Shown in pieces: positions 1 to 64,000 of a DNA stretch of 64,000 bases. Source of the DNA: an uncultured Anaerolineales bacterium (GTDB taxonomy: Bacteria; Chloroflexota; Anaerolineae; Anaerolineales; UBA11858); the NCBI GenBank assembly GCA_964458115.1, contig CAYWIC010000001.1, positions 11,984-75,983 on the forward strand, given 5' to 3'. Each line of letters starts with the position of its first letter. The stretch's first letter is position 1. The notes under the pieces are model-generated. The model worked only from the letters and a program-made list of their open reading frames with translations, did not search any database and was not told the origin of the DNA. A program made the translations under genes and the position numbers.

Positions 1-225
1 GCCGCGCAACGAGCGGTGTCCAAATTGAACGAGGGCAAAGCGCCTCCACCTTTCACGGTTTCCGAGCCAGTCCAGGCGGTCATCGAATTTCGATTGTCAG
101 AAATGGCGGACAAAGCTGGTCGCCTGCCTGGAGCAAAACGTCTAGATGCCACGCGCATCGAATTGTCTGCACCTGATATGCCCACAGCTTATATCAATTT
201 CCGAGCAGCCGTGCAGGCGGCTTGA
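1..225 (+). CDS. 3' end of a gene entering from the left edge; hypothetical protein
   Basis: Frame 1 is open from base 1 to the stop at 223-225. No recognisable motif. Confidence 0.3.
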   Translation, partial: AAQRAVSKLNEGKAPPPFTVSEPVQAVIEFRLSEMADKAGRLPGAKRLDATRIELSAPDMPTAYINFRAAVQAA

Positions 226-309
226 GATTTTTTACCCTGAGTTTACAAATCCTATATGGCTTGTGAACAAGCCTTGGTTAGAATGAAAGCAAGTGAAAAG
301 GAGATTGCT

Positions 310-1344
310 ATGAAACGTTTCGCGTTGATCATCTCATTTTTGGTTTTGCTTTCGATGGCCTGTTCCCTGACAAATTTTTTCGATCAGGATCAGGAGAGTC
401 TAAATCCTGAAGCGGCACAACCACTGCCTGAAGTACCGCTCCAGCAGGGTCAGTCTCAGCGGCGTTGTGGAGACGAAGTCTGTGATGGGCCTGAGAACAA
501 GGAAACCTGTCCGGATGACTGCTCCCAACCCAGAGCGGAGTCTGAGCAACCAGGCAAGGGAGCAGTGGAAGAGCATTGGGTCACGAATCCCACCACGGGG
601 ATGGAGTTGTATGTTCACATCACCTATCCCACAGGAGAAGGACCGTTCCCAGCCTTGGTCGTTGTCCCTGGCGGCATAGGAGCGGGTAATAAATTCCGTT
701 TACCTGGCGCGATGGCAGAAGCATTGGCCGATGCAGGAATTGTCGCAGTGACCTTCGACCCCGATGGCCGCGGCCAGAGCGGTGGCGAAGAAAATTACAA
801 TGGCCACATCCAACAAGACGGGTTGGCAGCGGTGATCGAATTTGCGGCTGCTCTTGTCAAAATCGATCCCCAACACGTTGGGTTGGCATCGTTTTCGTAC
901 GGCATCACCATGGCGTCCGGGACGTTGGCTCGATACCCTGAACTACCAGTCTTGTTTTTAATGGATTGGGAAGGCCCCGCCGATCGTTTCGATACCACCG
1001 TCGAATGCAGCAATGGCACCAGAATTGATTTCAACCCCTGTGATGATGATGCCTATTGGGCGCAGCGCGAGGCCCTGACGTTCATCTCCGATGTGCGTGT
1101 CCCCTATCAACGATTGCAGAGCGAAAAGGACCATGTACAACCCGATGTGAGCCATGCTATCAATATGATTAACAACGCGGTGGGCGGCGAGGTCCCATGG
1201 GCACGACTAAATGATCTGAGCCCTAACGAAACCTATGACCTTGATGCCCTTCTAGTGATGATCCCTGATACGATGGACAAGGGATTGGATTTGTTAGCGG
1301 TCCAATATGCTCAGGAGTTGTTTGCGTTGCATGGCGTTCCCTGA
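310..1344 (+). CDS. secreted alpha/beta-hydrolase-fold lipoprotein (dienelactone-hydrolase/peptidase-like)
   Basis: Within ORF 256-1344. The ATG at 310 follows AAGGAGA and gives a lipoprotein-type signal (MKRFALIISFLVLLSMAC). There is a short Cys-rich stretch, CGDEVCDGPENKETCPDDC. The core has VVVPGG, FDPDGRGQSGG and a SFSYG nucleophile-elbow-like motif. Confidence 0.55.
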   Translation: MKRFALIISFLVLLSMACSLTNFFDQDQESLNPEAAQPLPEVPLQQGQSQRRCGDEVCDGPENKETCPDDCSQPRAESEQPGKGAVEEHWVTNPTTGMELYVHITYPTGEGPFPALVVVPGGIGAGNKFRLPGAMAEALADAGIVAVTFDPDGRGQSGGEENYNGHIQQDGLAAVIEFAAALVKIDPQHVGLASFSYGITMASGTLARYPELPVLFLMDWEGPADRFDTTVECSNGTRIDFNPCDDDAYWAQREALTFISDVRVPYQRLQSEKDHVQPDVSHAINMINNAVGGEVPWARLNDLSPNETYDLDALLVMIPDTMDKGLDLLAVQYAQELFALHGVP

Positions 1345-1375
1345 AATGGAAATTTATATTGATAATGATTGCGAA

Positions 1376-1416
1376 AACAGGGTTCCAGTAGCTTTTGCGC
1401 CGCTGGAACCCTGTTT
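1376..1416 (+). terminator. hairpin downstream of the hydrolase gene (GGTTCCAGC stem family)
   Basis: CAGGGTTCCAG..CTGGAACCCTG inverted repeat flanked by A/T-rich sequence, about 30 nt after the stop. Confidence 0.45.
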
Positions 1417-1515
1417 CGCGAAATAAGCCCCGATCCGCGTTCCTGACATAACGAATATTATATGGGGGATTTTCATGTTATTGTTCTAATACCCGAAAGA
1501 AACTGGAATTCGATA

Positions 1516-1543
1516 TTGACAACGCCCCCGTTTTGTGTACAAT
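1516..1543 (+). promoter_or_regulatory. sigma70-like promoter of the GntR gene
   Basis: TTGACA (1516-1521), a 16-bp spacer, then TACAAT (1538-1543), about 70 nt upstream of the ATG at 1616. Confidence 0.45.
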
Positions 1544-1584
1544 TATACAAAGATACAATCATACAATAATACAAAGAGACAATT
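1537..1584 (+). promoter_or_regulatory. six tandem 8-bp repeats (RTACAAnn) overlapping the -10 and leader; candidate GntR operator
   Basis: GTACAATT ATACAAAG ATACAATC ATACAATA ATACAAAG AGACAATT, starting at 1537, 1545, 1553, 1561, 1569 and 1577. Confidence 0.4.
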
Positions 1585-1615
1585 TCGTCTAACCACCGGA
1601 TTAAACGGAGTGTAT

Positions 1616-2029
1616 ATGCAAATTGAAATCGATCTGCTCTCGAAGATACCAATTTACGTGCAGATCATCGACCAGGTCAAACACATGATTGCAACGGGCA
1701 GTCTGAAGCCTGGTGACCAGCTCCCCACTGTGCGGCAAATGGCGACAGACTTGCGGGTAAATTTCAACACGATTGCCCGTGCTTACCGGATGCTAGATGA
1801 CAAGGGTCTGATCTCTACCCAACATGGACGCGGTACCTATATCTTGCCGCCATCTTCGGAAGAGAACGGGGAGCGCTTGCGTCGCCAGGATATCGAATGG
1901 TTGACGCGTCATTACCTGAACGAAGCTGCGGGTTTAGATTACACGGCTGAAGAAGTTAGAAAGATATTTGAAAGGTATATCATTCAATGGATCGAAGGTG
2001 GGGCGCCACCTCCAGAACACAAACAATAA
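1616..2029 (+). CDS. GntR-family transcriptional regulator, short YtrA-like form
   Basis: Winged-helix motif PGDQLPTVRQMATDLRVNFNTIARAYRMLDDKGLISTQHGRGTYI. The ATG at 1616 follows GGAG. About 137 aa with only a short C-terminal region. Confidence 0.85.
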   Translation: MQIEIDLLSKIPIYVQIIDQVKHMIATGSLKPGDQLPTVRQMATDLRVNFNTIARAYRMLDDKGLISTQHGRGTYILPPSSEENGERLRRQDIEWLTRHYLNEAAGLDYTAEEVRKIFERYIIQWIEGGAPPPEHKQ

Positions 2030-2046
2030 ATAGAGAGGAATTTATT

Positions 2047-2979
2047 ATGAAAAACCCAACGTACCAACGTATGCGCAAGTCCGATGCCAACGATCCCCGT
2101 ATCAATGGCGTTGCAGGAGTCTTATTTGCTTTCTTTCTCACCATCGCCACTGCAGGCGCGGTGATCATGGGGATAGAAAATGTAGATGCGTGGGTGATTA
2201 TTGTCTTTACCATTGCATTCACTTTGGTCGGCCTTTATTTTATGTTTGCTTTGAAGATCGCCGATCAATGGGAGAAGGCTGTTGTGCTGCGCTTTGGACG
2301 ATACCGCGGATTGCTTGGCCCGGGGTTGTTTTGGATCGTCCCCATTGTAGATACTGTTCCCGAATGGATCGACCACCGTGTGATGGTGACGCCCTTCAGT
2401 GCTGAAAAAACATTGACCAAGGATACCGTTCCCGTCGATGTGGACGCGGTTCTGTTCTGGATGGTGTGGGATGCCGAGAAGGCAGCTCTAGAAGTCGAGG
2501 ACTATAAGATGGCCATAGCTTGGGCCGCGCAAACCGCGCTGCGCGAAGTCATTGGCCAGATGGATTTGGCCGATATCCTGGTAGGGCGCGCCAAGATGGA
2601 CGAGGATTTGCAGAAGATCATCGATGAGCGCACAACGCCTTGGGGTGTCACCGTGCAATCGGTCGAGATCCGTGATATTGTCATCCCTCAGGAGTTAGAA
2701 GACACTATGTCACGCCAGGCGCAGGCCGAACGTGAACGCCAGGCCCGGGTGATCTTGGGTGAATCCGAGAAGCAAATCGCCGACTCGTTTTCCGAGGCTT
2801 CCAAAGCCTATGTTGATAATCCCACTGCCTTACACCTGCGGGCCATGAACATGCTCTTCGAAGGCCTGAAAGAAAAAGGCGCCATGGTCATTGTCCCCAG
2901 CAGCGCGGTGGACACCATGAATCTGGGCGGCCTGAGCGGAATGGTATCGCTGGCGAAAACTTCTGAAATCAAAGAATAA
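2047..2979 (+). CDS. SPFH/Band-7 (stomatin/slipin-like) membrane protein
   Basis: N-terminal TM region, then an SPFH core (EKAVVLRFGRYRGLLGPGLFWIVPIVD...TKDTVPVDVDAVLFW) and an Ala/Glu-rich coiled coil (QAQAERERQARV). The ATG at 2047 follows GAGAGGA. Confidence 0.85.
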   Translation: MKNPTYQRMRKSDANDPRINGVAGVLFAFFLTIATAGAVIMGIENVDAWVIIVFTIAFTLVGLYFMFALKIADQWEKAVVLRFGRYRGLLGPGLFWIVPIVDTVPEWIDHRVMVTPFSAEKTLTKDTVPVDVDAVLFWMVWDAEKAALEVEDYKMAIAWAAQTALREVIGQMDLADILVGRAKMDEDLQKIIDERTTPWGVTVQSVEIRDIVIPQELEDTMSRQAQAERERQARVILGESEKQIADSFSEASKAYVDNPTALHLRAMNMLFEGLKEKGAMVIVPSSAVDTMNLGGLSGMVSLAKTSEIKE

Positions 2980-3058
2980 TCCCGATTGTTGGAAATATGA
3001 TATTTTGGCTCAGGGCCGCTGAACTGCCCTGGGCCAGTCGGGATGAAAGGAGCCTCTC

Positions 3059-3286
3059 ATGGATGAAATCAAGAAATGGGAATACCAGGTTCTTACAATA
3101 GGTTCGTTCTGGTCTGGAACGAAGGATGAACAAATTGCCGCCACACTGAATGCCTGGGGGGAAGAGGGGTGGGAAGCCATCCATGTATACACTCCCTCTA
3201 ATAGCAACAAGGTGACGATTGTTGCCAAAAGGCCTTTGACTGAATCTGTTCGCAGACAGCGAACCCGGCTGCAACGAGATTGGTAA
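3059..3286 (+). CDS. DUF4177 domain protein
   Basis: KWEYQVLT...LNAWGEEGWEAIHVY pattern typical of DUF4177. Confidence 0.6.
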   Translation: MDEIKKWEYQVLTIGSFWSGTKDEQIAATLNAWGEEGWEAIHVYTPSNSNKVTIVAKRPLTESVRRQRTRLQRDW

Positions 3287-3310
3287 TGTTTTTGTGATGA
3301 GGATGACTCT

Positions 3311-3817
3311 ATGGCTTATCATAGTGCACATATTGCCGCTGCGGCGGCAGCAAAGAAACGAAGACTTGCAGAAGAAGCTGAGGAAGAAAAAATGACTAAG
3401 TACAATGATGAAAACACCGAGAAATGGGAATACAAGATCGTGCGCTCTGAATCTGGTGCGTTCCGGAATCCAAATGTTTTGGCAGCCCTTGTAGAAGAGG
3501 AGGCCTTAGCAGGGTGGGAAATGCTGGAGAAATTCGACAATCGTCGTGTCCGATTCCGACGCTCCGTTGATGCTCGCAAACGTGATGAGATGCTCCCAAA
3601 TGGCTATGATCCCTATCGCACAAATTATGGCGGCTCGCTCACGCGGACGGGCATAATGATTGCCCTTGGCTTGCTAATGCTTGGGGTATTTATGTTCAGC
3701 CTGTTGGCGTACCGAGGGGGATCTAGTTTTCCCATCGCAGGGGTCGTTCCTGTGATCGCGATTCTTGTGTTAATTATTGCAATTGCCGCGGTAGTCGCGG
3801 TTGCCCGATCCCGTTGA
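3311..3817 (+). CDS. DUF4177 domain protein with C-terminal membrane anchor
   Basis: KWEYKIVRSE...EEEALAGWEMLEKFD, followed by two hydrophobic helices. Confidence 0.55.
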   Translation: MAYHSAHIAAAAAAKKRRLAEEAEEEKMTKYNDENTEKWEYKIVRSESGAFRNPNVLAALVEEEALAGWEMLEKFDNRRVRFRRSVDARKRDEMLPNGYDPYRTNYGGSLTRTGIMIALGLLMLGVFMFSLLAYRGGSSFPIAGVVPVIAILVLIIAIAAVVAVARSR

Positions 3818-3905
3818 TCATAATTTTGTTTCACGTGCAACAGGTTTCCGAAGGCAGGAATCGTGTTTCACGTGAAACTTCCTTTGAGAATATACAGGAA
3901 AATCG

Positions 3906-4769
3906 ATGGATATTTTCGTTCGTGCATTGAATCCGTTTTTGATGATTGCCATGCCGCTTGGCCTGGGTGTTGTTCTTGCAAAACGCTGGAAGGTGGAGTG
4001 GAAAATCTTTGGTGTTGGAGCCGTTGTGTTTATCGCCTCCCAAGTTTTACATATCCCCTTCAATCAGTGGGTATTATCTCCAGGTATCGAGCGATTTGGA
4101 TTAAATGGGGCCGAGAGTGGAAGCGGGTTAGTAGCCCTGGCGGTCTTGTATGGGTTATCTGCGGGAGTGTTCGAAGAGAGCGCGCGATATCTGGCCTATC
4201 GTTTTTGGTTGAGGGATGAGAGAATCTGGAAATCAGCAGTGATGTTCGGAGCTGGGCATGGCGGCATCGAAGCTATCCTTCTCGGAGCGCTAGCCCTTTA
4301 TGCCTTGATCCAAGCCTTGGTTTTGCGTGGTACAGATTTGACGCAGGTCCTGCCCCCAGAGCAGATCCAGTTAGCTCAATCCCAACTTGAGTTTTATTGG
4401 TCTATGCCATGGCATCTAGCTTTGATGGGAGCCGTAGAACGAGTCGGTGCACTGTGCTTTCATCTGTCGGCTGCGGTGCTGGTGTTGCAGGCCTTTACAC
4501 GTCAGAACCCCTTGTGGGTTGGTGCAGCCATCCTCTGGCATACTGCCATCAACGCGCTGTCATTGATTGCATTGCAGGTTTGGGGCGTCTATATCAGCGA
4601 GGGGGTCGTGCTTTTCATGGGATTACTGAGTATCGGAATCGTGCTGTTGTTGCGCGATGATCACGGGGAGCAAGAACATGCTTCGGATGCGCCTCCCATG
4701 CTAAACATTGAGCCCGGACAACCTGTATTTTCAGAAAAAAATCTGGAAGACAGCAAATACATTTCATAG
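3906..4769 (+). CDS. YhfC-like intramembrane metalloprotease family protein
   Basis: Polytopic membrane protein with FEESARYLAYRF and GAGHGGIEA motifs, as in the YhfC/DUF2324 family. Confidence 0.55.
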   Translation: MDIFVRALNPFLMIAMPLGLGVVLAKRWKVEWKIFGVGAVVFIASQVLHIPFNQWVLSPGIERFGLNGAESGSGLVALAVLYGLSAGVFEESARYLAYRFWLRDERIWKSAVMFGAGHGGIEAILLGALALYALIQALVLRGTDLTQVLPPEQIQLAQSQLEFYWSMPWHLALMGAVERVGALCFHLSAAVLVLQAFTRQNPLWVGAAILWHTAINALSLIALQVWGVYISEGVVLFMGLLSIGIVLLLRDDHGEQEHASDAPPMLNIEPGQPVFSEKNLEDSKYIS

Positions 4770-4777
4770 GTGCTTTT

Positions 4778-5713
4778 ATGGATAATTCGCAGATGATTGA
4801 GTTAAAAGGATTGTCGAAATCTTTTGGCAATGTACAAGCTGTCGACAATTTGTCGTTCTCTGTACAGGCCGGGGAGATCTTTGGTTTATTAGGTCCCAAT
4901 GGGGCCGGAAAGACGACCACCATCCGTATGTTAAGTGCTTTGATTGGGCCGAGTGCCGGAAAGGCTTGGGTTCACGGTTTTCAGGTGGGGCGGCAGGATC
5001 AGGAGATCCGTCGGAGTGTAGGCATCTTGACCGAGTCGCCTGGATTGTATAACCAGCTTAGCGCTGAGAGGAACCTCGATTTCTATGCCCAAATGTATGC
5101 TGTGGATGATACGGCTGGATTCACCGGACAGGTGGAGCACTATCTGAAAATGCTGGGTTTGTGGGAGCGACGTCATGAGGCCGTGGGCACGTTCTCCAAA
5201 GGAATGCGACAGAAATTGGCCATTGCCAGGGCGCTGCTGCATGAGCCCAACGTGCTCTTTTTGGATGAGCCTACCAGCGGTCTTGATCCGCAGGCAGCAC
5301 GCATGTTACGAGGTTTTATCTCTGATCTGAAGAGCGATGGACGAGCGATAATTCTATGTACCCATAACCTTGATGAGGCAGATCGATTATGCGATCGCAT
5401 CGCGGTGCTCAAAGGCAACTTGTTGGCGTTAGATACGCCCACAGCGCTGCGACGAAAACTATTCGGTCGCAAAGTTGTTTTTCATTTGAAAAAGGCTGAG
5501 GCGCGTTTTGCTGATATCGTAGAACGCTTTGAGATCGTACAGTCTACCGAATTTATCGAAAACAAGCTTGTGATAGGGCTGGATGAGCCAGAGCAACATA
5601 ACCCCAAACTCGTCAGAGCGTTAGTTGAAGCAGGCGCTGAGATTCAATTCGTTGGCGAACTGCGTCGCAGACTTGAAGATGTTTACCTACAGTTAGTGAA
5701 CCAAGAGAATTGA
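4778..5713 (+). CDS. ABC transporter ATP-binding protein
   Basis: Walker A GPNGAGKTT, signature SKGMRQKLAIA, Walker B LFLDEPTSGLD. Confidence 0.9.
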   Translation: MDNSQMIELKGLSKSFGNVQAVDNLSFSVQAGEIFGLLGPNGAGKTTTIRMLSALIGPSAGKAWVHGFQVGRQDQEIRRSVGILTESPGLYNQLSAERNLDFYAQMYAVDDTAGFTGQVEHYLKMLGLWERRHEAVGTFSKGMRQKLAIARALLHEPNVLFLDEPTSGLDPQAARMLRGFISDLKSDGRAIILCTHNLDEADRLCDRIAVLKGNLLALDTPTALRRKLFGRKVVFHLKKAEARFADIVERFEIVQSTEFIENKLVIGLDEPEQHNPKLVRALVEAGAEIQFVGELRRRLEDVYLQLVNQEN

Positions 5714-5723
5714 TGGTGTTGCT

Positions 5724-6518
5724 ATGAAGAAAATCTGGACTCTGATCCGAAAAGAATGGGCCGAAGTATTCAAAAACCGCTTTGTACTGTTCACTGTTGC
5801 TTTCCTACCTTTGCTATTCACAGCATTGCCGTTGATCATTCTCTATTTCAGTAGATCTTCTGGAGATTGGAGTGATGCCATGGCGTTGTCAGATTTGCCA
5901 CCTCAATTCCTTGAGATGTGCAGCGGATTGGACACCAGTGGCTGTATGCAGTATTTTATCGTCAGTCAGTTCATGCTTTTGTTCATGATGGTGCCGATGA
6001 TCGTGCCAATCACCTTTGCCTCTTATTCTATTGTGGGGGAGAAGACCACCCGCACTCTCGAGCCTTTGCTGGCAACTCCGATTACGACTTTGGAACTTTT
6101 AGCGGGCAAGGCGCTGGCGGCGTCCATTCCGGCAGTGGTGGCAACTTGGCTGAGCTTCTTCTTGTATATGGTCGGGGTGCGAATGTTGGCAGTCAGTCCA
6201 GGAGTTTTGGGGAAGTTGATCGACCCCTTGTGGTTAAGCGCTATCTTTGTGGTGGGGCCCTTGTTAGCCTTGGCTGGAGTCAGCCTGGCGGTGATGATCT
6301 CCTCCCGGGTCACGGACCCACGGGTTGCGGAACAAATCTCTGCTATCTTCGTGTTGCCTTTAATTGGTTTATTTGTTGGTCAATCCACGGGGTTGATCTT
6401 CGTCAATGAACAGATCATTTTGTGGATGGCAGTAGGGTTATTGGTTCTCGATGCGGGGTTGTTTGCTTTTGCAATCCAACTTTTTCAACGTGAGACGATC
6501 CTGACACGTTGGAAGTAG
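5724..6518 (+). CDS. ABC-2 type transporter permease
   Basis: Six predicted TM helices, immediately downstream of the ATPase gene. Confidence 0.75.
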   Translation: MKKIWTLIRKEWAEVFKNRFVLFTVAFLPLLFTALPLIILYFSRSSGDWSDAMALSDLPPQFLEMCSGLDTSGCMQYFIVSQFMLLFMMVPMIVPITFASYSIVGEKTTRTLEPLLATPITTLELLAGKALAASIPAVVATWLSFFLYMVGVRMLAVSPGVLGKLIDPLWLSAIFVVGPLLALAGVSLAVMISSRVTDPRVAEQISAIFVLPLIGLFVGQSTGLIFVNEQIILWMAVGLLVLDAGLFAFAIQLFQRETILTRWK

Positions 6519-6625
6519 GTGTCGCCAATCGCGAAAATCCTTCCTCTAATTTTCCAATTTGCGGTTAGAATAATAATGTCCCTCTTTGTGCCATAACATA
6601 GAGGTGATGTTTTCAGGGTAAATTA

Positions 6626-7366
6626 ATGAAACGAGCTATTCCATTTTTGTTGATATTGGTTCTCTTGATGTCTCCCTATTTTGCAGCGGCTCAGGTTGAA
6701 TCTGATCCCCTGGTTATCAGCTTAGGCAAAGATTTTGGCTACGCTGCGGGCGTGAAAATCCAGGGCAGCTTTTCTTTGAAAGCGCGCTCACCTGATGACC
6801 TGGTGCGTGTCGATTATTTGATCGATGATATTATCGTTCATACGGCGACTGAACCTCCTTTTCGTTATCAGTTCAATACGGCGGATTTCTCAGTGGGTGA
6901 GCACAGTTTTAAGGCCATTGGCTATCGTGAAAATGGCTCTCAGATCGTTTCTAGTGAGTTTACGCGCGAATTTATCGGTGTTAAGCAGGCTTGGGACAAT
7001 GTGGGCAAACTCATCGTGCCACTATTTGTCGTTGTAGGGGGTGTCTCTCTACTGGCTGCACTGGGATCTGTGAATTTTGGAAGAAAACGAGATATCAAAC
7101 TGGGAGAATATGGTCTGGCTGGCGGTGTTGTTTGTCCACGTTGCCAGTTGCCGTATACAAGGAATGTTCTAGCCCCAAACCTGGTAGTTGGGAAGTTATC
7201 CCGATGCCCGCATTGTGGTAAATGGGCCGTCCTGCCACGTGCCTCTCAGATTGCTCTAGAAGCGGCTGAAGATCGTTATGCTATAAAAGGTGTAATCGAC
7301 TTAGAAGCGCGAGATAATGAAAAGGATTATCGCAAGTTGCTCGATGACTCTCGTTTTGAGGATTGA
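6626..7366 (+). CDS. signal-peptide protein with Ig-like N-domain, one TM helix and cytoplasmic zinc ribbon
   Basis: Signal peptide MKRAIPFLLILVLLMSPYFAAAQ, a TM helix at LIVPLFVVVGGVSLLAALG, and CPRCQ..x..CPHCG. Confidence 0.5.
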   Translation: MKRAIPFLLILVLLMSPYFAAAQVESDPLVISLGKDFGYAAGVKIQGSFSLKARSPDDLVRVDYLIDDIIVHTATEPPFRYQFNTADFSVGEHSFKAIGYRENGSQIVSSEFTREFIGVKQAWDNVGKLIVPLFVVVGGVSLLAALGSVNFGRKRDIKLGEYGLAGGVVCPRCQLPYTRNVLAPNLVVGKLSRCPHCGKWAVLPRASQIALEAAEDRYAIKGVIDLEARDNEKDYRKLLDDSRFED

Positions 7367-7381
7367 GGAAAAGAGAAGATT

Positions 7382-8620
7382 ATGGCTACTCTCAGTCAAG
7401 AGAACCCAGATGTAGAAAATCTGAACAGATTGGTTGAAATCAATCAGATACTGAATTCAGAGCTCGAACTGAGGCAGCAGTTGAAACATATTCTAAGCAC
7501 AGTGGTAGATATCCTCGCCTGTGAAGCCACTTCTCTGATGTTTTACGATGAAGATGAACAATTGTTGAAATTTACAGTCTCCATAGGCGCGGAGTCCGAA
7601 GACCTTGAATCCATTCCAGTTCCCCTCGAAGGCAGCATCGCTGGGATAGTGTTCACACAAAACCAACCCATGCTGATAAATGATGTCTCCCAAGAGCCAA
7701 ATCACTACACTGTAGTTGAAGAGATGACCGGTTTTAAAGTACGTAGCCTACTGGGGGTGCCGATAAATATTCGCGACCAAACCATCGGTGTTTTAGAAGG
7801 CTTGAACAAATTGGATGGTGAATTTACGGATCAAGATTTGCAGCTTCTCTCCTTGATAGCTGGACAAGCCGCAGTGGCCATCAACAATGTGCGCATCATC
7901 AACGAGCTGCAGAATGCCTATGAAGAGTTACGGAAAGCTGACAAGCTTAAAGCTGATTTTATGGCCGTTGCCTCCCATGAGCTGCGCACGCCCCTGGGCA
8001 TCATTCTAGGGTATGCGACGTTCCTGAAGGAAGAAGCCGAGGGAGATCTTTCAGAGCTTGCTGAAACTGTACATACTGCCGCAATGCGATTACGCACTTT
8101 GCTGGAAGATATGACCAATATGAACTTGTTACATACAGGCGCCACTGAGCTTCGGCTTCAACCCTTGCAGGTTCAGTCAATGATCAGCGAAGTGTTTGAT
8201 GATGTATCTCAAATGGCTGAGTCAAGAGAGTATCAGATTGACTTAATCTTGCCATCCCAAGAACTCTGGATTAATGCAGATGTGCGGCTCCAAAAGGTAT
8301 TTGAAAAGCTATTGAATAATGCCATGCGGTTTACGCCACCAAACGGTGAGATCACCTTGCAAGTATCGAGCTCTGATGAAGAGATTCTCGTCGAGATCAA
8401 AGATAGTGGGATCGGCATTGCACCCGAAGAAGTCGAACGCATCTTTGAACAGTTCTATCAAATAGAACATCACATGAGACGTCGTTATGAGGGTCTGGGT
8501 TTGGGGTTAGCAATTGCTCGGGGGATGGTAGAACTTCACCAGGGCCGGATATGGGCGGCATCAGATGGCCCAGGAAAAGGATCCACTTTCAAGGTTCAAC
8601 TACCGAGATATTATCCTTGA
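7382..8620 (+). CDS. GAF-domain sensor histidine kinase
   Basis: GAF-like N-terminal half, H-box ASHELRTPL, and HATPase N/G boxes (LLNNAMRFTP, DSGIGI, GLGLGLAI). Confidence 0.85.
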   Translation: MATLSQENPDVENLNRLVEINQILNSELELRQQLKHILSTVVDILACEATSLMFYDEDEQLLKFTVSIGAESEDLESIPVPLEGSIAGIVFTQNQPMLINDVSQEPNHYTVVEEMTGFKVRSLLGVPINIRDQTIGVLEGLNKLDGEFTDQDLQLLSLIAGQAAVAINNVRIINELQNAYEELRKADKLKADFMAVASHELRTPLGIILGYATFLKEEAEGDLSELAETVHTAAMRLRTLLEDMTNMNLLHTGATELRLQPLQVQSMISEVFDDVSQMAESREYQIDLILPSQELWINADVRLQKVFEKLLNNAMRFTPPNGEITLQVSSSDEEILVEIKDSGIGIAPEEVERIFEQFYQIEHHMRRRYEGLGLGLAIARGMVELHQGRIWAASDGPGKGSTFKVQLPRYYP

Positions 8621-8623
8621 ATG

Positions 8624-8656
8624 AAAAAGCTGGCTTCACGTTGAGCCAGCTTTTTG
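8624..8656. terminator. bidirectional intrinsic terminator between convergent genes
   Basis: AAAAAGCTGGCT-loop-AGCCAGCTTTTT. Confidence 0.6.
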
Positions 8657-8663
8657 TTTATTC

Positions 8664-9668
8664 TCAAGCCCCATGTTCAAGGGCCCAGTTCTCGATTTTT
8701 TCCTCCACCTGCTCTAAAAAGATATCCAGAGCCTCGACGCGTTCTGGGAAATCCTCGCCCAGCAATCCCAGTTGCTCAAAGGCCGATTGCCATTCTTGGA
8801 TATCAGCATCGCCCTCTGGGAGACAACCGACGACCTGAGTCCATATATGCAGTAGGGGCCAGATCACGTCCTTTGGCTTTGGGCTGGCTAACAGAGCTTC
8901 GAAGGCGCGCGCGTAGTAGCCTTTGCGGTAAGGATGAATACCAGGCGGTCGATTGATAATGGACGTGGCATCGAAGGTAATCTTCCACACCGACACCCAA
9001 TCATGAAGTGTTTCGACTTCCACGCGAGGCGCTCCAAGCAAGCCCATCAATCCAGCATACATTCCTGGCTGCTCCAAGGCTTGCACACGTCTGGCGAAGG
9101 CAATTAGAAAACGTCGATCTGTGAGAGGCTCACCTACCAACAGCGCCAGTGCATTGGCAGTATCATCGATGCACTTCAGGTACTCGGTGACAGTTTGATG
9201 ATTGCTCGTTGTGGGCGATTCATGCAAAGACATCCAACCCTTGCGAGCATTTTCGATCAAAGTGCGCACACGTATCGCCGTATGATCTTCCCGATGAAAC
9301 ATCCCTCGAACTGTGGCGATAGTGAAGTCGAGGAAATGTTGGGGATCATGCATAACTTGGGCGTTATACAAGCTTGGCCCCATCCAGGGGTGCACACGTA
9401 ATTCTCGACCTTTCAAATATTCCTTTTGAGAATGGTGCTCGATATCCAGATGGACTTCGTCAGTAAGCCTTAGGATTTCACGTGCCACCCTGGGGGTATC
9501 TGTGTGGATGAAGACAAGGTCAATATCCGTGGTGTTTCCAAGCAGGGGATCTTCCCCCATCACCAGCGAACCTCGCAAATATGCGGCCAAGATATCATAA
9601 TTAGCCCGCGTGATTTTTTCTACGGTTGTATCAGCAAATTGTTTCAGGATACCAGAAGTAATTTGCAT
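8664..9668 (-). CDS. nucleotidyltransferase-domain protein (pol-beta superfamily)
   Basis: N-terminal GS..x..DIDLVFIH motif (LRGSLVMGEDPLLGNTTDIDLVFI). The remainder is helical and unassigned. Confidence 0.45.
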   Translation of the reverse strand: MQITSGILKQFADTTVEKITRANYDILAAYLRGSLVMGEDPLLGNTTDIDLVFIHTDTPRVAREILRLTDEVHLDIEHHSQKEYLKGRELRVHPWMGPSLYNAQVMHDPQHFLDFTIATVRGMFHREDHTAIRVRTLIENARKGWMSLHESPTTSNHQTVTEYLKCIDDTANALALLVGEPLTDRRFLIAFARRVQALEQPGMYAGLMGLLGAPRVEVETLHDWVSVWKITFDATSIINRPPGIHPYRKGYYARAFEALLASPKPKDVIWPLLHIWTQVVGCLPEGDADIQEWQSAFEQLGLLGEDFPERVEALDIFLEQVEEKIENWALEHGA

Positions 9669-9709
9669 CTCTCTTCCTCCTTACTCCGGAGCAGGACTCG
9701 ACTCAATGA

Positions 9710-10357
9710 TCAGTTATCAATTTTGATATCGAGCGGCAGCTCAGTTTGGAAGGGGGGTAACTCCAAGCTTTGGCGGATGCGATTCTCAACCAGTTGCAGG
9801 TCTTCTAAGTTGGCAACGTAGTTAAGATTGTTCGTATCAATGGTTAGAATTTTGGGTCCGTTGAAACCATCTCCAAAAAAATCCTCATAAGCCTGATTTA
9901 GCTCGGCAATATAGCCTGAATCCATATCTCTTTCGTAAGGTCGATCTCGGTGTGCGATACGTTGCATCAGCACATCGGTGCTTGCTCGCAAATAGACGAT
10001 TAGATTTGGGAGATGGATTTTTTCAGCTAAGGCATCATGCACTTGGTGATAGGTGTCGAGTTCATCATTTTCGAGGTTGATCCCGGCAAAAAGAGCGTCT
10101 TTTTTGAACGTGTAATCTGCAATCACATTCTTCCCCGGTTTCAGAAGTTTAGAAACAGCCCGCTGCTGATGATAGCGGCTGAGCAAAAAGAAAATCTGGG
10201 TTTGAAATGCATATCGCTCTCGATCGGAATAGAAATCTGCTAGAAACGGGTTTTCTTCGAATACTTCCAGAAGCATTTCAGCTTCAAATATTGGTTGTAG
10301 AAGACGGGCTAATGTGGTTTTGCCGACACCGATGACGCCTTCGATCGCGATGTACAT
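9710..10357 (-). CDS. deoxynucleoside kinase
   Basis: P-loop IAIEGVIGVGKTTLARLL and lid RIAHRDRPYERDM. The ATG at 10357 is preferred over the TTG at 10393. Confidence 0.8.
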   Translation of the reverse strand: MYIAIEGVIGVGKTTLARLLQPIFEAEMLLEVFEENPFLADFYSDRERYAFQTQIFFLLSRYHQQRAVSKLLKPGKNVIADYTFKKDALFAGINLENDELDTYHQVHDALAEKIHLPNLIVYLRASTDVLMQRIAHRDRPYERDMDSGYIAELNQAYEDFFGDGFNGPKILTIDTNNLNYVANLEDLQLVENRIRQSLELPPFQTELPLDIKIDN

Positions 10358-10436
10358 ATTCCCTCGAATTCGCTTTGTTTGGAGAGGTATCAATTTTCTT
10401 CAAGGATACCAGCCTTTGATTTCTGCCACAAGGTTC

Positions 10437-10464
10437 TTGACAAATGCGAATCTAACATTACAAT
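10437..10464 (+). promoter_or_regulatory. sigma70-like promoter of ssb
   Basis: TTGACA, 16 bp, then TACAAT, about 40 nt upstream of the ssb ATG. Confidence 0.45.
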
Positions 10465-10502
10465 AATAGTGCAGAATAATTTCAAATTACAAGGAGAGCG
10501 AT

Positions 10503-10874
10503 ATGGCTGGTCTCAACCGTGTACAACTAATTGGTCATTTGGGAAAAGATCCGGAGAGCCGATACACCCCCTCCGGGCGGCAGGTCTGTTCCTTCAGTAT
10601 CGCCGTTGGACGTCGCTGGAAGGGCTCCAATGGGGAAGAAAAACAGGCTACAGATTGGTTCAATGTGGATGCCTGGGGTCGTTTGGGGGAGATATGCCAA
10701 CAGTACCTGGGCAAAGGACGATTGGTGTTTGTGGAAGGGCGCCTGCAAATCGATCGAGTTGAGGGTGACGGCGATACTCGCTTTTTCACCAAGGTGGTAG
10801 CTTCTCAGATGCAAATGCTTGACCGCAAGCCTGAAGAATCTGAAGAGGCCCTCGAATTGGTCGAAGAAGAATAA
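10503..10874 (+). CDS. ssb: single-stranded DNA-binding protein
   Basis: MAGLNRVQLIGHLGKDPESRYTPSGRQVCSFSIAV OB-fold signature and an acidic C-terminal tail. Confidence 0.9.
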   Translation: MAGLNRVQLIGHLGKDPESRYTPSGRQVCSFSIAVGRRWKGSNGEEKQATDWFNVDAWGRLGEICQQYLGKGRLVFVEGRLQIDRVEGDGDTRFFTKVVASQMQMLDRKPEESEEALELVEEE

Positions 10875-10922
10875 GGGCCTTGCAGACTCCCTTGGGGTTG
10901 ATTGCTACATCCCTAACAAATA

Positions 10923-11438
10923 CTATGCTCGCGCCTCGAGTTCCAGCAACCAGGCTTTCGTTTCCAAGCCTCCGTACCCGCTATACCCATGCAACTTCCC
11001 ACCAGAGCTGATCACCCGGTGACAAGGGATCACTAAGGGGATTGGGTTGGTGGCTTCGGCTCGGCCCACAGCGCGCGAGGCCTTGGGGTTACCGACTTGA
11101 GCGGCGATCTCACCATATGTGCGTGTTTCACCTCGTGGAATTTCACAGGTTGCCCTGAGTGCTTTTTGTTGAAAAAGTGTCATCACTGACCAATCGATGG
11201 GCAAATCGAACGTCTCTCGCTCACCGCTTAGAAATTCCCCAATTTGACGTGTGCACTCTTCCGTGCGCTGCTCATCATGGACTACTACGCGCTGATGACG
11301 TTTATCCAGGGCTTCGGTAAACTTATTATTGTCATCTAGTAGCGAAACCGCCATAAGTCCATTTTCACCGATGGCAACCCAAACTACGCCAAGGGGTGTA
11401 GTGATAGTACTCCCAACATAGATAGTTTCAGAATTCAT
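10923..11438 (-). CDS. ogt: methylated-DNA--protein-cysteine methyltransferase
   Basis: Active-site IPCHRV motif and a helix-turn-helix (TYGEIAAQVGNPKASRAVG). Confidence 0.9.
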   Translation of the reverse strand: MNSETIYVGSTITTPLGVVWVAIGENGLMAVSLLDDNNKFTEALDKRHQRVVVHDEQRTEECTRQIGEFLSGERETFDLPIDWSVMTLFQQKALRATCEIPRGETRTYGEIAAQVGNPKASRAVGRAEATNPIPLVIPCHRVISSGGKLHGYSGYGGLETKAWLLELEARA

Positions 11439-11486
11439 AATTACTCCAATAAACTGTTCAACCTGCCGATGTGCAACAGTGAACGT

Positions 11487-12386
11487 TTAATAATTCGTCA
11501 CCATATCGATCATGCCGCGCTCTCGAGCGCGATGTTCGCACCAAAAGAAAATTACTGCGGCGAGCACGGCAAAGACGGCTGTCAGACCCAGTAGGATGCC
11601 CATTAATTGGGCATTATTGAATCCCGAAAGGGTGGGAAAGGCTTCAGCTACAGAGCCAACCAGAGAGCGCCGTAATAACTCCAGCCAATATGTGATAGGC
11701 ATGAAAAAGCCCACCGGACGCAAGAATTTGGGTAGCACCTCCAGCGGGAAGATGGCGCCGCTAAAAAGGTATAGCGCCCCTGCAGTGATATCGCCAATGA
11801 ACCAGACATGTTGTGCGATAAGCAAGGTGATCCCAGCCAGCATGAGTCCCATCATCGCCAGCATGATTACCCCGATAAATAAGGATAGAAAGAACAATCC
11901 CCAGTTCACCTCGGCCAGTTCGATCTGTACATGCAGGAAGGCAACGCCGAATAAGATCGTGATCAGCACCGAGATCGAAGAGACGATGAAACGCGCCACA
12001 CCTCTACCGAGCAAATAGGTTGGCATGTGGATGGGAGCGACGTACATATACTTGAGGGTTTTGTAATGCTCGCGGTCGTCGATCACAGCCCAAGAGATGC
12101 CGGTCATTACTCCACCGACGTACATATAGAAAGCGTTGCCCAGGTAGATGTAGGGAAAGATCGGTGTATCGAAGTTCCCATTGGTGATGATGCTGTACAT
12201 AACCACCAAGATAGCCGCACCTGCAAGCGGTTTGGCGATGGAGTAGATTGCGAAAAGAAATGGATCTGTCCAGTTAGATTCGATCTGCCACCCCAGCCAG
12301 GCGGCGATGCGGAATGTGCGTGTGAATGTGCTGCGATCAGGGATTAGGGATTGGATGTAAGTAATTGCTGATTTGCTTGTTTGCAT
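11487..12386 (-). CDS. ABC-2 type transporter permease
   Basis: Polytopic membrane protein, last gene of the ATPase-permease-permease unit. Confidence 0.75.
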   Translation of the reverse strand: MQTSKSAITYIQSLIPDRSTFTRTFRIAAWLGWQIESNWTDPFLFAIYSIAKPLAGAAILVVMYSIITNGNFDTPIFPYIYLGNAFYMYVGGVMTGISWAVIDDREHYKTLKYMYVAPIHMPTYLLGRGVARFIVSSISVLITILFGVAFLHVQIELAEVNWGLFFLSLFIGVIMLAMMGLMLAGITLLIAQHVWFIGDITAGALYLFSGAIFPLEVLPKFLRPVGFFMPITYWLELLRRSLVGSVAEAFPTLSGFNNAQLMGILLGLTAVFAVLAAVIFFWCEHRARERGMIDMVTNY

Positions 12387-12399
12387 AGTTGCCCTTTTT

Positions 12400-13284
12400 T
12401 TACCGCCTGCTCTCGGTCAAGCGGCCCTCGCGGATGGCCAATTTCTCCATATATGATAGGAGCAATTTGGCCGCGGTGAGAAAGATCACACACAGGATTG
12501 CGAGGATGCCCATTTCTACTGACACGCTGAGAAAGCCCAGAGCGGCCCCAGATGGGAATACCAATTGACGCATCGCATCTAATCCCAAGGTTAGAGGGAT
12601 GATTGATGCGGTCGCTGCTACCCAAATGTTAAAGCTCTTGATGGGGAAGTAGAACCCCGAAAACAGGTATACCGGCTCCTGGGCAAGGTTGGAAAGATGC
12701 CAGGCTTCGCGGCTTAGGAGCAAGAACAGCGAGGCGAATAACATCCCCATGCCATACAACGCCACCATTGCTAAGGTGAAAACTAGAAAGAGTTGACCAA
12801 AACTGGCTACAGCATAAGGGATCTTGAAGACCCAACTTCCCAGGATGGTGATAGCCAAGGCTCTCAATGTGGTGGCTACCAGGCCGCCTAATGCCATCCC
12901 GAGTAAGATCGCCATCATTGAGTTGGGTGCCATAATGTACAAAGACAGATTGCCCATCTCTTTTTCCCAATAGAGTTGGCTGGACATACTCCAAAGCACA
13001 TTCATCCAGAAAGCCGTCATCGCTCCGCCCATAACCACAAAGCCGACATATTCATCCGGCGCGTCAATAGCCCGGTAGACAAACACATAGGCCGAAACTG
13101 CCAGCATTGGCAACAAAATATCAAAGATCATCCACGACTTTTCGCGCTGCTGCCCAATGATGCGTGGGTACGCGCGGGCGATTACGGTTTGGAAGAACAA
13201 TTTGACGCCCGTATTTTTCTCAAGCTGCTGACTGCTGTCAGCGGACAGCGGTCTGTCGTCTGCTATCTGTGGTCTATTGCTCAC
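12400..13284 (-). CDS. ABC-2 type transporter permease
   Basis: Polytopic membrane protein whose start overlaps the ATPase stop by 11 nt. Confidence 0.75.
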   Translation of the reverse strand: MSNRPQIADDRPLSADSSQQLEKNTGVKLFFQTVIARAYPRIIGQQREKSWMIFDILLPMLAVSAYVFVYRAIDAPDEYVGFVVMGGAMTAFWMNVLWSMSSQLYWEKEMGNLSLYIMAPNSMMAILLGMALGGLVATTLRALAITILGSWVFKIPYAVASFGQLFLVFTLAMVALYGMGMLFASLFLLLSREAWHLSNLAQEPVYLFSGFYFPIKSFNIWVAATASIIPLTLGLDAMRQLVFPSGAALGFLSVSVEMGILAILCVIFLTAAKLLLSYMEKLAIREGRLTESRR

Positions 13285-14278
13285 CTGCTTCTACCTCCTC
13301 CATGCTGCGACCCACCAGGTCGACGAAAACATCTTCCAAGGTAGGTTCGCGCTTCTGCAGGTTGAGAATATGCACATCGTTCGAGGTCATCATGTTGACT
13401 ACACCACCCAGAGCATCGTCTTTCTCAAGGATCAGGTCCAATTCGGCAGAGCCATCTTTGGGAGCATGAACCACTTTCCTCACTCCGGGCAACTCTTCGA
13501 AGGAATCCACATTCAGCCCGTTCAGGGGGCTGACCTCCATCTTGAAGATGGCATCCTGTTGAAGTCGGCGTTTCAAATTGGCAGGTTGATCACAGGCCAA
13601 AACTCGCCCTTCGTTGATAATCGCCACGCGGTCACACAGCTCATCAGCTTCGACCATATAGTGTGTGGTCAGCAGCAGGGTGCGGGTGTGGTCTTCGTCG
13701 ATCCAATCGCGGATGAAACCGCGCACGTCACGCGATGCTCCCACATCGAGGCCCAGGGTCGGCTCGTCCAGGAAGAGCACATCGGGGTTGGTCATAAAAC
13801 CGCGCACAATATTCATCTTCTGGCGCAGGCCGGTGGAGAGATCAGATGATTTTGTGTTGATACGATCTCCGAGACCGACAATCTCGAGCAGTTGTTTGAT
13901 GCGCCGATTGGCCTCCTTGGAGGGGATGCCGTAAAACTGGCTGAACATCCAAAGATTTTCGCGCACGGTGAGCAAACCATAACCGGACGACTCGCCCCCC
14001 GAGACCATATTGATGCGAGAGCGTACCTTTGGGGGGTCCTTGATGACATCGAAACCGCTAACACAAGCCTGGCCGGTAGTAGGCGCCAGCAGGGTTGTGA
14101 GGATCTTGATCAGTGTGGTTTTGCCCGCTCCATTAGGGCCCAGCAGCCCAAACAATTCTCCTTGGGGAATTTCCAGATCGACCTTGTGCAGGGCTTCCAG
14201 TTCCTTGGGGTCAGATTTCTTTCCACCGCGAATCTTATAGATTCGCCCTAAGTTTTGTGTGTGAATGGCTGAGTTCAT
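13274..14278 (-). CDS. ABC transporter ATP-binding protein
   Basis: Walker A GPNGAGKTT, signature LSTGLRQKMNI, Walker B LFLDEPTLGLD. Confidence 0.9.
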   Translation of the reverse strand: MNSAIHTQNLGRIYKIRGGKKSDPKELEALHKVDLEIPQGELFGLLGPNGAGKTTLIKILTTLLAPTTGQACVSGFDVIKDPPKVRSRINMVSGGESSGYGLLTVRENLWMFSQFYGIPSKEANRRIKQLLEIVGLGDRINTKSSDLSTGLRQKMNIVRGFMTNPDVLFLDEPTLGLDVGASRDVRGFIRDWIDEDHTRTLLLTTHYMVEADELCDRVAIINEGRVLACDQPANLKRRLQQDAIFKMEVSPLNGLNVDSFEELPGVRKVVHAPKDGSAELDLILEKDDALGGVVNMMTSNDVHILNLQKREPTLEDVFVDLVGRSMEEVEAGEQ

Positions 14279-14313
14279 GAGAATATGATTAAAACTATCA
14301 GATTTGATGGTTT

Positions 14314-14343
14314 ATCGTAGGTTAAGCGTAGGGTAAGCGTCAA
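14314..14343 (-). promoter_or_regulatory. putative promoter of the ABC-2 exporter operon containing an 11-bp-phased direct repeat
   Basis: The minus strand reads TTGACGCTTACCCTACGCTTAACCTACGAT. This gives TTGACG and TACGAT hexamers, with ACGCTTA(C/A)C repeated 11 bp apart between them. Confidence 0.4.
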
Positions 14344-14465
14344 GCAATTTTCGAAGTCTTTTAGTATATTTATCCTCGAAGGGCGATTTCTCTTCTTCTC
14401 CTCCTTAGAGAGAGCCGGGTATGGCGAACCCGGCTCTCGGTGATTCTGGCGTAAATAAGGGACTA

Positions 14466-14960
14466 TCAGGCAGGGATTTGTTCAGCCAATAACTCTTGTA
14501 GTTGAACTTTGTGCAGAATAGGGTGCATGACAGCATGTTCCAGCATAGCGTCAATACAGTAACGGGTGCCCCAATTGGACTCATACTCTCGTCTATAAAA
14601 GGCTTTTTCATCAACATCAGCCAGGGGGGTGCTCCAGCGTTCGATCAAGTGTGTGATATAGCCGTCAGCCTGGGCTGCGATGACATCCAATGCTGGTGCC
14701 GGTTCGATCATAGGGTCTGGCAATTCTAGTTGTTTACAGATCCAGGTGATATAGCCGCGGTCTGCTCTAAGAACGTGCGATAGCAGTGCTTCTAAGGAGA
14801 CATAACTTGGATCGTCGGTCTCAGGTAACGTAAGATCAACTTTCTTGGCTTCCTTCCAAGCTGCAAGGCATTCACGTAGATACAACCCGCGCAGATGAAC
14901 CATGGTGCGCGCGCCACCGTATCGGTATTCAGGGAGAGGGTTTGTTTGTATCGGTGTCAT
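14466..14960 (-). CDS. DinB-superfamily-like protein
   Basis: Four-helix-bundle-like protein with a C-terminal EHAVMHPILH motif. Confidence 0.4.
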   Translation of the reverse strand: MTPIQTNPLPEYRYGGARTMVHLRGLYLRECLAAWKEAKKVDLTLPETDDPSYVSLEALLSHVLRADRGYITWICKQLELPDPMIEPAPALDVIAAQADGYITHLIERWSTPLADVDEKAFYRREYESNWGTRYCIDAMLEHAVMHPILHKVQLQELLAEQIPA

Positions 14961-15667
14961 GAGTTTGTTTCCTTAAATTTCTCATTCATCGCCAGAAGCC
15001 AACTCACGATTGGCTCAAGGTTCCGATAGTGCTCAAAACAGTAATCCACTAATGCCGCTGAATGCAGCTCTGCTGGATGTCCGCTTTCATTCCCAGCGGT
15101 CAACCCGCTATATAATAGCAACTCTGCATTTTTGTGTTCGGGATCGTATCCGCGTGGCACGCGTTTATAGGTCTTTTGCCCGACTCCGTAGCCTTTCTCG
15201 GCTACATCAACAACAGTCTGTGCCAAAGCAGGACCAAGTTCAGGGTCTACAACGGCCTCACGGTAGGCCTTGAGGATCGGTTTAGCAAAGGAATATAACC
15301 CCACCCCTAGCATCAAGTTATCAGCATCCAGGTGAAAGTAGTATCCAGGATTTTCGAACTTGGCGCCCTCCCCAACCCAGAACCACAACCCCAGGTTTGT
15401 TTTATAGGGAGTCTTGTCCTTAGAAAAGCGCGTGTCCCGGTAAATGCGAAAGATGGATTTATTGACGCGCGGGTCAGCGTTGACGCCGGGGGATATTTCT
15501 CCTAAGCGCTCCCCCATAGCGACCACAAAATCGCGTGCTGGGGTCATGACAAAATTCTCGAAATCAGGTTTGTGCTCTGTGAACCAGGTCTTGTTATTAT
15601 TGGCAGCTAGTTCAACGAAGAATAGGATGGCTTCTTCGGAAAATCCATTGAAGGGGGAAGAGGGCAT
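14957..15667 (-). CDS. DUF2461 (TIGR02453) family protein
   Basis: NNKTWFTEHKPDFE and RIYRDTRFSKDKTPYKT signature motifs. Confidence 0.8.
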   Translation of the reverse strand: MPSSPFNGFSEEAILFFVELAANNNKTWFTEHKPDFENFVMTPARDFVVAMGERLGEISPGVNADPRVNKSIFRIYRDTRFSKDKTPYKTNLGLWFWVGEGAKFENPGYYFHLDADNLMLGVGLYSFAKPILKAYREAVVDPELGPALAQTVVDVAEKGYGVGQKTYKRVPRGYDPEHKNAELLLYSGLTAGNESGHPAELHSAALVDYCFEHYRNLEPIVSWLLAMNEKFKETNS

Positions 15668-15914
15668 ATCGTTTGCTCCTTGGGCATCAACTTATCAGGT
15701 CTGACGGAACGCGGATCCATTATATTCGAACTAATGTTCTAGCACAAGTTTAGCAAACTTAAAGAATCGGATTCTTTAAGTCCAATTTGATGAAATTCTT
15801 CGAACCTCTGTGCTATAATGCCGATTAGTCACATAGTCTGGTAGTTGCATAGTCTGGTGGCCTTTCATTCTATTTGGCTATTTGACAATCAGACTAAGAG
15901 ACTACAGACTAACC

Positions 15915-18900
15915 ATGTCATTCGTCCATCTCCATACTCACACAGAATATTCCTTGCTCGATGGCTTCAGCAATATCAAGAAGCTGGTTCAGCGCGCCGC
16001 AGAATTGGAGATGCCCGCCTTGGCGATCACCGATCATGGCACCATGTTCGGCGCGATCGACTTCTATAAGGCAGCCACGGATGCTGGCATCAAGCCTGTG
16101 ATTGGGTTGGAAGCGTATATGGCAGCCCGGCGGATGACCGACCGGATTGCTCAATACGACAAGAAGTCGTCGCATTTGTTGCTCTTAGCCCAAAACCAAA
16201 CCGGGTATCAGAATCTGTTGAAGATTGCATCTGCAGCCCAGTTGCAAGGCTTCTATTATTTTCCACGTATTGACCATGAATTCCTTGCCGAACATGCTGA
16301 CGGGCTGATCTGCACATCAGGTTGCATGGCGGCCGAGATTCCCCGTTTGATCAATCGCGGTGATCTCAAAGGAGCCCGAACAAAATTAGATTGGTATTAC
16401 GACGTCTTCGGGGCGGAGAATTTCTATCTAGAACTCCAGGAACACGAAATTCCAGAGTTGCACAATATCAACAAGGCCCTGCTGGAACTCGGCCCGCGCT
16501 ACAACGCTCGCTATGTAGCTACCAACGATGTCCACTACATCAACCCTTCCGATGCGGAGTTGCAGGATATCTTGTTGGCTGTGCAGACCGGCTCACTTTT
16601 GACCGATCCCAAGCGCATGCGCATGTCCGATAGCACGTACTATCTGAAAAGTGCTGAAGAGATGAGCCGAATCTTTGTCGAAGTTCCCGAAGCGCTTACC
16701 AACACGCTGCTCATCGCTGAGCGCTGCGAAGTCGATTTGGGATTCAAAGGCTACCGCCTGCCCGATTTTCCTGTTCCCGAAGGCTATGATACGCAATCAT
16801 ATTTGCGAGAGTTATGTGAGCGCGGCCTGGAATGGCGCTACGGTTCCAACGCGCAAAACGAAGTTTATCAGGAGCGCCTGAATTACGAACTCGAGATCAT
16901 CCATACCATGGGCTTTGATGCCTACTTCTTGATCGTTTGGGATTTATGCCAATATGCCAAGAAGCAAGGTATCTGGTACAACGCCCGAGGTTCCGCAGCG
17001 GGTTCGATTGTGGCCTATGCCTTGGAGATCACCCTGGTTGATCCCATCGAGCATGAGCTGATTTTCGAGCGTTTCCTCAACCCTGGGCGTGTCTCCATGC
17101 CCGATATCGACCTGGATTTCCGCGACGACCGCCGTGCTGAGATGATGGAATACACCGCTCACAAATACGGCGATGACAAGGTTGCCCAGATCATCACCTT
17201 TGGCACCATGAAAGCCCGTGCTGCCATCCGCGATGTCGGGCGTGTCAAAGATATCCCCATCAACGAAGTCGACCGCATTGCCAAACTGATCCCCGCCATC
17301 CCAGGAAAGCCTGTAACAATTGAACAGGCGCTGGAAACCGTTCCTGAATTCAAGCAAGCATACAAATCTACTGCTTACATACAAGATTTAATCGATACAG
17401 CCATGGGGATGGAAGGTGTGGTTCGGAATGCTGGGACTCATGCTGCGGGAGTGGTGGTCACAGATAAGCCTATTATTGAGTATTTACCTCTCCACCGGCC
17501 TACTGGCTCAGCACAGGACAGCCCGGTCAAAACTGTTACTCAGTTCGAAATGTCGGTCATCGACGAGCAGGGCTTGCTCAAGGTCGATTTCCTGGGCCTC
17601 TCCACGCTGACGGTGATGGCCCGGGCATGCGACCTGATAAAAGAACGGCACGGGGTAGAGTTCAACCTCAATAATATTCCCTTAGACAATCCTGAAACGT
17701 ACGAACTCCTTGGACGCGGCGAGACAGCCGGGGTTTTCCAGGTTGAAGGGGCTGGGATGCGGCGCAACCTGGTGCAGATGAAGCCGAAGAACCTGGATCA
17801 TGTGATCGCCATGGTCGCTCTCTTCCGCCCTGGGCCGATGGATTTCATTCCTAGCTACATCAAACGTATGCATGGCCAGGAAGAGATCGAATACCTGCAT
17901 CCCGAGTTAGAGCCGATTTTGGGGGAAACCTACGGAATTACGGTCTATCAGGAGCAAATCATGTATACGGCCATGAACATGGCTGGGTACACGGCTTCCG
18001 AAGCGGATTTTTTGCGCAAAGGCGTCGCCAAGAAAAAAGCCGATGTGCTCTTGCAGCAGCGTAACCGCTTTGTGGGTGGGGCAGTCGAGAATGGCGTTTC
18101 AGAAGAGGTTGCTAACAAAATCTTCGATAATTGGGAGGCCTTCGCACGCTACGGCTTCCCCAAAGGCCATGCCGCCGATTATGGCGTTATCGCAGTGCAA
18201 ACCGCGTATCTCAAAGCCCATTACCCTGTTGAGTATATGACGGCGCTGCTTTCGGTCGAGTTGAACAATTCCGACAAAGTCGCTACTTATGTTGCCGACT
18301 GCCGTCGTATGGGCATAGAAGTCTTGCCGCCGGATATCAATTCCAGTGCCTGGGATTTCACGATAGAAGACGAGAGATTAGAAACTGAAGACGGAAGTGA
18401 AGCCGATCCCCCGCTTGATCAGAGTAATCACGAAGAGTCCCCCGACTCTGGTCAAAGTATCCGATTTGGTTTGGGTGCGGTCAAGAATGTTGGGCATGGA
18501 CCTGTAGATACATTGCTAGAAGCTCGTAAAGAAGGCCCATTTGACGACCTCGACGATTTTGTCCGGCGTGCCGATTTGCGCAAAGTCGGCAAACGCGCCC
18601 TGGAATGCCTGATCAAAGTAGGGGCTTTAGATGTCTTTGGTACGCGCCCCGCCTTGTTCGATGCCCTCGACCGGATTGTCTCCATTAGCTCTTCCTATTT
18701 CGCAGCTGCCGATTCTGGACAAATGACCATGTTTGGGCCGGGTACCGGCCTGGACGAAAGTATCGAATTGCCCGCTTTCAATGCCGAAGTCACCCGCCGC
18801 GAGCAGCTCGATTGGGAGCGCGAGTTAATTGGCCTCTATGTTTCTGATCACCCCCTCAGCACAGTGATGGAAGCCATCGATCAGAACGTGACGCATTATT

Positions 18901-19928
18901 CCACCGAACTGGTCGAGACAAACGATAAGCAGCTCGTTCGGGTTGCCGGCCTGATCTCTCGCATCCGGCCTCATACCACCAAAAAAGGCGCCCCCATGGG
19001 ATTCGTTACCCTTGAAGATGTACAAGGGATGATCGACCTGGTGGTTTTTCCCAGAACTTGGGAGAAGTACCGCGATCTGATCGATTTCGACGCCATTGTG
19101 ATGGTCGATGGCAAAGTGGACGCCCAAGGTGCCGAACCCAAAATACTGGTCGACCATTTCAGCACAGAGCTGAATCATGTCACCCCTTTGGAGCAGACTG
19201 ATCCTCCCTCTGCTGGACAATCCGGCCCAAGGTTTGGCGTGGTACCAGATCCTCAACCTGATATGCGCCCCCAGCCAGGATCCACGAAATCTACCTCCCA
19301 AAAAAATGCCGCAGAGCAGCCATCTTATGAGCCCGATGCATGGGATGACGACGGCCTGCCTCCTCCCCCTGATGCATTTCCAGATGATTGGGGAGAGACT
19401 ACCGGAGTTCCTTTGGTGATTGCCGATGCACCTGTGGTAGCTGACGATGTTGATGATAAAACTGAGGAACCGCAAGAGACGGTATCACTGGTCGAAGAGG
19501 CTTTATCCTTAGCTCAAGAATTCCAGGAAGTGCAGCAGTTACACCAGTTGCAGGAAGTCATCGAAGAAGAAACCGCGCTGGATTCTGCTTCTTCCGATCC
19601 CGATCTAAAAGATGTGATTGCTGAACCGCCTCTTCCGGCGATCCAACCCCTGCCCAAATTGGATGGTGATGACGTCCACATGGTCACGGTCATTATGAGA
19701 CCTTCATTGGGCCGCATCCGTGATAGTTTATTAATGCGCCGTATCTTTGGAAAGCTGATCAGCTACCCTGGTGTAGATCGCTTCGCTTTCCACATCTTCG
19801 AGGATGGGCGTGGCTACCTGCTGGATTTTCCCAATTATTCTACTCGTCTGAACCCCGACTTGATCTCTGAATTGCATGCCCTGGTGGGGGAAGAAAATAT
19901 ACGCATCGAAACGATCACTTTTCAATGA
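15915..19928 (+). CDS. dnaE: DNA polymerase III alpha subunit, with long C-terminal extension
   Basis: PHP start MSFVHLHTHTEYSLLDG, palm motif PDIDLDF, a fingers region, and an OB fold (VRVAGLISRIRPHTTKKG). About 250 extra C-terminal residues. Confidence 0.95.
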   Translation: MSFVHLHTHTEYSLLDGFSNIKKLVQRAAELEMPALAITDHGTMFGAIDFYKAATDAGIKPVIGLEAYMAARRMTDRIAQYDKKSSHLLLLAQNQTGYQNLLKIASAAQLQGFYYFPRIDHEFLAEHADGLICTSGCMAAEIPRLINRGDLKGARTKLDWYYDVFGAENFYLELQEHEIPELHNINKALLELGPRYNARYVATNDVHYINPSDAELQDILLAVQTGSLLTDPKRMRMSDSTYYLKSAEEMSRIFVEVPEALTNTLLIAERCEVDLGFKGYRLPDFPVPEGYDTQSYLRELCERGLEWRYGSNAQNEVYQERLNYELEIIHTMGFDAYFLIVWDLCQYAKKQGIWYNARGSAAGSIVAYALEITLVDPIEHELIFERFLNPGRVSMPDIDLDFRDDRRAEMMEYTAHKYGDDKVAQIITFGTMKARAAIRDVGRVKDIPINEVDRIAKLIPAIPGKPVTIEQALETVPEFKQAYKSTAYIQDLIDTAMGMEGVVRNAGTHAAGVVVTDKPIIEYLPLHRPTGSAQDSPVKTVTQFEMSVIDEQGLLKVDFLGLSTLTVMARACDLIKERHGVEFNLNNIPLDNPETYELLGRGETAGVFQVEGAGMRRNLVQMKPKNLDHVIAMVALFRPGPMDFIPSYIKRMHGQEEIEYLHPELEPILGETYGITVYQEQIMYTAMNMAGYTASEADFLRKGVAKKKADVLLQQRNRFVGGAVENGVSEEVANKIFDNWEAFARYGFPKGHAADYGVIAVQTAYLKAHYPVEYMTALLSVELNNSDKVATYVADCRRMGIEVLPPDINSSAWDFTIEDERLETEDGSEADPPLDQSNHEESPDSGQSIRFGLGAVKNVGHGPVDTLLEARKEGPFDDLDDFVRRADLRKVGKRALECLIKVGALDVFGTRPALFDALDRIVSISSSYFAAADSGQMTMFGPGTGLDESIELPAFNAEVTRREQLDWERELIGLYVSDHPLSTVMEAIDQNVTHYSTELVETNDKQLVRVAGLISRIRPHTTKKGAPMGFVTLEDVQGMIDLVVFPRTWEKYRDLIDFDAIVMVDGKVDAQGAEPKILVDHFSTELNHVTPLEQTDPPSAGQSGPRFGVVPDPQPDMRPQPGSTKSTSQKNAAEQPSYEPDAWDDDGLPPPPDAFPDDWGETTGVPLVIADAPVVADDVDDKTEEPQETVSLVEEALSLAQEFQEVQQLHQLQEVIEEETALDSASSDPDLKDVIAEPPLPAIQPLPKLDGDDVHMVTVIMRPSLGRIRDSLLMRRIFGKLISYPGVDRFAFHIFEDGRGYLLDFPNYSTRLNPDLISELHALVGEENIRIETITFQ

Positions 19929-19995
19929 TCCTTTTATGCTCAGGGTACTCGGGCTGCAAAAAATAAGAATACTCACCACCAAGACACGAAGACAC

Positions 19996-20850
19996 ATGAG
20001 AGGCAATTCTTGTCGTGATGTTTTCGTGGTGCTATATCTAGCATTCCCAATGCTCTTTTTGGCTTGCTCTTCCGTCCCTTCGATCGAAGAAATTCCCGTA
20101 GAACTAACCTCAACCGAAGCTGCGACACATGCATATCAGAATCATGATTGGTGGCAGCCCGCTCCTGGGACTCGTTGGCAATGGCAGTTGAGCGGCGAAA
20201 TCGATACATCCTTCGTTGTAGCGATGTACGATATTGACCTCTTCGATACCCCCCAGAGCGTGATCGATGAGTTGCACGCTGCCGGGCGAGTTGTGATCTG
20301 CTATTTCAGCGCCGGGAGTTGGGAAGATTGGCGTGAGGATGCGGGTGAATTTCCACCAGTGATCCTTGGCAGTGAACTCGAAGGTTGGCCAAATGAGAAA
20401 TGGTTGGATATCCGCAGGGAAGATCTGTTAGCTCCGATCATCACAGCGCGTTTGGATCTCGCCGTTGCCAAAGGGTGTGATGGTGTCGAGCCAGACAATG
20501 TCGATGGGTACGCCAACCAAAGCGGGTTTCCGCTCGAGTATCAGGATCAACTTGAATACAATACCTGGCTAGCTGAAGCCGCCCACACCCGCGGGTTGTC
20601 CATTGGTCTGAAAAACAATTTGGAACAAATCCCTGACTTATTAGATCATTTTGATTGGGCACTCAATGAGGAATGCTTCTTCTATGATGAGTGCGAATTC
20701 CTGAATCCATTCATACAAGCTGGAAAGGCGGTTTTTGGGGTAGAATATGAACACCGCAGCGATGAGTTTTGCCCTTCCGCCAACGCCATGGATTTTGATT
20801 TTTTGGTAAAGAATTGGGACCTGGATTCCTGGCGGGAAGCTTGCCGCTGA
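19996..20850 (+). CDS. GH114-like endo-alpha-1,4-polygalactosaminidase family lipoprotein
   Basis: WQWQLSG, VICYFSAGSWEDWR, WLDIR and KGCDGVEPDNVDGY motifs. The ATG at 19996 gives a signal peptide ending in LACSS. Confidence 0.7.
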   Translation: MRGNSCRDVFVVLYLAFPMLFLACSSVPSIEEIPVELTSTEAATHAYQNHDWWQPAPGTRWQWQLSGEIDTSFVVAMYDIDLFDTPQSVIDELHAAGRVVICYFSAGSWEDWREDAGEFPPVILGSELEGWPNEKWLDIRREDLLAPIITARLDLAVAKGCDGVEPDNVDGYANQSGFPLEYQDQLEYNTWLAEAAHTRGLSIGLKNNLEQIPDLLDHFDWALNEECFFYDECEFLNPFIQAGKAVFGVEYEHRSDEFCPSANAMDFDFLVKNWDLDSWREACR

Positions 20851-20889
20851 CCAAAACTCTTATCCGTATCCATTGCCAAAGGAAAAAAT

Positions 20890-21447
20890 ATGAAACGAAA
20901 ACAAACATTACTTCTATTAATGGTAACGCTATTGATTGCCAGCCTGGCATGTTCATTGGTTGGAACTGCCGAGGAGGCAGTTGACGCACCTGAAGCGCCT
21001 GCAGAGGAATCCGCTCCCGATACCGACCAAGAAGATGCTGACGCGGGAGAGAGTCATTCAGATTCAGAAGAAGAGGGCGAAGACAGCCATGCTGATGATA
21101 CTGACGCGACTGACGCTGAAGGAGAAGCGGAAGACACCACCGAAGCAGATACTGAAGCTCATGACTATGACACGGAGTTTCCGCTTCCTGCAGATGTGCA
21201 GAACTTCACCGGTGGCGGTGATCAGATCAATTTTGCTACCAGCCTGAATGTCGAGGATTCAATCCAGTTTTACCGCGATGCGCTAACTGCGTTGGGCTTG
21301 ACCGAGCGCACGCTTAATACCGCCATTACCGAAACCACCTTTAGCATGGTCTTCGATGGCCACGAAAATGGCAAAGCCATCGTTGTTCAAGGTGTTGATC
21401 TAGGCAACGGCACAACCAATATCAATATCCGATTCGAGGATGTATAA
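20890..21447 (+). CDS. acidic lipoprotein, hypothetical
   Basis: Lipobox LIASLAC, an Asp/Glu/Thr-rich linker of about 80 aa, and a small C-terminal globular domain. Confidence 0.5.
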   Translation: MKRKQTLLLLMVTLLIASLACSLVGTAEEAVDAPEAPAEESAPDTDQEDADAGESHSDSEEEGEDSHADDTDATDAEGEAEDTTEADTEAHDYDTEFPLPADVQNFTGGGDQINFATSLNVEDSIQFYRDALTALGLTERTLNTAITETTFSMVFDGHENGKAIVVQGVDLGNGTTNINIRFEDV

Positions 21448-21452
21448 TAACT

Positions 21453-21482
21453 ATTCCCCGGAAAATTAAAGTTTCCGGGGAA
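21453..21482 (+). terminator. hairpin after the lipoprotein gene
   Basis: TTCCCCGGAAA-loop-TTTCCGGGGAA followed by T-rich sequence. Confidence 0.45.
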
Positions 21483-21504
21483 TTAATTATTGAAGGAGAA
21501 TCAA

Positions 21505-21723
21505 ATGGTCAGTCAAGAGCTCATTGACATTTTACGCTGCCCTGCCTGCGTGCGGGATAAAGAAGGATTGCTGGAATTCTACAAGGAAACCTGGTTCATT
21601 TGCCAGGACTGTGGGCGCAAGTACCCTATTCGCGATGACATCCCAGTCATGTTGATCGATGAAGGTGATAAGTGGGTTGAGACCGCCAAAGACGATCTTC
21701 CCATTCCCCCACCAGAGAAATAA
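21505..21723 (+). CDS. Trm112-family small zinc-ribbon protein
   Basis: LRCPAC...CQDCGRKYPIRDDIPVMLIDE. The ATG at 21505 follows AAGGAGA. Confidence 0.75.
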   Translation: MVSQELIDILRCPACVRDKEGLLEFYKETWFICQDCGRKYPIRDDIPVMLIDEGDKWVETAKDDLPIPPPEK

Positions 21724-21809
21724 TTTTTGGGTAGTTGCTCAACACGGTTGGGAAACTCCAGATTGATTTCCCTTCATCGCCAACGCGGGTGGCTTCCTAC
21801 GCACGAGGT

Positions 21810-22388
21810 ATGCCTAATCTTCAACCCATAATTTCCAAACTGACCAGTGGGGATGATGCCATGGCTGAAGCTGCTGCGATAGAGATCGCAGCTTTCGGCA
21901 GAGAGGCGTTACCAGCATTGGAATCACTACTTGCCTCTGAAAATGCAGACCACCGCTGGTGGTTCACGCGAACTTTGGCGCTGATCGCGGACCCTCGGGC
22001 ATCCACTATGCTCCTAGAGTCTTTTCAAGACACAGATGTTGCAGTTCGTCAATGTGCTGCCCTGGCATTGAAAGAGCAACCCACTCCAGAAGCGATCCCA
22101 GCGCTGATCATCGCCCTTGATGACACAGATCGTCTGCTTTCACGTCTAGCAGGTGATGCACTCATTGCCCAAGGAGAAGTAGCAGTTCCGGCATTAATTG
22201 AAATCTTGGAAAAGGGGGAACAACGTCAACAGGGAGACGCTGCTAGAGCCTTAGCTCTGATTGGGGATACGCGCGCCATCCCCGTGATGTTCGAAGTTTG
22301 GGAACGTGGTTCCATATTGGTCCAGCATTGGATCGAGCAGGGTTTCGAACGAATGGGGGTGGGGATGACATTTTTTAATCCAGAATGA
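21810..22388 (+). CDS. HEAT-repeat (PBS-lyase-like) protein
   Basis: Repeated A-x-ALG..GD..A.P.L motifs, for example AARALALIGDTRAIPVM. The start is uncertain; the ORF is open from 21735. Confidence 0.55.
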   Translation: MPNLQPIISKLTSGDDAMAEAAAIEIAAFGREALPALESLLASENADHRWWFTRTLALIADPRASTMLLESFQDTDVAVRQCAALALKEQPTPEAIPALIIALDDTDRLLSRLAGDALIAQGEVAVPALIEILEKGEQRQQGDAARALALIGDTRAIPVMFEVWERGSILVQHWIEQGFERMGVGMTFFNPE

Positions 22389-22443
22389 ATGGACATGACT
22401 CATCCCTAATTCTATGAGAACTGAGAAGGCTGATTTGTTTCGA

Positions 22444-22483
22444 AAAACCGGTTCCCAGCAACGTTGCTGGGAACCGGTTTTTC
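22444..22483. terminator. bidirectional intrinsic terminator (GGTTCCAGC stem family)
   Basis: AAAAACCGGTTCCCAGCAACGTTGCTGGGAACCGGTTTTT between convergent genes. Confidence 0.6.
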
Positions 22484-22568
22484 AAATAGCAGCGAGAGTG
22501 TGGCATCCTTGCACGCTCTCGCTGCACCTAGCACAAGAGTGCCGGGCAAAGATGTGTTTCTTAATTTG

Positions 22569-23066
22569 TTACCCGATAAAGGCCCAAGCAGCCCAAACGC
22601 CGATCATGATCAACCCCAGGGCGAAGCGCGCCAAAAAAGACATACCTAAACCCAACAGCAATCCGCGGACCACCTCTGTGGCTGCTTTACTGTCGCCCAG
22701 ACGACGGAATTCCATCAGGTAAAGAATCAGGGGGGCAGCGATGATGCCACCAATGGGGGGAAACACAAATGTGAAGATCACACCCGCAACCAGGGCGGCG
22801 ATGATTGAACTCCAGGAGGCGCCCTTCTCACGGGCTTTGGCCCCCATCAGCACGTTGTCCGCGCCGACGGCAACCAGCATCAGCAGCGTGATCAGAGCGA
22901 ACAACACGCCACCAAGGTTGCCAAACCCAAACACAATACCGTATAGCAGAGCCGCGCTCCAAATGACGACATTGCCTGGAAAAATGGGAACGATCAGGCC
23001 TAATTGACCCACTGTCATGGTGAGGATGATAAGCACTAAAGATGTTGTTTCTAGCCAGGCGGGCAT
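22569..23066 (-). CDS. DUF456-like small membrane protein
   Basis: Four TM helices with the GLIVPIFPGNVVIW pattern. An AAGGAGA ribosome-binding site precedes the start. Confidence 0.55.
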   Translation of the reverse strand: MPAWLETTSLVLIILTMTVGQLGLIVPIFPGNVVIWSAALLYGIVFGFGNLGGVLFALITLLMLVAVGADNVLMGAKAREKGASWSSIIAALVAGVIFTFVFPPIGGIIAAPLILYLMEFRRLGDSKAATEVVRGLLLGLGMSFLARFALGLIMIGVWAAWAFIG

Positions 23067-23086
23067 TATTTCTCCTTGGGCATTTA

Positions 23087-23120
23087 AGACCCTAAAGGAT
23101 TATGGAATCCTTTAGGGTCT
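23087..23120 (-). terminator. hairpin after serS (CCCTAAAGG palindrome family)
   Basis: AGACCCTAAAGGA-loop-TCCTTTAGGGTCT, about 45 nt downstream of the serS stop. Confidence 0.5.
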
Positions 23121-23166
23121 GATGATAGATATTTATATTGTATACGAAAACATCGATCCAGAGTTG

Positions 23167-24444
23167 CTATTTTACCGGCTCAATCACCTCGATGCCGCCC
23201 ATCCAGTGGCGAAGGACCTCGGGGATGACCACGGAGCCGTCAGCCTGTTGGTAGTTCTCGATAATGGCAATCATCACGCGTGGCAGCCCCAATCCAGACC
23301 CGTTGAGGGTGTGCAAGAAGCGAGGCTTTCCACCCTCCTCAGGGCGGTAACGAATGTTAGCCCGGCGCGCCTGGAAGTCGGTCACGTTCGAGACGGAGGA
23401 AGCTTCCAGCCACTCTCCACAGCCTGCGGCCCAAACCTCGAGGTCGTATGTGATGCTGGCCCCAAAGCCCAGGTCACCGGTGCAGAGCTGGTGTGTGCGA
23501 TAAGGCAGCCCAAGCAGTTCGGCAGTTTCTTCGGCATCGGTGAACATCTTCTCGAACGCCGCAGGCGAATCTTCGGGCTTTGTGAACATGTACATCTCGA
23601 CCTTGTCGAATTGGTGGCCGCGTTTGATGCCGCGCACATCGCGTCCGGCGCTCATTTTTTCTCGTCGGAAGCAGGGCGTGTAAGCGGTGTAGTAAAGCGG
23701 CAGATCTTCTTCAGGGATGATCTCATCCATGTGGTAGCCGGTCAGCGGTACTTCGGCTGTGGGCACAAAGTACAGGTCTTCCTCGTGGTCTTTGTACAGG
23801 TTGTCGGCGAACTTTGGAAGTTGCCCGGCGCCAAAGACCGTATCTGTACGCACCATGAAGGGAGTATATTTCTCGGTGTAGCCCTGTTTGATATGTAGGT
23901 CGAGCATGAAGGCGATCAACGCTCGCTGCAGGCGGGCGCCGGCGCCACTGAGTACGTAGAAGCGCGAGCCTGTGATCTTGACGCCGCGTTCGAAATCCAG
24001 GATGCCCAGGGCTGGCCCAAGATCCCAGTGAGCCTTGGGTTCGAAGTCAAATTCGGGGATCTCGCCAGAGGATTTGAGAACTACATTTTCGCTTTCATCC
24101 AGCCCCAAGGGAGTCCGTTCGTCCGGTATATTGGGTAAGGTGGACATGACGGCATCCAGCGATGCCTGCACCTCCCGCAATTTTTCGTCGATGTGGCTGA
24201 TCTTATCTCCTACAGCGCGCATTGCCTCAATCTTGGACTGCCGCTCGTCGGCATCCTTCATCTTTCCGATCTCTTTTGAGACTTTGTTGCGCTCTGCTTT
24301 GAGAGCTTCCACTTCTTGAATCAGATCACGGCGCTGCGCGTCCAATTCAAGCACCTGTTCGACGGGCGCAGGGTCTTCCTGGCGCTTCTTCAGCGCCTCC
24401 CGTACGATGTCAGGATTTTCGCGGATTATGTTGATGTCTAACAT
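23167..24444 (-). CDS. serS: serine--tRNA ligase
   Basis: [12 protein letters not shown] start, N-terminal coiled coil, and class II motifs (FRRE..., GSGLGLPRV). The ATG at 24444 follows GGAGGTG. Confidence 0.95.
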
Positions 24445-24619
24445 TTTGCACCTCCGACACATTGTGGTTGGGATTGGATTTAGGCCGAGGCCTATTCCAC
24501 AATGTGCTTGTCAAATTCGCAGTCTGCCGAATTTTTAGATCAACTTGAATTTGCGAATTTGCTTAGCCATAGAGTATATTGATTTACACACTCTATATGC
24601 TACGCTTTTGAAGCGAAGC

Positions 24620-24900
24620 TCCAAAAACAAAGCCCCCCTCTCCGTGCAGGACGAGGGGGGCGCTCGTGGTGCCACCTGCTTTCTCCGCTCTTTCCCCTCT
24701 TCCTCAGGGAGAGGCAAGGGGTGAGAGCGAACTCAAACTCGCGCTAACGGGCGAACCCGGCTTCCTTCAGCCAAAAGTACTCCGTAATCTATTGACTCTT
24801 CAGAAGCGATTCCCCAAGATGGGGGACGGAGGGGATTTCATCGTTTGGCCTGCCGCCTCACACCGACCGGCGGCTCTCTGAAAGGTTGGGCGATTACTTG
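24620..24900 (-). promoter_or_regulatory. T-box leader RNA (tRNA-Ser specific) with intrinsic terminator
   Basis: All motifs are read on the minus strand. They are AGAGA, distal-loop GGUGUGA, GAAAUCCCCUCC (UCC specifier candidates), F-box CCGUUA, and T-box AAAGCAGGUGGCACCACGAG with a UGGC bulge. A terminator follows: CCCCCCUC..GAGGGGGG plus CUUUGUUUUU. Confidence 0.8.
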
Positions 24901-24936
24901 TCTCCGTGCTGATCTTTCCGAGATCGGAATGTTGCG

Positions 24937-24964
24937 ATTATACCGAATGATGGCAGTGAGTCAA
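24937..24964 (-). promoter_or_regulatory. sigma70-like promoter driving the serS T-box leader
   Basis: The minus strand reads TTGACT, 16 bp, then TATAAT. It overlaps the stop codon of the upstream MFS gene. Confidence 0.55.
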
Positions 24965-26154
24965 GATTCGGCGAGGTCTTTCTTCCCAAAGATCGCTGGC
25001 AGAAGAGGTAACGCCAGGATATTTAGCAATGCGAGTATTGCAAACGTCCAGCGGAAACCGACTGCGTCGGCGGAGATACCACTGATGGCCATTCCCGCAC
25101 CTTGAGCCACATTGGTGACTGCCATCAGGATCGAGAACATCGAAGCGGCGATGCGCTTCTCGGTATATTTCATTGCTAGAGCAAAGAATACGGTCTGCTG
25201 GGTGCCGTAAGCCAAACCATACAGGGTCACCAATGGCCAGGCCATGGTTGGGCTGTTGATGAAGGCCAATAGCAAGATCCCAACCAAACCGACACCCATC
25301 GCCAGCAGAGTAGCGTTCTTCATCCCAATGCGTCCATAGAGACGGCCACCAAATGCACCACCTAGCACTACACCGACGCCCCAAACGGTTGTGAAGTATC
25401 CAGCCATGCTCAAAGAGATGTCGAAATCGGTTTGCAGGAATGCATTCACCAAAGGGTTAGCTCCCTGGATGATGAAGAAGAACAAGAAACCCAACAGTGC
25501 CAGGAAGATGACGGTCTTCTGTTTGAAAGCCCCAAAGGCGCTCCAATCGAAATCTTCTCCTGCTGTGCGTTTTTCTTCTTTGACACCTAGCACGAGGGGG
25601 ATCGGCACCAAAGTAATCGCTGCCAGAGTCCAAAAAACGGCTGCCCAAGAGACGTGCTCGGCCAATAGCCCCACCACAGAGGCCGTCACCACCACAGCTA
25701 GAGCGCGCCCGCCGACCATGAATCCCTGAATGGTACCTTGTTCTTCGGGAGGCGTAGTGTCTAAGGCCAATCCATCGGTACAGGTGTCATAGAGCGCCAT
25801 ACCCATTTGGAGAATGAATGCCAGAGCAACAAAGCCCCAGTAATTTTCTGCTGGATCGACGAAAGAAACCAGGATCAGGCAAATAACCTGAATTAGCAAA
25901 CCTACAAGGATATATGGCTTGCGGTGGCCCATGCCAAAGAGGTTGACGCGATCGCTGAGTATGCCTAGGAAGATCTTGAGCACGAATGGGAGCAGGGCGA
26001 TGGAGGCGAAGATGCCCACATCGGTCATCGATAGGCCCCGCGATAGGAAATAGAGGGCGTTGAGGGCGGTAAAGTAACTTAGGATCGTGCCCTGGGTGAA
26101 GTACAACGAGCCAAACATGCCGTAACGTAGTGTTTTGTTGGTGTACATGTGCAT
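24961..26154 (-). CDS. MFS transporter
   Basis: Twelve predicted TM helices. A DRVNLFGMGHRKPY loop resembles the MFS motif A. Confidence 0.8.
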   Translation of the reverse strand: MHMYTNKTLRYGMFGSLYFTQGTILSYFTALNALYFLSRGLSMTDVGIFASIALLPFVLKIFLGILSDRVNLFGMGHRKPYILVGLLIQVICLILVSFVDPAENYWGFVALAFILQMGMALYDTCTDGLALDTTPPEEQGTIQGFMVGGRALAVVVTASVVGLLAEHVSWAAVFWTLAAITLVPIPLVLGVKEEKRTAGEDFDWSAFGAFKQKTVIFLALLGFLFFFIIQGANPLVNAFLQTDFDISLSMAGYFTTVWGVGVVLGGAFGGRLYGRIGMKNATLLAMGVGLVGILLLAFINSPTMAWPLVTLYGLAYGTQQTVFFALAMKYTEKRIAASMFSILMAVTNVAQGAGMAISGISADAVGFRWTFAILALLNILALPLLPAIFGKKDLAES

Positions 26155-26283
26155 TCTCCGTTTACTTATGAGGAAAGCAGGAACCTAGGAAAACAGATTT
26201 GTTCAAGCTCTTCTTGCCTATTACAGAAATTCTAGATATTCCTGCTCTCCATGTTTCCTCATGAATATGCTGAATTCTGATCT

Positions 26284-27549
26284 TCAAATCTTATTCAATC
26301 TCGGTGGAGTAGCCCAAAGCCCAGCGATGGACAGACCAAACAGGATTATGGCGATGACGAACAAGGAGATGAAAAAATCTCCACTCTGATCGTAAGATAC
26401 ACCCATCAGGAAGGGGCCGATGCTACTGCCAGCTACGGCTGCGGTCCAGACGCTGCCGCGGACCTTGCCCAAGTGTTCACGCCCGAAGTAGCGCACCCAG
26501 ACGGTATTGCCCAGCCCACCGAATAGTCCCTGTGACATGCCCAGGATGATGGTATACACCAGAACAACAGAGCCAACCGGAACGTAGATCAGAGCGCAGA
26601 CCGCAAAGCCGTATAACCCAAGAGCGCCAAAGGCCATCCAACGTAGTTGCACCCGGTCGGCAATCACGCCGCCAATGATCTGGAAGATGGCTGAAGCTAC
26701 CATCAGGATGGTGTAGCTGGCAGCGGCTTGCTGTTCGGTGAGGCCTTTGGCAGTGAAGATGGGCAACAAGTTAAAGGTGATAGCCGTGGCGATGGCTGCC
26801 CAGGCGAACCAGGACAGGGTCAAGATCCAATAGGCTCTCGTTCGCATGGCCTCTTTGAGGGATAATTCGTTCTCAGGTAGTGTTCTGGCAGCCAATTCTG
26901 TGGAGCTTGCCAGACTGCCACCATCGATGCTTTGGCCGATCTCCTCGGGTCGGTTGATGTAGAAGAAATAGACCAAGGGTATCAAGGCTGTGAATACTGT
27001 TGCTCCGGCCAGCAGATAGGTCGTTCGCCAGCCGACCTGATCGATCAATGCCAGTATCCCGACGGGCACAAGGCCAATCATCAGGCTGAGGACTACGTTC
27101 TTGATCCCTGAGACTGTGCCCAGCTTATCGCGAAACCACATGGGCAGCATATTCACCGAGAGTAGCTCTAAGGCCCCCTGTGCGAACATGCGTAAAAAGA
27201 GAAATGCGAAAAAGAGCATCAGCAAGCTGTTGACCTGAGAGATAAAGATACAGGCCAGGCTGACCACGCTGACGATCAGGAGGAGCATCTTGCGGATGCC
27301 GACACGGTCAGCCCACTGGCCGATGTAGGATTGAGGCAGCGAGGCCAGCACCGTTCCCAGCATATAGGCACCGGTGAGTTGGCTTAAGCTGAGATCAAGT
27401 GCTTCTCTTAGCGACGGATTGAAGACAGAGACCATGTAGGTCTGGCCGGGGCTGGTGAAGAATGCCGTCAGGGTGGAGATGGGCAGGATGATCCAGCCGT
27501 AATAAAAGTTGGTTCGCTTGGCGAGCCAGTGATTGTTTGTTGATATCAT
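26284..27549 (-). CDS. MFS transporter
   Basis: Twelve predicted TM helices and a GQWADRVGIRKM motif-A-like loop. Confidence 0.8.
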   Translation of the reverse strand: MISTNNHWLAKRTNFYYGWIILPISTLTAFFTSPGQTYMVSVFNPSLREALDLSLSQLTGAYMLGTVLASLPQSYIGQWADRVGIRKMLLLIVSVVSLACIFISQVNSLLMLFFAFLFLRMFAQGALELLSVNMLPMWFRDKLGTVSGIKNVVLSLMIGLVPVGILALIDQVGWRTTYLLAGATVFTALIPLVYFFYINRPEEIGQSIDGGSLASSTELAARTLPENELSLKEAMRTRAYWILTLSWFAWAAIATAITFNLLPIFTAKGLTEQQAAASYTILMVASAIFQIIGGVIADRVQLRWMAFGALGLYGFAVCALIYVPVGSVVLVYTIILGMSQGLFGGLGNTVWVRYFGREHLGKVRGSVWTAAVAGSSIGPFLMGVSYDQSGDFFISLFVIAIILFGLSIAGLWATPPRLNKI

Positions 27550-27562
27550 GTGGATATATTTT

Positions 27563-27595
27563 AGACCCTAAAGGATTGTCAAACCTTTAGGGTCT
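27563..27595. repeat. CCCTAAAGG palindromic element overlapping the 3' end of the methyltransferase gene
   Basis: AGACCCTAAAGG-loop-CCTTTAGGGTCT. On the minus strand it encodes the last residues, PDPKGLTIL, plus the stop. Confidence 0.55.
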
Positions 27596-28704
27596 GGTAT
27601 TGAATTCTTTCTCCGCACTTTCAAAATAGCGATCTTGGTGGGGTGGTTGAAGGGTGCTGGATCTGTGGGTGGCGCATTAACGATCGTTTCTGGGTAACCA
27701 GTGATATCTTCAGGTACCGTGATCAAGGATTCGATGGATAGATACCCATCGGCACTAAGGGTTTCAAGGGAAGCAAGATAATCTTTTCCACTCAAGAATA
27801 GGGCGTTGTTGATCGCCACCAGGTAGCCACCATCGCTTACCAGTGGACGCACTTTATTGATCAGGCGCGTGCTTTCATTGACCAGGTCAACCGATCCTTT
27901 CTTAGTGCTCGAAAAGAAGGGCGGGTCGAGGATCACGCAGTCGAACAGCTCTCCTTTGCGCTTGAGTTGGGATACTATGCTGAAGAAATCGTTGGCCTTC
28001 AATTTCATTTTGCCGATGTCCAGTCGGTTGAGTATGCCGCTTGTGCGGGCTAATTCCAGAAATTTACGCTTGAGATCGGTTTGCAAGACGTACTCCGCAC
28101 CCCCGGCCAGAGCCGCTACCCCCAGGCTGCCAGTGTAGGCGAATGTGTTGAGGACGCGCCATCCTTCGACATGGCTCAGGACAGGCCCATCGACTTCGCT
28201 CGGGGCAGGATCTCCCGCGTTATCGATCAGCCATCGCCGCAGGTTGCGTGTATCCAAATAGAAGCTGGCATCTTGTTGCATCAACAGGTCGAGAGCGTAC
28301 CAGACTCCGTGCTCGCGGGTTTTTTCGGTTGGCGAATCGCCAAAGGCAAGTACTCCTCTCCTTCGAGCAGGATCACGCGCCGAGCGTGTCTTATGAACCA
28401 CGCAATCGATCCAAGGTAGCCTCTCGAGTAAAAATGCTTGTGCCCTGCCTAAAATATCCACTGATTCCCCATAGTTGAATAGGACCAAGGTCGTGCCATA
28501 GAGGTCGACGACCAGGTCTGGGCAGCCCTCATAAAAACCGTTGAACAATCTAAGACTTCGGTAGTCTGATAAACTTGAGCGGGCGTCAAAGGCTTGGGAG
28601 AGGACTTCTTCCAGTGGGAGCATGCTGGGGATTATAGCACCTGTAGCGGCGAACCCTTGAATGTTTTTGAAAGCGTTTTGCAACACGTGTTTGGGGTAGA
28701 CCAT
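27568..28704 (-). CDS. class I SAM-dependent rRNA methyltransferase (RlmI/RlmK-like)
   Basis: VLNTFAYTGSLGVAALAGGA SAM-binding motif, DCVILDPPFFS catalytic motif, and a PUA-like N-terminal region. Confidence 0.7.
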   Translation of the reverse strand: MVYPKHVLQNAFKNIQGFAATGAIIPSMLPLEEVLSQAFDARSSLSDYRSLRLFNGFYEGCPDLVVDLYGTTLVLFNYGESVDILGRAQAFLLERLPWIDCVVHKTRSARDPARRRGVLAFGDSPTEKTREHGVWYALDLLMQQDASFYLDTRNLRRWLIDNAGDPAPSEVDGPVLSHVEGWRVLNTFAYTGSLGVAALAGGAEYVLQTDLKRKFLELARTSGILNRLDIGKMKLKANDFFSIVSQLKRKGELFDCVILDPPFFSSTKKGSVDLVNESTRLINKVRPLVSDGGYLVAINNALFLSGKDYLASLETLSADGYLSIESLITVPEDITGYPETIVNAPPTDPAPFNHPTKIAILKVRRKNSIPDPKGLTIL

Positions 28705-28737
28705 CGATTGGTTGGTTGCGGTAGAATATGAATAAAA

Positions 28738-29886
28738 ATGAATACTTCTCCCAATCCCATCGAAATCACCTGCTCGCGCGACTTTTTAGTTTGGCTCTCA
28801 CAAGAACACATTAGTATCGCCTTCACCACGTACCAGACGAACCGTCTGTTTATGCTGGGCGTCAAACAAAATGGCGCACTTTCTGCCATTGAACGACTTC
28901 TCGATCGCCCGATGGGGTTGTTCGCCCAGCGCGACCGCCTGTATGTGGGTTGCCGCTACCAGATCTGGCAGTTCGATAATGCCCTGCCACCGGATGCGAC
29001 CCATAACGGCTACGATGCCTTGTACGTTCCCCGCCGCAGCTACACTACCGGTGATGTTGATGTGCATGATGTACGTCTGGATAATAATGATGACCGTCTG
29101 GTGTTTGTCAATACACTTTATAGCTGCCTAGCGACAATCAGCGAACGCTATAGTTTCAAACCGATTTGGCAGCCCACTTTCATTTCTAAACTGGTCCCTG
29201 AAGACCGCTGCCATCTCAATGGCTTGGCAATCGTAGACGGACAGCCCCGCTACGTCACGGCTGTTTCCCACTCTGATTTGCAAAACGGCTGGCGGAAACA
29301 ACGTGAAAATGGGGGAATTTTGATTGACGTCCAGACCAATGAAATCCTGCTTGACAACCTTTCTATGCCTCATTCCCCTCGCCTATATCAAGATAAACTC
29401 TGGCTACTCAACGCTGGCAGCGGCGATCTAGGTTACGTAGATTTGAGAGCGGGGCTATTTGAGCCGGTGGTATTCTGCCCGGGATTTGCCCGCGGGCTGG
29501 CTTTCCACAAAAACTATGCCATTGTCGGTCTCTCCAAACCTCGGAGGGTCAAAGCTTTTGAAGGTCTCAGCCTGGAGGATCGACTGACTGATAATGAGAG
29601 CGATGCTATCTGTGGACTGGCGGTGATCGACCTGACGAGCGGCAGCGTGGCTCATTGGCTCAAAGTTGAGGGCCTGATAAGCGAACTTTACGATATTGAA
29701 GTGCTCCCAGACGTGCGCCGTCCGATGGTCCTGGGTTTCAAATCCGATGAAATATGCCGTTTTGTCTCTATCGACTACCTCAATGCCGACCCAGTATTCC
29801 AGGAGATCAAGAAAAATCCAGAGAAATATTCTGCTCCGATAGATTTTCTCGCATTGCAGAATGCGGAAACCAAGGATCGGCCTTAA
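28738..29886 (+). CDS. TIGR03032-like conserved hypothetical (beta-propeller-like) protein
   Basis: SIAFTTYQTNRLFMLG...ERLLDRPMGL pattern, recalled from the TIGR03032 family. Repeated beta-strand-rich blades. Confidence 0.45.
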   Translation: MNTSPNPIEITCSRDFLVWLSQEHISIAFTTYQTNRLFMLGVKQNGALSAIERLLDRPMGLFAQRDRLYVGCRYQIWQFDNALPPDATHNGYDALYVPRRSYTTGDVDVHDVRLDNNDDRLVFVNTLYSCLATISERYSFKPIWQPTFISKLVPEDRCHLNGLAIVDGQPRYVTAVSHSDLQNGWRKQRENGGILIDVQTNEILLDNLSMPHSPRLYQDKLWLLNAGSGDLGYVDLRAGLFEPVVFCPGFARGLAFHKNYAIVGLSKPRRVKAFEGLSLEDRLTDNESDAICGLAVIDLTSGSVAHWLKVEGLISELYDIEVLPDVRRPMVLGFKSDEICRFVSIDYLNADPVFQEIKKNPEKYSAPIDFLALQNAETKDRP

Positions 29887-30134
29887 AATTTCAAATACCC
29901 ATCCAACCATGGGAATTCAGTTACACGGCCCCGCCTGACCTAAATATTTACGTCGGTTTTATAGACTCCCACTTCTACCCCCGATACACTCACATAAGCA
30001 ATCAACCAACATTGGGCATGGATTATCTTTTGATTTAAGCACTTGAATAATCGTGTGCTCAAAATTTCATCGCCTAACAGTGTTCAATCTACGTGCATTT
30101 CATAGAAATGGCATCATCATACGGAGTCATCAGC

Positions 30135-32042
30135 ATGGTAGATCAAATGGTTTCACAGTCAACCGCGGTCCCCCAGATGAATAACGCCCAAAAGTCATCT
30201 GAAGAGAGCAATCGTTCGGATTTTTTGTTCATCTGGTTGCGCATCCAATGGTTGAAATCTCGCCTGGCTTACATTCTCTCTCGACTACGTGCGCTGCACT
30301 TCCGCCGCGGCTGGGGTTCTCGCTCCAGGAGAGAACTCAACCGAATAATGAAGGCCGCTGCATCAATGTTATTAGCTGCCTCGATGTTGCTGGTTCCCCT
30401 CAGCCCGGCTTACTCCGCGGATGTCACGTTTGCCGAACGGACGGGCATAGACAATCCCTTCAACGGCGTGGATGTAGGAAATACCAGTTCTCCCAGATTC
30501 GTGGACATAGATGGGGATGGCGATATGGATGCCTTCATTGGAGAATATGGTGGCTCTGTTTTCTACTATAAGAACACCGGCACAAATCTAGCCCCCAAAT
30601 TTACCCAACAAACTGGCGCCGACAATCCCTTAGACAGCGTGAGTACGGGAACAAACAGCGTACCCAGTTTTGTGAATGTGGATGGAGATGGCGATATGGA
30701 CGCCTTCATCGGGGCTGGGAATGGAAAAATACTCTATTATAAGAACACCGGTACAAACCTGGCCCCAGTCTTCACCCAACAAACCGGCGGCGATAATCCC
30801 TTCGACGGCGTGGATGTGGGTGACGATAGCGCGCCAACCTTCGTGGACGTGGACGGGGATGGGGATATGGATGCCTTCATTGGGGCATTTGACGGTACGA
30901 TCTATTACTATAAGAATACCGGTACCAATCTAGCTCCAGTCTTCAACCAGCAAACCGGCGCTGATAACCCCTTTGATGGGGTGGATGTGGGGAGCGCAAG
31001 CAAACCCAGCTTCGCAGATATAGATGGGGATGGGGATAAGGATGCCTTCATTGGGGCTGACGATGGAAAGATCTATTATTATGAGAATACCAGCCCACCT
31101 CCCTCATCAGACGAAGGCGGCGATGACGCTGCTGATGCCGGCAGTGACGATAGCTCCGGATGCAGTTTTGGAGTAGGGGAATCGGGCGGTACGTATAACT
31201 GCGATTTGGGGAAGGTAGTAATCCCCGCGGGCACCGTCGATGATGCCTGTCAACTGGTCATCGAAGAGAGCTCTAGTGGAAACTTCAAGCTGGGCGATCA
31301 GGTTTATGACGTCAAGCTGATCTGCAACGGCCTGAATGTGACACAGCTTCCCAAGTCAGTCAAGGTATGCATCCGGCCTACGGTAGGGGGCACGGCGGGA
31401 AAACAGCTCTTTCACCAGCATAGCGGAGCCAGTGTTTTCACACCGCTGAATGTTGTGGGTGGTCCGGCTGGTCATGTCTGTGGAGAGACCAGCAAACTCT
31501 CGCTCTTTGGTCTGGGGACGTTGCAACTGCCCGATACCGGATTCGCACCAGGGGCGGTGACATTGCTCGAAGAGCAACCTGCTGAGATCATCTATTCGGC
31601 GACAAGGGATTTGCGTTTGGAGATACCCACTTTGGGCGTGGAACTGCCCATCGTTGGGATTCCGCTGACTGGGCAAGGCTGGAATGTCACTTGGCTCGAT
31701 GAGTCTGCTGGCTATCTCGAGGGGACAGCCTACCCGACCTGGGCGGGCAACACTGCCCTGACTGCCCATGTTTGGGATGCAAACAATCAGCCGGGGCCTT
31801 TCGTGAACCTACACAAATTGCAGTTTGGGGATCAAATCTTTATCAAAGCCTGGGGAAAGACCTACACCTACGAGGTGCGTGATGTTATGCAAGCGCGTCC
31901 AAGTGACCTGAGCACTTTGCCCCACGACGATTACGACGTGTTGACGCTGATCACCTGTCAGGGCTACGATGAATCCAGCGGGGAGTACGATTGGAGATTA
32001 GCTGTGAGGGCTGTGCTCGTATCAGTAGACATTAATCAGTAA
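30135..32042 (+). CDS. FG-GAP/VCBS-repeat protein fused to a C-terminal sortase domain
   Basis: Four 59-aa repeats (DxDGDGDMDAFIG..G.I.YYKNTGTNLAP.FTQQTG.DNPF). The C-terminus has sortase His (ALTAHV), TLITC and RLAVRAV motifs. The ATG at 30135 follows GGAG; alternative starts are 30093 and 30348. Confidence 0.75.
   Translation: MVDQMVSQSTAVPQMNNAQKSSEESNRSDFLFIWLRIQWLKSRLAYILSRLRALHFRRGWGSRSRRELNRIMKAAASMLLAASMLLVPLSPAYSADVTFAERTGIDNPFNGVDVGNTSSPRFVDIDGDGDMDAFIGEYGGSVFYYKNTGTNLAPKFTQQTGADNPLDSVSTGTNSVPSFVNVDGDGDMDAFIGAGNGKILYYKNTGTNLAPVFTQQTGGDNPFDGVDVGDDSAPTFVDVDGDGDMDAFIGAFDGTIYYYKNTGTNLAPVFNQQTGADNPFDGVDVGSASKPSFADIDGDGDKDAFIGADDGKIYYYENTSPPPSSDEGGDDAADAGSDDSSGCSFGVGESGGTYNCDLGKVVIPAGTVDDACQLVIEESSSGNFKLGDQVYDVKLICNGLNVTQLPKSVKVCIRPTVGGTAGKQLFHQHSGASVFTPLNVVGGPAGHVCGETSKLSLFGLGTLQLPDTGFAPGAVTLLEEQPAEIIYSATRDLRLEIPTLGVELPIVGIPLTGQGWNVTWLDESAGYLEGTAYPTWAGNTALTAHVWDANNQPGPFVNLHKLQFGDQIFIKAWGKTYTYEVRDVMQARPSDLSTLPHDDYDVLTLITCQGYDESSGEYDWRLAVRAVLVSVDINQ
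30436..31094 (+). repeat. in-frame tandem repeats (~177 bp x4) encoding FG-GAP units
   Basis: Near-identical GATGGGGATGGCGATATGGATGCCTTCATTGG blocks recur with a 177-bp period. Confidence 0.7.
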
Positions 32043-32147
32043 CCAGTAAACAGTCACTATAAACTCGAAAAGTCCCTGGCGGCGTGCCGTGCTGCTCGGG
32101 ACTTCACTGTTTATTGAAGACTATATACCGAACCTTGGGTCAGTGAG

Positions 32148-33656
32148 TTATGCCGGCAGTTCAATTGTGAATCGAGTCCCCCTCCCTAACTCACTTTCAA
32201 CCCCAATCTTCCCCCCGTGCATTTCGACAATCGACTTGGCGATTGCCAATCCCAATCCGGTTTCGCCACCCTCGCCGTTGCGGGCGTCATCCACACGATA
32301 GAAGCGGTCGAATATGCGCGAGATGTCGGATGGATTGATTCCCGTTCCAGTATCTGCAACGGAAAATTTGACCGACGGCTGACCGCTGACTGCTGACTGC
32401 TGGCTGCTGACCGCAATCATCCCATCTTCAGGAGTATAGCGCAGAGCATTGCTGACCAGGTTGCCCAGCACTTGCATCATGCGGTCAGGGTCAGCGTTGA
32501 TGCGTGGCAGGCCTGCTTCGGTCTGGATGGAGAGTTCGATGCCTTTTTGGTCAGCGGCGTGTTGATAGGCCGCCTTCACTTGCTCTAGCAATCCAAGAGG
32601 GGCAATCGGGGCGCGGTTGAGAGAGAGTTCCCCAGCTTCAGCCAGCGAGAGTGTGCGCAGGTCTTCGACCAGACGTTGTAGTTGATGAACTTCTTTGTGC
32701 ATCGTTTCCAGCCGCTCGGGTGTAGGTTTTAGCACGCCATCTCGCATAGACTCGATATACCCGCCGATGACTGACAACGGAGTTCGTAAGTCATGTGCAA
32801 TATCGGCCGTCATCTGGCGGCGTTGTTCGCTGAGGTGGGCCAGATCGGCGCTCATCTGGTTGAAGTCGCTCGCCAATTGGCCGATCTCGTCTTTTGAGTG
32901 AACAGCCACCTGACGACCGAACTCCCCCGTAGCAGTGTGGCGAATTGCGGTGGTCAGTTCGCGCAAGGGACGGGTCAGTCCACGGGTGAGCACCAGGCTG
33001 ATCACCAGGGCGATGCCCATGGCTCCTAGAGTAGCGTAGATCAGCGACTGATTGGTGCGCTCCAAAAATAATTCTTCACGTTTTGCCAAAGGGGGAATAT
33101 CCCCTGTGGCAATGACTGTGCCCACGGCTTGACCGTCGATCTCAATGGCGGTGCCGCTCTCCCACTGGTCTTCAGACAGGAAATCTCCCATGCGGTACTC
33201 GCCAGCCGGGACGACCACTCGCCCGCGGATGTCGATAAGTGCAAAGGTAAGGGGTTGGTTGCCCACTGCATTGCCAAGATTATCTTGCGGTGGTGGCTGT
33301 TGAGCGGGTTGTTGTGGAGGAGGTTGTTGTTGGGCTGGCGCTTGCCCTGGTTGGCGCGGTTGCTGACCCTCAGGCGGATTCTGTAATACCCCAGCTGGTT
33401 GCTGTTGCGGAAGTTGTCCTGGAGGGTTACTCTGTTGATTCTGGCGGCGGAAGATCGATGCCGCAAACCCCTGCCACGAGCCGGTAGCCTGGTAATAAGT
33501 TGTCGCCCGGTCGATGAAGTTATTCTGGGCGTTGCTAAAGGCCAGCCTTTCGAAATCTCGTTGCGTGGTGAAGCGCGTGATCGCCGCGGCTAAAAGAGCC
33601 ACAGTAAGGCTGATGGCCAGAAATGCCAGGAGCAGTTTGGGAGCCAGTGAACGCAT
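32148..33656 (-). CDS. sensor histidine kinase (HAMP-HisKA-HATPase) with Pro/Gln-rich insert in the extracytoplasmic domain
   Basis: Two TM helices, a HAMP domain, H-box AHDLRTPL, and N/G boxes ([26 protein letters not shown]). The sensor loop holds about 70 aa of P/Q-rich sequence. Confidence 0.9.
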
Positions 33657-33707
33657 AGTTTCAATGAATAGTAACCAGTGGGAGGCGGGCAGAAAACTGA
33701 ATGCCGT

Positions 33708-34403
33708 TCACTGTCCACTGTCCATTGTCTGAAAGCGATACCCAACCCCAAAGACGGTCTCGATGCGCTGCGGGTTGCTGGGGTCGGTCTCGATCTTCGT
33801 ACGCAGGTTACGGATGTGCACATCTATCGTGCGCTCGACGCCCTCGAAGGCTGTACCCTGCAAACTTTCCAGCAGATCCAGACGGGAGAAGACGCGTCCC
33901 GGGGCAGTCATCAGCACTACTAACAGATCGAACTCCGAGGGGGTCAGATCGACGTATTGATCCCCCACCTTTACGGTGTGCTCGTCCTGGTTGAGGGTGA
34001 TCCCGCCTCCGCGCAGAATATTGGCCGGCGGCGCGGCCTGGCTGGTACGCCTCAGCACCGCCCGGATGCGGGCGACGATTTCCTTCATGCCAAAGGGCTT
34101 GGTGACGTAGTCGTCGGCGCCTAACTCCAGGCCCAGCACCTTGTCCGTCTCTTCTAATTTGGCAGTCAGCATGATGATGGGCGTATCGCTCTCTTTGCGG
34201 TAGTGGCGCATAAAATCATAGCCGCCCATCTCGGGCATCATGATATCGAGGATGATCAAGTCGGGTTTTTCGTGGCGCGCCACAAAGAGAGCTTCTCGGC
34301 CGTTCTCGGCAGTGACTACCTGGAAGCCCTCTTCGGTGAGATATTCTCTCAGCAGCGTACGCACATTGGCTTTGTCGTCTACGACGAGGATTGTTTTGGT
34401 CAT
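33708..34403 (-). CDS. OmpR/PhoB-family response regulator
   Basis: Receiver domain (ILVVDD, DLIILDIMMP, LTAK) and a winged-helix output (LTPSEFDLL..., RTIDVHIRNLRTKIE, VFGVGYRF). The start is placed at the ATG at 34403. Confidence 0.9.
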   Translation of the reverse strand: MTKTILVVDDKANVRTLLREYLTEEGFQVVTAENGREALFVARHEKPDLIILDIMMPEMGGYDFMRHYRKESDTPIIMLTAKLEETDKVLGLELGADDYVTKPFGMKEIVARIRAVLRRTSQAAPPANILRGGGITLNQDEHTVKVGDQYVDLTPSEFDLLVVLMTAPGRVFSRLDLLESLQGTAFEGVERTIDVHIRNLRTKIETDPSNPQRIETVFGVGYRFQTMDSGQ

Positions 34404-34480
34404 ACTGTTATTGTACCTAAAAACTCCCGAAGACCCTAAAGGTCTCAAAGTAGTTCAATGGGATTTCCCGTGAGAGGCCT

Positions 34481-34531
34481 CACATTTGGGGGTATGGGGC
34501 GTGCTCCGCTCGCCCCATACCCCCAAATGTG
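34481..34531. repeat. long palindromic element (TTTGGGGGTATGGGGCG family), copy 1
   Basis: 21-nt perfect arms CACATTTGGGGGTATGGGGCG / CGCCCCATACCCCCAAATGTG with a 9-nt loop. It lies between the secreted-protein gene and the response regulator gene. Confidence 0.75.
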
Positions 34532-34590
34532 GAACATTGCATCGGCAATTCCTGGAGATCGCTCAATGACCTTTTGGGTCTAGAAAAAAT

Positions 34591-36021
34591 CTACGGCGTC
34601 GCCTTCCAGGTCAAATAATCGAAGGTCAAACCATTGTTGTCAAAGTGAGTTGGCCGCAGCCAGCCATGATAGGTGCCCACACCTGGTGTAAATTGATAGC
34701 AATAGTACTCAGTCTCCGAGATGGGCCAGATGGCAGATTGGCCGTAAGAGGCATTCTCGCAATCCGACTTGCTCGGCTCGTCTGCAAAGGCTTCTGAAAA
34801 CAGCGCTTCTTTGGGCACAATCTGCATCACAGTGAGGGTATTTCTGATCATTTTCCTGAATAACAATCCAGCGAAAACACCGCTGCATTGTTCGTTGAGT
34901 TGGCCATTCTGAACATCGAAACACTCCCCGGTGAGCATGGAGACCTGATCGCCCTGGCTCTCGACGAAAAGAGCATTGGGGTTAATGGGCTGCATCTGGG
35001 GTGGATCGGCTTCAAAGGTCACAAAATCGAAGGTAACGCCATTCTGGTCGAAGCGTTCTACCCGGATCCAGCCGTAGGTCGTATTGACAATATTGCTGAT
35101 TTGGAAGCAGAAGTACTTATCTTCCAGGGCTGAATGCGCCATCGGGAGATACACCTCAGCTTCACAGGCGGCTTTATCGGGCTCGTCATCACGGTTAGTT
35201 GCCAGCTCGGTGTTGTTTTCACCATGAAATTTTCCGCTCGTCACGGGGTTGAACTGATACATGATGTCTGCAGACGAGTCGTTGCAATCTACTTCCTGAC
35301 CGTTGTTCAGGTCGAAGCATTGCCCGTTCAATAGAGTCTCACCGCTACCCGTTGTCTGCGCTTCGGGATTGCTTTCCGGTTCAGGGGTTGGGGACGGGGT
35401 GTTGCCGCCGCTGGGGATGACTTTGATCGCAACTCTCAGCGGGCTATTCGGCGGAGCGTCCATCCCAAAAACATGACCCTGTGCATCGATCATCTTCCAT
35501 GCAGAGACGTAAGCACCCGGTTGAGAAGGGGCCTGCATTTCGACAGATAGCGTCGTCGAGTGCCCCGGTGCTACTGGCGTAGAAAGAGAAAGAATTTCCT
35601 CTGAAACGCCGATATCGCCTCCCAGCATCTTCAATTTGTATTGCGGGTTCCAGGTGCAGTCGCCGGTATTCTCGATTGTCCAATTGACCTGGAAGACATC
35701 ATCTGGCTGGAACTGCTGGCCGTTGGTGACATTGGCGTTGGCGATGAAGCCATCGCTGCATTGAACCCCGTCCTGGGGCTGGGAAGGCTGAACCGGTTGA
35801 TTTGGTTCCGCTGGCTCAGGAGCCTCAGCCTGTTCAGGTTCTTCCTGTTGTTCAGGGGGAGTTTCAGTCTCAGATTCGGTTGCATCAGGTTGTTGAACAG
35901 TTTGATCCTCGGGAGGAGAATCCGCCTCGGGGGTCTCGGATAATCCTGGTAGGGAACAGGCAAATTGTGCTAGGGCTAACGTAATGATTATCGACATTAG
36001 AACAATGACTTTGTACTTCAT
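34591..36021 (-). CDS. secreted protein: acidic/Pro linker, NBR1-FW-like Ig domain, two paralogous ~120-aa 4-Cys domains
   Basis: Signal peptide MKYKVIVLMSIIITLALAQFAC after AAGGAGG. NBR1-like segment FQVNWTIENTGDCTWNPQYKLKMLGG...GAYVSAWKMIDAQGHVFG. Internal duplication GQCFDLNNGQ.../GECFDVQNGQ.... Confidence 0.6.
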   Translation of the reverse strand: MKYKVIVLMSIIITLALAQFACSLPGLSETPEADSPPEDQTVQQPDATESETETPPEQQEEPEQAEAPEPAEPNQPVQPSQPQDGVQCSDGFIANANVTNGQQFQPDDVFQVNWTIENTGDCTWNPQYKLKMLGGDIGVSEEILSLSTPVAPGHSTTLSVEMQAPSQPGAYVSAWKMIDAQGHVFGMDAPPNSPLRVAIKVIPSGGNTPSPTPEPESNPEAQTTGSGETLLNGQCFDLNNGQEVDCNDSSADIMYQFNPVTSGKFHGENNTELATNRDDEPDKAACEAEVYLPMAHSALEDKYFCFQISNIVNTTYGWIRVERFDQNGVTFDFVTFEADPPQMQPINPNALFVESQGDQVSMLTGECFDVQNGQLNEQCSGVFAGLLFRKMIRNTLTVMQIVPKEALFSEAFADEPSKSDCENASYGQSAIWPISETEYYCYQFTPGVGTYHGWLRPTHFDNNGLTFDYLTWKATP

Positions 36022-36087
36022 GACTGCCTCCTTTGGAGTACTCTCCATTTACTCGTTTGAAAAACATGAATCTTGTAAAGTGGTCTT

Positions 36088-36135
36088 AGGATAGCACAGA
36101 GATGTTCAGAAGTTGTTTAGATTGTGTTTAGCACC
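36088..36135 (-). promoter_or_regulatory. regulon promoter (a): extended -10 plus three phased 11-bp direct repeats
   Basis: On the forward strand, AGGATA at 36088-36093 corresponds to TATCCT on the coding strand, followed by GCA (TGC). After 9 bp come TGTTCAG (36103), TGTTTAG (36114) and TGTTTAG (36125). Confidence 0.6.
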
Positions 36136-36187
36136 ACGATAGAAGTTGTAAGAAACAAAGGATTGTTCTCAAGAAGTTGCCAAGATG

Positions 36188-36250
36188 ATTATCCGAATTT
36201 AGGGGTGAGCGGGTTGCAGAGCAACCCGCTCACCCCTAAATTCGGATAAT
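36188..36250. repeat. 63-bp perfect palindrome (AATTTAGGGGTGAGCGGG type)
   Basis: ATTATCCGAATTTAGGGGTGAGCGGGTTGC-AGA-GCAACCCGCTCACCCCTAAATTCGGATAAT, in a divergent intergenic region. Confidence 0.75.
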
Positions 36251-36353
36251 TTCACCGAGTTTCACAATAATCATTATTAAATTGGAGTAATAAGGTACAA
36301 ATTATGATTTATAATTGGTATTATGAAATAAGTTGCACAAAGGAGGTTTTTTT

Positions 36354-37547
36354 ATGTATGAAAGGGTGATTTTTGACTTCCTAATGGTTCTCATCCCCAT
36401 CTTGGCCATCGTCGCAGTGATCAGGGCGGTTTATCGGGGATCGTATATGGCAGAGGATACGATAGAGGCTTGGAAAGGCTCACGTATTCGCAATATCAAG
36501 CGTGAGGGCCGCGTCATTGTGTCGGATGATGTAATTATTCAACTTTTCAAGGGACTTAGTCGCTTTGCCAGTACGGTTGTAGTTTTGGTAGGTATGGCCA
36601 TCTATATTCCACTGGTGTTGAATCTGTTTCCTTCTACAAAATGGGTGGCGGAAAGCATTTTTACCTCGGCGACAGACAAACTAATTGCTTTCAAGGACGC
36701 TCTGATTGCCTTCCTTCCGACTTTACTTTTCTTGATTGCTGTTGGTCTAATAGTACATTTCATCATAGGCGCTGTGAAGCTTTTCTTCCTTGAGATCGAA
36801 ATTGGTGATATTGAAATCCCCAGGTTTCATAGAGATTGGGCTCAACCAAGTTTTCAGATGGTACGTGGGGTAATTGTCATGATCACCGCCTTGTATATGT
36901 ATTCACAAATTCCTGGCAGTCAAACTGTCACAGTACAAGGAGCTGTCGTAATCACCTCGTTACTGGCTGGGATTGGAGCGCGTGACATTATTACCGATAT
37001 GGTTTCCGGTTTGGTGCTAACGTTTTCACGCACCTTTAGTATTGGTGATTTTGTAGAAATCGGCAATGTGAGCGGCAGGGTCGGTGAAAAATCTCTCCTG
37101 GTGACACGCATCCGAACCCCGCAAGGTGAAGAGGTATCGATCCCGAACGGCAAAGTATTACGAAACCAGGTAGTCAATGTCAGTAGCCTGAAGATGAGTA
37201 AACCCTTGTTGAAAACATCCGTTACAGTCAGTTATCAAGAAGATTGGCGCCGTGTGCAAGATCTGCTGCAAAAGGCTGTTGAGAGCACCCCCGAAATTCT
37301 ATCCGATCCTGCTCCGAATGTCCTCCAATCCAGCTTAGATGATTTTTACGTGCAGTACCAGCTCATTTTCTTCATAGATTTTACGGACAGCAAACTAAAG
37401 AAAATGAATATTTTAACCAATCTTCACCAAAATATTCGCGATCTATTCGAAGAGGCTGGTGTGAATTTGATTACACCGCAATATATGAGTTCTTGGGCTG
37501 AAGCATTAGATAGCGGTTCTGTAGAGTCTGAGATAAAAGGTCAATAG
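36354..37547 (+). CDS. mechanosensitive ion channel (MscS family)
   Basis: TM helices followed by VSGLVLTFSRTFSIGDFVEIGNVSGRVGEKSLLVTRIRTPQGEEVSIPNG. The ATG at 36354 follows AAAGGAGG. Confidence 0.8.
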   Translation: MYERVIFDFLMVLIPILAIVAVIRAVYRGSYMAEDTIEAWKGSRIRNIKREGRVIVSDDVIIQLFKGLSRFASTVVVLVGMAIYIPLVLNLFPSTKWVAESIFTSATDKLIAFKDALIAFLPTLLFLIAVGLIVHFIIGAVKLFFLEIEIGDIEIPRFHRDWAQPSFQMVRGVIVMITALYMYSQIPGSQTVTVQGAVVITSLLAGIGARDIITDMVSGLVLTFSRTFSIGDFVEIGNVSGRVGEKSLLVTRIRTPQGEEVSIPNGKVLRNQVVNVSSLKMSKPLLKTSVTVSYQEDWRRVQDLLQKAVESTPEILSDPAPNVLQSSLDDFYVQYQLIFFIDFTDSKLKKMNILTNLHQNIRDLFEEAGVNLITPQYMSSWAEALDSGSVESEIKGQ

Positions 37548-37567
37548 AGCAAAGTGAGGTTATTATC

Positions 37568-38545
37568 ATGGTTAGTTTAGTAAAAAGAGTACTTGGCAAC
37601 CTAGCATTTGATTTTGGGCTGCTGTTATTCCTGGCGGCGATGGTTTCAATCCTTAGTTTGTTTGGCCTAAGGCGAATTCGGGCGGATTACAAGGAATTAA
37701 TCGAACATAGCTTTGAAATTGAGCGCCTGACAGCAAAGATCGAGATCGATTTGCTTAGAGCTGTTGAGCTTGAAGAACAATTTCTTTTGCAATTGGAACA
37801 TGAAGGATTTGAAGCTGCTGCCGAAAACTACCTCGTTCCTCACAAGGAGTTCACAGACAACCTGGAAGATGATATCGCCCAACTGATGGATTTAGTTAAA
37901 GATCACGAGGTATTGGGTGATGAAGAGATTGAAAAGAATCTCAAGCAAGTAATAGAGAAAGTCAACCGCTATGAGGCCAATTACGAATTATTGATCCAGG
38001 ATGTTGAGAAACGTGGCACACTTGAATCTGGTCTTGAAGGCAATTTTCGTAATCGCGCAGCCTATGTAGACAATCTCATTTCCTCTCATGGAAACCATTT
38101 TGAGATGCACTACACGCTTTGCAAAATGCGCTTTCATGAAGAAGAATATCTACTTGTCCGTGATCCAAAGTTGGCTGAAACCGTTAATCTTTGGTACCAC
38201 GATTTGGCTATCCAGGTACAAGAATCAGATCTACCACGGGCTGAGATCGCGACGATCTCATTTGAGCTGGAATTCTACGACAACGAATTTCTAGATGTCG
38301 TAGAAATTGACCAAGAAATTGATAGACTGCATTCTGAAATACGCGCATTAGTTGATGAAATTTCCTACATCGCGGAAGATATCGATCGCATTGCCCGCGA
38401 AGAAGCCGCACGCGATTTAGATGATGCAGATAAAGTGGCCCGACAAACCATTCAACTGGTTACGATGAGCGTTGTCGTAATTTTGGTATTTGGCCTCGGC
38501 TTGGCACTGGCCATGTCTTTACAGATGCGCAAGGGTGATGAATGA
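37568..38545 (+). CDS. hypothetical bitopic membrane protein with long helical (sensor-like) ectodomain
   Basis: TM helices at the N- and C-termini with a helical, Glu-rich region between them. There is no output domain. Confidence 0.45.
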   Translation: MVSLVKRVLGNLAFDFGLLLFLAAMVSILSLFGLRRIRADYKELIEHSFEIERLTAKIEIDLLRAVELEEQFLLQLEHEGFEAAAENYLVPHKEFTDNLEDDIAQLMDLVKDHEVLGDEEIEKNLKQVIEKVNRYEANYELLIQDVEKRGTLESGLEGNFRNRAAYVDNLISSHGNHFEMHYTLCKMRFHEEEYLLVRDPKLAETVNLWYHDLAIQVQESDLPRAEIATISFELEFYDNEFLDVVEIDQEIDRLHSEIRALVDEISYIAEDIDRIAREEAARDLDDADKVARQTIQLVTMSVVVILVFGLGLALAMSLQMRKGDE

Positions 38546-38577
38546 GGCGTAATCATAGCGGATTAGTGCAAGGCAGC

Positions 38578-40110
38578 CTAAGGTCTGTTCTCAGGAATGC
38601 AAACAAGCTGTGATTGCCTGATTTGACAAGAGCCGCTAACTTCCTTGTTGGGGTGTTGGATGGTACAAGCCGCGCCGACGACCAAGCTTTTGCAGGCATC
38701 TAACGCCCTTTGGTGTTGTTCGTTGTTCCTTTGAGTGCCTTCTGCTTCCGGGGGCTCAGCTATGAGCGTTTCCCCAGGTTCAAGGGTCAGGTTAGCCAAT
38801 CCTGGGTAATCGGCAGCGAATTTTGTCATGCGAAAGACATTATCGCCAAAATCATAGCTCCAGACGATTTCGCCCTCTTGCGTGACCTCGAAGAAATAGC
38901 CATTGGTGCCGCTGCAGATAAGCGTATTGCCATTGGGCAAACGCTGCGCCCCGGAGATGTGGTCGGCGAAGAAGTCGGTGGGGTTATCGGCCGCGTACGT
39001 CCAGGTGGGAGCCTCGGGACCAAATGCTGCACCAGGTGTCAGGTTATAGCTGCCATCATCGTTTAAGGGCGGAATGATTTCATCTATGGTGGAGTAGGCA
39101 CGGGCAGCCTTGTGCCCGTTGTTGAACACTAAGATATTGCCTCCACCAGGATAATCGGTGGGAATCCATTGAGTGTCATGCTGAACATAAAGCTGTCGAT
39201 CATCTGCGGTTCCAGAGTCATAGGCCTCAGGGTTGCCCCAACGATAGAGTAGGTCACCCGCGGGTCCGGCCGCTTCTTCGGTGGTTGTGTCGTGATCGAT
39301 AATCCAAATCTCGCTAAACCCATGCACGCTGAGCATAATCTGGTCCAGTTCAGGGTTGTAGTCGATGGCATTGGTGTGGTTCCAGTCCGCGCTGGGTTCG
39401 CGAGCGATGTGATTTAGATTGATCAACTCAGGATGCTCGGATACTGTGCCGTAGTTCTCTTTGGTGGCATCGTAATCCTGAATGAGATGATCCCAGACAT
39501 GCCACTCCCAGACGATTTGATCGGTGCTGGGATCCACCTCGATGATGTGATCTGGCCAGAGTTCGCCGTCCTTCAGCAAGCTAGGATCGCGCCCGGCGGC
39601 GATGGCTTCGGCGCGTGTCTTATACTCCCAGGCGATCATCAGGATGTTACCGTTGGGAAGTTGCTCGATATCGTGATGCAGTTGCACCTGGTTGTTGGCA
39701 TATCTGAATTCCCAGACGATAGTATTGTCGGGGGCGATCTCTTGCACCACTCCGCCAGATCCACCGGCATCGAATACGCCTGTTTTTTCCGTGCCGGGTT
39801 GCAGTAGGTTGCCGTTCTCCAACAGATAGACCGAATTACCAGGGGTGTAGTCGCTCTCCCAGGTGTAGAAGGCCACGCCCTCGGCGTTCATCAGGTGCGT
39901 TTCAGTGGAACGGATCGGGGAGAAAAAATATAGCCCTTCGGATGCGATCTGTTCTTCTGGGGATGGCACATTGTTTTTAACAGAATCATCTGTTACCGAA
40001 TCTTCGCTCGTAGCCTCAGCGATTGTTTGATCAGTGAAGCCTGCGAGGAGTGAACAGGCCAGAGTAGTGATGAGGGTAATCGTGATCAGGAGAATTTTTT
40101 TGCTGTGCAT
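38578..40110 (-). CDS. arylsulfotransferase (ASST)-like beta-propeller lipoprotein with C-terminal 4-Cys module
   Basis: Lipobox LITTLAC, then LENGNLL, HHDIEQLPNGNIL, WHVWDHL, DWNHTNAIDYN and SEIWIIDH motifs. The C-terminus is QRALDACKSLVVGAACTIQHPNKEVSGSCQIRQSQLVCIPENRP. Confidence 0.6.
   Translation of the reverse strand: MHSKKILLITITLITTLACSLLAGFTDQTIAEATSEDSVTDDSVKNNVPSPEEQIASEGLYFFSPIRSTETHLMNAEGVAFYTWESDYTPGNSVYLLENGNLLQPGTEKTGVFDAGGSGGVVQEIAPDNTIVWEFRYANNQVQLHHDIEQLPNGNILMIAWEYKTRAEAIAAGRDPSLLKDGELWPDHIIEVDPSTDQIVWEWHVWDHLIQDYDATKENYGTVSEHPELINLNHIAREPSADWNHTNAIDYNPELDQIMLSVHGFSEIWIIDHDTTTEEAAGPAGDLLYRWGNPEAYDSGTADDRQLYVQHDTQWIPTDYPGGGNILVFNNGHKAARAYSTIDEIIPPLNDDGSYNLTPGAAFGPEAPTWTYAADNPTDFFADHISGAQRLPNGNTLICSGTNGYFFEVTQEGEIVWSYDFGDNVFRMTKFAADYPGLANLTLEPGETLIAEPPEAEGTQRNNEQHQRALDACKSLVVGAACTIQHPNKEVSGSCQIRQSQLVCIPENRP
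38581..38712 (-). other. 4-Cys module, copy in ASST-like protein 1
   Basis: QRALDAC-x7-AC-x11-C-x8-CIPEN. Confidence 0.6.
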
Positions 40111-40166
40111 GTTGGTTTGCTCTGCGTATCATTCTTAGAGATGAAAAATTCATATAGTTGGAGTTG

Positions 40167-41495
40167 TTAGTCCGATGGAGCGTCATCTAGCGGGGTGCCG
40201 TCGAAACCGGGGTAGTCAGGGTAGTAGCGCTCGACGCGGAATACAGCGTTCCGATCGGGATCGGGCTCTTGGACCTGGTATTCCCAAACCTTTTCGCATG
40301 ATGGGGTCACCTCGAAGAGGTAGGAGTTCCCCCCATGGCAAGTCAGTGTGTTGCCATTGGGAAGTCGTTGAGCTCCCGAGATGGATTTTGCGTAGAAGTC
40401 GGTGGGGGGCTCTGCTGTGTAAATCCAAACTGGGTCGCTGGGACTGTATGCGGAGCCCGCATCAAGGGGATAACTGCCATCGGAGTTCACCGGCGATATG
40501 ATCTCGACGATCGAAGAGTATCTCCCTTCGGGGCGTCTCATGCCGTTGTTGAAGACCAGGATATTCCCCTCACCTGGCAGCCCAGCGCCGATCCACTCGG
40601 CATCGTGTTGGTGAAAGAGCTGCTGATCGGCGGCAGTCCCTGCATCGTATGTTTGGGGGTTGCCCCAGCGATAGAGCAGGTCACCGCCCATCCCGCTATT
40701 GCCACCTGTGTGACCAGCCGCTTCAGCAGTTGTTGTGCTGTGGTCGATGATCCAAACTTCGCTGAAGCTGTGGACACTCAGCAAAATCTGATCCAGTTCG
40801 GCGTTGTAATCAACGGCGTTGGAGTGGAACCAATCGGCGGCATTGAACCCGACATAGTTCAGGTCAATCAGCTCGGGGTGGTTGGCAACGACGCCGAAGT
40901 TATCTTTGGTGGTATCATAATCCTGAACGAGATGATCCCAGGCATACCATTCCCAGACAATATCGCCCGATTTGGGCCCGGTGGGTTGCACCTCGATGAT
41001 ACTGCCTGGCCACAACTCGCCATCGTTCAAAAGCGATGGATCGCGACCTGCGGCGAGGGCCTCAGCCTCAGTCTTGTACTGCCAGGCGATCATCAGCACG
41101 TTGCCGTTGGGCAGCATCTCGACGTCATGGTGCTGCAAGTGTGTGTTGCTGGAGTACTCGTACTCCCAAGTGACATTTCCATCCCAGTCGATCAACTGGA
41201 CGATGCCGCCAGCACCGTCCGCTCTGAAGATGCGGTTACGCGCACCGCCAGTGTAAAGTAGTTGGCCGTTTTCCAAGAAGTAAACTACATTGCCAGGTTT
41301 GTAGTTGGTTTCCCAGGAGTGGACTATGTTGCCTTCAGTGTCCACCAGGTTGACTGTCGTTGTGTGGAGTAATACGAACAGGTTGTAGCCTTCCGTGCCA
41401 GGTTCTTCCTGACCAGCGAAAGCGCTCATAAATGTCAAGGCTAAAACCAACCCCGTGATGAAAATGATGGGGATGATGCGGATGATTTCCTTCAT
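40167..41495 (-). CDS. arylsulfotransferase (ASST)-like beta-propeller protein, paralog without 4-Cys module
   Basis: The same motif set: LENGQLL, HHDVEMLPNGNVL, WYAWDHL, DWFHSNAVDYN and SEVWIIDH. The ATG at 41495 (MKEIIRIIPIIF signal) follows GGAG. Confidence 0.6.
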   Translation of the reverse strand: MKEIIRIIPIIFITGLVLALTFMSAFAGQEEPGTEGYNLFVLLHTTTVNLVDTEGNIVHSWETNYKPGNVVYFLENGQLLYTGGARNRIFRADGAGGIVQLIDWDGNVTWEYEYSSNTHLQHHDVEMLPNGNVLMIAWQYKTEAEALAAGRDPSLLNDGELWPGSIIEVQPTGPKSGDIVWEWYAWDHLVQDYDTTKDNFGVVANHPELIDLNYVGFNAADWFHSNAVDYNAELDQILLSVHSFSEVWIIDHSTTTAEAAGHTGGNSGMGGDLLYRWGNPQTYDAGTAADQQLFHQHDAEWIGAGLPGEGNILVFNNGMRRPEGRYSSIVEIISPVNSDGSYPLDAGSAYSPSDPVWIYTAEPPTDFYAKSISGAQRLPNGNTLTCHGGNSYLFEVTPSCEKVWEYQVQEPDPDRNAVFRVERYYPDYPGFDGTPLDDAPSD

Positions 41496-41506
41496 GCTGA
41501 TCTCCA

Positions 41507-41565
41507 TTCTTCCCTCACCCCCAACCCCTCTCGCTCAGCGAGAGGGGTTGGGGGTGAGGGAAGAA
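41507..41565. repeat. 59-bp near-perfect palindrome filling the intercistronic gap
   Basis: TTCTTCCCTCACCCCCAACCCCTCTCGCT-C-AGCGAGAGGGGTTGGGGGTGAGGGAAGAA, located between the stop at 41568 and the downstream start. Confidence 0.8.
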
Positions 41566-41567
41566 AT

Positions 41568-43166
41568 CTATGGTTGCCCTCCTGAGCCCGTCGAAGGGCC
41601 ACCCTCTGGAGGCGGTCCACCACCGCCAGGGCCACCTTCGGGCACACAAGCTAGCGTACTTTGGATATTTGTACAGCTACCGTCTAGGGTTCCTCGTGGA
41701 GTATTGATGGTACAGGCTGCCCCTTCACTCGAGGCTGAACAAGCATCGATGGCTTCCTGGGGGGGTGATCCCTGATCGCCCGGGCCTTGTCCCAAACCAG
41801 TTGAAGGGAGTTGGCCAGCTTGCTGCTGAGATTGACTTGCAAACTCAGAACCAGTTCCAATGTTTGGGTCCGTTTCGCCGCCGGTGAGAACTTCTCCGGT
41901 GGTGCCGCCGGTTACGCAGCGGGCATAGTTGTAGATGCGTACGGCGTCACCTTGCGGGCCATGGCCTGTTGGATAAACAGAAGGATCACCACTTTTTTGC
42001 TCAGCCCGTTGAGCCCCAGCGCCATGGACATCCATCCAGGTGCCGTTCATATAGCCCATCGAGCGACCGAAGTTGATGTATACACCCGAACGACTAAAGC
42101 CATCAGCATTGGTGTGTGTGGTGCTGCTCCAATAGGCTGGATAATCTGATTGACCAGCTTCGTTCGTGATCAGAGTGACATTGAAGATAGGATCGATGGC
42201 TGCTGAGTTGGTTGTGTCTGGTGAGCGAGAGTAATCGATGATGCTGTGCAACTCTTTGGCATTGGGGAGACGCCAATCGCTAATTCCACCATAATCCAGG
42301 CTGGAGCAGTAATTCAAAGCACCTTCCCAGTCCAGTGAATTACCGCTATCGGATTGCATCCAGGTCAGGCCGGTTGCATTGTCGGTTACCATGCCGTTGC
42401 CCTCATCGACGAATTCGTTGACTCCGTAGCTGGTGTTGTCGCGTACGTAGATTACGAAGAAAGTTTTGGCAGAGCGGCCATGCAGCGCTTCAGTCCCGTA
42501 GCCCTTGATGCGTCCATCGGCAAAGTTGACACCAAACATGGTTTCATGGCCGTTCATGGTGGTGCTGACATATCTGGTGCTGGTAGCCCACTGAGAGTCG
42601 ATGATACGATCACCGCTGGATGTGTCTCCATACTTGAAGACGAAGTAATCGGTATCGATGAAAGGAATTCCTGTGCAGGTTCCTTCTTCGACACACCGGC
42701 TGACGTCGGTGCCGCTGAAATCGATCAATGAATAAAGCTCTTTGATGGTAGGTAAGCGCCAATCGTTGTACCCACCCAAAGTCAGACTGGAAGCACCCGC
42801 AACCGCTTGGTTGTAGGTCATCTTCTCGCCAGGATCCTGCTGCCATATCAAACCTGTCACCAGGTCGGTCACTGTGCCGTCACCATTATCCTGGTAGCTT
42901 GCCTGGGTGCCGACGACCTGACCATCCTGTCCGTAGAAGGATTTGCCTTCTTCGGGGCAGGGGATGCTGGTTGAATCGCTATAGCAGTATTCCTGTCCAG
43001 TATCAACGATGGCATAACTATAGACAGATGCGTTGGCAGTGTCTTGCTCTGCAGTTGGGGCAAGTGAGTCAGCGCTAACTGAAGTCAGAGGGTAGACTGC
43101 TCCGCTGGCTGATAATATGAAAGCGATTGCGATTGCAATCATTAGGGTTTTTCTTTTCTTGTTCAT
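41568..43166 (-). CDS. secreted protein with two DUF1566 (Lcl C-terminal-like) domains and C-terminal 4-Cys module
   Basis: A signal peptide, then WRLPTIKELYSLID and WRLPNAKELHSIID motifs. The C-terminus is PPQEAIDACSASSEGAACTINTPRGTLDGSCTNIQSTLACVPEG plus a Gly/Pro tail. Confidence 0.65.
   Translation of the reverse strand: MNKKRKTLMIAIAIAFILSASGAVYPLTSVSADSLAPTAEQDTANASVYSYAIVDTGQEYCYSDSTSIPCPEEGKSFYGQDGQVVGTQASYQDNGDGTVTDLVTGLIWQQDPGEKMTYNQAVAGASSLTLGGYNDWRLPTIKELYSLIDFSGTDVSRCVEEGTCTGIPFIDTDYFVFKYGDTSSGDRIIDSQWATSTRYVSTTMNGHETMFGVNFADGRIKGYGTEALHGRSAKTFFVIYVRDNTSYGVNEFVDEGNGMVTDNATGLTWMQSDSGNSLDWEGALNYCSSLDYGGISDWRLPNAKELHSIIDYSRSPDTTNSAAIDPIFNVTLITNEAGQSDYPAYWSSTTHTNADGFSRSGVYINFGRSMGYMNGTWMDVHGAGAQRAEQKSGDPSVYPTGHGPQGDAVRIYNYARCVTGGTTGEVLTGGETDPNIGTGSEFASQSQQQAGQLPSTGLGQGPGDQGSPPQEAIDACSASSEGAACTINTPRGTLDGSCTNIQSTLACVPEGGPGGGGPPPEGGPSTGSGGQP
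41634..41765 (-). other. 4-Cys module, copy in DUF1566 protein
   Basis: PPQEAIDAC-x8-C-x12-C-x8-CVPEG. Confidence 0.6.
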
Positions 43167-43202
43167 GGTTTGCTCCTTGATTATACAAGTAATCTTGGGT
43201 AG

Positions 43203-43240
43203 ATATTAGCAAACGCATGTTCAGAAGTTGTTTAGAAGTT
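43203..43240 (-). promoter_or_regulatory. regulon promoter (b)
   Basis: The coding strand reads ACTTCTAAACA ACTTCTGAACA, then 9 bp containing TGC, then TAATAT. On the forward strand the repeats are at 43218 and 43229 and the hexamer at 43203-43208. Confidence 0.6.
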
Positions 43241-43394
43241 TTGTGGATTCTATTGGTTTCTTGGGAGGTACCACGTACCCCAAAATTTGGATGATCCCAC
43301 GGCGTTCCCCAGAGCCCCCCCTTTCCCCCAATTATTGGTTGGCTAATTTTCCTTCCTCAAATAGCGCGTGTGTGCCAATACCCCGGGATTGGCA

Positions 43395-43955
43395 TCAATT
43401 TGGGTTACAGATTGAATGAATCAGTTGGACATGAGGCTGTTTTTGATCCCAAGCCGAAAGGGGGGGTGGGTTGAAATCTGAAATTTGATTCTTCCCTATT
43501 GCTTTGGCGGCTTGCTGGCGAAATTGGGCTGTTTCAACAGAACCCCCAATCCCTATGCTGACTTGAAAGCCGAGCTCATTGATTTGCCCAAGGATTCTCT
43601 CGGCGATATCCTTTGCCTCAGCGACCGTTGTATCATATAGCAGGACTGCAAATTCATCTCCTCCCCAATGGCTGACCAAGTCTGTTTTCCTGACATGCTG
43701 AACAACGCTAACCGCTACAGCTTTTATGGCCATATCTCCAGCATGATATCCTTGTTCCCGGTTTATTTCCTTAAGATTATCCAGATCGATAAAAAGAGCA
43801 ATAAACCCACCCTCAAGTGTTGCAATTTCAAAAGCCTCTCTCGTTGGTAATCGTGTCAGGGGATTGCGAACATAAAAAGGCTTTGAATCACGAAGTACCC
43901 AATCAGCGATCATAAAGCGTAAGCGATTGATAAGGGTGGCATGTATTCCTAGCAT
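43395..43955 (-). CDS. stand-alone GGDEF diguanylate cyclase (no sensor domain)
   Basis: RKTDLVSHWGGDEFAVLL carries an intact GGDEF motif with an RxxD I-site five residues upstream. Only about 186 aa. Confidence 0.85.
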   Translation of the reverse strand: MLGIHATLINRLRFMIADWVLRDSKPFYVRNPLTRLPTREAFEIATLEGGFIALFIDLDNLKEINREQGYHAGDMAIKAVAVSVVQHVRKTDLVSHWGGDEFAVLLYDTTVAEAKDIAERILGQINELGFQVSIGIGGSVETAQFRQQAAKAIGKNQISDFNPPPLSAWDQKQPHVQLIHSICNPN

Positions 43956-44002
43956 CTCTATTTCCTCTCTGGAGTATCAATTCCAAACCATTTGGTGCAA
44001 GG

Positions 44003-44040
44003 ATCGTACCAATTCGTTGTTCAGAAGCTGTTTAGGAGCA
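44003..44040 (-). promoter_or_regulatory. regulon promoter (c)
   Basis: The coding strand reads CTCCTAAACA GCTTCTGAACA, then 9 bp containing TGG, then TACGAT. On the forward strand the repeats are at 44018 and 44029 and the hexamer at 44003-44008. Confidence 0.55.
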
Positions 44041-44085
44041 TTGAATAAATCATGTAGGTCCTTCCCCTGGAATTTAGGAATATGT

Positions 44086-44126
44086 AAAAAACAGCAAGTA
44101 CCGCCTTCACCTCTTGCTGTTTTTTA
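44086..44126 (-). terminator. intrinsic terminator of acs
   Basis: AAAAAACAGCAAG-loop-CTTGCTGTTTTTT, about 45 nt after the acs stop. Confidence 0.7.
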
Positions 44127-44167
44127 CTAACCACCCCTTTGATTAGTATTTTGAAGTTGAAAACCTG

Positions 44168-46063
44168 TTAGTCTGCCAAGGTGCTGGTATCGCCTTCATC
44201 TTCACCGAGAGCTTGCGCTTTGAGCAGTCGGCGCATGATCTTTCCACTGCGAGTTTTCGGCAGGCTATCAACGAAGGAGATGCTCTCTGGTTTTGCAATG
44301 GGCCCCATTTCTTTGCCAACATGTTCGATCAATTTATTTACCAGATCATCACTCCCCGTTTGACCAGCATTCAAAATTACATAGGCATGTACAGCGCTGC
44401 CTTTGATATCGTGCGGAAGACCGATCACGGCCGCTTCGGCAACAGTGACATGGCTAACCAATGCGCTTTCGACTTCAGCAGTGCCCAATCGGTAGCCACT
44501 CACCTTGAGGACATCATCCATACGCCCGATGACCCAGATATAGCCGTCCTTGTCCTTGCGCGCCGAGTCGCCAGTTTGGTACATATCCCCAAACTTTCCC
44601 CAGTATTGCTGTTTATAGCGCTCATCATCCCCATATACGGTACGTAGCATCCCCGGCCAGGGTCTTTTTAGCACCAGATAGCCTTCTTCGCCTGCTTTGA
44701 CGGATTTCCCATCGTCATCCACGACATCGACTTCATGTCCGAAGAACGGTTTCGTTGCCGAACCGGGCTTGAGAGGCGTTGTTGGCAACGGTGTGATTAC
44801 GAAGCCCCCGGTTTCAGTCTGCCACCAGGTATCCATGATGGGACACTCATCGTTGCCAATCACCTTGCAATACCATCTCCAGGCTTCGGGATTGATAGGC
44901 TCTCCCACGCTTCCAAGCAGGCGCAAGCTCGAAAGATCATAACGTTTCGGCCATGCATCGCCGTAGCGCATTAGTCCTCGTATGGCGGTAGGTGCGGTGT
45001 AAAGGATCGAAATTCCAAACTTTTCGATCATGCGCCACCAGCGATAGGGATATGGATAGTTCGGTGCGCCCTCATACATGAAGCTGGTTGCTCCGGCGAT
45101 CAACGGAGAATAAACAATATAACTATGACCGGTGATCCAACCGGGGTCAGCAGCACACCACCAACGGTCTTCATCCTTGATATCGAAGACGGACTTCAGG
45201 GTGGTATACGTATAAACCTGATAGCCGCCATGGGTATGAACAACTCCCTTTGGGCGACCAGTAGTACCCGAAGTATACAGAATGAAAAGCAGATCTTCGG
45301 CATCCATGAATTCGGTTTCGCATTTAGGGTTGGCGATGGGCAATTCCAATAGATCGTGGTACCAGTAATCCCGCCCGGTTTCCATATAGATTTCCTGTTC
45401 GGTGCGTTTGACCACAATGCAATTTTCGATGGTAGGTTGACGAGCCATGGCTTCATCGGCGATATTCTTCAACTCTACGATTTTGCCGCGCAGCCAACCG
45501 CCATCAGCAGTGACTAGCACACGGCTTTGAGCATCTTCGATGCGCTCAGCCAACGCCTCCACACTGAAGCCACCGTAAACCACGCTATGTGCAGCACCAA
45601 TCTTGGCGCAGGCCAGCATCGCGAATACTTGCTCAGGGATGCGCGGCATATAGATAGTTACGATGTCCCCTTTCTGCACGCCCATGCTCTTGAGAATATT
45701 GGCCATCTTGCTGACCTCACGATCTATGGCGTGATAGGAAAACGTGCGCACATCGCCGGGCTCGCCTTCCCAGATCAGTGCCAGTTTATTACGCCGCCAG
45801 GTTTTCAGATGTCGGTCAATGGCGTTGTGGACGATATTGGTTTTGGCACCCACGAACCACTTGAAGAAAGGAGCATTACTATCATCCAGAACCCTGTCCC
45901 ATTTTTGGAACCATTCCAGTTGCTCAGCTCGTTCAGCCCAAAAGCCCTCCGGATCTTCAATGGATTGTTGGTACCAGGTTTCATAGTCCTGAACGTTAGC
46001 ATTTTGCACGATATCCTGGGATGGAAAAAATACTTCCCCCTCGATTTTTTGATCTTTTAACAT
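44168..46063 (-). CDS. acs: acetyl-CoA synthetase
   Basis: YTSGTTGRPKGV AMP-binding motif, WWQTETGG, YQTGDSARKDKDGYIW, and C-terminal PKTRSGKIMRR. The ATG at 46063 follows AGGAGGA. Confidence 0.95.
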   Translation of the reverse strand: MLKDQKIEGEVFFPSQDIVQNANVQDYETWYQQSIEDPEGFWAERAEQLEWFQKWDRVLDDSNAPFFKWFVGAKTNIVHNAIDRHLKTWRRNKLALIWEGEPGDVRTFSYHAIDREVSKMANILKSMGVQKGDIVTIYMPRIPEQVFAMLACAKIGAAHSVVYGGFSVEALAERIEDAQSRVLVTADGGWLRGKIVELKNIADEAMARQPTIENCIVVKRTEQEIYMETGRDYWYHDLLELPIANPKCETEFMDAEDLLFILYTSGTTGRPKGVVHTHGGYQVYTYTTLKSVFDIKDEDRWWCAADPGWITGHSYIVYSPLIAGATSFMYEGAPNYPYPYRWWRMIEKFGISILYTAPTAIRGLMRYGDAWPKRYDLSSLRLLGSVGEPINPEAWRWYCKVIGNDECPIMDTWWQTETGGFVITPLPTTPLKPGSATKPFFGHEVDVVDDDGKSVKAGEEGYLVLKRPWPGMLRTVYGDDERYKQQYWGKFGDMYQTGDSARKDKDGYIWVIGRMDDVLKVSGYRLGTAEVESALVSHVTVAEAAVIGLPHDIKGSAVHAYVILNAGQTGSDDLVNKLIEHVGKEMGPIAKPESISFVDSLPKTRSGKIMRRLLKAQALGEDEGDTSTLAD

Positions 46064-46246
46064 GCTCTTTCCTCCTCGAATGAATAAGGGATACGAATAA
46101 GCGATTATTTCATACAATCCTCTAAAACCCAATTCTTTCGAGATGGTTTCGTATCGACGGCGATTCCCATAGACTCAACCTCGAAAATTACCGTAATTGG
46201 ATAAATTTAGTTATAATATCAGGAGTTACGCACTTGAAGTGGATTG

Positions 46247-46373
46247 GGCTGGGAATAGGGGGTGGGGGGGGGGGCGCCCCCCCCCCCCGGGGCGCCCCCC
46301 CCCCTTTTTGGGGGGGGGGGGGGGTTTTGGGGGGGGGGGGGGCCCCCCCCCCCCCCACCCCCTATTCCCAGCC
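46247..46373. repeat. 127-bp palindrome made of long G and C homopolymer runs
   Basis: GGCTGGGAATAGGGGG-T-G11-CG-C12-G4-CG-C10-T5-G15-T4-G14-C14-A-CCCCCTATTCCCAGCC. The outer arms are perfectly complementary over 28 nt. Confidence 0.8.
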
Positions 46374-46431
46374 ATTTTTTCGCTGGACTGCGTACGTCCT
46401 AAATATGTAGTTTTATCCATGGAGGATCAGT

Positions 46432-47262
46432 ATGGAACGCGACAGTTTTCTCATTGAAGCCGATGAGTTGCTTACCAAAATCAAAGACCCCGATATCCGC
46501 ATTTACGATGCCACGATCATGTTCCACATGGGCATGAGCCCAGAGGAAGCCGCCAAAATGCCGACAGCCCAAGAGATTTATCTTCAGGGGCATATCCCCG
46601 GCGCGGCCTTCTTCAACCACCTGGATTTCTCGGATACCGATAGTCCCTACGAGTACATGCTGGCTGCGGATGACAAACTGGCGGACCAGATCGGGAAAAT
46701 CGGTATCGCAAATGTTTCCGAGGTTATCTTGTATGCTACCACTCTTTTGGCTACCGCCACGCGGGCCTGGTGGTTGCTGCGCTATGCCGGTGTGGAAAAT
46801 GTGCGTGTGCTCAACGGCGGTTTCCCAACATGGAAGGAAGCGGGCGGGGCCATTGAACAGGATGCGCGGTTTTATCCAGCGGTCCAGTTTGATGCCCAAT
46901 TCGATGCGGACATGTTTGCCAATAAGAAAGAAGTGCAGTCCGCTATTGAAAACGACGACGTGACCGTCCAGAACTCCCTGACGCAGGACTGGCATGACGA
47001 TGAGCACATACCAGGTTCCACTTGCCTGCCGCTCACGGACCTGACGATTGGATGGGACGCTTTCTTGCCGGAGGATCAGTTGGGGGCGCTCCTACCGGGC
47101 ACCGACCGTCAAAAGCGCATCATCACCTACTGTGGGGGTGGCGTTGCTGCAACGCTGAACGCCATGGCTTATATGATGAACGGCTTCGAGAATGTGGCCG
47201 TTTATGATGGTTCCTTGTATGAATGGATTGGGGAAGGGTTGCCAGTGGCAAGTAATGAGTAG
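46432..47262 (+). CDS. two-domain rhodanese-like sulfurtransferase
   Basis: Tandem rhodanese domains with the active-site loop YCGGGVAAT in the second. A GGAGGA ribosome-binding site precedes the start. Confidence 0.8.
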   Translation: MERDSFLIEADELLTKIKDPDIRIYDATIMFHMGMSPEEAAKMPTAQEIYLQGHIPGAAFFNHLDFSDTDSPYEYMLAADDKLADQIGKIGIANVSEVILYATTLLATATRAWWLLRYAGVENVRVLNGGFPTWKEAGGAIEQDARFYPAVQFDAQFDADMFANKKEVQSAIENDDVTVQNSLTQDWHDDEHIPGSTCLPLTDLTIGWDAFLPEDQLGALLPGTDRQKRIITYCGGGVAATLNAMAYMMNGFENVAVYDGSLYEWIGEGLPVASNE

Positions 47263-47397
47263 TGTGGATCTTTCCATTTGAAAAAAACACGGCATTTGCA
47301 GTTCACGCAGGTCCGATAATGCATGAGGCATCCAGAATTTAAGAAATATATCGATATTTGATAGAAAATCACTCCCGACACTCTCTCGCTGGTAGTA

Positions 47398-47448
47398 GAA
47401 AAAATAGGGTTCCAGCAGCATTTTGCGCTGCTGGAACCCTATTTTTTC
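47398..47448. terminator. bidirectional intrinsic terminator (GGTTCCAGC stem family)
   Basis: AAAAAATAGGGTTCCAGCAGC-loop-GCTGCTGGAACCCTATTTTTT between convergent genes. Confidence 0.7.
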
Positions 47449-47456
47449 GAAATGCA

Positions 47457-47497
47457 TCCCCCCTTCCCCATTTCATTAAAAGAGGGGAAGGGGGGAC
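47457..47497. repeat. second hairpin in the same convergent gap
   Basis: TCCCCCCTTCCCC-14 nt-GGGGAAGGGGGGA. Confidence 0.5.
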
Positions 47498-47583
47498 GCG
47501 AAGCAGGGGGAATGGAGAAAACAGACATGACACACCAGAATATTAAATTCAGGGTGTGTCATGTTTCTAAAACTGGGTGAGGT

Positions 47584-49605
47584 TTACCTGAAGAGAAAAT
47601 CCGAATTGGGGATCTCCGGCATGGAAATTGGTTGTGAGTACAGGTACGCACCATCAGGATACAACATATCACCAAGCATCTCTTCTCGGAAAGCCATCAA
47701 CTGGGCTTCTTGCTCCCTGGTCAACGATGAGCCGACCTGGGCAAAGTTTTCAGCGAAATTGTAGATGATTGCGCCATCCAACTCGCCGTATTCTTCCATC
47801 CAGGCCAAGACAGCATCCATATCAGCGGATTCACCAGCCATGAACTTGCGCAGGTCGACGGCGACCAGTTGGCGTGTATCTACGATCTCCAGCAGGTAGG
47901 GTCGTTGGATGTCTACTAGGCCAGTTAAGAGCTGCGCCTGGTCTGGGGTTAGGGTATTCAACATGGCTTCCCCCATATCTCCTGTCAGGTTGGATGAGAT
48001 GGTGTAATCGGGGTTGCCCATGGCGGGAGCATCTTTGAGATAGAACGAACCAAAGTAGGTCCCTTGGCGTTCGGGGCAGAAGTACACATCTGCTTCGACC
48101 GAGCCGAGATACCAACTGAACATGTCACCGGCATAAGTCATCACAGCGACTTTGACATCCCGGTCCAGGCCGCGTATATCGGAAGGCTCCTCAACATCTG
48201 GCCAATCGAGCATCCCTACGCCAACCAGTGCCTCCAGATAGTTTTGCTGAGATTCATCCAAAGCGCTAAGCATGCCGCCCATCACCTGCGCCCTCTCGAA
48301 GCTGATCTCGCCATCCAGCCGATAGAGATCAGCTGAGTAATCCTTGACAGCTTCTTCGTCCAAGCGTGACGTTCCGGCCGGGAGATCACCATCCAGCAAG
48401 CGGCGGAAAGCGTCCATCAGGACAAAACGCATTTCAGCGTACTCATCAATGGAGTCAACTTGACCCTCGGCCAGAGTCACCAGCTCGGAGCGCTGCTCAG
48501 GGGTCAGCACATTGAGCATGTTGAAGGCGGCTTGGGTCAGGAAATCAGTGTTATGCCCCATCTCGGTGGGGTCGTTATCACGCAGGTACTGAAAACCCCA
48601 GAAATCAGCCACCTTGCCAGGAGGGAAGAAGGAATCAGCACCCAGGTCGCCGGTCAGAAAAGCCAGGGCGTCGAAGGAAATTGTCATCTCCTGTGCATGG
48701 TCTGAGATAGCCTGTTCAATATTGTATGCAGCTCCATTCTCAGCGGGCGGTCTTCCATCGCTTGGATCACGCTCGCTGGGATGTTGTGCGTCAAGAGGGC
48801 CATCAGATTGGTTTTCGGGCGGACCCTCGAACGGATCTCGTTGGGGTGAGCAGGCCAGCTGATCCTGAACAACTTCACAGACCCCTGTTTCAGGACCATT
48901 GTTGGATGTAAATTCACAGGCATCTTGTTCAATCCCTCCACTGCAGGCAGCGATGGCCTCCTGTGGGGGTGTTCCTCCAAGGGCAGCAAGTTGCCCTGGA
49001 TTAGTTTGATCATTATTGTCGCCGGGCTGCTGGAGGTCAGATGATCCACCTGTTTGGTTTTCGGGCGGACTGTCAGACGGATCGCGTTGGGGTGAGCAAG
49101 CTAGTTGTTCTTGTACCACTTCACAGACGCCTGTTTCAGTACCCTGGTTGAATGAAAATTCACAGGCATCTTGCTCAACTCCTCCATTACAGGCAGCGAT
49201 GGCTTCCTGTGGGGGTGTTCCTCCAGGAGCAGGGGGCTGTTGGCCGTTACCTGTATCCCCGCTTTCCCTTGGCGGAGGTTGCTGGCCGCTGCCAAGGTCC
49301 CGGTTTTGCGGGGGTTGTTGCCCATTCTGCGTCCCTTCATCTTCTCTGGGAGGGGGCGGCTGATTATTGTCAGAACCCTCTCTTGGCGGGGGTGGAGGCT
49401 GGCTGTTGTCTGAACCTTCTCTTAGTGGAGGTGGGGGAGCGTTATTCTGGCTGTCACTTGGAGGAGGTGATTCCTGCCCGAGTTCATCTTCGACTAATTG
49501 AATTACTGGAGCCTCATCGAGTTGATCCGCGGCAACGATGCCTGGTGTACAGACAAGTGCCAGCAAGGTTACGAGCAGAATATTGTAAATGGGTTTGGTG
49601 TTCAT
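47584..49605 (-). CDS. secreted protein: Pro-rich repeats, two tandem 4-Cys modules, ~400-aa unassigned C-terminal domain
   Basis: A signal peptide, then QPPPPPREGSDN repeats. The sequence TPPQEAIAAC..C..C..ACSPQRDP appears twice with an ~82-aa period. The C-terminal domain has no motif I recognise. Confidence 0.6.
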   Translation of the reverse strand: MNTKPIYNILLVTLLALVCTPGIVAADQLDEAPVIQLVEDELGQESPPPSDSQNNAPPPPLREGSDNSQPPPPPREGSDNNQPPPPREDEGTQNGQQPPQNRDLGSGQQPPPRESGDTGNGQQPPAPGGTPPQEAIAACNGGVEQDACEFSFNQGTETGVCEVVQEQLACSPQRDPSDSPPENQTGGSSDLQQPGDNNDQTNPGQLAALGGTPPQEAIAACSGGIEQDACEFTSNNGPETGVCEVVQDQLACSPQRDPFEGPPENQSDGPLDAQHPSERDPSDGRPPAENGAAYNIEQAISDHAQEMTISFDALAFLTGDLGADSFFPPGKVADFWGFQYLRDNDPTEMGHNTDFLTQAAFNMLNVLTPEQRSELVTLAEGQVDSIDEYAEMRFVLMDAFRRLLDGDLPAGTSRLDEEAVKDYSADLYRLDGEISFERAQVMGGMLSALDESQQNYLEALVGVGMLDWPDVEEPSDIRGLDRDVKVAVMTYAGDMFSWYLGSVEADVYFCPERQGTYFGSFYLKDAPAMGNPDYTISSNLTGDMGEAMLNTLTPDQAQLLTGLVDIQRPYLLEIVDTRQLVAVDLRKFMAGESADMDAVLAWMEEYGELDGAIIYNFAENFAQVGSSLTREQEAQLMAFREEMLGDMLYPDGAYLYSQPISMPEIPNSDFLFR
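48841..48969 (-). other. 4-Cys module, second copy in the 673-aa secreted protein
   Basis: PPQEAIAACSGGIEQDACEFTSNNGPETGVCEVVQDQLACSPQ. Confidence 0.6.
49087..49215 (-). other. 4-Cys module, first copy in the 673-aa secreted protein
   Basis: PPQEAIAACNGGVEQDACEFSFNQGTETGVCEVVQEQLACSPQ. Confidence 0.6.
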
Positions 49606-49798
49606 TACTTTCTCCTTTCGTTTGTCATGTTCTAAATCTAAAGGTTCTCAGGAAAAAGAGAGAGTGGCCGCTGTCACCCTTTGAGGCGCACAGGCATGAG
49701 GCCACTCCTCAATTACCATGACTCCAGTCATGGTTCATCATCAAAAACCGTGACACTCTATAGAAGTGGCCTGTGATATTGCATGATATGATAAGAAT

Positions 49799-51058
49799 AT
49801 GCGACGGGACAAATTCAAGGGCAAACAAATACAGCGCATTGCTGCCTGGATGTGGATTGGCTACCTGCTGGCAATGACTTTGGTGGATTCAACCATCTAT
49901 AGAGATTTCTTGAATTCGCCATTGGCGCTTTATGCCTGGACGAATGGCTTGGCAGCGCTGTGCTTTCTTGGTTTAGCATATTGGGGTTGGGCACAAAAAC
50001 GGTTGGAGGATGCTTACTTCCCATTGCTGATCCTGCTGATCTCGGTGACTCCGATATTGCTGCACCACCTCCTCTTGCCGCAGTTGCCGCCGGGTCCGTT
50101 GTCCAACGCCGAGGGGATGATCATGCGGCAGTTGCCCGTTCACTTCATTGGTCTCATTCTGGTTGCCTGGCAATACTCTTGGGGGCCAATCATTTTCTAT
50201 AGTATTGGGACGGCAGCCTTCGAATTGCTGATCATCATGCTGTTCAAACGGGTCAATCCCGGTACTTTCACTATTATCGTTTTAATCACCGTCATTCGTA
50301 CGATTAGTTTCCTGGTGATTGGCATCTTCATTCATCGTCTGATGTCTCGACTGCGAGCCCAGCAAGATTCCCTCCGACAGGCAAACCTGCAGCTCAAGCA
50401 CTATGCCAGCACACTCGAGAACCTGACCATCAGCCGGGAGCGTAACCGCATGGCTCGCGAGCTGCATGACACCTTAGCCCATACCCTGAGCGGTTTGTCA
50501 GTACAGTTAGAGACTGTCAAGGCCTACTGGGAAGTGGAACCAAATACCGCTCAAAACCTACTCGATCAATCTTTAGCGGCCACCCGCTCCGGTTTGGATG
50601 AAACCCGCCGGGCACTGAAAGCCCTGAGAGCCACTCCGTTAGATGATTTGGGCTTAGGTATGGCAATCCGCAATTTGGCAGAAACCGCCGTGAACAGAAG
50701 CACCTTAAAACTGAGTCTGATGCTCCCGGAACAAATCCCAACCCTGTCTCCAGATATCGAACAGTGCATCTATCGTGTTGCCCAAGAGGCGATTGAAAAT
50801 GTGACCCAGCACGCCAATGCCCGAAACCTGGCCCTCCGACTGACGTTTGATGAGGACACTGGTATTCTCAAAGTTCAGGATGACGGCCTGGGGTTTGATG
50901 TGCGGCAGAGAGAAAAGACAGGCCATTTTGGTTTATCTGGGATGCGCGAACGCGCCCATCTGGCAGGTGGCAAATTGACCATCGACAGCCAACCTGAGAA
51001 AGGGACCATCGTCAAGCTAATTCTAAAAGGAATTATCGATGAGAGTGATCATCTGTGA
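49799..51058 (+). CDS. membrane sensor histidine kinase, HisKA_3 (NarX/LiaS-like) type
   Basis: Multi-TM N-terminal half, H-box RERNRMARELHDTLAHTL, and a HATPase domain (DDGLGFD, GHFGLSGMRERA). Confidence 0.85.
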   Translation: MRRDKFKGKQIQRIAAWMWIGYLLAMTLVDSTIYRDFLNSPLALYAWTNGLAALCFLGLAYWGWAQKRLEDAYFPLLILLISVTPILLHHLLLPQLPPGPLSNAEGMIMRQLPVHFIGLILVAWQYSWGPIIFYSIGTAAFELLIIMLFKRVNPGTFTIIVLITVIRTISFLVIGIFIHRLMSRLRAQQDSLRQANLQLKHYASTLENLTISRERNRMARELHDTLAHTLSGLSVQLETVKAYWEVEPNTAQNLLDQSLAATRSGLDETRRALKALRATPLDDLGLGMAIRNLAETAVNRSTLKLSLMLPEQIPTLSPDIEQCIYRVAQEAIENVTQHANARNLALRLTFDEDTGILKVQDDGLGFDVRQREKTGHFGLSGMRERAHLAGGKLTIDSQPEKGTIVKLILKGIIDESDHL

Positions 51059-51671
51059 CGATCAGGCTATTATCCGTGATGGCCTGGAAATGCTCTTGAA
51101 ATTAGAGAAGGATATCGAGGTAGTCGGGCTCGCTCAAGACGGAGCCGAAGCCGTGGAGTTAGCAGAGCGAGAATCCCCGGACCTGGTGTTGATGGATTTG
51201 AAAATGCCAGGGATGAATGGCGTAGAAGCCACCCGGCGCATTCGAACCCATCATCCCGAGATCAAAGTACTGGTGCTAACCACCTACGATGATGACGAGT
51301 GGGTTTTCGATGCCATCCGGGCTGGGGCATCAGGATACCTGCTTAAGGATACCCCCCGTGAAGCTGTCGTTGATGCTATCCGAGGAACCGTAGAAGGGAA
51401 GTCATTCGTAGATCCAGCTGTCACGGGCAAACTACTAAACCAATTGGCCAGCAAGCAGGAGCAACCCACATCGTTGATCATTGATAAACTGACTGGACGA
51501 GAAGCAGATGTGTTGTGCCTTATCGCTCGTGGCCTGAGCAACACTGAAATCGCTGAAGAACTCCACCTTTCCGAGGGGACAGTGCGCAATCATGTCAGCG
51601 CAATTTTTTCGAAATTGGATGTCTCAGATCGCACCCAGGCCGCGATTATGGCGATTCAGCATGGGTTGTAA
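51039..51671 (+). CDS. NarL/LuxR-family response regulator
   Basis: Receiver domain (VIICDD, DLVLMDLKMPGMNG) and a LuxR HTH (LTGREADVLCLIARGLSNTEIAEELHLSEGTVRNH). The start overlaps the kinase stop by 20 nt. Confidence 0.9.
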   Translation: MRVIICDDQAIIRDGLEMLLKLEKDIEVVGLAQDGAEAVELAERESPDLVLMDLKMPGMNGVEATRRIRTHHPEIKVLVLTTYDDDEWVFDAIRAGASGYLLKDTPREAVVDAIRGTVEGKSFVDPAVTGKLLNQLASKQEQPTSLIIDKLTGREADVLCLIARGLSNTEIAEELHLSEGTVRNHVSAIFSKLDVSDRTQAAIMAIQHGL

Positions 51672-51674
51672 TTT

Positions 51675-53288
51675 TCAAGCTCTCTGTACCTGAATTGCCG
51701 ATTGTCCTTCCATAGGGCAATTGTATTCACAAATTCCGCAGCCAATACAAAGATCACGAACAACGTAGGGTTGCTGCAAGTAAATTTCTCCACCCCATTC
51801 ATCTATCGCGGTGACCTCTTCTAGCCGGATGGCTTTATCCGGAACCGGGCACATCTCCTCGCAGACAATGCAGTCAGTGGCATAGGCCCAGGGCAGGCAG
51901 CGGTTTTGGTCCAGGACGGCTAATCCCATCACCTGCTCACGCTTTGTTTCCAGATCCAAAACGGGGATTGCTCCACTGGGGCACGCTTGCCCGCAAGCGG
52001 TACAACTGTAATCGCAAGGACCCAGCCGCGGTACCAGGTAGGGAGTCCACAGTCCTTCTAATCCCGCTTCCAATAAAGCCGGCTGTAAGCCTGTCGTCGC
52101 GCAAACTTGCATGCACTCACTGCAGTGGATACATTTGGAGAGAAAATCATCTTCATCTTCGACTCCCGGAGGGCGGATCAGGCGCGGGTCGGGCGATTTT
52201 GCGGCAGCGTTCGTGCCCATCATCAGCGCGCCGGCGGCACCCATCCCCAGCGAGACCAATGCCTGACGACGGCTGGGATCGTACTCCTGTGCCAATACAG
52301 GGTGGGTCTGCCAACGAAAAGCGATGCTGCTGTCTGGACACTCAACAAAGCAATCCATGCACAGGGTGCACTCTGATGGGATGATTTCCTGGGGATGGAT
52401 CCCATTTCCGTTATGCGCCTGGATGGCTTCCATCTGGCATTCGCTGATGCAGTGACCGCAGTGATTACATTGGGGTTTGATGAGTGGTTTGAACAGGGAA
52501 AACTTCGAGAGCCAACCCAACAACCCGCCCAACGGACACAGATAGCGACACCAAAAGCGATCCGCCAGGGCGTTTAGGGCCAGTATGCCCGCGAAAAGTG
52601 CGAAGATGAATATGTTCTGGGCATAGGCTGACTGGATCGAAGGTAAAACCACACCGCGCAGTGCGCTCTCGATCCAGTTGATCGCCGGTTGAAATAAGGG
52701 ATATTGGTATAAGGCGAACTCAAGCTGCGTGATTCCATAATTGAGCGCTGGGAGCAGGCCGGTGGTGATCGCACGGGTGATGATGGTGATAGGATCGAAG
52801 ATCAGCAGCGCCAGGCTGCCTAACAGAGCCATCCCCAGGGTTAGCAGCAAGAGCACATATTTAACTGACCTCCAGCGCGGCGAGACCTTTGCAGAGCGTT
52901 GATAAGCCCCCGAAAATCGGACCCACTCCAGGGTGGTGCCCATGGGACAAATCCACCCACACCATACCCGACCTAAAAGAAGAGTCACGCCCAGAGTGAT
53001 CAGCGCCCAGCCCATCGTAGGTATCCAGGCGCGGTCGGCGATCATGGCCGTCAGCGCCGTCAGGGGATTGAGACGAAAGAACAAACCTGATTGGGGTGAA
53101 GCCTCTCCTGCGCTCCAGTTGACCAGCAGCAAGTAGAGGAATAGCAACAGTGTCAGGATTTGCACAACCTGGCGAACTCTGCGCCAGCGGCTCCACTTGA
53201 GGGTTGGTTCTTTGGAAGGGGTGAGTTGCGTATCTTGGTTTGCCATCTTATTGGGATGAGAATCCTTGCTTGTAGTCGAGATTTCCAA
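51675..53288 (-). CDS. membrane-bound polyferredoxin (NapH/NosR-like membrane domain plus multiple 4Fe-4S motifs)
   Basis: CGWICPMGT and FWCRYLCPLGG membrane Cys motifs, plus CNHCGHCISEC, CTLCMDCFVECP, CIHCSECMQVC, CTACGQACP, CIVCEEMCP and CIGCGICEYNCP. Confidence 0.75.
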   Translation of the reverse strand: MEISTTSKDSHPNKMANQDTQLTPSKEPTLKWSRWRRVRQVVQILTLLLFLYLLLVNWSAGEASPQSGLFFRLNPLTALTAMIADRAWIPTMGWALITLGVTLLLGRVWCGWICPMGTTLEWVRFSGAYQRSAKVSPRWRSVKYVLLLLTLGMALLGSLALLIFDPITIITRAITTGLLPALNYGITQLEFALYQYPLFQPAINWIESALRGVVLPSIQSAYAQNIFIFALFAGILALNALADRFWCRYLCPLGGLLGWLSKFSLFKPLIKPQCNHCGHCISECQMEAIQAHNGNGIHPQEIIPSECTLCMDCFVECPDSSIAFRWQTHPVLAQEYDPSRRQALVSLGMGAAGALMMGTNAAAKSPDPRLIRPPGVEDEDDFLSKCIHCSECMQVCATTGLQPALLEAGLEGLWTPYLVPRLGPCDYSCTACGQACPSGAIPVLDLETKREQVMGLAVLDQNRCLPWAYATDCIVCEEMCPVPDKAIRLEEVTAIDEWGGEIYLQQPYVVRDLCIGCGICEYNCPMEGQSAIQVQRA

Positions 53289-53362
53289 ATCTCGTAATCA
53301 CGGGATCGCCCTGCGCGCCTTTGGCGTGGATATCCCGACTACAGAAGCAATTTGCAGTGCTA

Positions 53363-54295
53363 TTAAACAGCAACCTCTTCAATCTTCAAGCTGTCCAGAT
53401 CCAGCGTCCCCAAGCCCATCTCGGCGCCCAAACGCAGGGCATCGATATCTGCTCCGGTCAGGCCGAAGAAGGTGGTTGCATAAGCGCCTGTAGCTACAAA
53501 ATCCTGGCTGGCGATGATGGTATTCATCTGCTTGACATCGCTCAAGTTGCCGCCCCTGGGGCCGCGGGCCATAAGAATGTTGACTGCATCCATGATCGTC
53601 AGTGTGGGGCGGATCAGGCTGGCGAGGTCTGCCAGACGTTGGCCCAGTTTGCGGTGGAATTTGTTGCGCTGGGTGATCACGCCCATCAGGTTCTTCATGC
53701 TCAAGGTCAGCCGTGACAGACTGTGGTGTTTGGCTATGGGAACATTGATCACCACATCGGCATCGAGAATGTCACCATAGACAGACCAACTGGAGATGTC
53801 GAGCCCTTCAGGGATATCGACTGTGCGGTACTTAATGTCGCTCATCACCTCCGTTTGACCTCCGGCAGCGATGACAGCATCCCCAATACCGCTGCGAGCG
53901 TAAACCTGTTCGCAGGTGCTGCTGGAAGGTTTATCCATCATACGGACGCGCCCCGCACCAGCACCTACACAGAGTTCTGTGATGGCGTCGACAACCTCGG
54001 GGTTTGTGTAAGCAGCGTATTCATACGAGTAATCGGCAGCGACGATGTTGGGTTTGATGATCACATCATCCCCAGGCTTGACAAAAAGCTCAATGCCGCC
54101 CAGCGCTGCGATAGCCGCCTGCACCAGGGCTGTGGGGCTGGCGCTGGATCCTCGTGTGACAGTCATGTCAAATTTTGTTTCAATATTTTCCTGATCTGTA
54201 AGGGTAAGTAGGTTTCTCCCAAAGGTGGTACTGAAGCCACCAACTGCCAATAATTGAAGAAACTCCCGTCTGGATATGGAAGGTTTGTCGGTCAT
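53363..54295 (-). CDS. Tat-exported DUF362 domain protein
   Basis: Twin-arginine signal SRREFLQLLAVGG and a DUF362-like VIIKPNIV motif. Confidence 0.65.
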   Translation of the reverse strand: MTDKPSISRREFLQLLAVGGFSTTFGRNLLTLTDQENIETKFDMTVTRGSSASPTALVQAAIAALGGIELFVKPGDDVIIKPNIVAADYSYEYAAYTNPEVVDAITELCVGAGAGRVRMMDKPSSSTCEQVYARSGIGDAVIAAGGQTEVMSDIKYRTVDIPEGLDISSWSVYGDILDADVVINVPIAKHHSLSRLTLSMKNLMGVITQRNKFHRKLGQRLADLASLIRPTLTIMDAVNILMARGPRGGNLSDVKQMNTIIASQDFVATGAYATTFFGLTGADIDALRLGAEMGLGTLDLDSLKIEEVAV

Positions 54296-54340
54296 TGTTG
54301 TCTCCTTCTAGAAAGCAACGAATCGGTATCGATAGCATAA

Positions 54341-54383
54341 ATCATACCAAAAAGATATTCAGGAATTGTTCAAAAATGTTTGG
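54341..54383 (-). promoter_or_regulatory. regulon promoter (e), degenerate copy
   Basis: The forward-strand hexamer ATCATA (54341-54346) corresponds to TGGTATGAT on the coding strand. After 9 bp come TATTCAG (54356), TGTTCAA (54367) and TGTTTGG (54377). Confidence 0.45.
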
Positions 54384-54490
54384 AGTTCGATTTTTTTAAA
54401 GAGTTTCCGTTGAGGTAACTCTACAAAATACTGCCGACACAGAAGCCACCGGTTTTCCTGAAAAAGCCTTTCAAGCAGCCGATCTCAATT

Positions 54491-55222
54491 TCAGCGCAAA
54501 TTAAAGCGCCATTTCAAGTAATTGCGCTTAGCAACTTGTTCTTGCAACAAGCCCCATAGATCACGGAAGGCTTTGATAATCACCCGGATATCTGCTCCTG
54601 TAGCCTCACCACCGACGCGCGGACGATGTGTTACCGGTACTTCCTCGATTCTACATCCCAGTCGCCGGGCGCTGGAGAGAAATTCCGTATCGATTAGCGC
54701 ACCATCCGAAGTGATATTCACACATTTGAGTACGTCACGCCGAAATAGCTTGAACCCGCAATCGATATCCCGGCACAAATAGCCAAAAAGAATGCGAATG
54801 AGAGTATTCCAGCCAAAAGCGTTGAATTTACGTAGGAAAGGGTCGCGCCGGGGCGCACGGTAGCCACAAACGATATCAGCGTTTGCAGCTTCCTGGTGTT
54901 CAAGTAGGCGTGTGATTTCCTCAAAATGGAATTGGTTGTCGGCGGGGAAGAAAGCAATCAGGTCTTTTCGAGCGGCAGCAAACCCCGCTTTGAGCGCCCC
55001 CCCATAACCACGGTTAGGGTAGTGCTCTACCAGGCGGAATTCAGGGATATAAGCGGCCAGTTCACGCCCAATCTCGCCTGTGTGGTCGCGGCTGCCGTCG
55101 TTGACCAGGATGATCTCATGATCGAGGCCAAGGTTTTGTGCCACACCGGCTACTTCGGCGACTGTTGTGCGTACATTGGCTTCTTCGTTATATGCGGGTA
55201 AGACGATGGATAAACTTTTCAT
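54491..55222 (-). CDS. GT2 polyprenyl-phosphate glycosyltransferase (ArnC/GtrB/DPM1-like)
   Basis: LSIVLPAYNEEANV start, DGSRD motif, and an ED-containing acceptor loop. Confidence 0.85.
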   Translation of the reverse strand: MKSLSIVLPAYNEEANVRTTVAEVAGVAQNLGLDHEIILVNDGSRDHTGEIGRELAAYIPEFRLVEHYPNRGYGGALKAGFAAARKDLIAFFPADNQFHFEEITRLLEHQEAANADIVCGYRAPRRDPFLRKFNAFGWNTLIRILFGYLCRDIDCGFKLFRRDVLKCVNITSDGALIDTEFLSSARRLGCRIEEVPVTHRPRVGGEATGADIRVIIKAFRDLWGLLQEQVAKRNYLKWRFNLR

Positions 55223-55263
55223 GATAAACCTCTTTTTTGTAGAGATGTTCCGGCGGAGCGTCT

Positions 55264-55653
55264 CTACCGAAAAACTACCATTTTGTTCAAGATAAAATTC
55301 CAGCCAAAGGCGGCGCCGGTTGCCAGTACAAGGGAGATGACTTCACTAAGATTAAACGTCTCTAGACCGAGATACATGACACCGGCATTGATTCCCAGGG
55401 CGGCGATGTGGGTCAACGTGAACAAGAAAGCCGCCTTCCAGGTTGGGACACGGTATGCCGTATCCTTGCTCTTGAACGTCCAGTTGCGGTTCCAATAAAA
55501 ACTGTTGGTCATGCCAACAGCGTAGGCAATCCCTTTGGCCAGTACGGGCAGGGGCTCCAGCCACAGCCAGCGAGTTAGTACATAGTAGGTCGCTGCGTCG
55601 ATGAGGGTGTTGGATACGCCCACAGCCGCATATTTGATGACCTGTGAAATCAT
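55264..55653 (-). CDS. GtrA-family membrane protein
   Basis: MISQVIKYAAVGVSNTLIDAATYYVL start, four TM helices, and FGWNFILNKMVVF at the end. An alternative upstream start is at 55716. Confidence 0.7.
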   Translation of the reverse strand: MISQVIKYAAVGVSNTLIDAATYYVLTRWLWLEPLPVLAKGIAYAVGMTNSFYWNRNWTFKSKDTAYRVPTWKAAFLFTLTHIAALGINAGVMYLGLETFNLSEVISLVLATGAAFGWNFILNKMVVFR

Positions 55654-55699
55654 CTTCAAACCTTGAAAGTTTTCAAAACCTTCAAGGTTTCTCTTTGCG

Positions 55700-58072
55700 T
55701 TAGCTTCCGCAGTCATAGAGCACCTCTTCGGTTTGCCCGCCGGGGCTACCTGGGCCGCCTTGAATTTGGGGCATCGTAATCACGCCCGGCACATCGACCA
55801 CGCTACAGCTATTTCTCATCCATTGGGCGATCTCCTGCTTTTGCTGTGGGATGCCGAGGATGTAGCGCAGATCGCCGTTATCAATCATCTCAATCAACTC
55901 TCCCAGACTGATCACATCATCTCTGCCGCCGAAGCCGCCAAAGGTCAGCACTGCCCGATCCGATTCCAAGAGGTAGGGCGCCGCACCGCGGGCGTTGAGC
56001 GTAGCTAGTAGATAATCGTCAGGATCGGTGTTGGCCAGTGTGTAAACCAGGATGGCTTGCCCATTTGCGCTCAACGTAGTCACATCTGGGGTCATGAAGG
56101 TTGAGCGGGTGCGGTCGGATGCTGAAATGCCTGCGGTGGGGAGCCCCACGTTGGGATTGGGATTCAGCGTGGTCAAAGCAGACCAGGTGAGCGGGGCAAC
56201 CAGCATAGCGATTAGCACCAAGGAGAATCCGATTTTGTGGGCCGGGATCAGTTTACTCAATGCGAGGATGCCGATTCCAGCCAGCCAGATTAAGATGGAT
56301 ATCGCCGTAACCCAGCCTGCGTACTCCGGATAGTTTTGAATGATGTAGATCTCGAAGATGATCGTCAGCCCGGTAATGAAGGCCGTGACCAGCCAACCGA
56401 GGGTGGGGTTCTGTTTCCAGTGTTTGGCGACGCTCCAGAGGCTGATCCCAACTAAGGCCGCTAGTGGGGGTCCAATCATAATCAGGTAGTAGCGATGGAA
56501 CAGGCCGGTAGTGAAACTGAAATAAGCCATGGAGGGCAGCAGCCAGCCAGCCCAGAGCAGCAGGCTGTTGTGCTTACCATTCAGCGGCCATGACCAGCCT
56601 GTGGCGACCAACGCAACGGGCAGTCCCAACAATACCAGTGGCAGCAACCAGCTGGCCTCAGTGACCAGGGGCTCTTCGAACAGGCGCAGCACACCCGCTG
56701 TTCCAGTCTCTCCGCCGTTCATGTTACCCCGTCCTGAGCCTGTCGAAGGGCCACGTCCACCAACCTGCCCGCCGTCGATACCTTGGCCGCCAGGAGGGCC
56801 ATCGGGGAATTGTCCGTCAGGACCGTCTGGGAATTGACCAGGAACGTTGGCGGTTGATGACGTCGGTGGCGGCTGGCGCCCTTCCGGTACACAAACCAGG
56901 TCTCCACTCTGATTGTCATAACAAGTGCCATCGATGGTGTTGCCATTTCGTAAATTGACCGTGCAGTCTTCGCCAGTTCTCAAATCAGTACAGGCCTCCA
57001 GAGCTTCGGGTGGTGGTTGGCGATTAATTCCTTGGGGCTGATTCCCATCGAGAACGGAATTCTGCCCAGGAGGGCCCAACCCACCCTGAGGTCGCGTCGT
57101 TTTTCCATCTGGAGGGCTATCGCTAAATTGTGGGGCCTGGCCTGAATTTATGGAGGAGCCATCGGCTCCAACCCGGAGGCCTTGCCCTGAGTTTATCGAA
57201 GGGCCATCGGCGCCGCCTGGGCCACCAAGGCTCATATTTAAACGCTTCAGCCCGTTATGGCCGACGATTAACTCCATAACGGTGTTGTCTTCGCTGCTGC
57301 CAATATAGGGGCGCTCGTCCACAGGGGTCAAGTCTACTACCACCACCCAGGCCAAGGAGACAACCAACAGAACAATTGTCGCCACCCCAAGCTGGAGGAT
57401 GCGTTTCCACCAGGCATTGCGAGCGCCCAATAAATAGACGGCATAGAATGCGGGCAAAACCATATAGGCTTGCAGCATCTTGATATTGAAGCCCAGCCCA
57501 ACCAGTACCGCACCTAGCAACAGATGCCGGGTTTTCCCTGACTCAGCAGCCTTGAGAAACGCCCAGGCTGCCAGCAACGACACGAAAACCAGTAGGCCGT
57601 CGATGGTGTTGTTGCGCTCAGTGGCGATGGTCACGGGGACTAGTGCTAACACCAGAGCAGAAATCAACCCAGCCCAGATACCGAAATATTTGCGAACTAA
57701 ATGGTAGAGCACCGGGATGGAGAGCGTTCCGGCCAAGGCCTGTGGCAGCGCCAGAGCGAAGCCATTGATACCCAGGAAATAGGCCGAAACCGCTTGCACC
57801 CAGAATCCCAAGGGGGGTTTGTCGACGGTTACGGAGCCGCCCGGCTCGAAGGAGGCGTAGAAGAAATTGTGCCAGGAAGTCAGCATCGATTTGACCGTGG
57901 CAGCATAGTACGTGTTGCCGATAGTGTAAGTTCCCAATTGGTAAAAGCGCAAAAAGGCACCCAGTGCAACGATCGCCAACAGCCCAATACCGCCGATGAT
58001 CTTTTGGCGGCTGAGGTTTAGTGTCCGCGTCTGGGATGTGTTTGTTGGTAGGGTTTGCGTTTCTGTGGTCAT
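55700..58072 (-). CDS. GT-C fold glycosyltransferase (family 39, ArnT/PMT-like) with 4-Cys module inserted in its Gly-rich extracytoplasmic loop
   Basis: N-terminal PMT_2-like TM bundle (DKPPLGFW, ERNNTIDGL), then YIGSSEDNTVMELIVGHNGLKRL, an insert of about 190 aa of G/P/Q-rich sequence holding the module, then more TM helices. The ATG at 58072 follows GAGGA. Confidence 0.8.
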   Translation of the reverse strand: MTTETQTLPTNTSQTRTLNLSRQKIIGGIGLLAIVALGAFLRFYQLGTYTIGNTYYAATVKSMLTSWHNFFYASFEPGGSVTVDKPPLGFWVQAVSAYFLGINGFALALPQALAGTLSIPVLYHLVRKYFGIWAGLISALVLALVPVTIATERNNTIDGLLVFVSLLAAWAFLKAAESGKTRHLLLGAVLVGLGFNIKMLQAYMVLPAFYAVYLLGARNAWWKRILQLGVATIVLLVVSLAWVVVVDLTPVDERPYIGSSEDNTVMELIVGHNGLKRLNMSLGGPGGADGPSINSGQGLRVGADGSSINSGQAPQFSDSPPDGKTTRPQGGLGPPGQNSVLDGNQPQGINRQPPPEALEACTDLRTGEDCTVNLRNGNTIDGTCYDNQSGDLVCVPEGRQPPPTSSTANVPGQFPDGPDGQFPDGPPGGQGIDGGQVGGRGPSTGSGRGNMNGGETGTAGVLRLFEEPLVTEASWLLPLVLLGLPVALVATGWSWPLNGKHNSLLLWAGWLLPSMAYFSFTTGLFHRYYLIMIGPPLAALVGISLWSVAKHWKQNPTLGWLVTAFITGLTIIFEIYIIQNYPEYAGWVTAISILIWLAGIGILALSKLIPAHKIGFSLVLIAMLVAPLTWSALTTLNPNPNVGLPTAGISASDRTRSTFMTPDVTTLSANGQAILVYTLANTDPDDYLLATLNARGAAPYLLESDRAVLTFGGFGGRDDVISLGELIEMIDNGDLRYILGIPQQKQEIAQWMRNSCSVVDVPGVITMPQIQGGPGSPGGQTEEVLYDCGS
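56879..57016 (-). other. 4-Cys module, copy inside the GT-C enzyme
   Basis: PPPEALEACTDLRTGEDCTVNLRNGNTIDGTCYDNQSGDLVCVPEG. Confidence 0.6.
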
Positions 58073-58214
58073 GACTTTGTCCTCGAGTATTTTCATCGCG
58101 AGAAGCCTGCAGTAGGCGTGGCGACGAAGAGATCTGCTACTAATAGTGGGAGACTGCTTCGCCAAGCTGAACTTTGCTCAGCCGCTCGCAGTGACATTAT
58201 TCTTGAGTGTCCAA

Positions 58215-58252
58215 AGCTTAGCAAAGAGATGTTCAGAAGTTGTTTAGAAGTG
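58215..58252 (-). promoter_or_regulatory. regulon promoter (d)
   Basis: The coding strand reads ACTTCTAAACA ACTTCTGAACA, then 9 bp containing TGC, then TAAGCT. On the forward strand the repeats are at 58230 and 58241 and the hexamer at 58215-58220. Confidence 0.6.
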
Positions 58253-58380
58253 GTATGAATTGTGTAAAGGGTTGCTGGTGAGAAGAAATAGTAAAAAATG
58301 GGTGTGTGCAGGCGCAAAGCGCTGCACACACCCATTTTTTACACAAATTCCCCCTGAAAACCGGTTTCTGAAATAACTTA

Positions 58381-58411
58381 GGCCCTAAAGGTATCTGATA
58401 CCTTTAGAGCC
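58381..58411 (-). terminator. hairpin after the 684-aa secreted protein gene (CCCTAAAGG family, imperfect)
   Basis: GGCCCTAAAGGTATC-T-GATACCTTTAGAGCC. Confidence 0.45.
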
Positions 58412-58426
58412 TTCTTTCAACATTGA

Positions 58427-60478
58427 TTATCCCTCTGCCTCGTACTCATCGACTAACTCGATGCTCTCGTCGATTGAACCATCGCTGGCATAGTCGATAT
58501 CGATGAACAAGCTGCTGCCGGGGCCTTCCCACTCACTAAATAGGAAATAGCTGGTGTCGCCAGGTTCCATAAAAATATCATCGTTGCTGAACCAGGACTC
58601 ACCTGCATCATCAATGCGGTACATGACGATCTCGTAGACGCCGTATTCGGTGGTGTTATCCGTATTGACGCTCAGGGCGCCATATTCGAGATCTAGCTCG
58701 ATCACGAACTCAGCGCCTGATTCAATGTCCAGGGCAGCCACGATGAACTCGTAGTCCGCTTCGGGAGTCTCGACGCCGAAGATCATATCTGGAGCATCGT
58801 TATACTCGGTGCTGTATGCCAGCATCGTGCCATCCGATGAAACTGTGATCGTATCTGACGTACCGGGATCCAGATACAGGTCAGCAACTACCAGGTTGTA
58901 GCCAGGGCCGATCATGGCTACATCGGAAGTGATGCCTTCCGTAGAGCGGCTGGCATCCACGGTGATGCTGAATTCAATACCTACTGGAATTTTGTAGACT
59001 GGCTCGTTGTTGATATCCCAGATATCCACACCGAACTTGAAATTTTCACCGCTGGCACCTTCGATTTCGTTGATGAACTCGCCATCAAAGAAGCCGATGC
59101 GTTTTCCGTCTTCGGTGACGATCTGCAAATCCGCCTGACCCGTGAGCCAGACTTGATTGAAATCTTGATTTTCAGCAGGGGCTGCTAGACCGCGCCCGTT
59201 GTTCATCCCCGTTGAGCCGCCGCTGGCACAAAAATCGCACTCTTGCTGCTGCAATCGTGCAGAAATGCCGACAACCTCCAACGTGTGGGTATCCGCATTG
59301 CCTTCGTACAGGGACTCAGGTGCATTAGGGTTGGTGGCAGCCTGATATTTCCAGGTGTTCGCATTGTAGTCAACTTCTACAACTCGTTCTTCATTGGGCC
59401 AGTTGTTGTCATATACCATGATGTGATAAATGCCGCCTCCTTGATCAACAACTGCATAAGGCGTGATCGCATGACCACCGCTGAAATCAGGCATGTATAT
59501 ACCCATGACCCATTCTTCTTGGGGGGCTGGGTATGATGTGAAGGTTTCGATCAAAACATCTACAACTGCTGCAGGGGTTTCGTTAACTTTCACTGCGGCC
59601 GCCGGCCAGGTAGCCTGAGTAGTGAACCACATGGCGATCTCTCGTTGCAAAGCCTCGTCATTGATGGAAAGGTCATACGCGCTGCTGCCGCCGAAATTGC
59701 CGGGGTCAATGTGGTTGCTGTACATCAGCATGCTGAGCACAGCCATGCCTTCACAATGACCACCAGCCATGTAGCCGTTGATCTGTTCCATCCATTGTTT
59801 TGCAGGAGGGGTGAGTACACATTCTCCGCCTGCCATGCTTGCACAGACCTGGTCACCGAACAAGCGCTGCATTTCAACCGCTGTCAGGTTTGCGACTTGT
59901 ATATTGTCGCCATAGTTTTCAAAGCTAAAGCCATGGGAGTCAGGGCGGAAACCAGAATCGGCACCCCCAGTGGGTGCGGAAGTACTGCTCGAACTGCTTG
60001 AATTCGAATCAGCCTCCGAACTTGAACCTGCACCCGCAGATGATGCACCCCCACCAGAAGACTGTGCTTCAGTCTCATCGACTTCACCTAAATATTCCAC
60101 TTCTTCGCCGACCCACCATACAACTGGAACCTGGCCCAAAATGACCTCGGGGGCCTCAGCCACGATGGTGTACTCGTCACAGTCCGTGGCAATCAGCGTG
60201 AAAGTGCCTTCCAGACCCGTTTCAAGCCAAAAATCATCGCCTGGCCCGATCTCTTCTTCGGCAAAGATATGCTCTTGCGTTACTTCGGTGGCCCCTTGCG
60301 GAACTGCCCCAAACAGACACAAGGTCATATTGGTTTCATTGACGATCTCAACATAGGGATCTTCCTCTTGCAGTGCGGGGAATTGGCCTCCTGCGAATGC
60401 AGAGATGGCCAGGGAAGCCAGAATCAACAACGTAAAGGCTCCCAAACGCCTGGATCTAGCAACAAACTTTGATTTCAC
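58427..60478 (-). CDS. secreted protein with possible papain-fold (C39/BtrH-like) cysteine-peptidase core
   Basis: A GTG at 60478 follows AAAGGAG and is followed by signal peptide RRLGAFTLLILASLAISAFA and a Ser-rich linker. GGHCEGMAVLS (candidate Cys) and GGHAITPYAVVD...VYDNNWP (candidate His/Asn) occur in papain-like order. Confidence 0.4.
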   Translation of the reverse strand: MKSKFVARSRRLGAFTLLILASLAISAFAGGQFPALQEEDPYVEIVNETNMTLCLFGAVPQGATEVTQEHIFAEEEIGPGDDFWLETGLEGTFTLIATDCDEYTIVAEAPEVILGQVPVVWWVGEEVEYLGEVDETEAQSSGGGASSAGAGSSSEADSNSSSSSSTSAPTGGADSGFRPDSHGFSFENYGDNIQVANLTAVEMQRLFGDQVCASMAGGECVLTPPAKQWMEQINGYMAGGHCEGMAVLSMLMYSNHIDPGNFGGSSAYDLSINDEALQREIAMWFTTQATWPAAAVKVNETPAAVVDVLIETFTSYPAPQEEWVMGIYMPDFSGGHAITPYAVVDQGGGIYHIMVYDNNWPNEERVVEVDYNANTWKYQAATNPNAPESLYEGNADTHTLEVVGISARLQQQECDFCASGGSTGMNNGRGLAAPAENQDFNQVWLTGQADLQIVTEDGKRIGFFDGEFINEIEGASGENFKFGVDIWDINNEPVYKIPVGIEFSITVDASRSTEGITSDVAMIGPGYNLVVADLYLDPGTSDTITVSSDGTMLAYSTEYNDAPDMIFGVETPEADYEFIVAALDIESGAEFVIELDLEYGALSVNTDNTTEYGVYEIVMYRIDDAGESWFSNDDIFMEPGDTSYFLFSEWEGPGSSLFIDIDYASDGSIDESIELVDEYEAEG

Positions 60479-60528
60479 TGTGCACACTCCTTTGGGGATT
60501 AAAACGACAGAAAGGATATACTGGACCA

Positions 60529-60568
60529 TTTATGTCCAATATTATATGCGTTTTTATGTTTATGTCCA
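60529..60568 (-). promoter_or_regulatory. two TGGACATAAA direct repeats bracketing a TATAAT box
   Basis: Forward-strand TTTATGTCCA at 60529-60538 and 60559-60568. ATTATA (TATAAT on the coding strand) lies at 60541-60546. Confidence 0.35.
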
Positions 60569-60656
60569 GATTAAGGAATAATCAAATTGGGAAATTTTGT
60601 TTATTTAATCGGTAACCTAGATAGACGGCCTTCTGAATCCGTATACTCTTTGCCCC

Positions 60657-61565
60657 CTATTGACTAAGGATACTCGCCAGCACTCGAAGTACGACTGAAA
60701 TTGCGATGATGCATACCGATAAAGCTGCGAGTGTAGTGAATCCCACCATTGCAGCCAGTATCGTTATCGATTTGCGATCTAAGTGGCTTTCTTGTAAGAT
60801 CGGGATCGCCACAGTAATCTCTTGTGGATTTGGCGCGTGCTTGAGCGTTTGCAGCAGGGTAAGCATCTCATCAATCCAAGTTTCGACATTTTGTTGGTTG
60901 ATCTCATTTATGCGCACGCGGCGGATGATCAACTTCAATGCCTCGGGTTGGATAAAAATCTGGCGTAACTCTTGAACCCCACTAACGCGCATCAACGTCC
61001 GGATCGCTTTCCGTCCCGGATCGTCTGCCAGGATTTTGTTCATCCAGTTAGCATCCAGCGCATAGATGCTGAGATGATGGAACAGGGGATCGTTGAGCAC
61101 CAAGCTTTCGTACTCTGTCAGCTCCGCGGAAATTCGTCCCAGCTCACTTTTGAAGACTACTACGGCGCGCGTGTTCAGTGGTGCAGCAATTTGGATTTCT
61201 AGTGTTGGCCCACGCCGGAAATAGATCTTCACCTGATGATGGTTTATCTCGCCGTGATACTGGCGTCCATTTTGCAGGTAAGCAGAACCCTCTAACCCCC
61301 AGGGTTCGAATATGGCATCAAGATGTGCCGCACGTTTACGGATGCCAGAAACACCCCAAATTACAGTTCCGGCAATCCCTGCCAGGATGCCAAGAATCAA
61401 GATCCCCATGAAGATCCCAAAATTGGTATCGCGATCTCCACCCCACAGCGAAATTGCCAACGCGGGGATGAGGAAAAGGCTGAATGCCGCGGCCATGACT
61501 ATGATTTGAAAGGCCAGGCTGCGCCCACAGCCTTCTCCCCAGGTTTTTAACAGTCTCTTTTCCAC
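60657..61565 (-). CDS. hypothetical membrane protein
   Basis: Two N-terminal and one C-terminal TM helices. The start abuts the stop of the upstream M1 peptidase gene. Confidence 0.5.
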   Translation of the reverse strand: MEKRLLKTWGEGCGRSLAFQIIVMAAAFSLFLIPALAISLWGGDRDTNFGIFMGILILGILAGIAGTVIWGVSGIRKRAAHLDAIFEPWGLEGSAYLQNGRQYHGEINHHQVKIYFRRGPTLEIQIAAPLNTRAVVVFKSELGRISAELTEYESLVLNDPLFHHLSIYALDANWMNKILADDPGRKAIRTLMRVSGVQELRQIFIQPEALKLIIRRVRINEINQQNVETWIDEMLTLLQTLKHAPNPQEITVAIPILQESHLDRKSITILAAMVGFTTLAALSVCIIAISVVLRVLASILSQ

Positions 61566-63095
61566 TTATCTCTGAAAATATGTCGTTAGCAACGGAGTCC
61601 AATCCGCATCGGTGTGGCTGGCCAAAATCCTGAAGAAATCGTTTCCGGTGGCAATCTCATTGGCATACGTGGAGGCGTAATCTTGCAAGAAAGCAAAAAA
61701 GGCCTCATTACCAATTAGATTACGGAGGTCATTAAGGAAAATTGCGCCTTGCAGATAGACGGCATCACGGTAGTCTCGGTAGCCTGATGAACTGTAGATG
61801 GTGTGATTAACCCATCCAGAGGGTTGGTAGGGATTCACACGCCGGCCCCACCAGAAATCATCTAACCTGTCGGGATAGTAATATTCGTAGAATAAGTATT
61901 CACTGTATGTGGCCAAAGCTTCGTCCAGCCAGGGTTCCTGGGCCTGGTCGTTAGCGACAACGCCATACCACCACTGGTGAGAAGTTTCGTGTGCAGCAAT
62001 GGCGATCAAGAAGCTCCCAGCGGTTCCATCGTACGAAGAGAAGAACCCCCGGTTGAGGAAATAAAGACTCTGATATTCCATGCCGTGATCGAAATCTGCT
62101 TCCACCATGGTCAGCATAGGATGAGGGTACGGTCCGTAGAGTTCTGAATAGAGTTCGAAGGCATTTACCGTGGCATAGAATGCCTCTTCTCCAGCCTCGA
62201 CATCTGGGTGGAAAACGTAGCCTCGAATTGTGGTCCCATTGACCTGTTCTTCGAAGACGGAATAGTATTGGCTAACTGACCAAACAAAATTGCGACCATT
62301 CTCAATCTGGTATTTATGGGTTTCCCCCTCTCCAGTATCAGGCGCGCCGGCTGCGATGGTCACTGCCTGGGGCAGGTTCTTGAGCGTGATGGTGACATCG
62401 AAATTGGCCACCGGATAGACCAGAAATTCCCCGTAGGCCCACGGGTCTCGAATGATCCAGCCCTGGCCATCGCGATAAGGCGGCACGAAGGGATACCAAT
62501 CAACTAGATTGATCTGGCGGCTGGTATATCCAAAGGGCGTCGGCCCAGCTTGCGATGAGGAATTATTTGGGGGTAGCCAAAGATCATAGTAGATAAACAT
62601 GTTCATGGTCATGCCTGGGTCGAGCGGTTCAGTCAAGGGGATATATAATTGAGAACCCCGCATGTCGTGATCTGTTATCTCCTGGCCATCTTCCCAGGTT
62701 ATGCTCGTTAGGTGGAATGCGTCCTGGTATAGGTTTGGAGGAACAATGAGCATGATCTCATTGAAGGGTGTAGAAGAATTGTTGGGGATGCTGATAAACT
62801 GGGCCACCGTCAGTTTGAGATTTGTATAATCTAATTCAGTGGAGAATACATACTGGAGTTCCGGCGGCGGAGGCGTTGTGGGGGTGGGGCTGTTGGTGGG
62901 GGTTTCCGTGGGAATTGCCGTGGCTGTTGAGGTGGCAGTGCTCTGGACCGCAGCCACGACTTCCGGCGTAGGGCTGAAAACCCGGGTTTGCGTGGCAACG
63001 ATGGGGGTAATTGTCGGTTCCGCCTGAGGTGAACTACAGGCTGTCAGTGTAATTATTGCGAGCGTAATTGCGGTGAAGATGTGCAGGTATTTCAT
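61566..63095 (-). CDS. M1-family (aminopeptidase N-like) zinc metallopeptidase lipoprotein
   Basis: Lipobox ITLTAC, HETSHQWW (HExxH) and WLDEALATY (third zinc ligand). Confidence 0.85.
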   Translation of the reverse strand: MKYLHIFTAITLAIITLTACSSPQAEPTITPIVATQTRVFSPTPEVVAAVQSTATSTATAIPTETPTNSPTPTTPPPPELQYVFSTELDYTNLKLTVAQFISIPNNSSTPFNEIMLIVPPNLYQDAFHLTSITWEDGQEITDHDMRGSQLYIPLTEPLDPGMTMNMFIYYDLWLPPNNSSSQAGPTPFGYTSRQINLVDWYPFVPPYRDGQGWIIRDPWAYGEFLVYPVANFDVTITLKNLPQAVTIAAGAPDTGEGETHKYQIENGRNFVWSVSQYYSVFEEQVNGTTIRGYVFHPDVEAGEEAFYATVNAFELYSELYGPYPHPMLTMVEADFDHGMEYQSLYFLNRGFFSSYDGTAGSFLIAIAAHETSHQWWYGVVANDQAQEPWLDEALATYSEYLFYEYYYPDRLDDFWWGRRVNPYQPSGWVNHTIYSSSGYRDYRDAVYLQGAIFLNDLRNLIGNEAFFAFLQDYASTYANEIATGNDFFRILASHTDADWTPLLTTYFQR

Positions 63096-63202
63096 GGGCG
63101 GAATAATATCATTAATTTTGGCGGTTTTCCCACCAATACAGTATAATCGAACGGAATCTAAAGGAAAAACCTAGGGTCTCTGGGAATTCCCGTAGTGAAC
63201 TC

Positions 63203-63253
63203 CAGATTTGGGGGTATGGGGCGTGAAGAGCACGCCCCATACCCCCAAATCTG
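63203..63253. repeat. long palindromic element (TTTGGGGGTATGGGGCG family), copy 2
   Basis: CAGATTTGGGGGTATGGGGCGTG-AAGAG-CACGCCCCATACCCCCAAATCTG, in a divergent promoter region. Confidence 0.75.
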
Positions 63254-63304
63254 CTAAATTCCACGGCATTTCTAGAGATCCAAATCTGAGGACGTGGATA
63301 CGTA

Positions 63305-63946
63305 ATGAAAATAACTTGGCACGGACATTCTTGTTTCAGACTCTCCTCCCGCGGACTGGCTACGGTGATCACAGACCCTTATGATGAGAAAGTTGTCGGA
63401 TATGGGTCCTTGAATTTGCGTGGGCACATTGTTTCTATCAGCCAGGATGCACCTGCATACAATAATGAAGGGGCGGTCAAATCCAAGCAGCGTGTGATCA
63501 ATGGGCCTGGAGAATACGAGATCGGAAATGTTTTTATTACGGCAGTGCGCACCAACGGTAACAATCGCAAAAAGGACGAACTGCGTAATACGCTCTATGT
63601 GTTCGATTATGAAGGGGTTACTGTTGCCCACCTTGGGAATCTATTTCGGGTTCCCAGCCAATCGCAGGTGGAGGCCTTGGGCACCGTCAATATTGCCCTG
63701 GTCCCTGTCGGAGGTGGTGGGGGTCTCAACGCAGCCAAAGCTGCTGAAGTGATCAGTTTACTGGAGCCGGGAATTGTGATCCCCATGCATTATGGCTCTT
63801 CGCAATGTAAAATCAAGCTTGACCCGCTTAGTAAATTTCTCAAAGAGATGGGCTTGGGAACCATCAAGCCCGTGGAAGAACTCTCTGTGACTCCCTCATC
63901 GGTTCCCACGGAGACCCAGGTTGTGGTGTTAGATTACCAGGTCTAA
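63305..63946 (+). CDS. MBL-fold metal-dependent hydrolase (UPF0173-like)
   Basis: MKITWHGHSCFRL start typical of this family. About 212 aa. Confidence 0.8.
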   Translation: MKITWHGHSCFRLSSRGLATVITDPYDEKVVGYGSLNLRGHIVSISQDAPAYNNEGAVKSKQRVINGPGEYEIGNVFITAVRTNGNNRKKDELRNTLYVFDYEGVTVAHLGNLFRVPSQSQVEALGTVNIALVPVGGGGGLNAAKAAEVISLLEPGIVIPMHYGSSQCKIKLDPLSKFLKEMGLGTIKPVEELSVTPSSVPTETQVVVLDYQV

Positions 63947-63962
63947 CGACTTGAGTGTCATT

Positions 63963-64000
63963 ATGGCTGTCAAACTGTTGATGACATGGAATATCTTGCC
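63963..64000 (+). CDS. possible 5' end of a gene running off the right edge
   Basis: An ATG at 63963 is open to the window end (MAVKLLMTWNIL). No clear ribosome-binding site. Confidence 0.2.
   Translation, partial: MAVKLLMTWNIL

Follow-up and report, generated by a model that had tools for sequence, protein, structure and literature searches.

The window (the whole 64-kb stretch of DNA analyzed) encodes an Lcl_C protein, an ASST-like protein, a GT-C glycosyltransferase, and a secreted 673-aa protein that share a four-cysteine segment of about 44 residues, here termed the module (Table 1). The last of these hosts contains two copies. Translation placed all five segments, at the coordinates given in a preliminary description of this DNA, on the minus strand; the plus-strand reading is interrupted by stops throughout, so the module is encoded on the minus strand. 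The N-termini of the window hosts are signal-peptide-like or lipoprotein-like, and the extracytoplasmic, linker-flanked position that had been proposed for the module in all four is supported. The flanks had been called Pro/Gly-rich, and they are so family-wide, with 18% P and 18% G over the 15 residues on each side.

Table 1. Coordinates of the module hosts, module copies, neighboring genes, and upstream elements in the window.
Feature	Coordinates	Strand	Remarks
Host 1, Lcl_C (DUF1566) protein, 532 aa	41568..43166	-	Secreted; signal-peptide-like N-terminus; module C-terminal
Host 2, ASST-like (Arylsulfotrans) beta-propeller protein, 510 aa	38578..40110	-	Pfam
ASST-like paralogue	40167..41507		Without module
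Host 3, GT-C glycosyltransferase (PMT_2 + YkcB_C), 821 aa as ORF called	55700..58165	-	Module at residues 384-429
Host 4, secreted 673-aa protein	47584..49605	-	Pro-rich repeat region, two modules, 398-aa all-helical C-terminal domain with LTXXQ-type motifs
Module copy 1, PPQEAIDAC...LACVPEG	41634..41765	-	C-terminal part of Lcl_C protein
Module copy 2, QRALDAC...LVCIPENRP	38581..38712	-	Last 44 residues (extreme C-terminus) of ASST-like protein
Module copy 3, PPPEALEAC...LVCVPEG	56879..57016	-	Within long Pro/Gly/Gln-rich loop of GT-C
Module copy 4	49087..49215	-	First of two copies in 673-aa protein
Module copy 5	48841..48969	-	Second of two copies in 673-aa protein
GtrA_DPMS_TM gene	55264..55716	-	Downstream of GT-C
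GT2 gene	54491..55222	-	Downstream of GT-C
Upstream element ACTTCTAAACAACTTCTGAACAT	43217..43239	-	Before Lcl_C gene
Upstream element, identical to ACTTCTAAACAACTTCTGAACAT	58229..58251	-	Before GT-C gene
Upstream element, 3 mismatches to ACTTCTAAACAACTTCTGAACAT	36102..36124	-	Before 485-aa Ig-like protein / RR / HK unit
OmpR-family response regulator (RR)	33708..34448	-	Window two-component system
HAMP/HisKA histidine kinase (HK)	32148..33656	-	Best NCBIfam model BaeS_SmeS, under cut-off

An HMM built from the five copies retrieved exactly these five from the six-frame translation of the entire 64 kb (domain E-values of 1e-23 to 8e-23), with the next match at E 0.09. Models from which one host was withheld recovered the omitted host in each case (Lcl_C, E 6e-18; ASST, 3e-12; 673-aa protein, 6e-12; GT-C, 3e-8), whereas the best noise lay at E ≥ 0.06. 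The five segments, whose translations are exact, are thus a genuine recurrent module, as had been proposed. Their alignment "without gaps" is only almost true: C1 and C2 are separated by eight residues in all five, but the GT-C copy contains two one-residue insertions relative to the others. Pairwise identity among the window copies is 32-50%, except for the pair in the 673-aa protein, at 84%. The latter two share 110 of 129 nucleotides, with 11 synonymous and 7 nonsynonymous codon differences and 13 of 19 differences at third codon positions. Copy 5 is a recent internal duplicate of copy 4. A 94%-identical homologue of the 673-aa protein (P0167) has one module copy only; TRF found no tandem array in the 673-aa gene, the duplication being visible by direct alignment.

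Short segments embedded in low-complexity sequence could resemble one another by chance, through Pro/Gly/Cys-rich composition. We consider the probability of this negligible. It is refuted by the leave-one-out E-values, by the 2,704 homologues described below, by four Cys columns that are conserved and lost in pairs, by a confident AlphaFold2 model, by retention in orthologues, and by the third-position bias of the copy 4/5 differences. Module-carrying orthologues of the Lcl_C host were found, and the Cys positions are kept in every orthologue examined (3 GT-C, 9+5 Lcl_C, 1 673-aa-like, 1 ASST-like, and 18 YHYH hosts). The preliminary description had named loss of the Cys positions in orthologues as a sign of mere compositional similarity; their conservation therefore speaks for a true domain.

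The family consensus reads PPxEAhxAC-x8-C-x12/13-GxC-x8-11-LAC-x-P, with Cys spacings of C-x8-C-x12/13-C-x8-11-C. Structure prediction with AlphaFold2, a step that had been recommended, gave a confident model (pLDDT 88) with one helix (residues 3-10) and a three-stranded sheet (residues 17-22, 25-34, and 37-42). Among 352 aligned instances, C1 and C3 are conserved in 100%, whereas C2 and C4 are each conserved in 93%: all four cysteines are present in 329, only C1 and C3 in 23 (with V/A and L/A in place of C2 and C4), and single losses do not occur. Since C2 and C4 are lost only together, a pairing of C1-C3 and C2-C4 would be implied, which lends indirect support to the disulfide stabilization suggested earlier. 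With its exported context and an even number of conserved cysteines that covary in pairs, the module fits the generic kind of a disulfide-stabilized extracytoplasmic domain. A Cys4 metal module of the zinc ribbon or knuckle type would be a poor fit, as there are no CxxC pairs and 23 of the 352 instances retain only C1 and C3. Among the 352 instances, strong conservation falls mainly on Cys, Gly, Pro, Ala, and hydrophobic residues. Aromatic residues and His are conserved nowhere, and the main conserved polar positions are E4 (71%) and D16 (47%), a profile with little sign of a ligand site. Without conserved surface residues, an inert structural bead would fit as well as a binder of variable specificity.

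No family in Pfam-A (2025 copy), NCBIfam 20, or the PDB covers the module. Scans with hmmscan of the hosts, isolated modules, ten multi-copy homologues, and 88 diverse instances returned nothing from Pfam-A or NCBIfam that covers it. A profile search of PDB sequences gave an aldo-keto reductase fragment as its best match (E 0.6, against a threshold of E ≤ 1e-3), and Foldseek produced no match to the PDB at E ≤ 1e-3 and none to BFVD. Literature on DUF7406, YHYH, and cysteine-rich or Chloroflexi proteins yielded no description of the module. The earlier statement that it belongs to no recognized named family is therefore upheld for these catalogs. The only cataloged model touched more than once by module members is DUF7406 (PF24155), an uncharacterized Pfam domain of 52 positions and thus of a similar length class. 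Its match to P0070 spans 21 residues around C2 (profile positions 13-33; E 1e-4), and the best whole-protein score, 22.6 bits, is under the gathering threshold of 28.4 bits, as are all other matches. Of the 88 instances, 3 gave weak matches (E 1e-3 to 1; best 1.3e-3) and 85 none, and the five window copies had no match at E ≤ 10. DUF7406 may at most be a distant sister family.

The top Foldseek match in the PDB was the antifungal NFAP2 (PDB 8rp9), which resembles the module in size (~45-50 aa) and in having one helix and a small antiparallel sheet held by disulfides. The match is not significant (TM 0.61, E 0.36, 15% identity). Together with single weak Pfam matches to Defensin_like and SLR1-BP (E 0.03-0.08) and cationic linkers in many standalone members, it could point to secreted defensin-like antimicrobial peptides, of which the fused copies would be relics. 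We regard this as highly improbable. None of the matches is significant, and the Cys framework differs: the CSalpha-beta hallmark, CxxxC in the helix and CxC in the last strand, is absent, as the helix holds a single Cys (C1). In addition, the window copies are acidic, and fusion to enzymes, a position in a GT-C loop, and two-component neighborhoods are unfit for toxin/immunity loci. The module was also not found in viral contigs by a DNA-pattern scan, nor in plasmids by tblastn with one standalone member (P0058).

The module belongs to a real and widespread family with a conserved Cys pattern. Word-indexed protein searches with module profiles gave only 1 and 14 matches; an exhaustive search was needed because a domain of 44 aa escapes the sensitivity of the word index. 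The module alignments have no conserved stretch of 7-10 columns. The exhaustive profile search retrieved 2,704 representative proteins at E ≤ 1e-3, of which 586 reached E ≤ 1e-10; its top-150 list is biased to multi-copy proteins. When species-representative genomes were scanned with a degenerate DNA pattern, 113 of 118 matches held a true module, from Chloroflexota, Myxococcota, Alpha-, Beta-, and Gammaproteobacteria, CPR, and others. The result is a compact domain, absent from Pfam-A, NCBIfam, and the PDB, in thousands of protein clusters and at least eight phyla. Given that it has no entry there, most carriers are annotated only by other domains or as "hypothetical," and defining it would improve envelope-proteome annotation in less familiar groups, among them Anaerolineae, CPR, and Myxococcota.

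Across the family, the module is a mobile, optional accessory domain. Standalone proteins contain 1-11 tandem copies, and fused copies are N-terminal, C-terminal, or in a loop, always within Pro/Gly-rich linkers. Hosts include Lcl_C (module N- or C-terminal), YHYH (18 loci), GT-C, ASST, CotH, PEBP, PG_binding_1, and Peptidase_S8 proteins; Lcl is known to bind sulfated GAG. At one locus (L020), the module, Lcl_C, and ASST are fused in a single 1,202-aa protein. A signal-like h-region is present at the N-terminus of 134 of 153 members that start with M. The variable position, which may be N-terminal, internal, C-terminal, or standalone, and the lack of a TM segment after the module exclude C-terminal sorting signals (LPXTG, PEP-CTERM, MYXO-CTERM, and T9SS CTD). 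CBMs, LysM, PG_binding_1, and dockerins are likewise small autonomous domains that flexible linkers join to either end of unrelated catalytic domains; their copy number varies, and orthologues gain and lose them. The module has no sequence or fold relationship to any of them, has no conserved aromatic or polar binding surface, and, unlike them, also makes standalone tandem arrays.

A passive role would be compatible with much of this behavior. In such a case, the module would be a compact spacer, locked by disulfides and resistant to proteases, that stiffens or shields long disordered Pro/Gly-rich linkers and has no specific partner. The mainly structural nature of its conserved residues, its confinement to low-complexity linkers, and the fact that two thirds of GT-C orthologues and one third of the 673-aa protein's homologues dispense with it agree with this, but we judge a passive role unlikely overall. 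Proteins made up of only 1-11 modules, found in hundreds of representative clusters, are hard to explain as spacers, and the recurrent two-component and YHYH neighborhood described below points to a function of the module's own.

The GT-C host has the features of a PMT_2/YkcB-type enzyme, with matches to PMT_2 (2.3e-33) and YkcB_C (1.8e-15), the DKPP-type first-loop motif DKPPLGFW, and ~12 hydrophobic segments. The loop that carries the module (residues ~280-503) is followed by six hydrophobic segments and the C-terminal domain, and we infer that it lies on the extracytoplasmic side. The gene order GT-C, GtrA, GT2 is conserved in relatives. These genes encode typical components of an extracytoplasmic glycosylation system: known three-component systems (YkcB/YkcC-type, PMT/ArnT-like) comprise a GT2, a GtrA-type flippase, and a GT-C, and the operon in the window has exactly the same parts. 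This likeness is that of one host and not of the module, since a folded Cys domain in the disordered loop is optional, occurring in about a third of these GT-C enzymes. In an unbiased set of 65 GT-C orthologues, with DKPPLGFW as the conserved pattern, 23 contain the module and the rest have a plain low-complexity loop; median loop length is 164 aa with the module and 124 aa without it. GT-C function is therefore independent of the module.

Eukaryotic GT-C enzymes such as DPY19, TMTC, and TMEM260 glycosylate small disulfide-rich or Ig-like domains in a domain-specific manner, and the module could by analogy be the acceptor, or an acceptor-recruiting element, for the GT-C/GtrA/GT2 system. Co-regulation of the module-bearing GT-C with module-bearing secreted proteins would fit this idea, as would the frequency of Ser/Thr near C2 (position 19, S+T 70%) and C3 (position 30, T+S 62%) and a weak TMEM260-like Pfam match on the GT-C (E 0.005, under cut-off). 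Even so, it appears improbable: only 3 of the 113 module loci encode a GT-C relative, no GT-C is among the recurrent neighbors, the module is missing from two thirds of GT-C orthologues, and Ser/Thr on beta-strands is unremarkable. The same locus count, set against at least 2,704 representative proteins, gives no support to the earlier view of the module as a special link between the GT-C and its co-regulated neighbors. The commonest forms are instead small standalone tandem-repeat secreted proteins or fusions to unrelated families such as YHYH, CotH, PEBP, and S8, and dependence of the GT-C on the module is equally at odds with its presence in 23 of 65 orthologues. A docking or binding role in general was a reasonable guess for a mobile accessory domain; docking specific to the GT-C is the part that finds no support.

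The 673-aa host has its closest relatives in Anaerolineales and Chloroflexota MAGs, and 81 of 120 homologues carry the module. Its score against LTXXQ (PF07813) is 16.4 bits (E 0.015), under the cut-off of 24.3, yet many homologues with 66-75% identity have a precomputed PF07813 match and the JGI label "Spy/CpxP." The predicted model of the C-terminal domain is all-helical, with no significant fold match in the PDB by Foldseek.

Three of the four hosts lie within units headed by a common upstream element, as the preliminary description had stated. For the 23-nt element ACTTCTAAACAACTTCTGAACAT, 0 matches are expected by chance in the window, and it also lies upstream of the GT-C orthologues at three other loci (L120, L121, and L157). 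The OmpR-family response regulator and histidine kinase, whose own unit is preceded by a variant of the element, are the likely regulators of the units that share this promoter. In relatives, RR orthologues (70-78% identity) with the HK directly follow the GT-C gene, and GT-C, GtrA, GT2, RR, HK, Lcl_C, and a 673-aa-like gene are contiguous.

The standalone module genes have a recurrent genomic context of the same kind. In 20 of 53 loci, BaeS/BaeR-like two-component genes are no more than three genes away, mostly in the order HK>RR>module on one strand, an arrangement that recurs in Alpha-, Beta-, and Gammaproteobacteria, Myxococcota, Bdellovibrio, and Bacteroidota. Separate YHYH genes also adjoin standalone module genes, and Pseudoalteromonas denitrificans has an HK-RR-module-PEBP locus with YHYH. 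Scored against their best NCBIfam models, BaeS_SmeS (cut-off, 500 bits) and BaeR (380 bits), the neighboring HKs reached 329-406 bits, the RR 323, and the window HK 273, all with full-length alignments; because these scores are under the cut-offs, we name the systems BaeSR-like rather than BaeSR. GT-C loci were rejected as a neutral control for this adjacency, as the GT-C is itself two-component-linked whether or not it carries the module. The adjacency may be no more than a sign of belonging to an envelope regulon. The genomic position of the standalone genes is the kind held by the LTXXQ-family members CpxP, Spy, and ZraP beside envelope two-component systems, and one window host, the 673-aa protein, comes from a family labeled Spy/CpxP-like with LTXXQ matches. 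The module differs in being, by prediction, a disulfide-bonded alpha+beta unit; LTXXQ proteins consist of helices only and contain no Cys.

CpxP with CpxA and MgrB with PhoQ exemplify periplasmic partners of sensor kinases. By extension, module proteins could contact the sensor domain of the neighboring BaeS-like HK and act as its co-sensors or feedback regulators, with enzyme-fused copies reporting secretion or oxidative folding. The recurrence of HK>RR>module across several phyla favors such a role, as does the Spy/CpxP-like label of the family of one host. A C1-C3/C2-C4 pairing, if correct, is non-consecutive and would render folding sensitive to the oxidative-folding machinery. We nevertheless consider a kinase partner unlikely: 33 of the 53 standalone loci have no two-component genes within three genes, GT-C orthologues adjoining a two-component system mostly lack the module, and no kinase fused to a module turned up. 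The one apparent case, at locus L010, was an ORF-calling artifact, the module gene being just downstream.

BaeSR systems are metal-responsive in enterobacteria, and the neighborhood could also hint at envelope metal homeostasis, with the four Cys, perhaps together with His-rich linkers, binding Zn, Cu, or Ni. Neighbors include HupE_UreJ_2 permease-like genes and EF-hand proteins, several standalone members have His-rich linkers, and YHYH proteins are predicted to be Zn-binding and Zn-hydrolase-like (PMC7824862). A metal site is nonetheless quite improbable. In 7% of instances, C2 and C4 have both given way to hydrophobic residues and C1 and C3 are retained, which is the signature of buried structural disulfides and not of a Cys4 site; moreover, the module has no conserved His, Asp, or Met, and the window copies lack His-rich linkers.

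The reading we tentatively favor, plausible though far from secure, is that the module serves a two-component-controlled envelope regulon as a tethering or binding unit. The five segments are copies of one autonomous extracytoplasmic mini-domain of ~44 residues, predicted to have a short N-terminal helix that packs against an antiparallel sheet of three strands and to be stapled by C1-C3 and C2-C4. It hangs on flexible Pro/Gly/Gln-rich linkers, at either terminus or in a disordered loop, from secreted or membrane enzymes that are otherwise unrelated, and in tandem arrays of 1-11 copies makes up small secreted proteins. In this Anaerolineales-type genome, it decorates four members of one envelope gene set, namely the GT-C/GtrA/GT2 glycosylation system, the Lcl_C + ASST operon, and the LTXXQ-motif protein, a set probably tied to the OmpR-family/BaeS-like two-component system via the shared upstream element. 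The module is not catalytic; its job would most likely be tethering or binding, by which the carrier is held on a common envelope component or partner protein.

A bolder and rather doubtful extension is that the module is an unrecognized extracytoplasmic part of BaeSR-like stress circuits, the standalone proteins being kinase partners or effectors and the fused copies tethering the outputs. If true, this would define a component of BaeSR-like circuits conserved from Chloroflexota to Proteobacteria, Myxococcota, and Bacteroidota, with outputs (YHYH predicted hydrolases, lectin-like Lcl_C proteins, Spy-like proteins, and a GT-C) held at a common envelope site. The module remains one uncharacterized domain among thousands, with a mechanism that is proposed only. 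It does tie enigmatic families (YHYH, DUF1566/Lcl_C, and the Spy-like proteins of Chloroflexota) to BaeSR-like two-component systems, a link that offers a handle on the targets of these systems outside enterobacteria. Carriers include culturable species (Roseateles, Sphingomonas aquatica, Pseudoalteromonas denitrificans, Sagittula, Microbulbifer variabilis, and Allochromatium), so the hypothesis is directly testable.

All five four-cysteine segments quoted in the preliminary description are present exactly, in four minus-strand ORFs; a plus-strand reading is ruled out, its frames being full of stops. A hidden Markov model (HMM) built from the five copies returned exactly five matches in a six-frame translation of the whole window (E about 1e-23 each), and its best non-module match had E 0.09. 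HMMs built with one host left out regained the omitted host at E 6e-18 to 3e-8, with noise from E 0.06. The module similarity is therefore not compositional, and the probability that it arose by chance is negligible. By HMM scan of the window and Pfam, the paralogue of the arylsulfotransferase-like (ASST) host, ASST-446, is without the module. The gap that separates the stop codon of Lcl_C from the start codon of ASST-446 contains an inverted repeat of 21 nt, perfect and with a spacer of 7 nt (CCCTCACCCCCAACCCCTCTC ... GAGAGGGGTTGGGGGTGAGGG). This repeat has no T-run after it and no second copy in the window; its role could be that of a hairpin for RNA processing or stability, or of an attenuator inside the operon.

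Module hosts, copies of the shared upstream element, and other features (window positions unless a locus is named)
Feature	Position	Strand	Remark
Lcl_C/DUF1566 protein, 532 aa	41568..43166	-	module host
ASST-like protein, 510 aa	38578..40110	-	module host
GT-C with PMT_2 and YkcB_C domains, 821 aa	55700..58165	-	module host
673-aa protein	47584..49605	-	module host; no Pfam domain above threshold
398-aa C-terminal domain of 673-aa protein	47584-48780	-
Element copy, identical	43217-43239	-	heads Lcl_C operon
Element copy, identical	58229-58251	-	heads GT-C operon
Element copy, 3 mismatches	36102-36124	-	heads unit of 485-aa Ig-like protein, OmpR-family regulator, and kinase
ASST-446	40167..41507
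Inverted repeat	41512-41560
HisKA_3 kinase/LuxR-type regulator pair	49799..51671
485-aa secreted protein	34591-36048	-
Dispersed gene set	32148-34448, 54491-58165
649-aa protein	30093-32042	+
700-aa signal-peptide protein	58427-60529	-
1,202-aa fusion, Anaerolineales	L020:2900-6505	+

Searched exhaustively by HMMER with the profile of all five copies, a set of 1.84 billion representative proteins yielded 2,704 with E ≤ 1e-3, of which 586 reach E ≤ 1e-10 and 20 reach E ≤ 1e-30. The best 150 of the 2,704 are mostly 120–350 aa with a signal-like N-terminus and carry 2–8 tandem copies on re-scan (the search table itself lists as many as 11 stretches); source names of members read only "hypothetical" or "secreted protein." The isolated window modules matched nothing in Pfam-A or NCBIfam even at E ≤ 10, ten multi-copy homologues gave no significant match in either, profile searches of all PDB sequences found no match, and Foldseek comparison of the module model with PDB and BFVD returned nothing at E ≤ 1e-3. 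The preliminary description did not recognize the module as a named domain family, and these searches agree with that; a literature search found no description of it. DUF7406 (PF24155) was rejected as its family: only 3 of 88 diverse instances matched, weakly (best E 1.3e-3), and the best whole protein scored 22.6 bits versus a cutoff of 28.4. The module is a real, well-conserved, widespread domain family and appears to be uncatalogued; we are highly confident that this family exists and is absent from Pfam-A, NCBIfam, and PDB.

Across 352 aligned instances, C1 and C3 are invariant and C2 and C4 are 93% conserved each. The sole deviating pattern, CxCx (23 instances), has V/A and L/A in place of C2 and C4, which go together, never one alone; because this loss is paired, the disulfides would be C1–C3 and C2–C4. 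Spacing is fixed at 8 residues for C1–C2, and is 12–13 for C2–C3 and 8–11 for C3–C4. The other strongly conserved positions (Pro1, Pro2, Ala5, Ala8, Gly15, Gly29, Leu38, Pro42) are structural residues. An AlphaFold2 model from an 88-sequence alignment was confident (mean pLDDT 88), with a helix at 3–10 and strands at 17–22, 25–34, and 37–42; the fold is probably a disulfide-stapled α+β3. The top Foldseek PDB match was the antifungal protein NFAP2 (E 0.36), and a defensin-like toxin is a very improbable identity. The 352 instances share no conserved aromatic or His position, and their main conserved polar positions are E4 (71%) and D16 (47%); that the module forms a metal site is improbable. 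Conservation in the same alignment gave no catalytic or ligand-binding signature. Among rival readings, an inert structural bead is unlikely.

A degenerate DNA pattern for PP[PQ]EAhxAC-x8-C, scanned over one genome per species, retrieved at least 118 loci, with a bona fide module in 113 of the 118 among the matches listed; 2.9 million viral contigs gave zero matches. These 113 fall in Myxococcota/"delta" (27), Betaproteobacteria (22), Chloroflexota (19), Gammaproteobacteria (15), Alphaproteobacteria (11), CPR (6), and unclassified Pseudomonadota (5), with one each in Acidobacteriota, Bacteroidota, Campylobacterota, Bdellovibrio, Melainabacteria, Desulfovibrio, Thermodesulfobacteriota, and a Streptomyces MAG. 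Standalone small proteins are encoded at about half of the listed loci and fusions at the remainder, and all four cysteines are kept in every orthologue examined. Lcl_C fusions of Anaerolineales carry the module at the C-terminus, those of Chromatiales and Rhodospirillales at the N-terminus. YHYH (PF14240) fusions account for 18 of the listed loci and range from Saccharibacteria to Burkholderiales; most have the module at the C-terminus and two have it at the N-terminus. CotH, PEBP, PG_binding_1, and Peptidase_S8 are further partners. A published prediction makes YHYH a Zn-dependent hydrolase with the envelope as its site of action (PMC7824862). In one Anaerolineales protein, the module is joined to two Lcl_C stretches, an ASST propeller, and a GPS-motif match; the window's operon partners Lcl_C and ASST are here a single Rosetta-stone fusion. 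Lcl binds sulfated glycosaminoglycans through its C-terminal domain (PMC11162425), which together with this fusion hints at a sulfated-substrate pathway.

Host orthologues differ in whether they carry the module. A query limited to the N-terminal 250 residues, unbiased for the module, retrieved 80 metagenomic GT-C orthologues; the module was present in 23 of the 65 evaluable and absent in 42. It lies between the conserved S-E-D-N-T-V-M-E-L...GHNGL and ETG-x-AG...RLF motifs, in a loop that is a long Pro/Gly/Gln low-complexity stretch in all evaluable orthologues (median 164 aa with the module versus 124 aa without); the module has thus been inserted in a loop that is disordered. Sequence inspection gave six hydrophobic segments between this loop and YkcB_C (a hydropathy scan, five). 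With six, the loop and the YkcB_C domain would share one side of the membrane, the extracytoplasmic one in GT-C enzymes, and we infer that location. Relatives of the window GT-C are encoded at only three of the 113 listed loci; this, and the lack of the module in most orthologues, leaves the earlier proposal that it docks onto the GT-C loop unsupported. Directly upstream of GT-C, the 700-aa protein has no Pfam match; orthologues (69–85% identity) occupy the same position in the related loci L120 and L122.

Copy number varies likewise in the 673-aa host. Among the best 120 homologues of its C-terminal domain, one module occurs in 75, two in 6, and none in 39, and a 94%-identical homologue has only one. 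Of 129 nt, 19 differ between the two copies in the window protein, 13 of them at third codon positions (11 synonymous versus 7 nonsynonymous codon changes); the comparison indicates a recent duplication, and the third-position excess is consistent with purifying selection. The C-terminal domain belongs to a very large family of 3,991 matches at E ≤ 1e-5, the named ones among those listed being Chloroflexi/Chloroflexota MAGs. Modeled by AlphaFold2 (pLDDT 83, pTM 0.85), the domain is all-helical; it has several LTxxQ-type motifs, no significant PDB fold match, a JGI label of Spy/CpxP-like, and occasional fusion to PEBP. The gene is divergent from the HisKA_3/LuxR-type pair.

Because it is autonomous, disulfide-locked, and linker-tethered, varies in position and copy number, and is gained or lost among orthologues, the module is by its anatomy a mobile accessory domain of extracytoplasmic proteins. 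We favor, somewhat short of even confidence, the full statement of a mobile accessory module with a tethering or binding role, acting as a tether or binding unit of extracytoplasmic carriers; the putative binding or tethering function itself is a tentative assignment. The family is new and its kind familiar, a small disulfide-rich extracytoplasmic accessory module. Its value lies in useful annotation and in a lead that can be tested; in kind it is no surprise.

A 23-nt element, ACTTCTAAACAACTTCTGAACAT, is identical upstream of the Lcl_C and GT-C genes, and chance predicts no such copies in the window. It comprises two ACTTCTnAAC half-sites separated by 11 bp, as is typical for sites of the OmpR/PhoB type. 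Because a copy heads the unit encoding the OmpR-family regulator itself, the arrangement suggests autoregulation. A conserved TTGCTA and a CAAGAT block lie downstream of the element, and a matching tandem half-site motif precedes GT-C orthologues in L120, L121, and L157. The window kinase aligned full-length to BaeS_SmeS as its best NCBIfam model (273 bits, below cutoff). Relatives show the orders GTC>GtrA>GT2>RR>HK (response regulator, RR, 70–78% identical to the window's; HK, histidine kinase), GTC>GtrA>LclC, GTC>LclC>RR, and HK<RR<GTC>673-like. In related Anaerolineae contigs, GT-C (with or without GtrA and GT2) immediately precedes RR and HK orthologues in L124, L127, L140, L143, L152, L155, L159, and others, and sometimes an Lcl_C or 673-aa-like gene follows GT-C instead. 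The same genes lie 20 kb apart in the window with the upstream element in common; these dispersed genes are one conserved set, contiguous in relatives. GT-C, GtrA_DPMS_TM, and GT2 are parts of a three-component extracytoplasmic glycosylation system; that the module is a glycosylation tag is rather improbable. After its N_BRCA1_IG-type Ig domain, the 485-aa protein heading the RR/HK unit has two Cys-containing segments that repeat each other, each roughly 130 aa long (…NGQCFDLNNGQ…YFCFQISN…GWIRVERFDQNGVTFDF… and …TGECFDVQNGQ…YYCYQFTP…GWLRPTHFDNNGLTFDY…), matching no Pfam family. The 649-aa protein, adjoining the two-component genes, joins FG-GAP repeats to a C-terminal sortase domain, an unusual fusion for a sortase.

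Outside Chloroflexota, 20 of 53 loci with standalone module genes have an OmpR-type regulator or kinase within three genes, mostly as HK>RR>module on one strand. The neighbors' best full-length scores were against BaeS (329–406 bits) and BaeR (323 bits), below equivalog cutoffs. Because two-component genes make up only about 1–2% of bacterial genes, the enrichment, judged against this general genome share, looks strong. GT-C loci were rejected as a neutral control, being two-component-linked themselves with or without the module. The recurrent link to BaeSR-like systems and envelope-acting families suggests that the module belongs to envelope maintenance or stress regulons; its tie to BaeSR-like systems is interesting and unproven, and a role as kinase partner or co-sensor seems unlikely. 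Separate YHYH genes adjoin standalone module genes in L021, L025, L086, L087, and L116, and HupE_UreJ_2 genes and EF-hand proteins are also neighbors. Proteobacterial and myxobacterial loci (also L017, L065, L004, L061, and L090) group module, YHYH, HupE_UreJ_2 permease-like, and secreted EF-hand genes, often beside a BaeSR-like pair, and such a cluster may form an envelope island related to metals or cations.

Follow-up and report, generated by a model that had tools for sequence, protein, structure and literature searches.

A four-cysteine module in the predicted outward loop of a YkcB-like GT-C glycosyltransferase and an operator shared with secreted proteins in an uncultured Anaerolineales bacterium

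The three-gene set and the class of its GT-C enzyme

The DNA analysed, hereafter the window, is a stretch of 64,000 nucleotides from an uncultured Anaerolineales bacterium. Its minus strand carries three genes that together are an ordinary system for the addition of sugar outside the cell.

55700-58072, minus strand: YkcB-like GT-C glycosyltransferase, 790 aa, with 13 predicted transmembrane (TM) helices and an extracytoplasmic C-terminal YkcB_C domain
55264-55653, minus strand: small membrane protein of the GtrA family (PF04138), candidate flippase and/or membrane partner of the GT2 enzyme
54491-55222, minus strand: predicted catalytic domain of a GT2 polyprenyl-phosphate glycosyltransferase, 243 aa (PF00535, 108 bits)

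Family matches in Pfam, NCBIfam and the PDB bear out an earlier note on this DNA, which had described the genes as a glycosylation trio; their composition is that of a polyprenyl-phosphate-sugar system. The GT2 enzyme matches ArnC (9hwj, E 1e-18), residues 25-247 of DPMS (5mlz, E 4e-14) and GtrB (sll0501, E 5e-8) in the PDB, and its NCBIfam matches to ArnC, AglJ, Dol-P-hexose transferase and PpgS all stay under their cut-offs. The chain stops at the point that corresponds to the end of the ArnC and DPMS catalytic domains, and its translation shows no hydrophobic C-terminus, TM segment or C-terminal anchor. The GtrA protein, of a family marked by small size and four TM helices, covers positions 1-117 of the 117 in PF04138 (97.6 bits, cut-off 26.1) and weakly matches the TM domain of Pyrococcus furiosus DPMS (residues 253-371, E 0.028). 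GtrA adjoins the GT-C gene in 29 of 80 related loci and GT2 in 12 of 80, and both adjacencies are confined to the window's own clade.

The GT-C gene starts at an ATG with a GAGGA Shine-Dalgarno sequence. Its product matches PF13231 (PMT_2) over the full length of the profile at aa 84-242 (116.2 bits, cut-off 26.1) and PF24878 (YkcB_C) at aa 677-753 (57.1 bits, cut-off 27), the latter domain being present in nearly all of the 120 nearest homologues; C756 and C788 in the C-terminal domain are invariant. An AlphaFold2 (AF2) model with 13 TM helices (pLDDT 77.5, pTM 0.78) finds ArnT, STT3/AglB and PMT as its top Foldseek matches, with ArnT 5ezm as the closest PDB fold (E 3.9e-6). Residues 82-247 align with ArnT residues 87-257, and D84-K85-P86-P87 and D158, invariant in 73 homologues, are aligned to the EKPP and NTLD motifs of ArnT; the multi-TM GT-C fold and an acidic residue in the first outward loop are both in place. 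ArnT and STT3 match the model over its full length, whereas PMT1/2/4 match over only about 260-275 N-terminal columns (TMq 0.23-0.24). The GT39-type label of the earlier note does not hold, since PF02366 (PMT) is absent from the Pfam matches at E <= 0.01, MIR domains are lacking and the best solved relative is ArnT, of GT83-like fold. Nor is the enzyme an ArnT (GT83) equivalog, as it scores 27.2 bits against a cut-off of 567 for NCBIfam NF009784, and a TMEM260-like Pfam match is weak and sub-threshold (E 0.005, 17 bits against 24). The enzyme is a YkcB-like, ArnT-fold transferase (PMT_2 plus YkcB_C) and not a GT39 protein mannosyltransferase. In the databases, close homologues carry the label 'glycosyltransferase family 39 protein'.

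The expanded loop and its four-cysteine module

The GT-C enzyme contains a long insert, within which, and in other proteins of the window, the following elements lie.

56696-57238, minus strand: predicted extracytoplasmic TM7-TM8 loop expansion (aa 279-459), two disordered G/P/Q/N/D-rich linkers around a four-Cys module
57182-57214 and 57137-57169, minus strand: two GADG[PS]SINSGQ repeats in the N-terminal linker, DNA copies 78% identical at 45-nt spacing
56885-57013, minus strand: four-Cys module (aa 354-396), PPPEALEAC-x8-C-x14-C-x9-CVP, modelled as one helix and three strands
56819-56839 and 56795-56815, minus strand: two GQFPDGP repeats in the C-terminal linker, DNA copies 81% identical at 24-nt spacing
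56732-56752, minus strand: GPSTGSG motif, found again by sequence match at 41580-41600 in the C-terminal tail of the Lcl_C protein
48850-49212, minus strand: two four-Cys modules in the N-terminal Pro-rich region of a secreted 673-aa protein (47584-49605)
41640-41762, minus strand: four-Cys module at the C-terminus of the Lcl_C/DUF1566 protein
38593-38697, minus strand: four-Cys module at the C-terminus of an arylsulfotransferase-like protein (38578-40110)

The insert, directly preceded by YIGSSEDNTVMELIVGHNGLKRL at 57239-57307, follows GHNGLKRL and runs for 182 aa to GVLRLF (G 41, P 23, S, D and Q 14 each, N 13, T 12), which confirms the G/P/Q-rich insert with tandem repeats and one four-Cys module reported before. 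Tandem Repeats Finder reported no repeats in it, because the copies are too short and diverged (78-81% identical). Related GPS[IT][NG]SGQ motifs occur in orthologue loops at shifting positions. The linkers (aa 281-350 and 402-453) have pLDDT below 50, and invariant motifs border the loop on both sides (G271-H-N-G...R277-L278 and E455..G457..G460..R463). The invariant ends of the loop belong to the catalytic machinery and its middle is a family-wide disordered excursion. The same loop measures 58-192 aa in 113 of the 120 nearest homologues, those in which the flanking motifs were located, and every examined relative with a delimitable loop is of low complexity there (58-380 aa); loops were compared within Chloroflexota, as the scan patterns recovered no distant YkcB homologues such as that of Bacillus subtilis. 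Loop length increases in steps along the window's lineage, from 140 to 185 aa. An insertion unique to this genome was considered and rejected, since relatives share the expansion and this one is large only in degree.

The AF2 model places seven TM helices before the insert and six after it, in the position of the loop between TM7 and TM8. As had been proposed, this loop is predicted to face outward, because of the seven TM helices upstream, the ArnT alignment and the occurrence of the Cys domain on signal-peptide proteins.

The module, of about 45 aa, is a real small domain that is presumably disulfide-bonded, with a pLDDT of 81-95 inside the full GT-C model and 88 when folded alone. It also accounts for the significant match of the DUF1566 protein to the GT-C insert (47% identity over 43 aa, E 5e-7). 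The recurrence of GPSTGSG in the DUF1566 tail, noted earlier, is present and has no related motif elsewhere in the window, but on its own it has no significance in BLASTP, and we rejected it as a link between the two proteins; the four-Cys module carries the similarity. A word-indexed search with the module profile gave only 14 small proteins, whereas an exhaustive HMM search found 3444 representative proteins. Among them are tandem arrays of as many as 11 and 32 copies and small stand-alone proteins of about 80 aa with signal peptides. Cys1 and Cys3 are conserved in 100% of representatives and Cys2 and Cys4 in 96%, with spacings of x8, x13-14 and x8-9; Ser/Thr is common just after Cys2 (74-89%) and just before Cys3 (66-68%), and no invariant Ser/Thr column that could serve as a glycosylation site was found. 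The module has no match in Pfam or NCBIfam and nothing significant in the PDB by Foldseek (best E 0.43), the top module proteins have no recorded names, and a literature search on the motif string found no papers. Stand-alone single-module proteins of Proteobacteria adjoin copper-related genes, a context that fits an independent metal or redox function as well as it fits binding.

Within the GT-C family the module always occupies the same loop. One to four copies are embedded there in 62 of 77 Anaerolineae genomes, the other 15 loci having none, and copy number has risen independently in several lineages. Orthologues with as little as 38% identity still have it, with conserved non-Cys positions, and its conservation far exceeds that of its linkers. 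Within 10 kb on either side of 80 GT-C loci (10,049 ORFs), it occurs only in GT-C, Lcl_C, arylsulfotransferase-like proteins (ASST) and one other secreted family. Its presence in GT-C and in neighbouring Lcl_C/ASST proteins agrees at seven loci and, as a joint absence, at L036, and disagrees at L022, in a small sample. At L022 both Lcl_C and ASST carry a different shared C-terminal repeat while GT-C keeps the four-Cys module, a pattern that does not fit a strict one-to-one partnership. The earlier note would be refuted if close orthologues with the same neighbours had no insert, and on this point the outcome is mixed: the insert is kept in all close orthologues, but the module is missing from orthologues of 44-54% identity that retain GtrA and two-component neighbours, and it is therefore accessory to the system.

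A shared operator and the units behind it

A 20-nt operator precedes four transcription units of the window, among them an OmpR-type two-component operon, and two hairpins lie upstream of the trio.

58380-58412: second hairpin upstream of the trio
58291-58342, minus strand: perfect hairpin bordered by A and T runs, an intrinsic terminator (MFE -65.6 kcal/mol, z -8.0)
58229-58248, minus strand: operator TCTAAACAACTTCTGAACAT of the GT-C unit, 20 nt, with direct hexamers TAAACA-N5-TGAACA
44017-44036, minus strand: operator variant with 3 mismatches upstream of the GGDEF gene (43395-43955), with an equivalent site in the related locus L001
43217-43236, minus strand: identical operator upstream of the Lcl_C/DUF1566 gene (41568-43166)
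36102-36130, minus strand: operator with a third in-phase hexamer upstream of the N_BRCA1_IG gene

The four sites compare with 0.01 expected in the window, and a promoter-like TTGCTA-17-AATAAT (58224-58196) follows immediately downstream of the GT-C operator. The operator precedes GT-C in 18 related loci and the regulon arrangement is conserved in relatives, so that the shared promoter element proposed earlier is real. Behind the identical site, the Lcl_C/DUF1566 gene (PF07603, E 1e-44) is followed by two arylsulfotransferase-like genes (40167-41507 and 38578-40110). The N_BRCA1_IG operon comprises N_BRCA1_IG (34591-36048), an OmpR-type response regulator (33708-34448) and a HisKA kinase (32148-33656). 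The window thus has direct hexamers at 11-bp phase beside the -35 region of several units and an adjacent response regulator/kinase (RR/HK) pair of the OmpR family, the arrangement of an OmpR/PhoB-type regulon. In relatives the RR/HK pair adjoins GT-C in at least 15 loci, and Lcl_C or ASST genes do so in at least 9. Three things tie the DUF1566 protein to GT-C: regulation, synteny in relatives and a shared domain.

The two hairpins isolate the trio from the upstream gene, and the operator is missing before the adjacent upstream genes (58427-60529, 60657-61565 and 61566-63095); co-transcription with the upstream 700-aa gene was rejected on account of these strong hairpins and the missing operator. 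Of the co-regulated, linker-bearing neighbours claimed earlier as candidate substrates, the Lcl_C unit does share the operator, but the immediate upstream genes lack it and lie beyond the hairpins. Linkers of the Pro/Thr/Ser type were not borne out either, the loop linkers being G/P/Q/N/D-rich, unlike the Ser/Thr/Pro-rich O-mannosylated type.

A model for the locus, its alternatives and known systems

We propose, with a probability of about 0.6, that the locus is a two-component-regulated, multi-component transmembrane glycosylation operon, and we prefer to read the module as a possible accessory binding or tethering tag. The soluble GT2 enzyme, probably together with the GtrA-like protein in the manner of a split DPMS, would load a sugar onto polyprenyl phosphate at the cytoplasmic face of the membrane. 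The lipid-linked sugar would then be flipped by GtrA or another protein, and the 13-TM, ArnT-fold, YkcB-like GT-C enzyme would transfer the sugar to an acceptor outside the membrane. The trio operon has its own promoter, as the hairpins upstream and the promoter-like site show, and adjacency and repeat geometry indicate that the OmpR-type response regulator probably drives it through TAAACA-N5-TGAACA. The same operator stands before the Lcl_C/arylsulfotransferase unit, the GGDEF gene and the regulator's own operon, which would come under this control too. The module may tag the transferase loop and the co-regulated exoproteins to the same envelope structure, possibly the glycosylated polymer. 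Its C-terminal position behind Pro-rich linkers, its variable copy number in GT-C (0 to 4) and its replacement on both Lcl_C and ASST at L022 by another shared repeat are the behaviour of a tag. Systems of this type have been described, the PMT_2 enzymes covered having polymer acceptors (PMC8035078), and a preprint on ykcB (10.1101/2022.08.30.505962) reports ykcC-dependent envelope phenotypes. Points against the proposal are the poorly known envelope polymers of Chloroflexota, the confinement of GtrA and GT2 adjacency to the window's own clade, the mismatch at L022 and the copper-related neighbours of stand-alone modules.

Unlikely, although it survives best of the alternatives, is domain-directed protein O-glycosylation, a sharpened version of the earlier note's model, in which GT-C would modify the module or adjacent linkers on the Lcl_C, arylsulfotransferase-like and 673-aa exoproteins, its own loop copy being a cis-substrate or pseudo-substrate. 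Mannosylation of small folded domains is known from GT-C enzymes of eukaryotes, TMEM260 and TMTC, and here the sub-threshold TMEM260-like match, the restriction of the module near GT-C to this enzyme and three secreted families, the operator shared by the module-bearing units and the Ser/Thr frequent after Cys2 and before Cys3 all agree with such a role. This reading has to contend, however, with the want of an invariant Ser/Thr column in the module, with linkers that are not Ser/Thr-rich, with the absence of PF02366 and a PMT match over the N-terminal part only, with the several lineages that have GT-C, GtrA and RR/HK and have lost the module, with L022, where Lcl_C and ASST are without the module that GT-C has, and with the characterised PMT_2 members of such systems, which act on polymers (PMC8035078).

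Still harder to credit is the stronger claim that the module is the recognition unit of a new bacterial domain-specific protein glycosylation, such that GT-C would carry its own substrate domain in its catalytic loop and would glycosylate this small disulfide-bonded domain, or its linkers, on dedicated exoproteins under the same two-component system. In eukaryotes, TMEM260, TMTC and POFUT act on folded small domains, and if the parallel held, a module family of more than 3000 representative proteins would for the first time have a function assigned to it.

We consider it very unlikely that a tolerant low-complexity loop has acquired a mobile module and slippage repeats by recombination of G/P-rich linkers, with no role in the enzyme. 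The great variation of the loop in length (58-380 aa) and sequence, its stepwise growth, the 15 of 77 loci without a module, the short repeats that differ among close relatives and the GPSTGSG-type linker motifs common to other proteins speak for this view; retention of the module and its conserved non-Cys positions to 38% identity, outlasting the linkers, its constant position, its independent increases in copy number and its confinement to one functionally linked gene set speak against it. Least probable of all is that the module is no binding tag but a metal- or redox-active unit, such as a thiol-based copper or zinc site or a disulfide relay, through which the transferase or the exoproteins would respond to the redox or metal status of the envelope as sensed by the two-component system. 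In its favour are the near-invariance of the four Cys, the stand-alone homologue of Microbulbifer, whose gene neighbours encode an azurin-like copper protein, DUF411 and a YHYH protein, and the weak CpxP/LTXXQ-like matches of the 673-aa protein. Against it are a Cys spacing devoid of the CxxC knuckles typical of metal sites and a modelled compact helix-plus-sheet fold consistent with two disulfides; moreover, the neighbourhood is known from one genus, and the CpxP-like matches are sub-threshold and outside the module.

The interest of the locus lies not in the trio, which is ordinary, but in an undescribed domain, its placement and a readable regulon. The four-Cys domain is small, extracytoplasmic and widespread, and Pfam, NCBIfam and the PDB have no counterpart of it. 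Its placement, in a catalytically important, predicted outward loop of a lipid-linked-sugar transferase and on secreted enzymes that share its operator, is unusual and provides a concrete handle on the acceptors of YkcB-type GT-C enzymes. Furthermore, the sequence reveals a conserved two-component regulon (operator, regulator and targets) in uncultured Anaerolineae, a group with a little-known envelope biology. Should the module be an acceptor or an anchor to the glycosylated polymer, this would be a new envelope-targeting mechanism in Chloroflexota.

The closest known counterparts are the three-component systems of Gram-positives, namely YkcC/YkcB and CsbB/GtcA/YfhO of B. subtilis and GtlA/GtcA/GtlB of Listeria, whose characterised PMT_2 enzymes, as listed, modify teichoic acids or wall polysaccharides and not proteins, YkcB itself being without an assigned acceptor (PMC8035078). 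Shared with these are a GT2 polyprenyl-phosphate sugar synthase, a GtrA-family protein and a PMT_2-type GT-C, here with the YkcB_C domain that defines the YkcB subgroup. The present system differs in its GT2 without a membrane anchor, which with GtrA resembles a split DPMS, in the long disordered expansion and four-Cys domain of the TM7-TM8 loop, in the tie of the operon to an OmpR-type operator and secreted Lcl_C/ASST proteins, and in its host, a Chloroflexota lineage.

Among solved structures, ArnT (5ezm/5f15) comes closest to GT-C in both structure and sequence, and ArnC comes closest to GT2. ArnT and ArnC under PmrA control modify lipid A with aminoarabinose, and PmrA, an OmpR-family regulator, controls arn through hexamer direct repeats at 11-bp phase, the same logic as here. 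We take the insert-bearing loop to be equivalent to the flexible periplasmic loop 4 of ArnT. Identity to ArnT is, however, only about 13%, the NCBIfam scores fall far short (ArnT 27 against 567, ArnC 83 against 529), no other arn genes are present here, and ArnT has neither YkcB_C nor a loop-embedded domain. With the GT39 protein mannosyltransferases (fungal Pmt1/2/4, actinobacterial Pmt) and TMEM260/TMTC, the enzyme shares the GT-C fold and a predicted polyprenyl-phosphate sugar donor, and its N-terminal module superposes on the former over about 260-275 columns; it differs from them in lacking PF02366 and a MIR domain and in its C-terminal half, and from TMEM260 by a match below threshold (17 bits against 24). 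Finally, the four-Cys module resembles SLH, CWB2, dockerin and T9SS C-terminal tags in sitting C-terminally on unrelated secreted enzymes behind Pro-rich linkers, in forming tandem arrays elsewhere and in being replaced on both enzymes of one genome by another shared tag. It resembles none of them in sequence or fold and, unlike them, sits also inside the catalytic loop of a membrane enzyme.

The trio and the fold of its transferase

The GT2, GtrA and GT-C genes described in the earlier note all stand at the coordinates given there; they lie on the minus strand and belong to the families listed below.

Genes of the trio
54491-55222, minus strand: GT2 (PF00535)
55264-55653, minus strand: GtrA (PF04138)
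55700-58072, minus strand: GT-C (PF13231, PMT_2, residues 84-242; PF24878, YkcB_C, residues 677-753)

A GAGGA Shine-Dalgarno sequence precedes the GT-C ATG at 58072 and the closest database homologue is 793 aa long, and for these reasons a 790-aa product is preferred over that of a longer ORF beginning with TTG. The GT2 protein has 243 aa and no membrane anchor; it resembles the catalytic domains of ArnC (E 1e-18), GtrB and P. furiosus DPMS (E 4e-14 to residues 25-247) and stops where these domains stop. For the GtrA protein (129 aa) there is a weak match to residues 253-371 of the same DPMS, its TM domain (E 0.028). P. furiosus DPMS is a single chain of 374 aa, and between them the two products (54491-55653, minus strand) match its catalytic and TM domains. 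By sequence, GT2 and GtrA look like a DPMS divided over two genes, so that GtrA may be a membrane partner or subunit of the synthase, besides or in place of a flippase role. A lipid-linked monosaccharide pathway is probable for the trio as a whole.

The GT-C is a YkcB-like enzyme of the ArnT fold. In the Pfam search it gave no match to PF02366 (PMT), its sole further match being a sub-threshold one to a TMEM260-like family, and the NCBIfam matches to Agl23, ArnT and STT3 were weak and far under their cut-offs. An AlphaFold2 model built from a 73-sequence alignment (pLDDT 77.5, pTM 0.78) has 13 TM helices, with a soluble domain at the C-terminus. With this model, Foldseek placed ArnT first in the PDB (5ezm, E 3.9e-6, TM-score 0.58 by target length), followed by STT3 and AglB, and Pmt1, Pmt2 and Pmt4 were alignable over about 260-275 N-terminal columns only. 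A profile search of PDB sequences paired GT-C residues 82-247 with ArnT 87-257; the invariant D84-K85-P-P aligns to EKPP of ArnT and the invariant D158 to NTLD. The assignment therefore follows from the Foldseek ranking together with the ArnT alignment of the invariant residues, and the GT39-type label used previously has to be abandoned, a GT39 PMT being ruled out by the absence of PF02366 and by the same ranking. [quoted passage not shown] A preprint connects the loss of ykcB with ykcC-dependent envelope phenotypes (10.1101/2022.08.30.505962).

The TM7-TM8 loop in the window and in relatives

The motif YIGSSEDNTVMELIVGHNGLKRL (57239-57307) is separated from GVLRLF by 182 residues (41 G, 23 P and 14 each of S, D and Q). 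The composition of this insert was correctly described from the outset: it contains two copies each of GADG[PS]SINSGQ and GQFPDGP (78-81% identical as DNA), a single four-Cys module (56885-57013) and the motif GPSTGSG, which recurs at 41580-41600, the extreme end of the Lcl_C (DUF1566) protein. Tandem Repeats Finder reported no repeats in the insert, the copies being too short.

Seven helices precede the loop in the model (15-43, 87-100, 104-130, 132-153, 158-178, 181-216 and 221-247) and six TM helices follow it. The protein starts with a short N-terminus of positive charge, and the helix register is set by the ArnT alignment. From the preceding helices, the N-terminus and this register the loop after TM7 is predicted to be extracytoplasmic, the outward orientation that had been supposed. 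Two independent points agree with this placement, namely the presence of the four-Cys domain in three further proteins with N-terminal signal sequences and a pair of invariant cysteines in the C-terminal domain of the enzyme. We take the loop to be the counterpart of the flexible periplasmic loop 4 in ArnT. Both of its ends carry positions that are invariant in the 73 homologues (R254-P, G258-S-S, G271-H-N-G and R277-L on the N-side; E455, G457, G460 and R463 on the C-side). Residues 281-350 and 402-453 are disordered (pLDDT below 50), and residues 351-400 fold confidently into one helix and three strands, the module modelled by itself reaching a pLDDT of 88.

Expansion of the loop is a feature of the whole family and is not specific to the window. 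The loop could be delimited by its two flanking motifs in 113 of the 120 nearest database homologues; in these it comprises 58-192 aa of G/P/Q-rich low complexity, with the module present in about 50 and in two copies in one. The nearest homologues are metagenome-derived, every organism-named one being from Chloroflexota/Anaerolineae, and close relatives already stand in public databases as "glycosyltransferase family 39 protein", "hypothetical protein" or similar. Across 80 species-representative genome loci, all Chloroflexota, at least one module was found in 62 of the 77 scorable GT-C genes, down to 38% identity; four Anaerolineales loci (L053, L068, L077 and L078) have two in the same loop, and the GT-C of locus L079 (452-3022) has four in a loop of 380 aa. 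On the branch to the window the loop lengthens from 140 to about 185 aa by means of linker repeats. In a neighbour-joining tree of the enzyme core only, module-less lineages are scattered among module-bearing clades, so that loss or gain of the module has occurred more than once. Furthermore, module-less orthologues (44-54% identity) keep GtrA and the two-component genes adjoining, making the module accessory to the system. The expectation of the earlier note that orthologues would share the insert is thus borne out for the loop, present in all delimited relatives, but not for the module, absent from 15 of the 77 genes, including those of relatives that keep the GtrA and two-component neighbours.

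The four-Cys module, an undescribed domain shared with exoproteins

What the insert and the DUF1566 protein truly share is the four-Cys module (47% identical across 43 aa, E 5e-7); GPSTGSG, proposed as the link, gives no BLASTP signal. The window holds five modules in total.

Four-Cys modules in the window
56885-57013, minus strand: GT-C loop, one copy
41640-41762, minus strand: C-terminus of Lcl_C/DUF1566 protein, one copy
38593-38697, minus strand: C-terminus of arylsulfotransferase-like protein, one copy
48850-49212, minus strand: Pro-rich N-terminal part of the 673-aa protein, two copies

The module (consensus PPQEAIDAC-x8-C(S/T)(F/V)-x9-G(T/S)C-x8-(L)(A/V)C-x-P) is a real and widespread domain, without a match in Pfam or NCBIfam and without a significant fold match in the PDB (best E 0.43), and its cysteines are probably disulfide-bonded within the domain. 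When its profile was run exhaustively against 1.84 billion representative proteins, 3444 matches passed E <= 1e-3, of which 1126 also passed E <= 1e-10. Among these are proteins with 3-11 modules in tandem, and in one protein the profile matched 32 times. A DUF1566 protein carries four modules at its C-terminus; another protein has several in its N-terminal part and a C-terminal half that resembles, as judged by eye, a subtilase-type protease. The module also stands alone, in signal-peptide proteins of about 80 aa from Microbulbifer and metagenomes. In Microbulbifer (loci L003-L006, 5001-5255) such a signal-peptide protein, of 84 aa and with one module, adjoins a YHYH protein, with DUF411 and an azurin-like copper protein close by, a context that may hint at a metal-related role.

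Around the GT-C loci the module is confined to GT-C and linked exoproteins: an HMM scan of the 10,049 ORFs (60 aa or longer) around the 80 related loci and the window matched four families only, GT-C (72), Lcl_C (7), arylsulfotransferase-like (4) and the 673-aa type (3). At the related locus L022 (14042-15727, 16646-18319) the Lcl_C and arylsulfotransferase-like proteins end not in the module but in a Cys-free helical repeat (DFxxAAAQLGVTEEALxxALGxPPP), apparently a second interchangeable shared C-terminal tag, and this replacement gives a pattern as of exchangeable anchoring or sorting tags.

The secreted 673-aa protein (47584-49605, minus strand) combines PPPPRE-type Pro-rich repeats with its two modules, and its C-terminal region of about 380 aa belongs to no family, LTXXQ/CpxP-like matches being sub-threshold. 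The window copy is without the operator described below; orthologues adjoin the GT-C trio in the related loci L007, L012 and L022, and because of this the protein appears to be part of the same gene set.

The operator-marked gene set and a proposed role of the module

The shared promoter proposed for the trio is supported by a 20-mer, TCTAAACAACTTCTGAACAT, present three times on the minus strand (the third copy at 36102-36121), and by a variant with three mismatches. The resulting four sites compare with 0.01 expected in the window, and every one stands just 5' of a -35-like TTGCTA or TGTGCTA.

Operator sites in the window
58229-58248, minus strand: upstream of the GT-C trio
43217-43236, minus strand: upstream of Lcl_C, then two arylsulfotransferase-like genes
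44017-44036, minus strand: variant, upstream of GGDEF gene
36102-36130, minus strand: upstream of N_BRCA1_IG, then OmpR-type response regulator (33708-34448) and HisKA kinase (32148-33656)

The operator core consists of two hexamers, TAAACA-N5-TGAACA, to which the regulator's own operon adds a third in phase (36102-36130). Direct hexamers in phase are typical of OmpR/PhoB-family sites, and we infer that the response regulator acts at the operator.

Both operator and neighbourhood are conserved in relatives. A strict operator pattern occurs 23 times in 1.27 Mb of related loci, 18 of these directly upstream of GT-C, and GT-C-associated operators are found down to 43% GT-C identity; GT-C has the regulator and kinase as neighbours in at least 15 loci, and in at least nine it adjoins Lcl_C or arylsulfotransferase-like genes. 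A relative whose GT-C is 70% identical carries the operator ahead of its GT-C, GGDEF and Lcl_C genes and has M1 peptidase, GT-C, GtrA, GT2, 673-aa type, N_BRCA1_IG, GGDEF, Lcl_C, response regulator and kinase in one contiguous set, and the window therefore holds the same set separated by insertions. Between two operator-marked minus-strand units of the window, at 36001-38000, GC falls to 0.42 against about 0.50-0.55 elsewhere; this stretch holds a plus-strand MscS-like gene (36333-37547) and an unassigned gene (37568-38545), and may be an insertion.

Genes immediately upstream of the trio
58427-60529, minus strand: 700-aa protein, no Pfam family, Ser-rich linker
60657-61565, minus strand: 302-aa membrane protein, no family
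61566-63095, minus strand: M1-peptidase-like lipoprotein, Thr/Pro-rich linker

These three genes are syntenic upstream of GT-C in close relatives. Their supposed co-regulation with the trio is not supported, as the operator was found at none of them and two strong hairpins, back to back at 58291-58342 and 58380-58412, separate the GT-C promoter from the 700-aa gene. The stem of the first is perfect and terminator-like, with A6 and T6 flanks (z -8.0), and judged from its sequence it could terminate transcription both ways.

We favour a model in which the acceptor is a polymer or envelope material and the module an accessory tag for binding or tethering, which the loop of the enzyme would share with the co-regulated exoproteins. 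This model is preferred because characterised PMT_2 systems act on polymers, because the module behaves as a swappable tag of variable copy number, because several lineages do without it and because the linkers are not Ser/Thr-rich. Domain-directed glycosylation of the module-bearing exoproteins, a sharpened form of the earlier note's proposal, is unlikely, though less so than the two other rivals. Ser/Thr is frequent beside the second and third cysteines of the module, but invariant beside neither. Neutral drift of the loop is less likely still, since the module is kept at a fixed site down to 38% enzyme identity, and so is a metal or redox role, suggested by the single genomic context of Microbulbifer. 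The operon itself is of a known type. What sets it apart is the four-Cys domain embedded in the loop, the occurrence of this domain on co-regulated exoproteins as well, and a two-component regulon that can be read from the sequence; taken together these expose an undescribed domain family.
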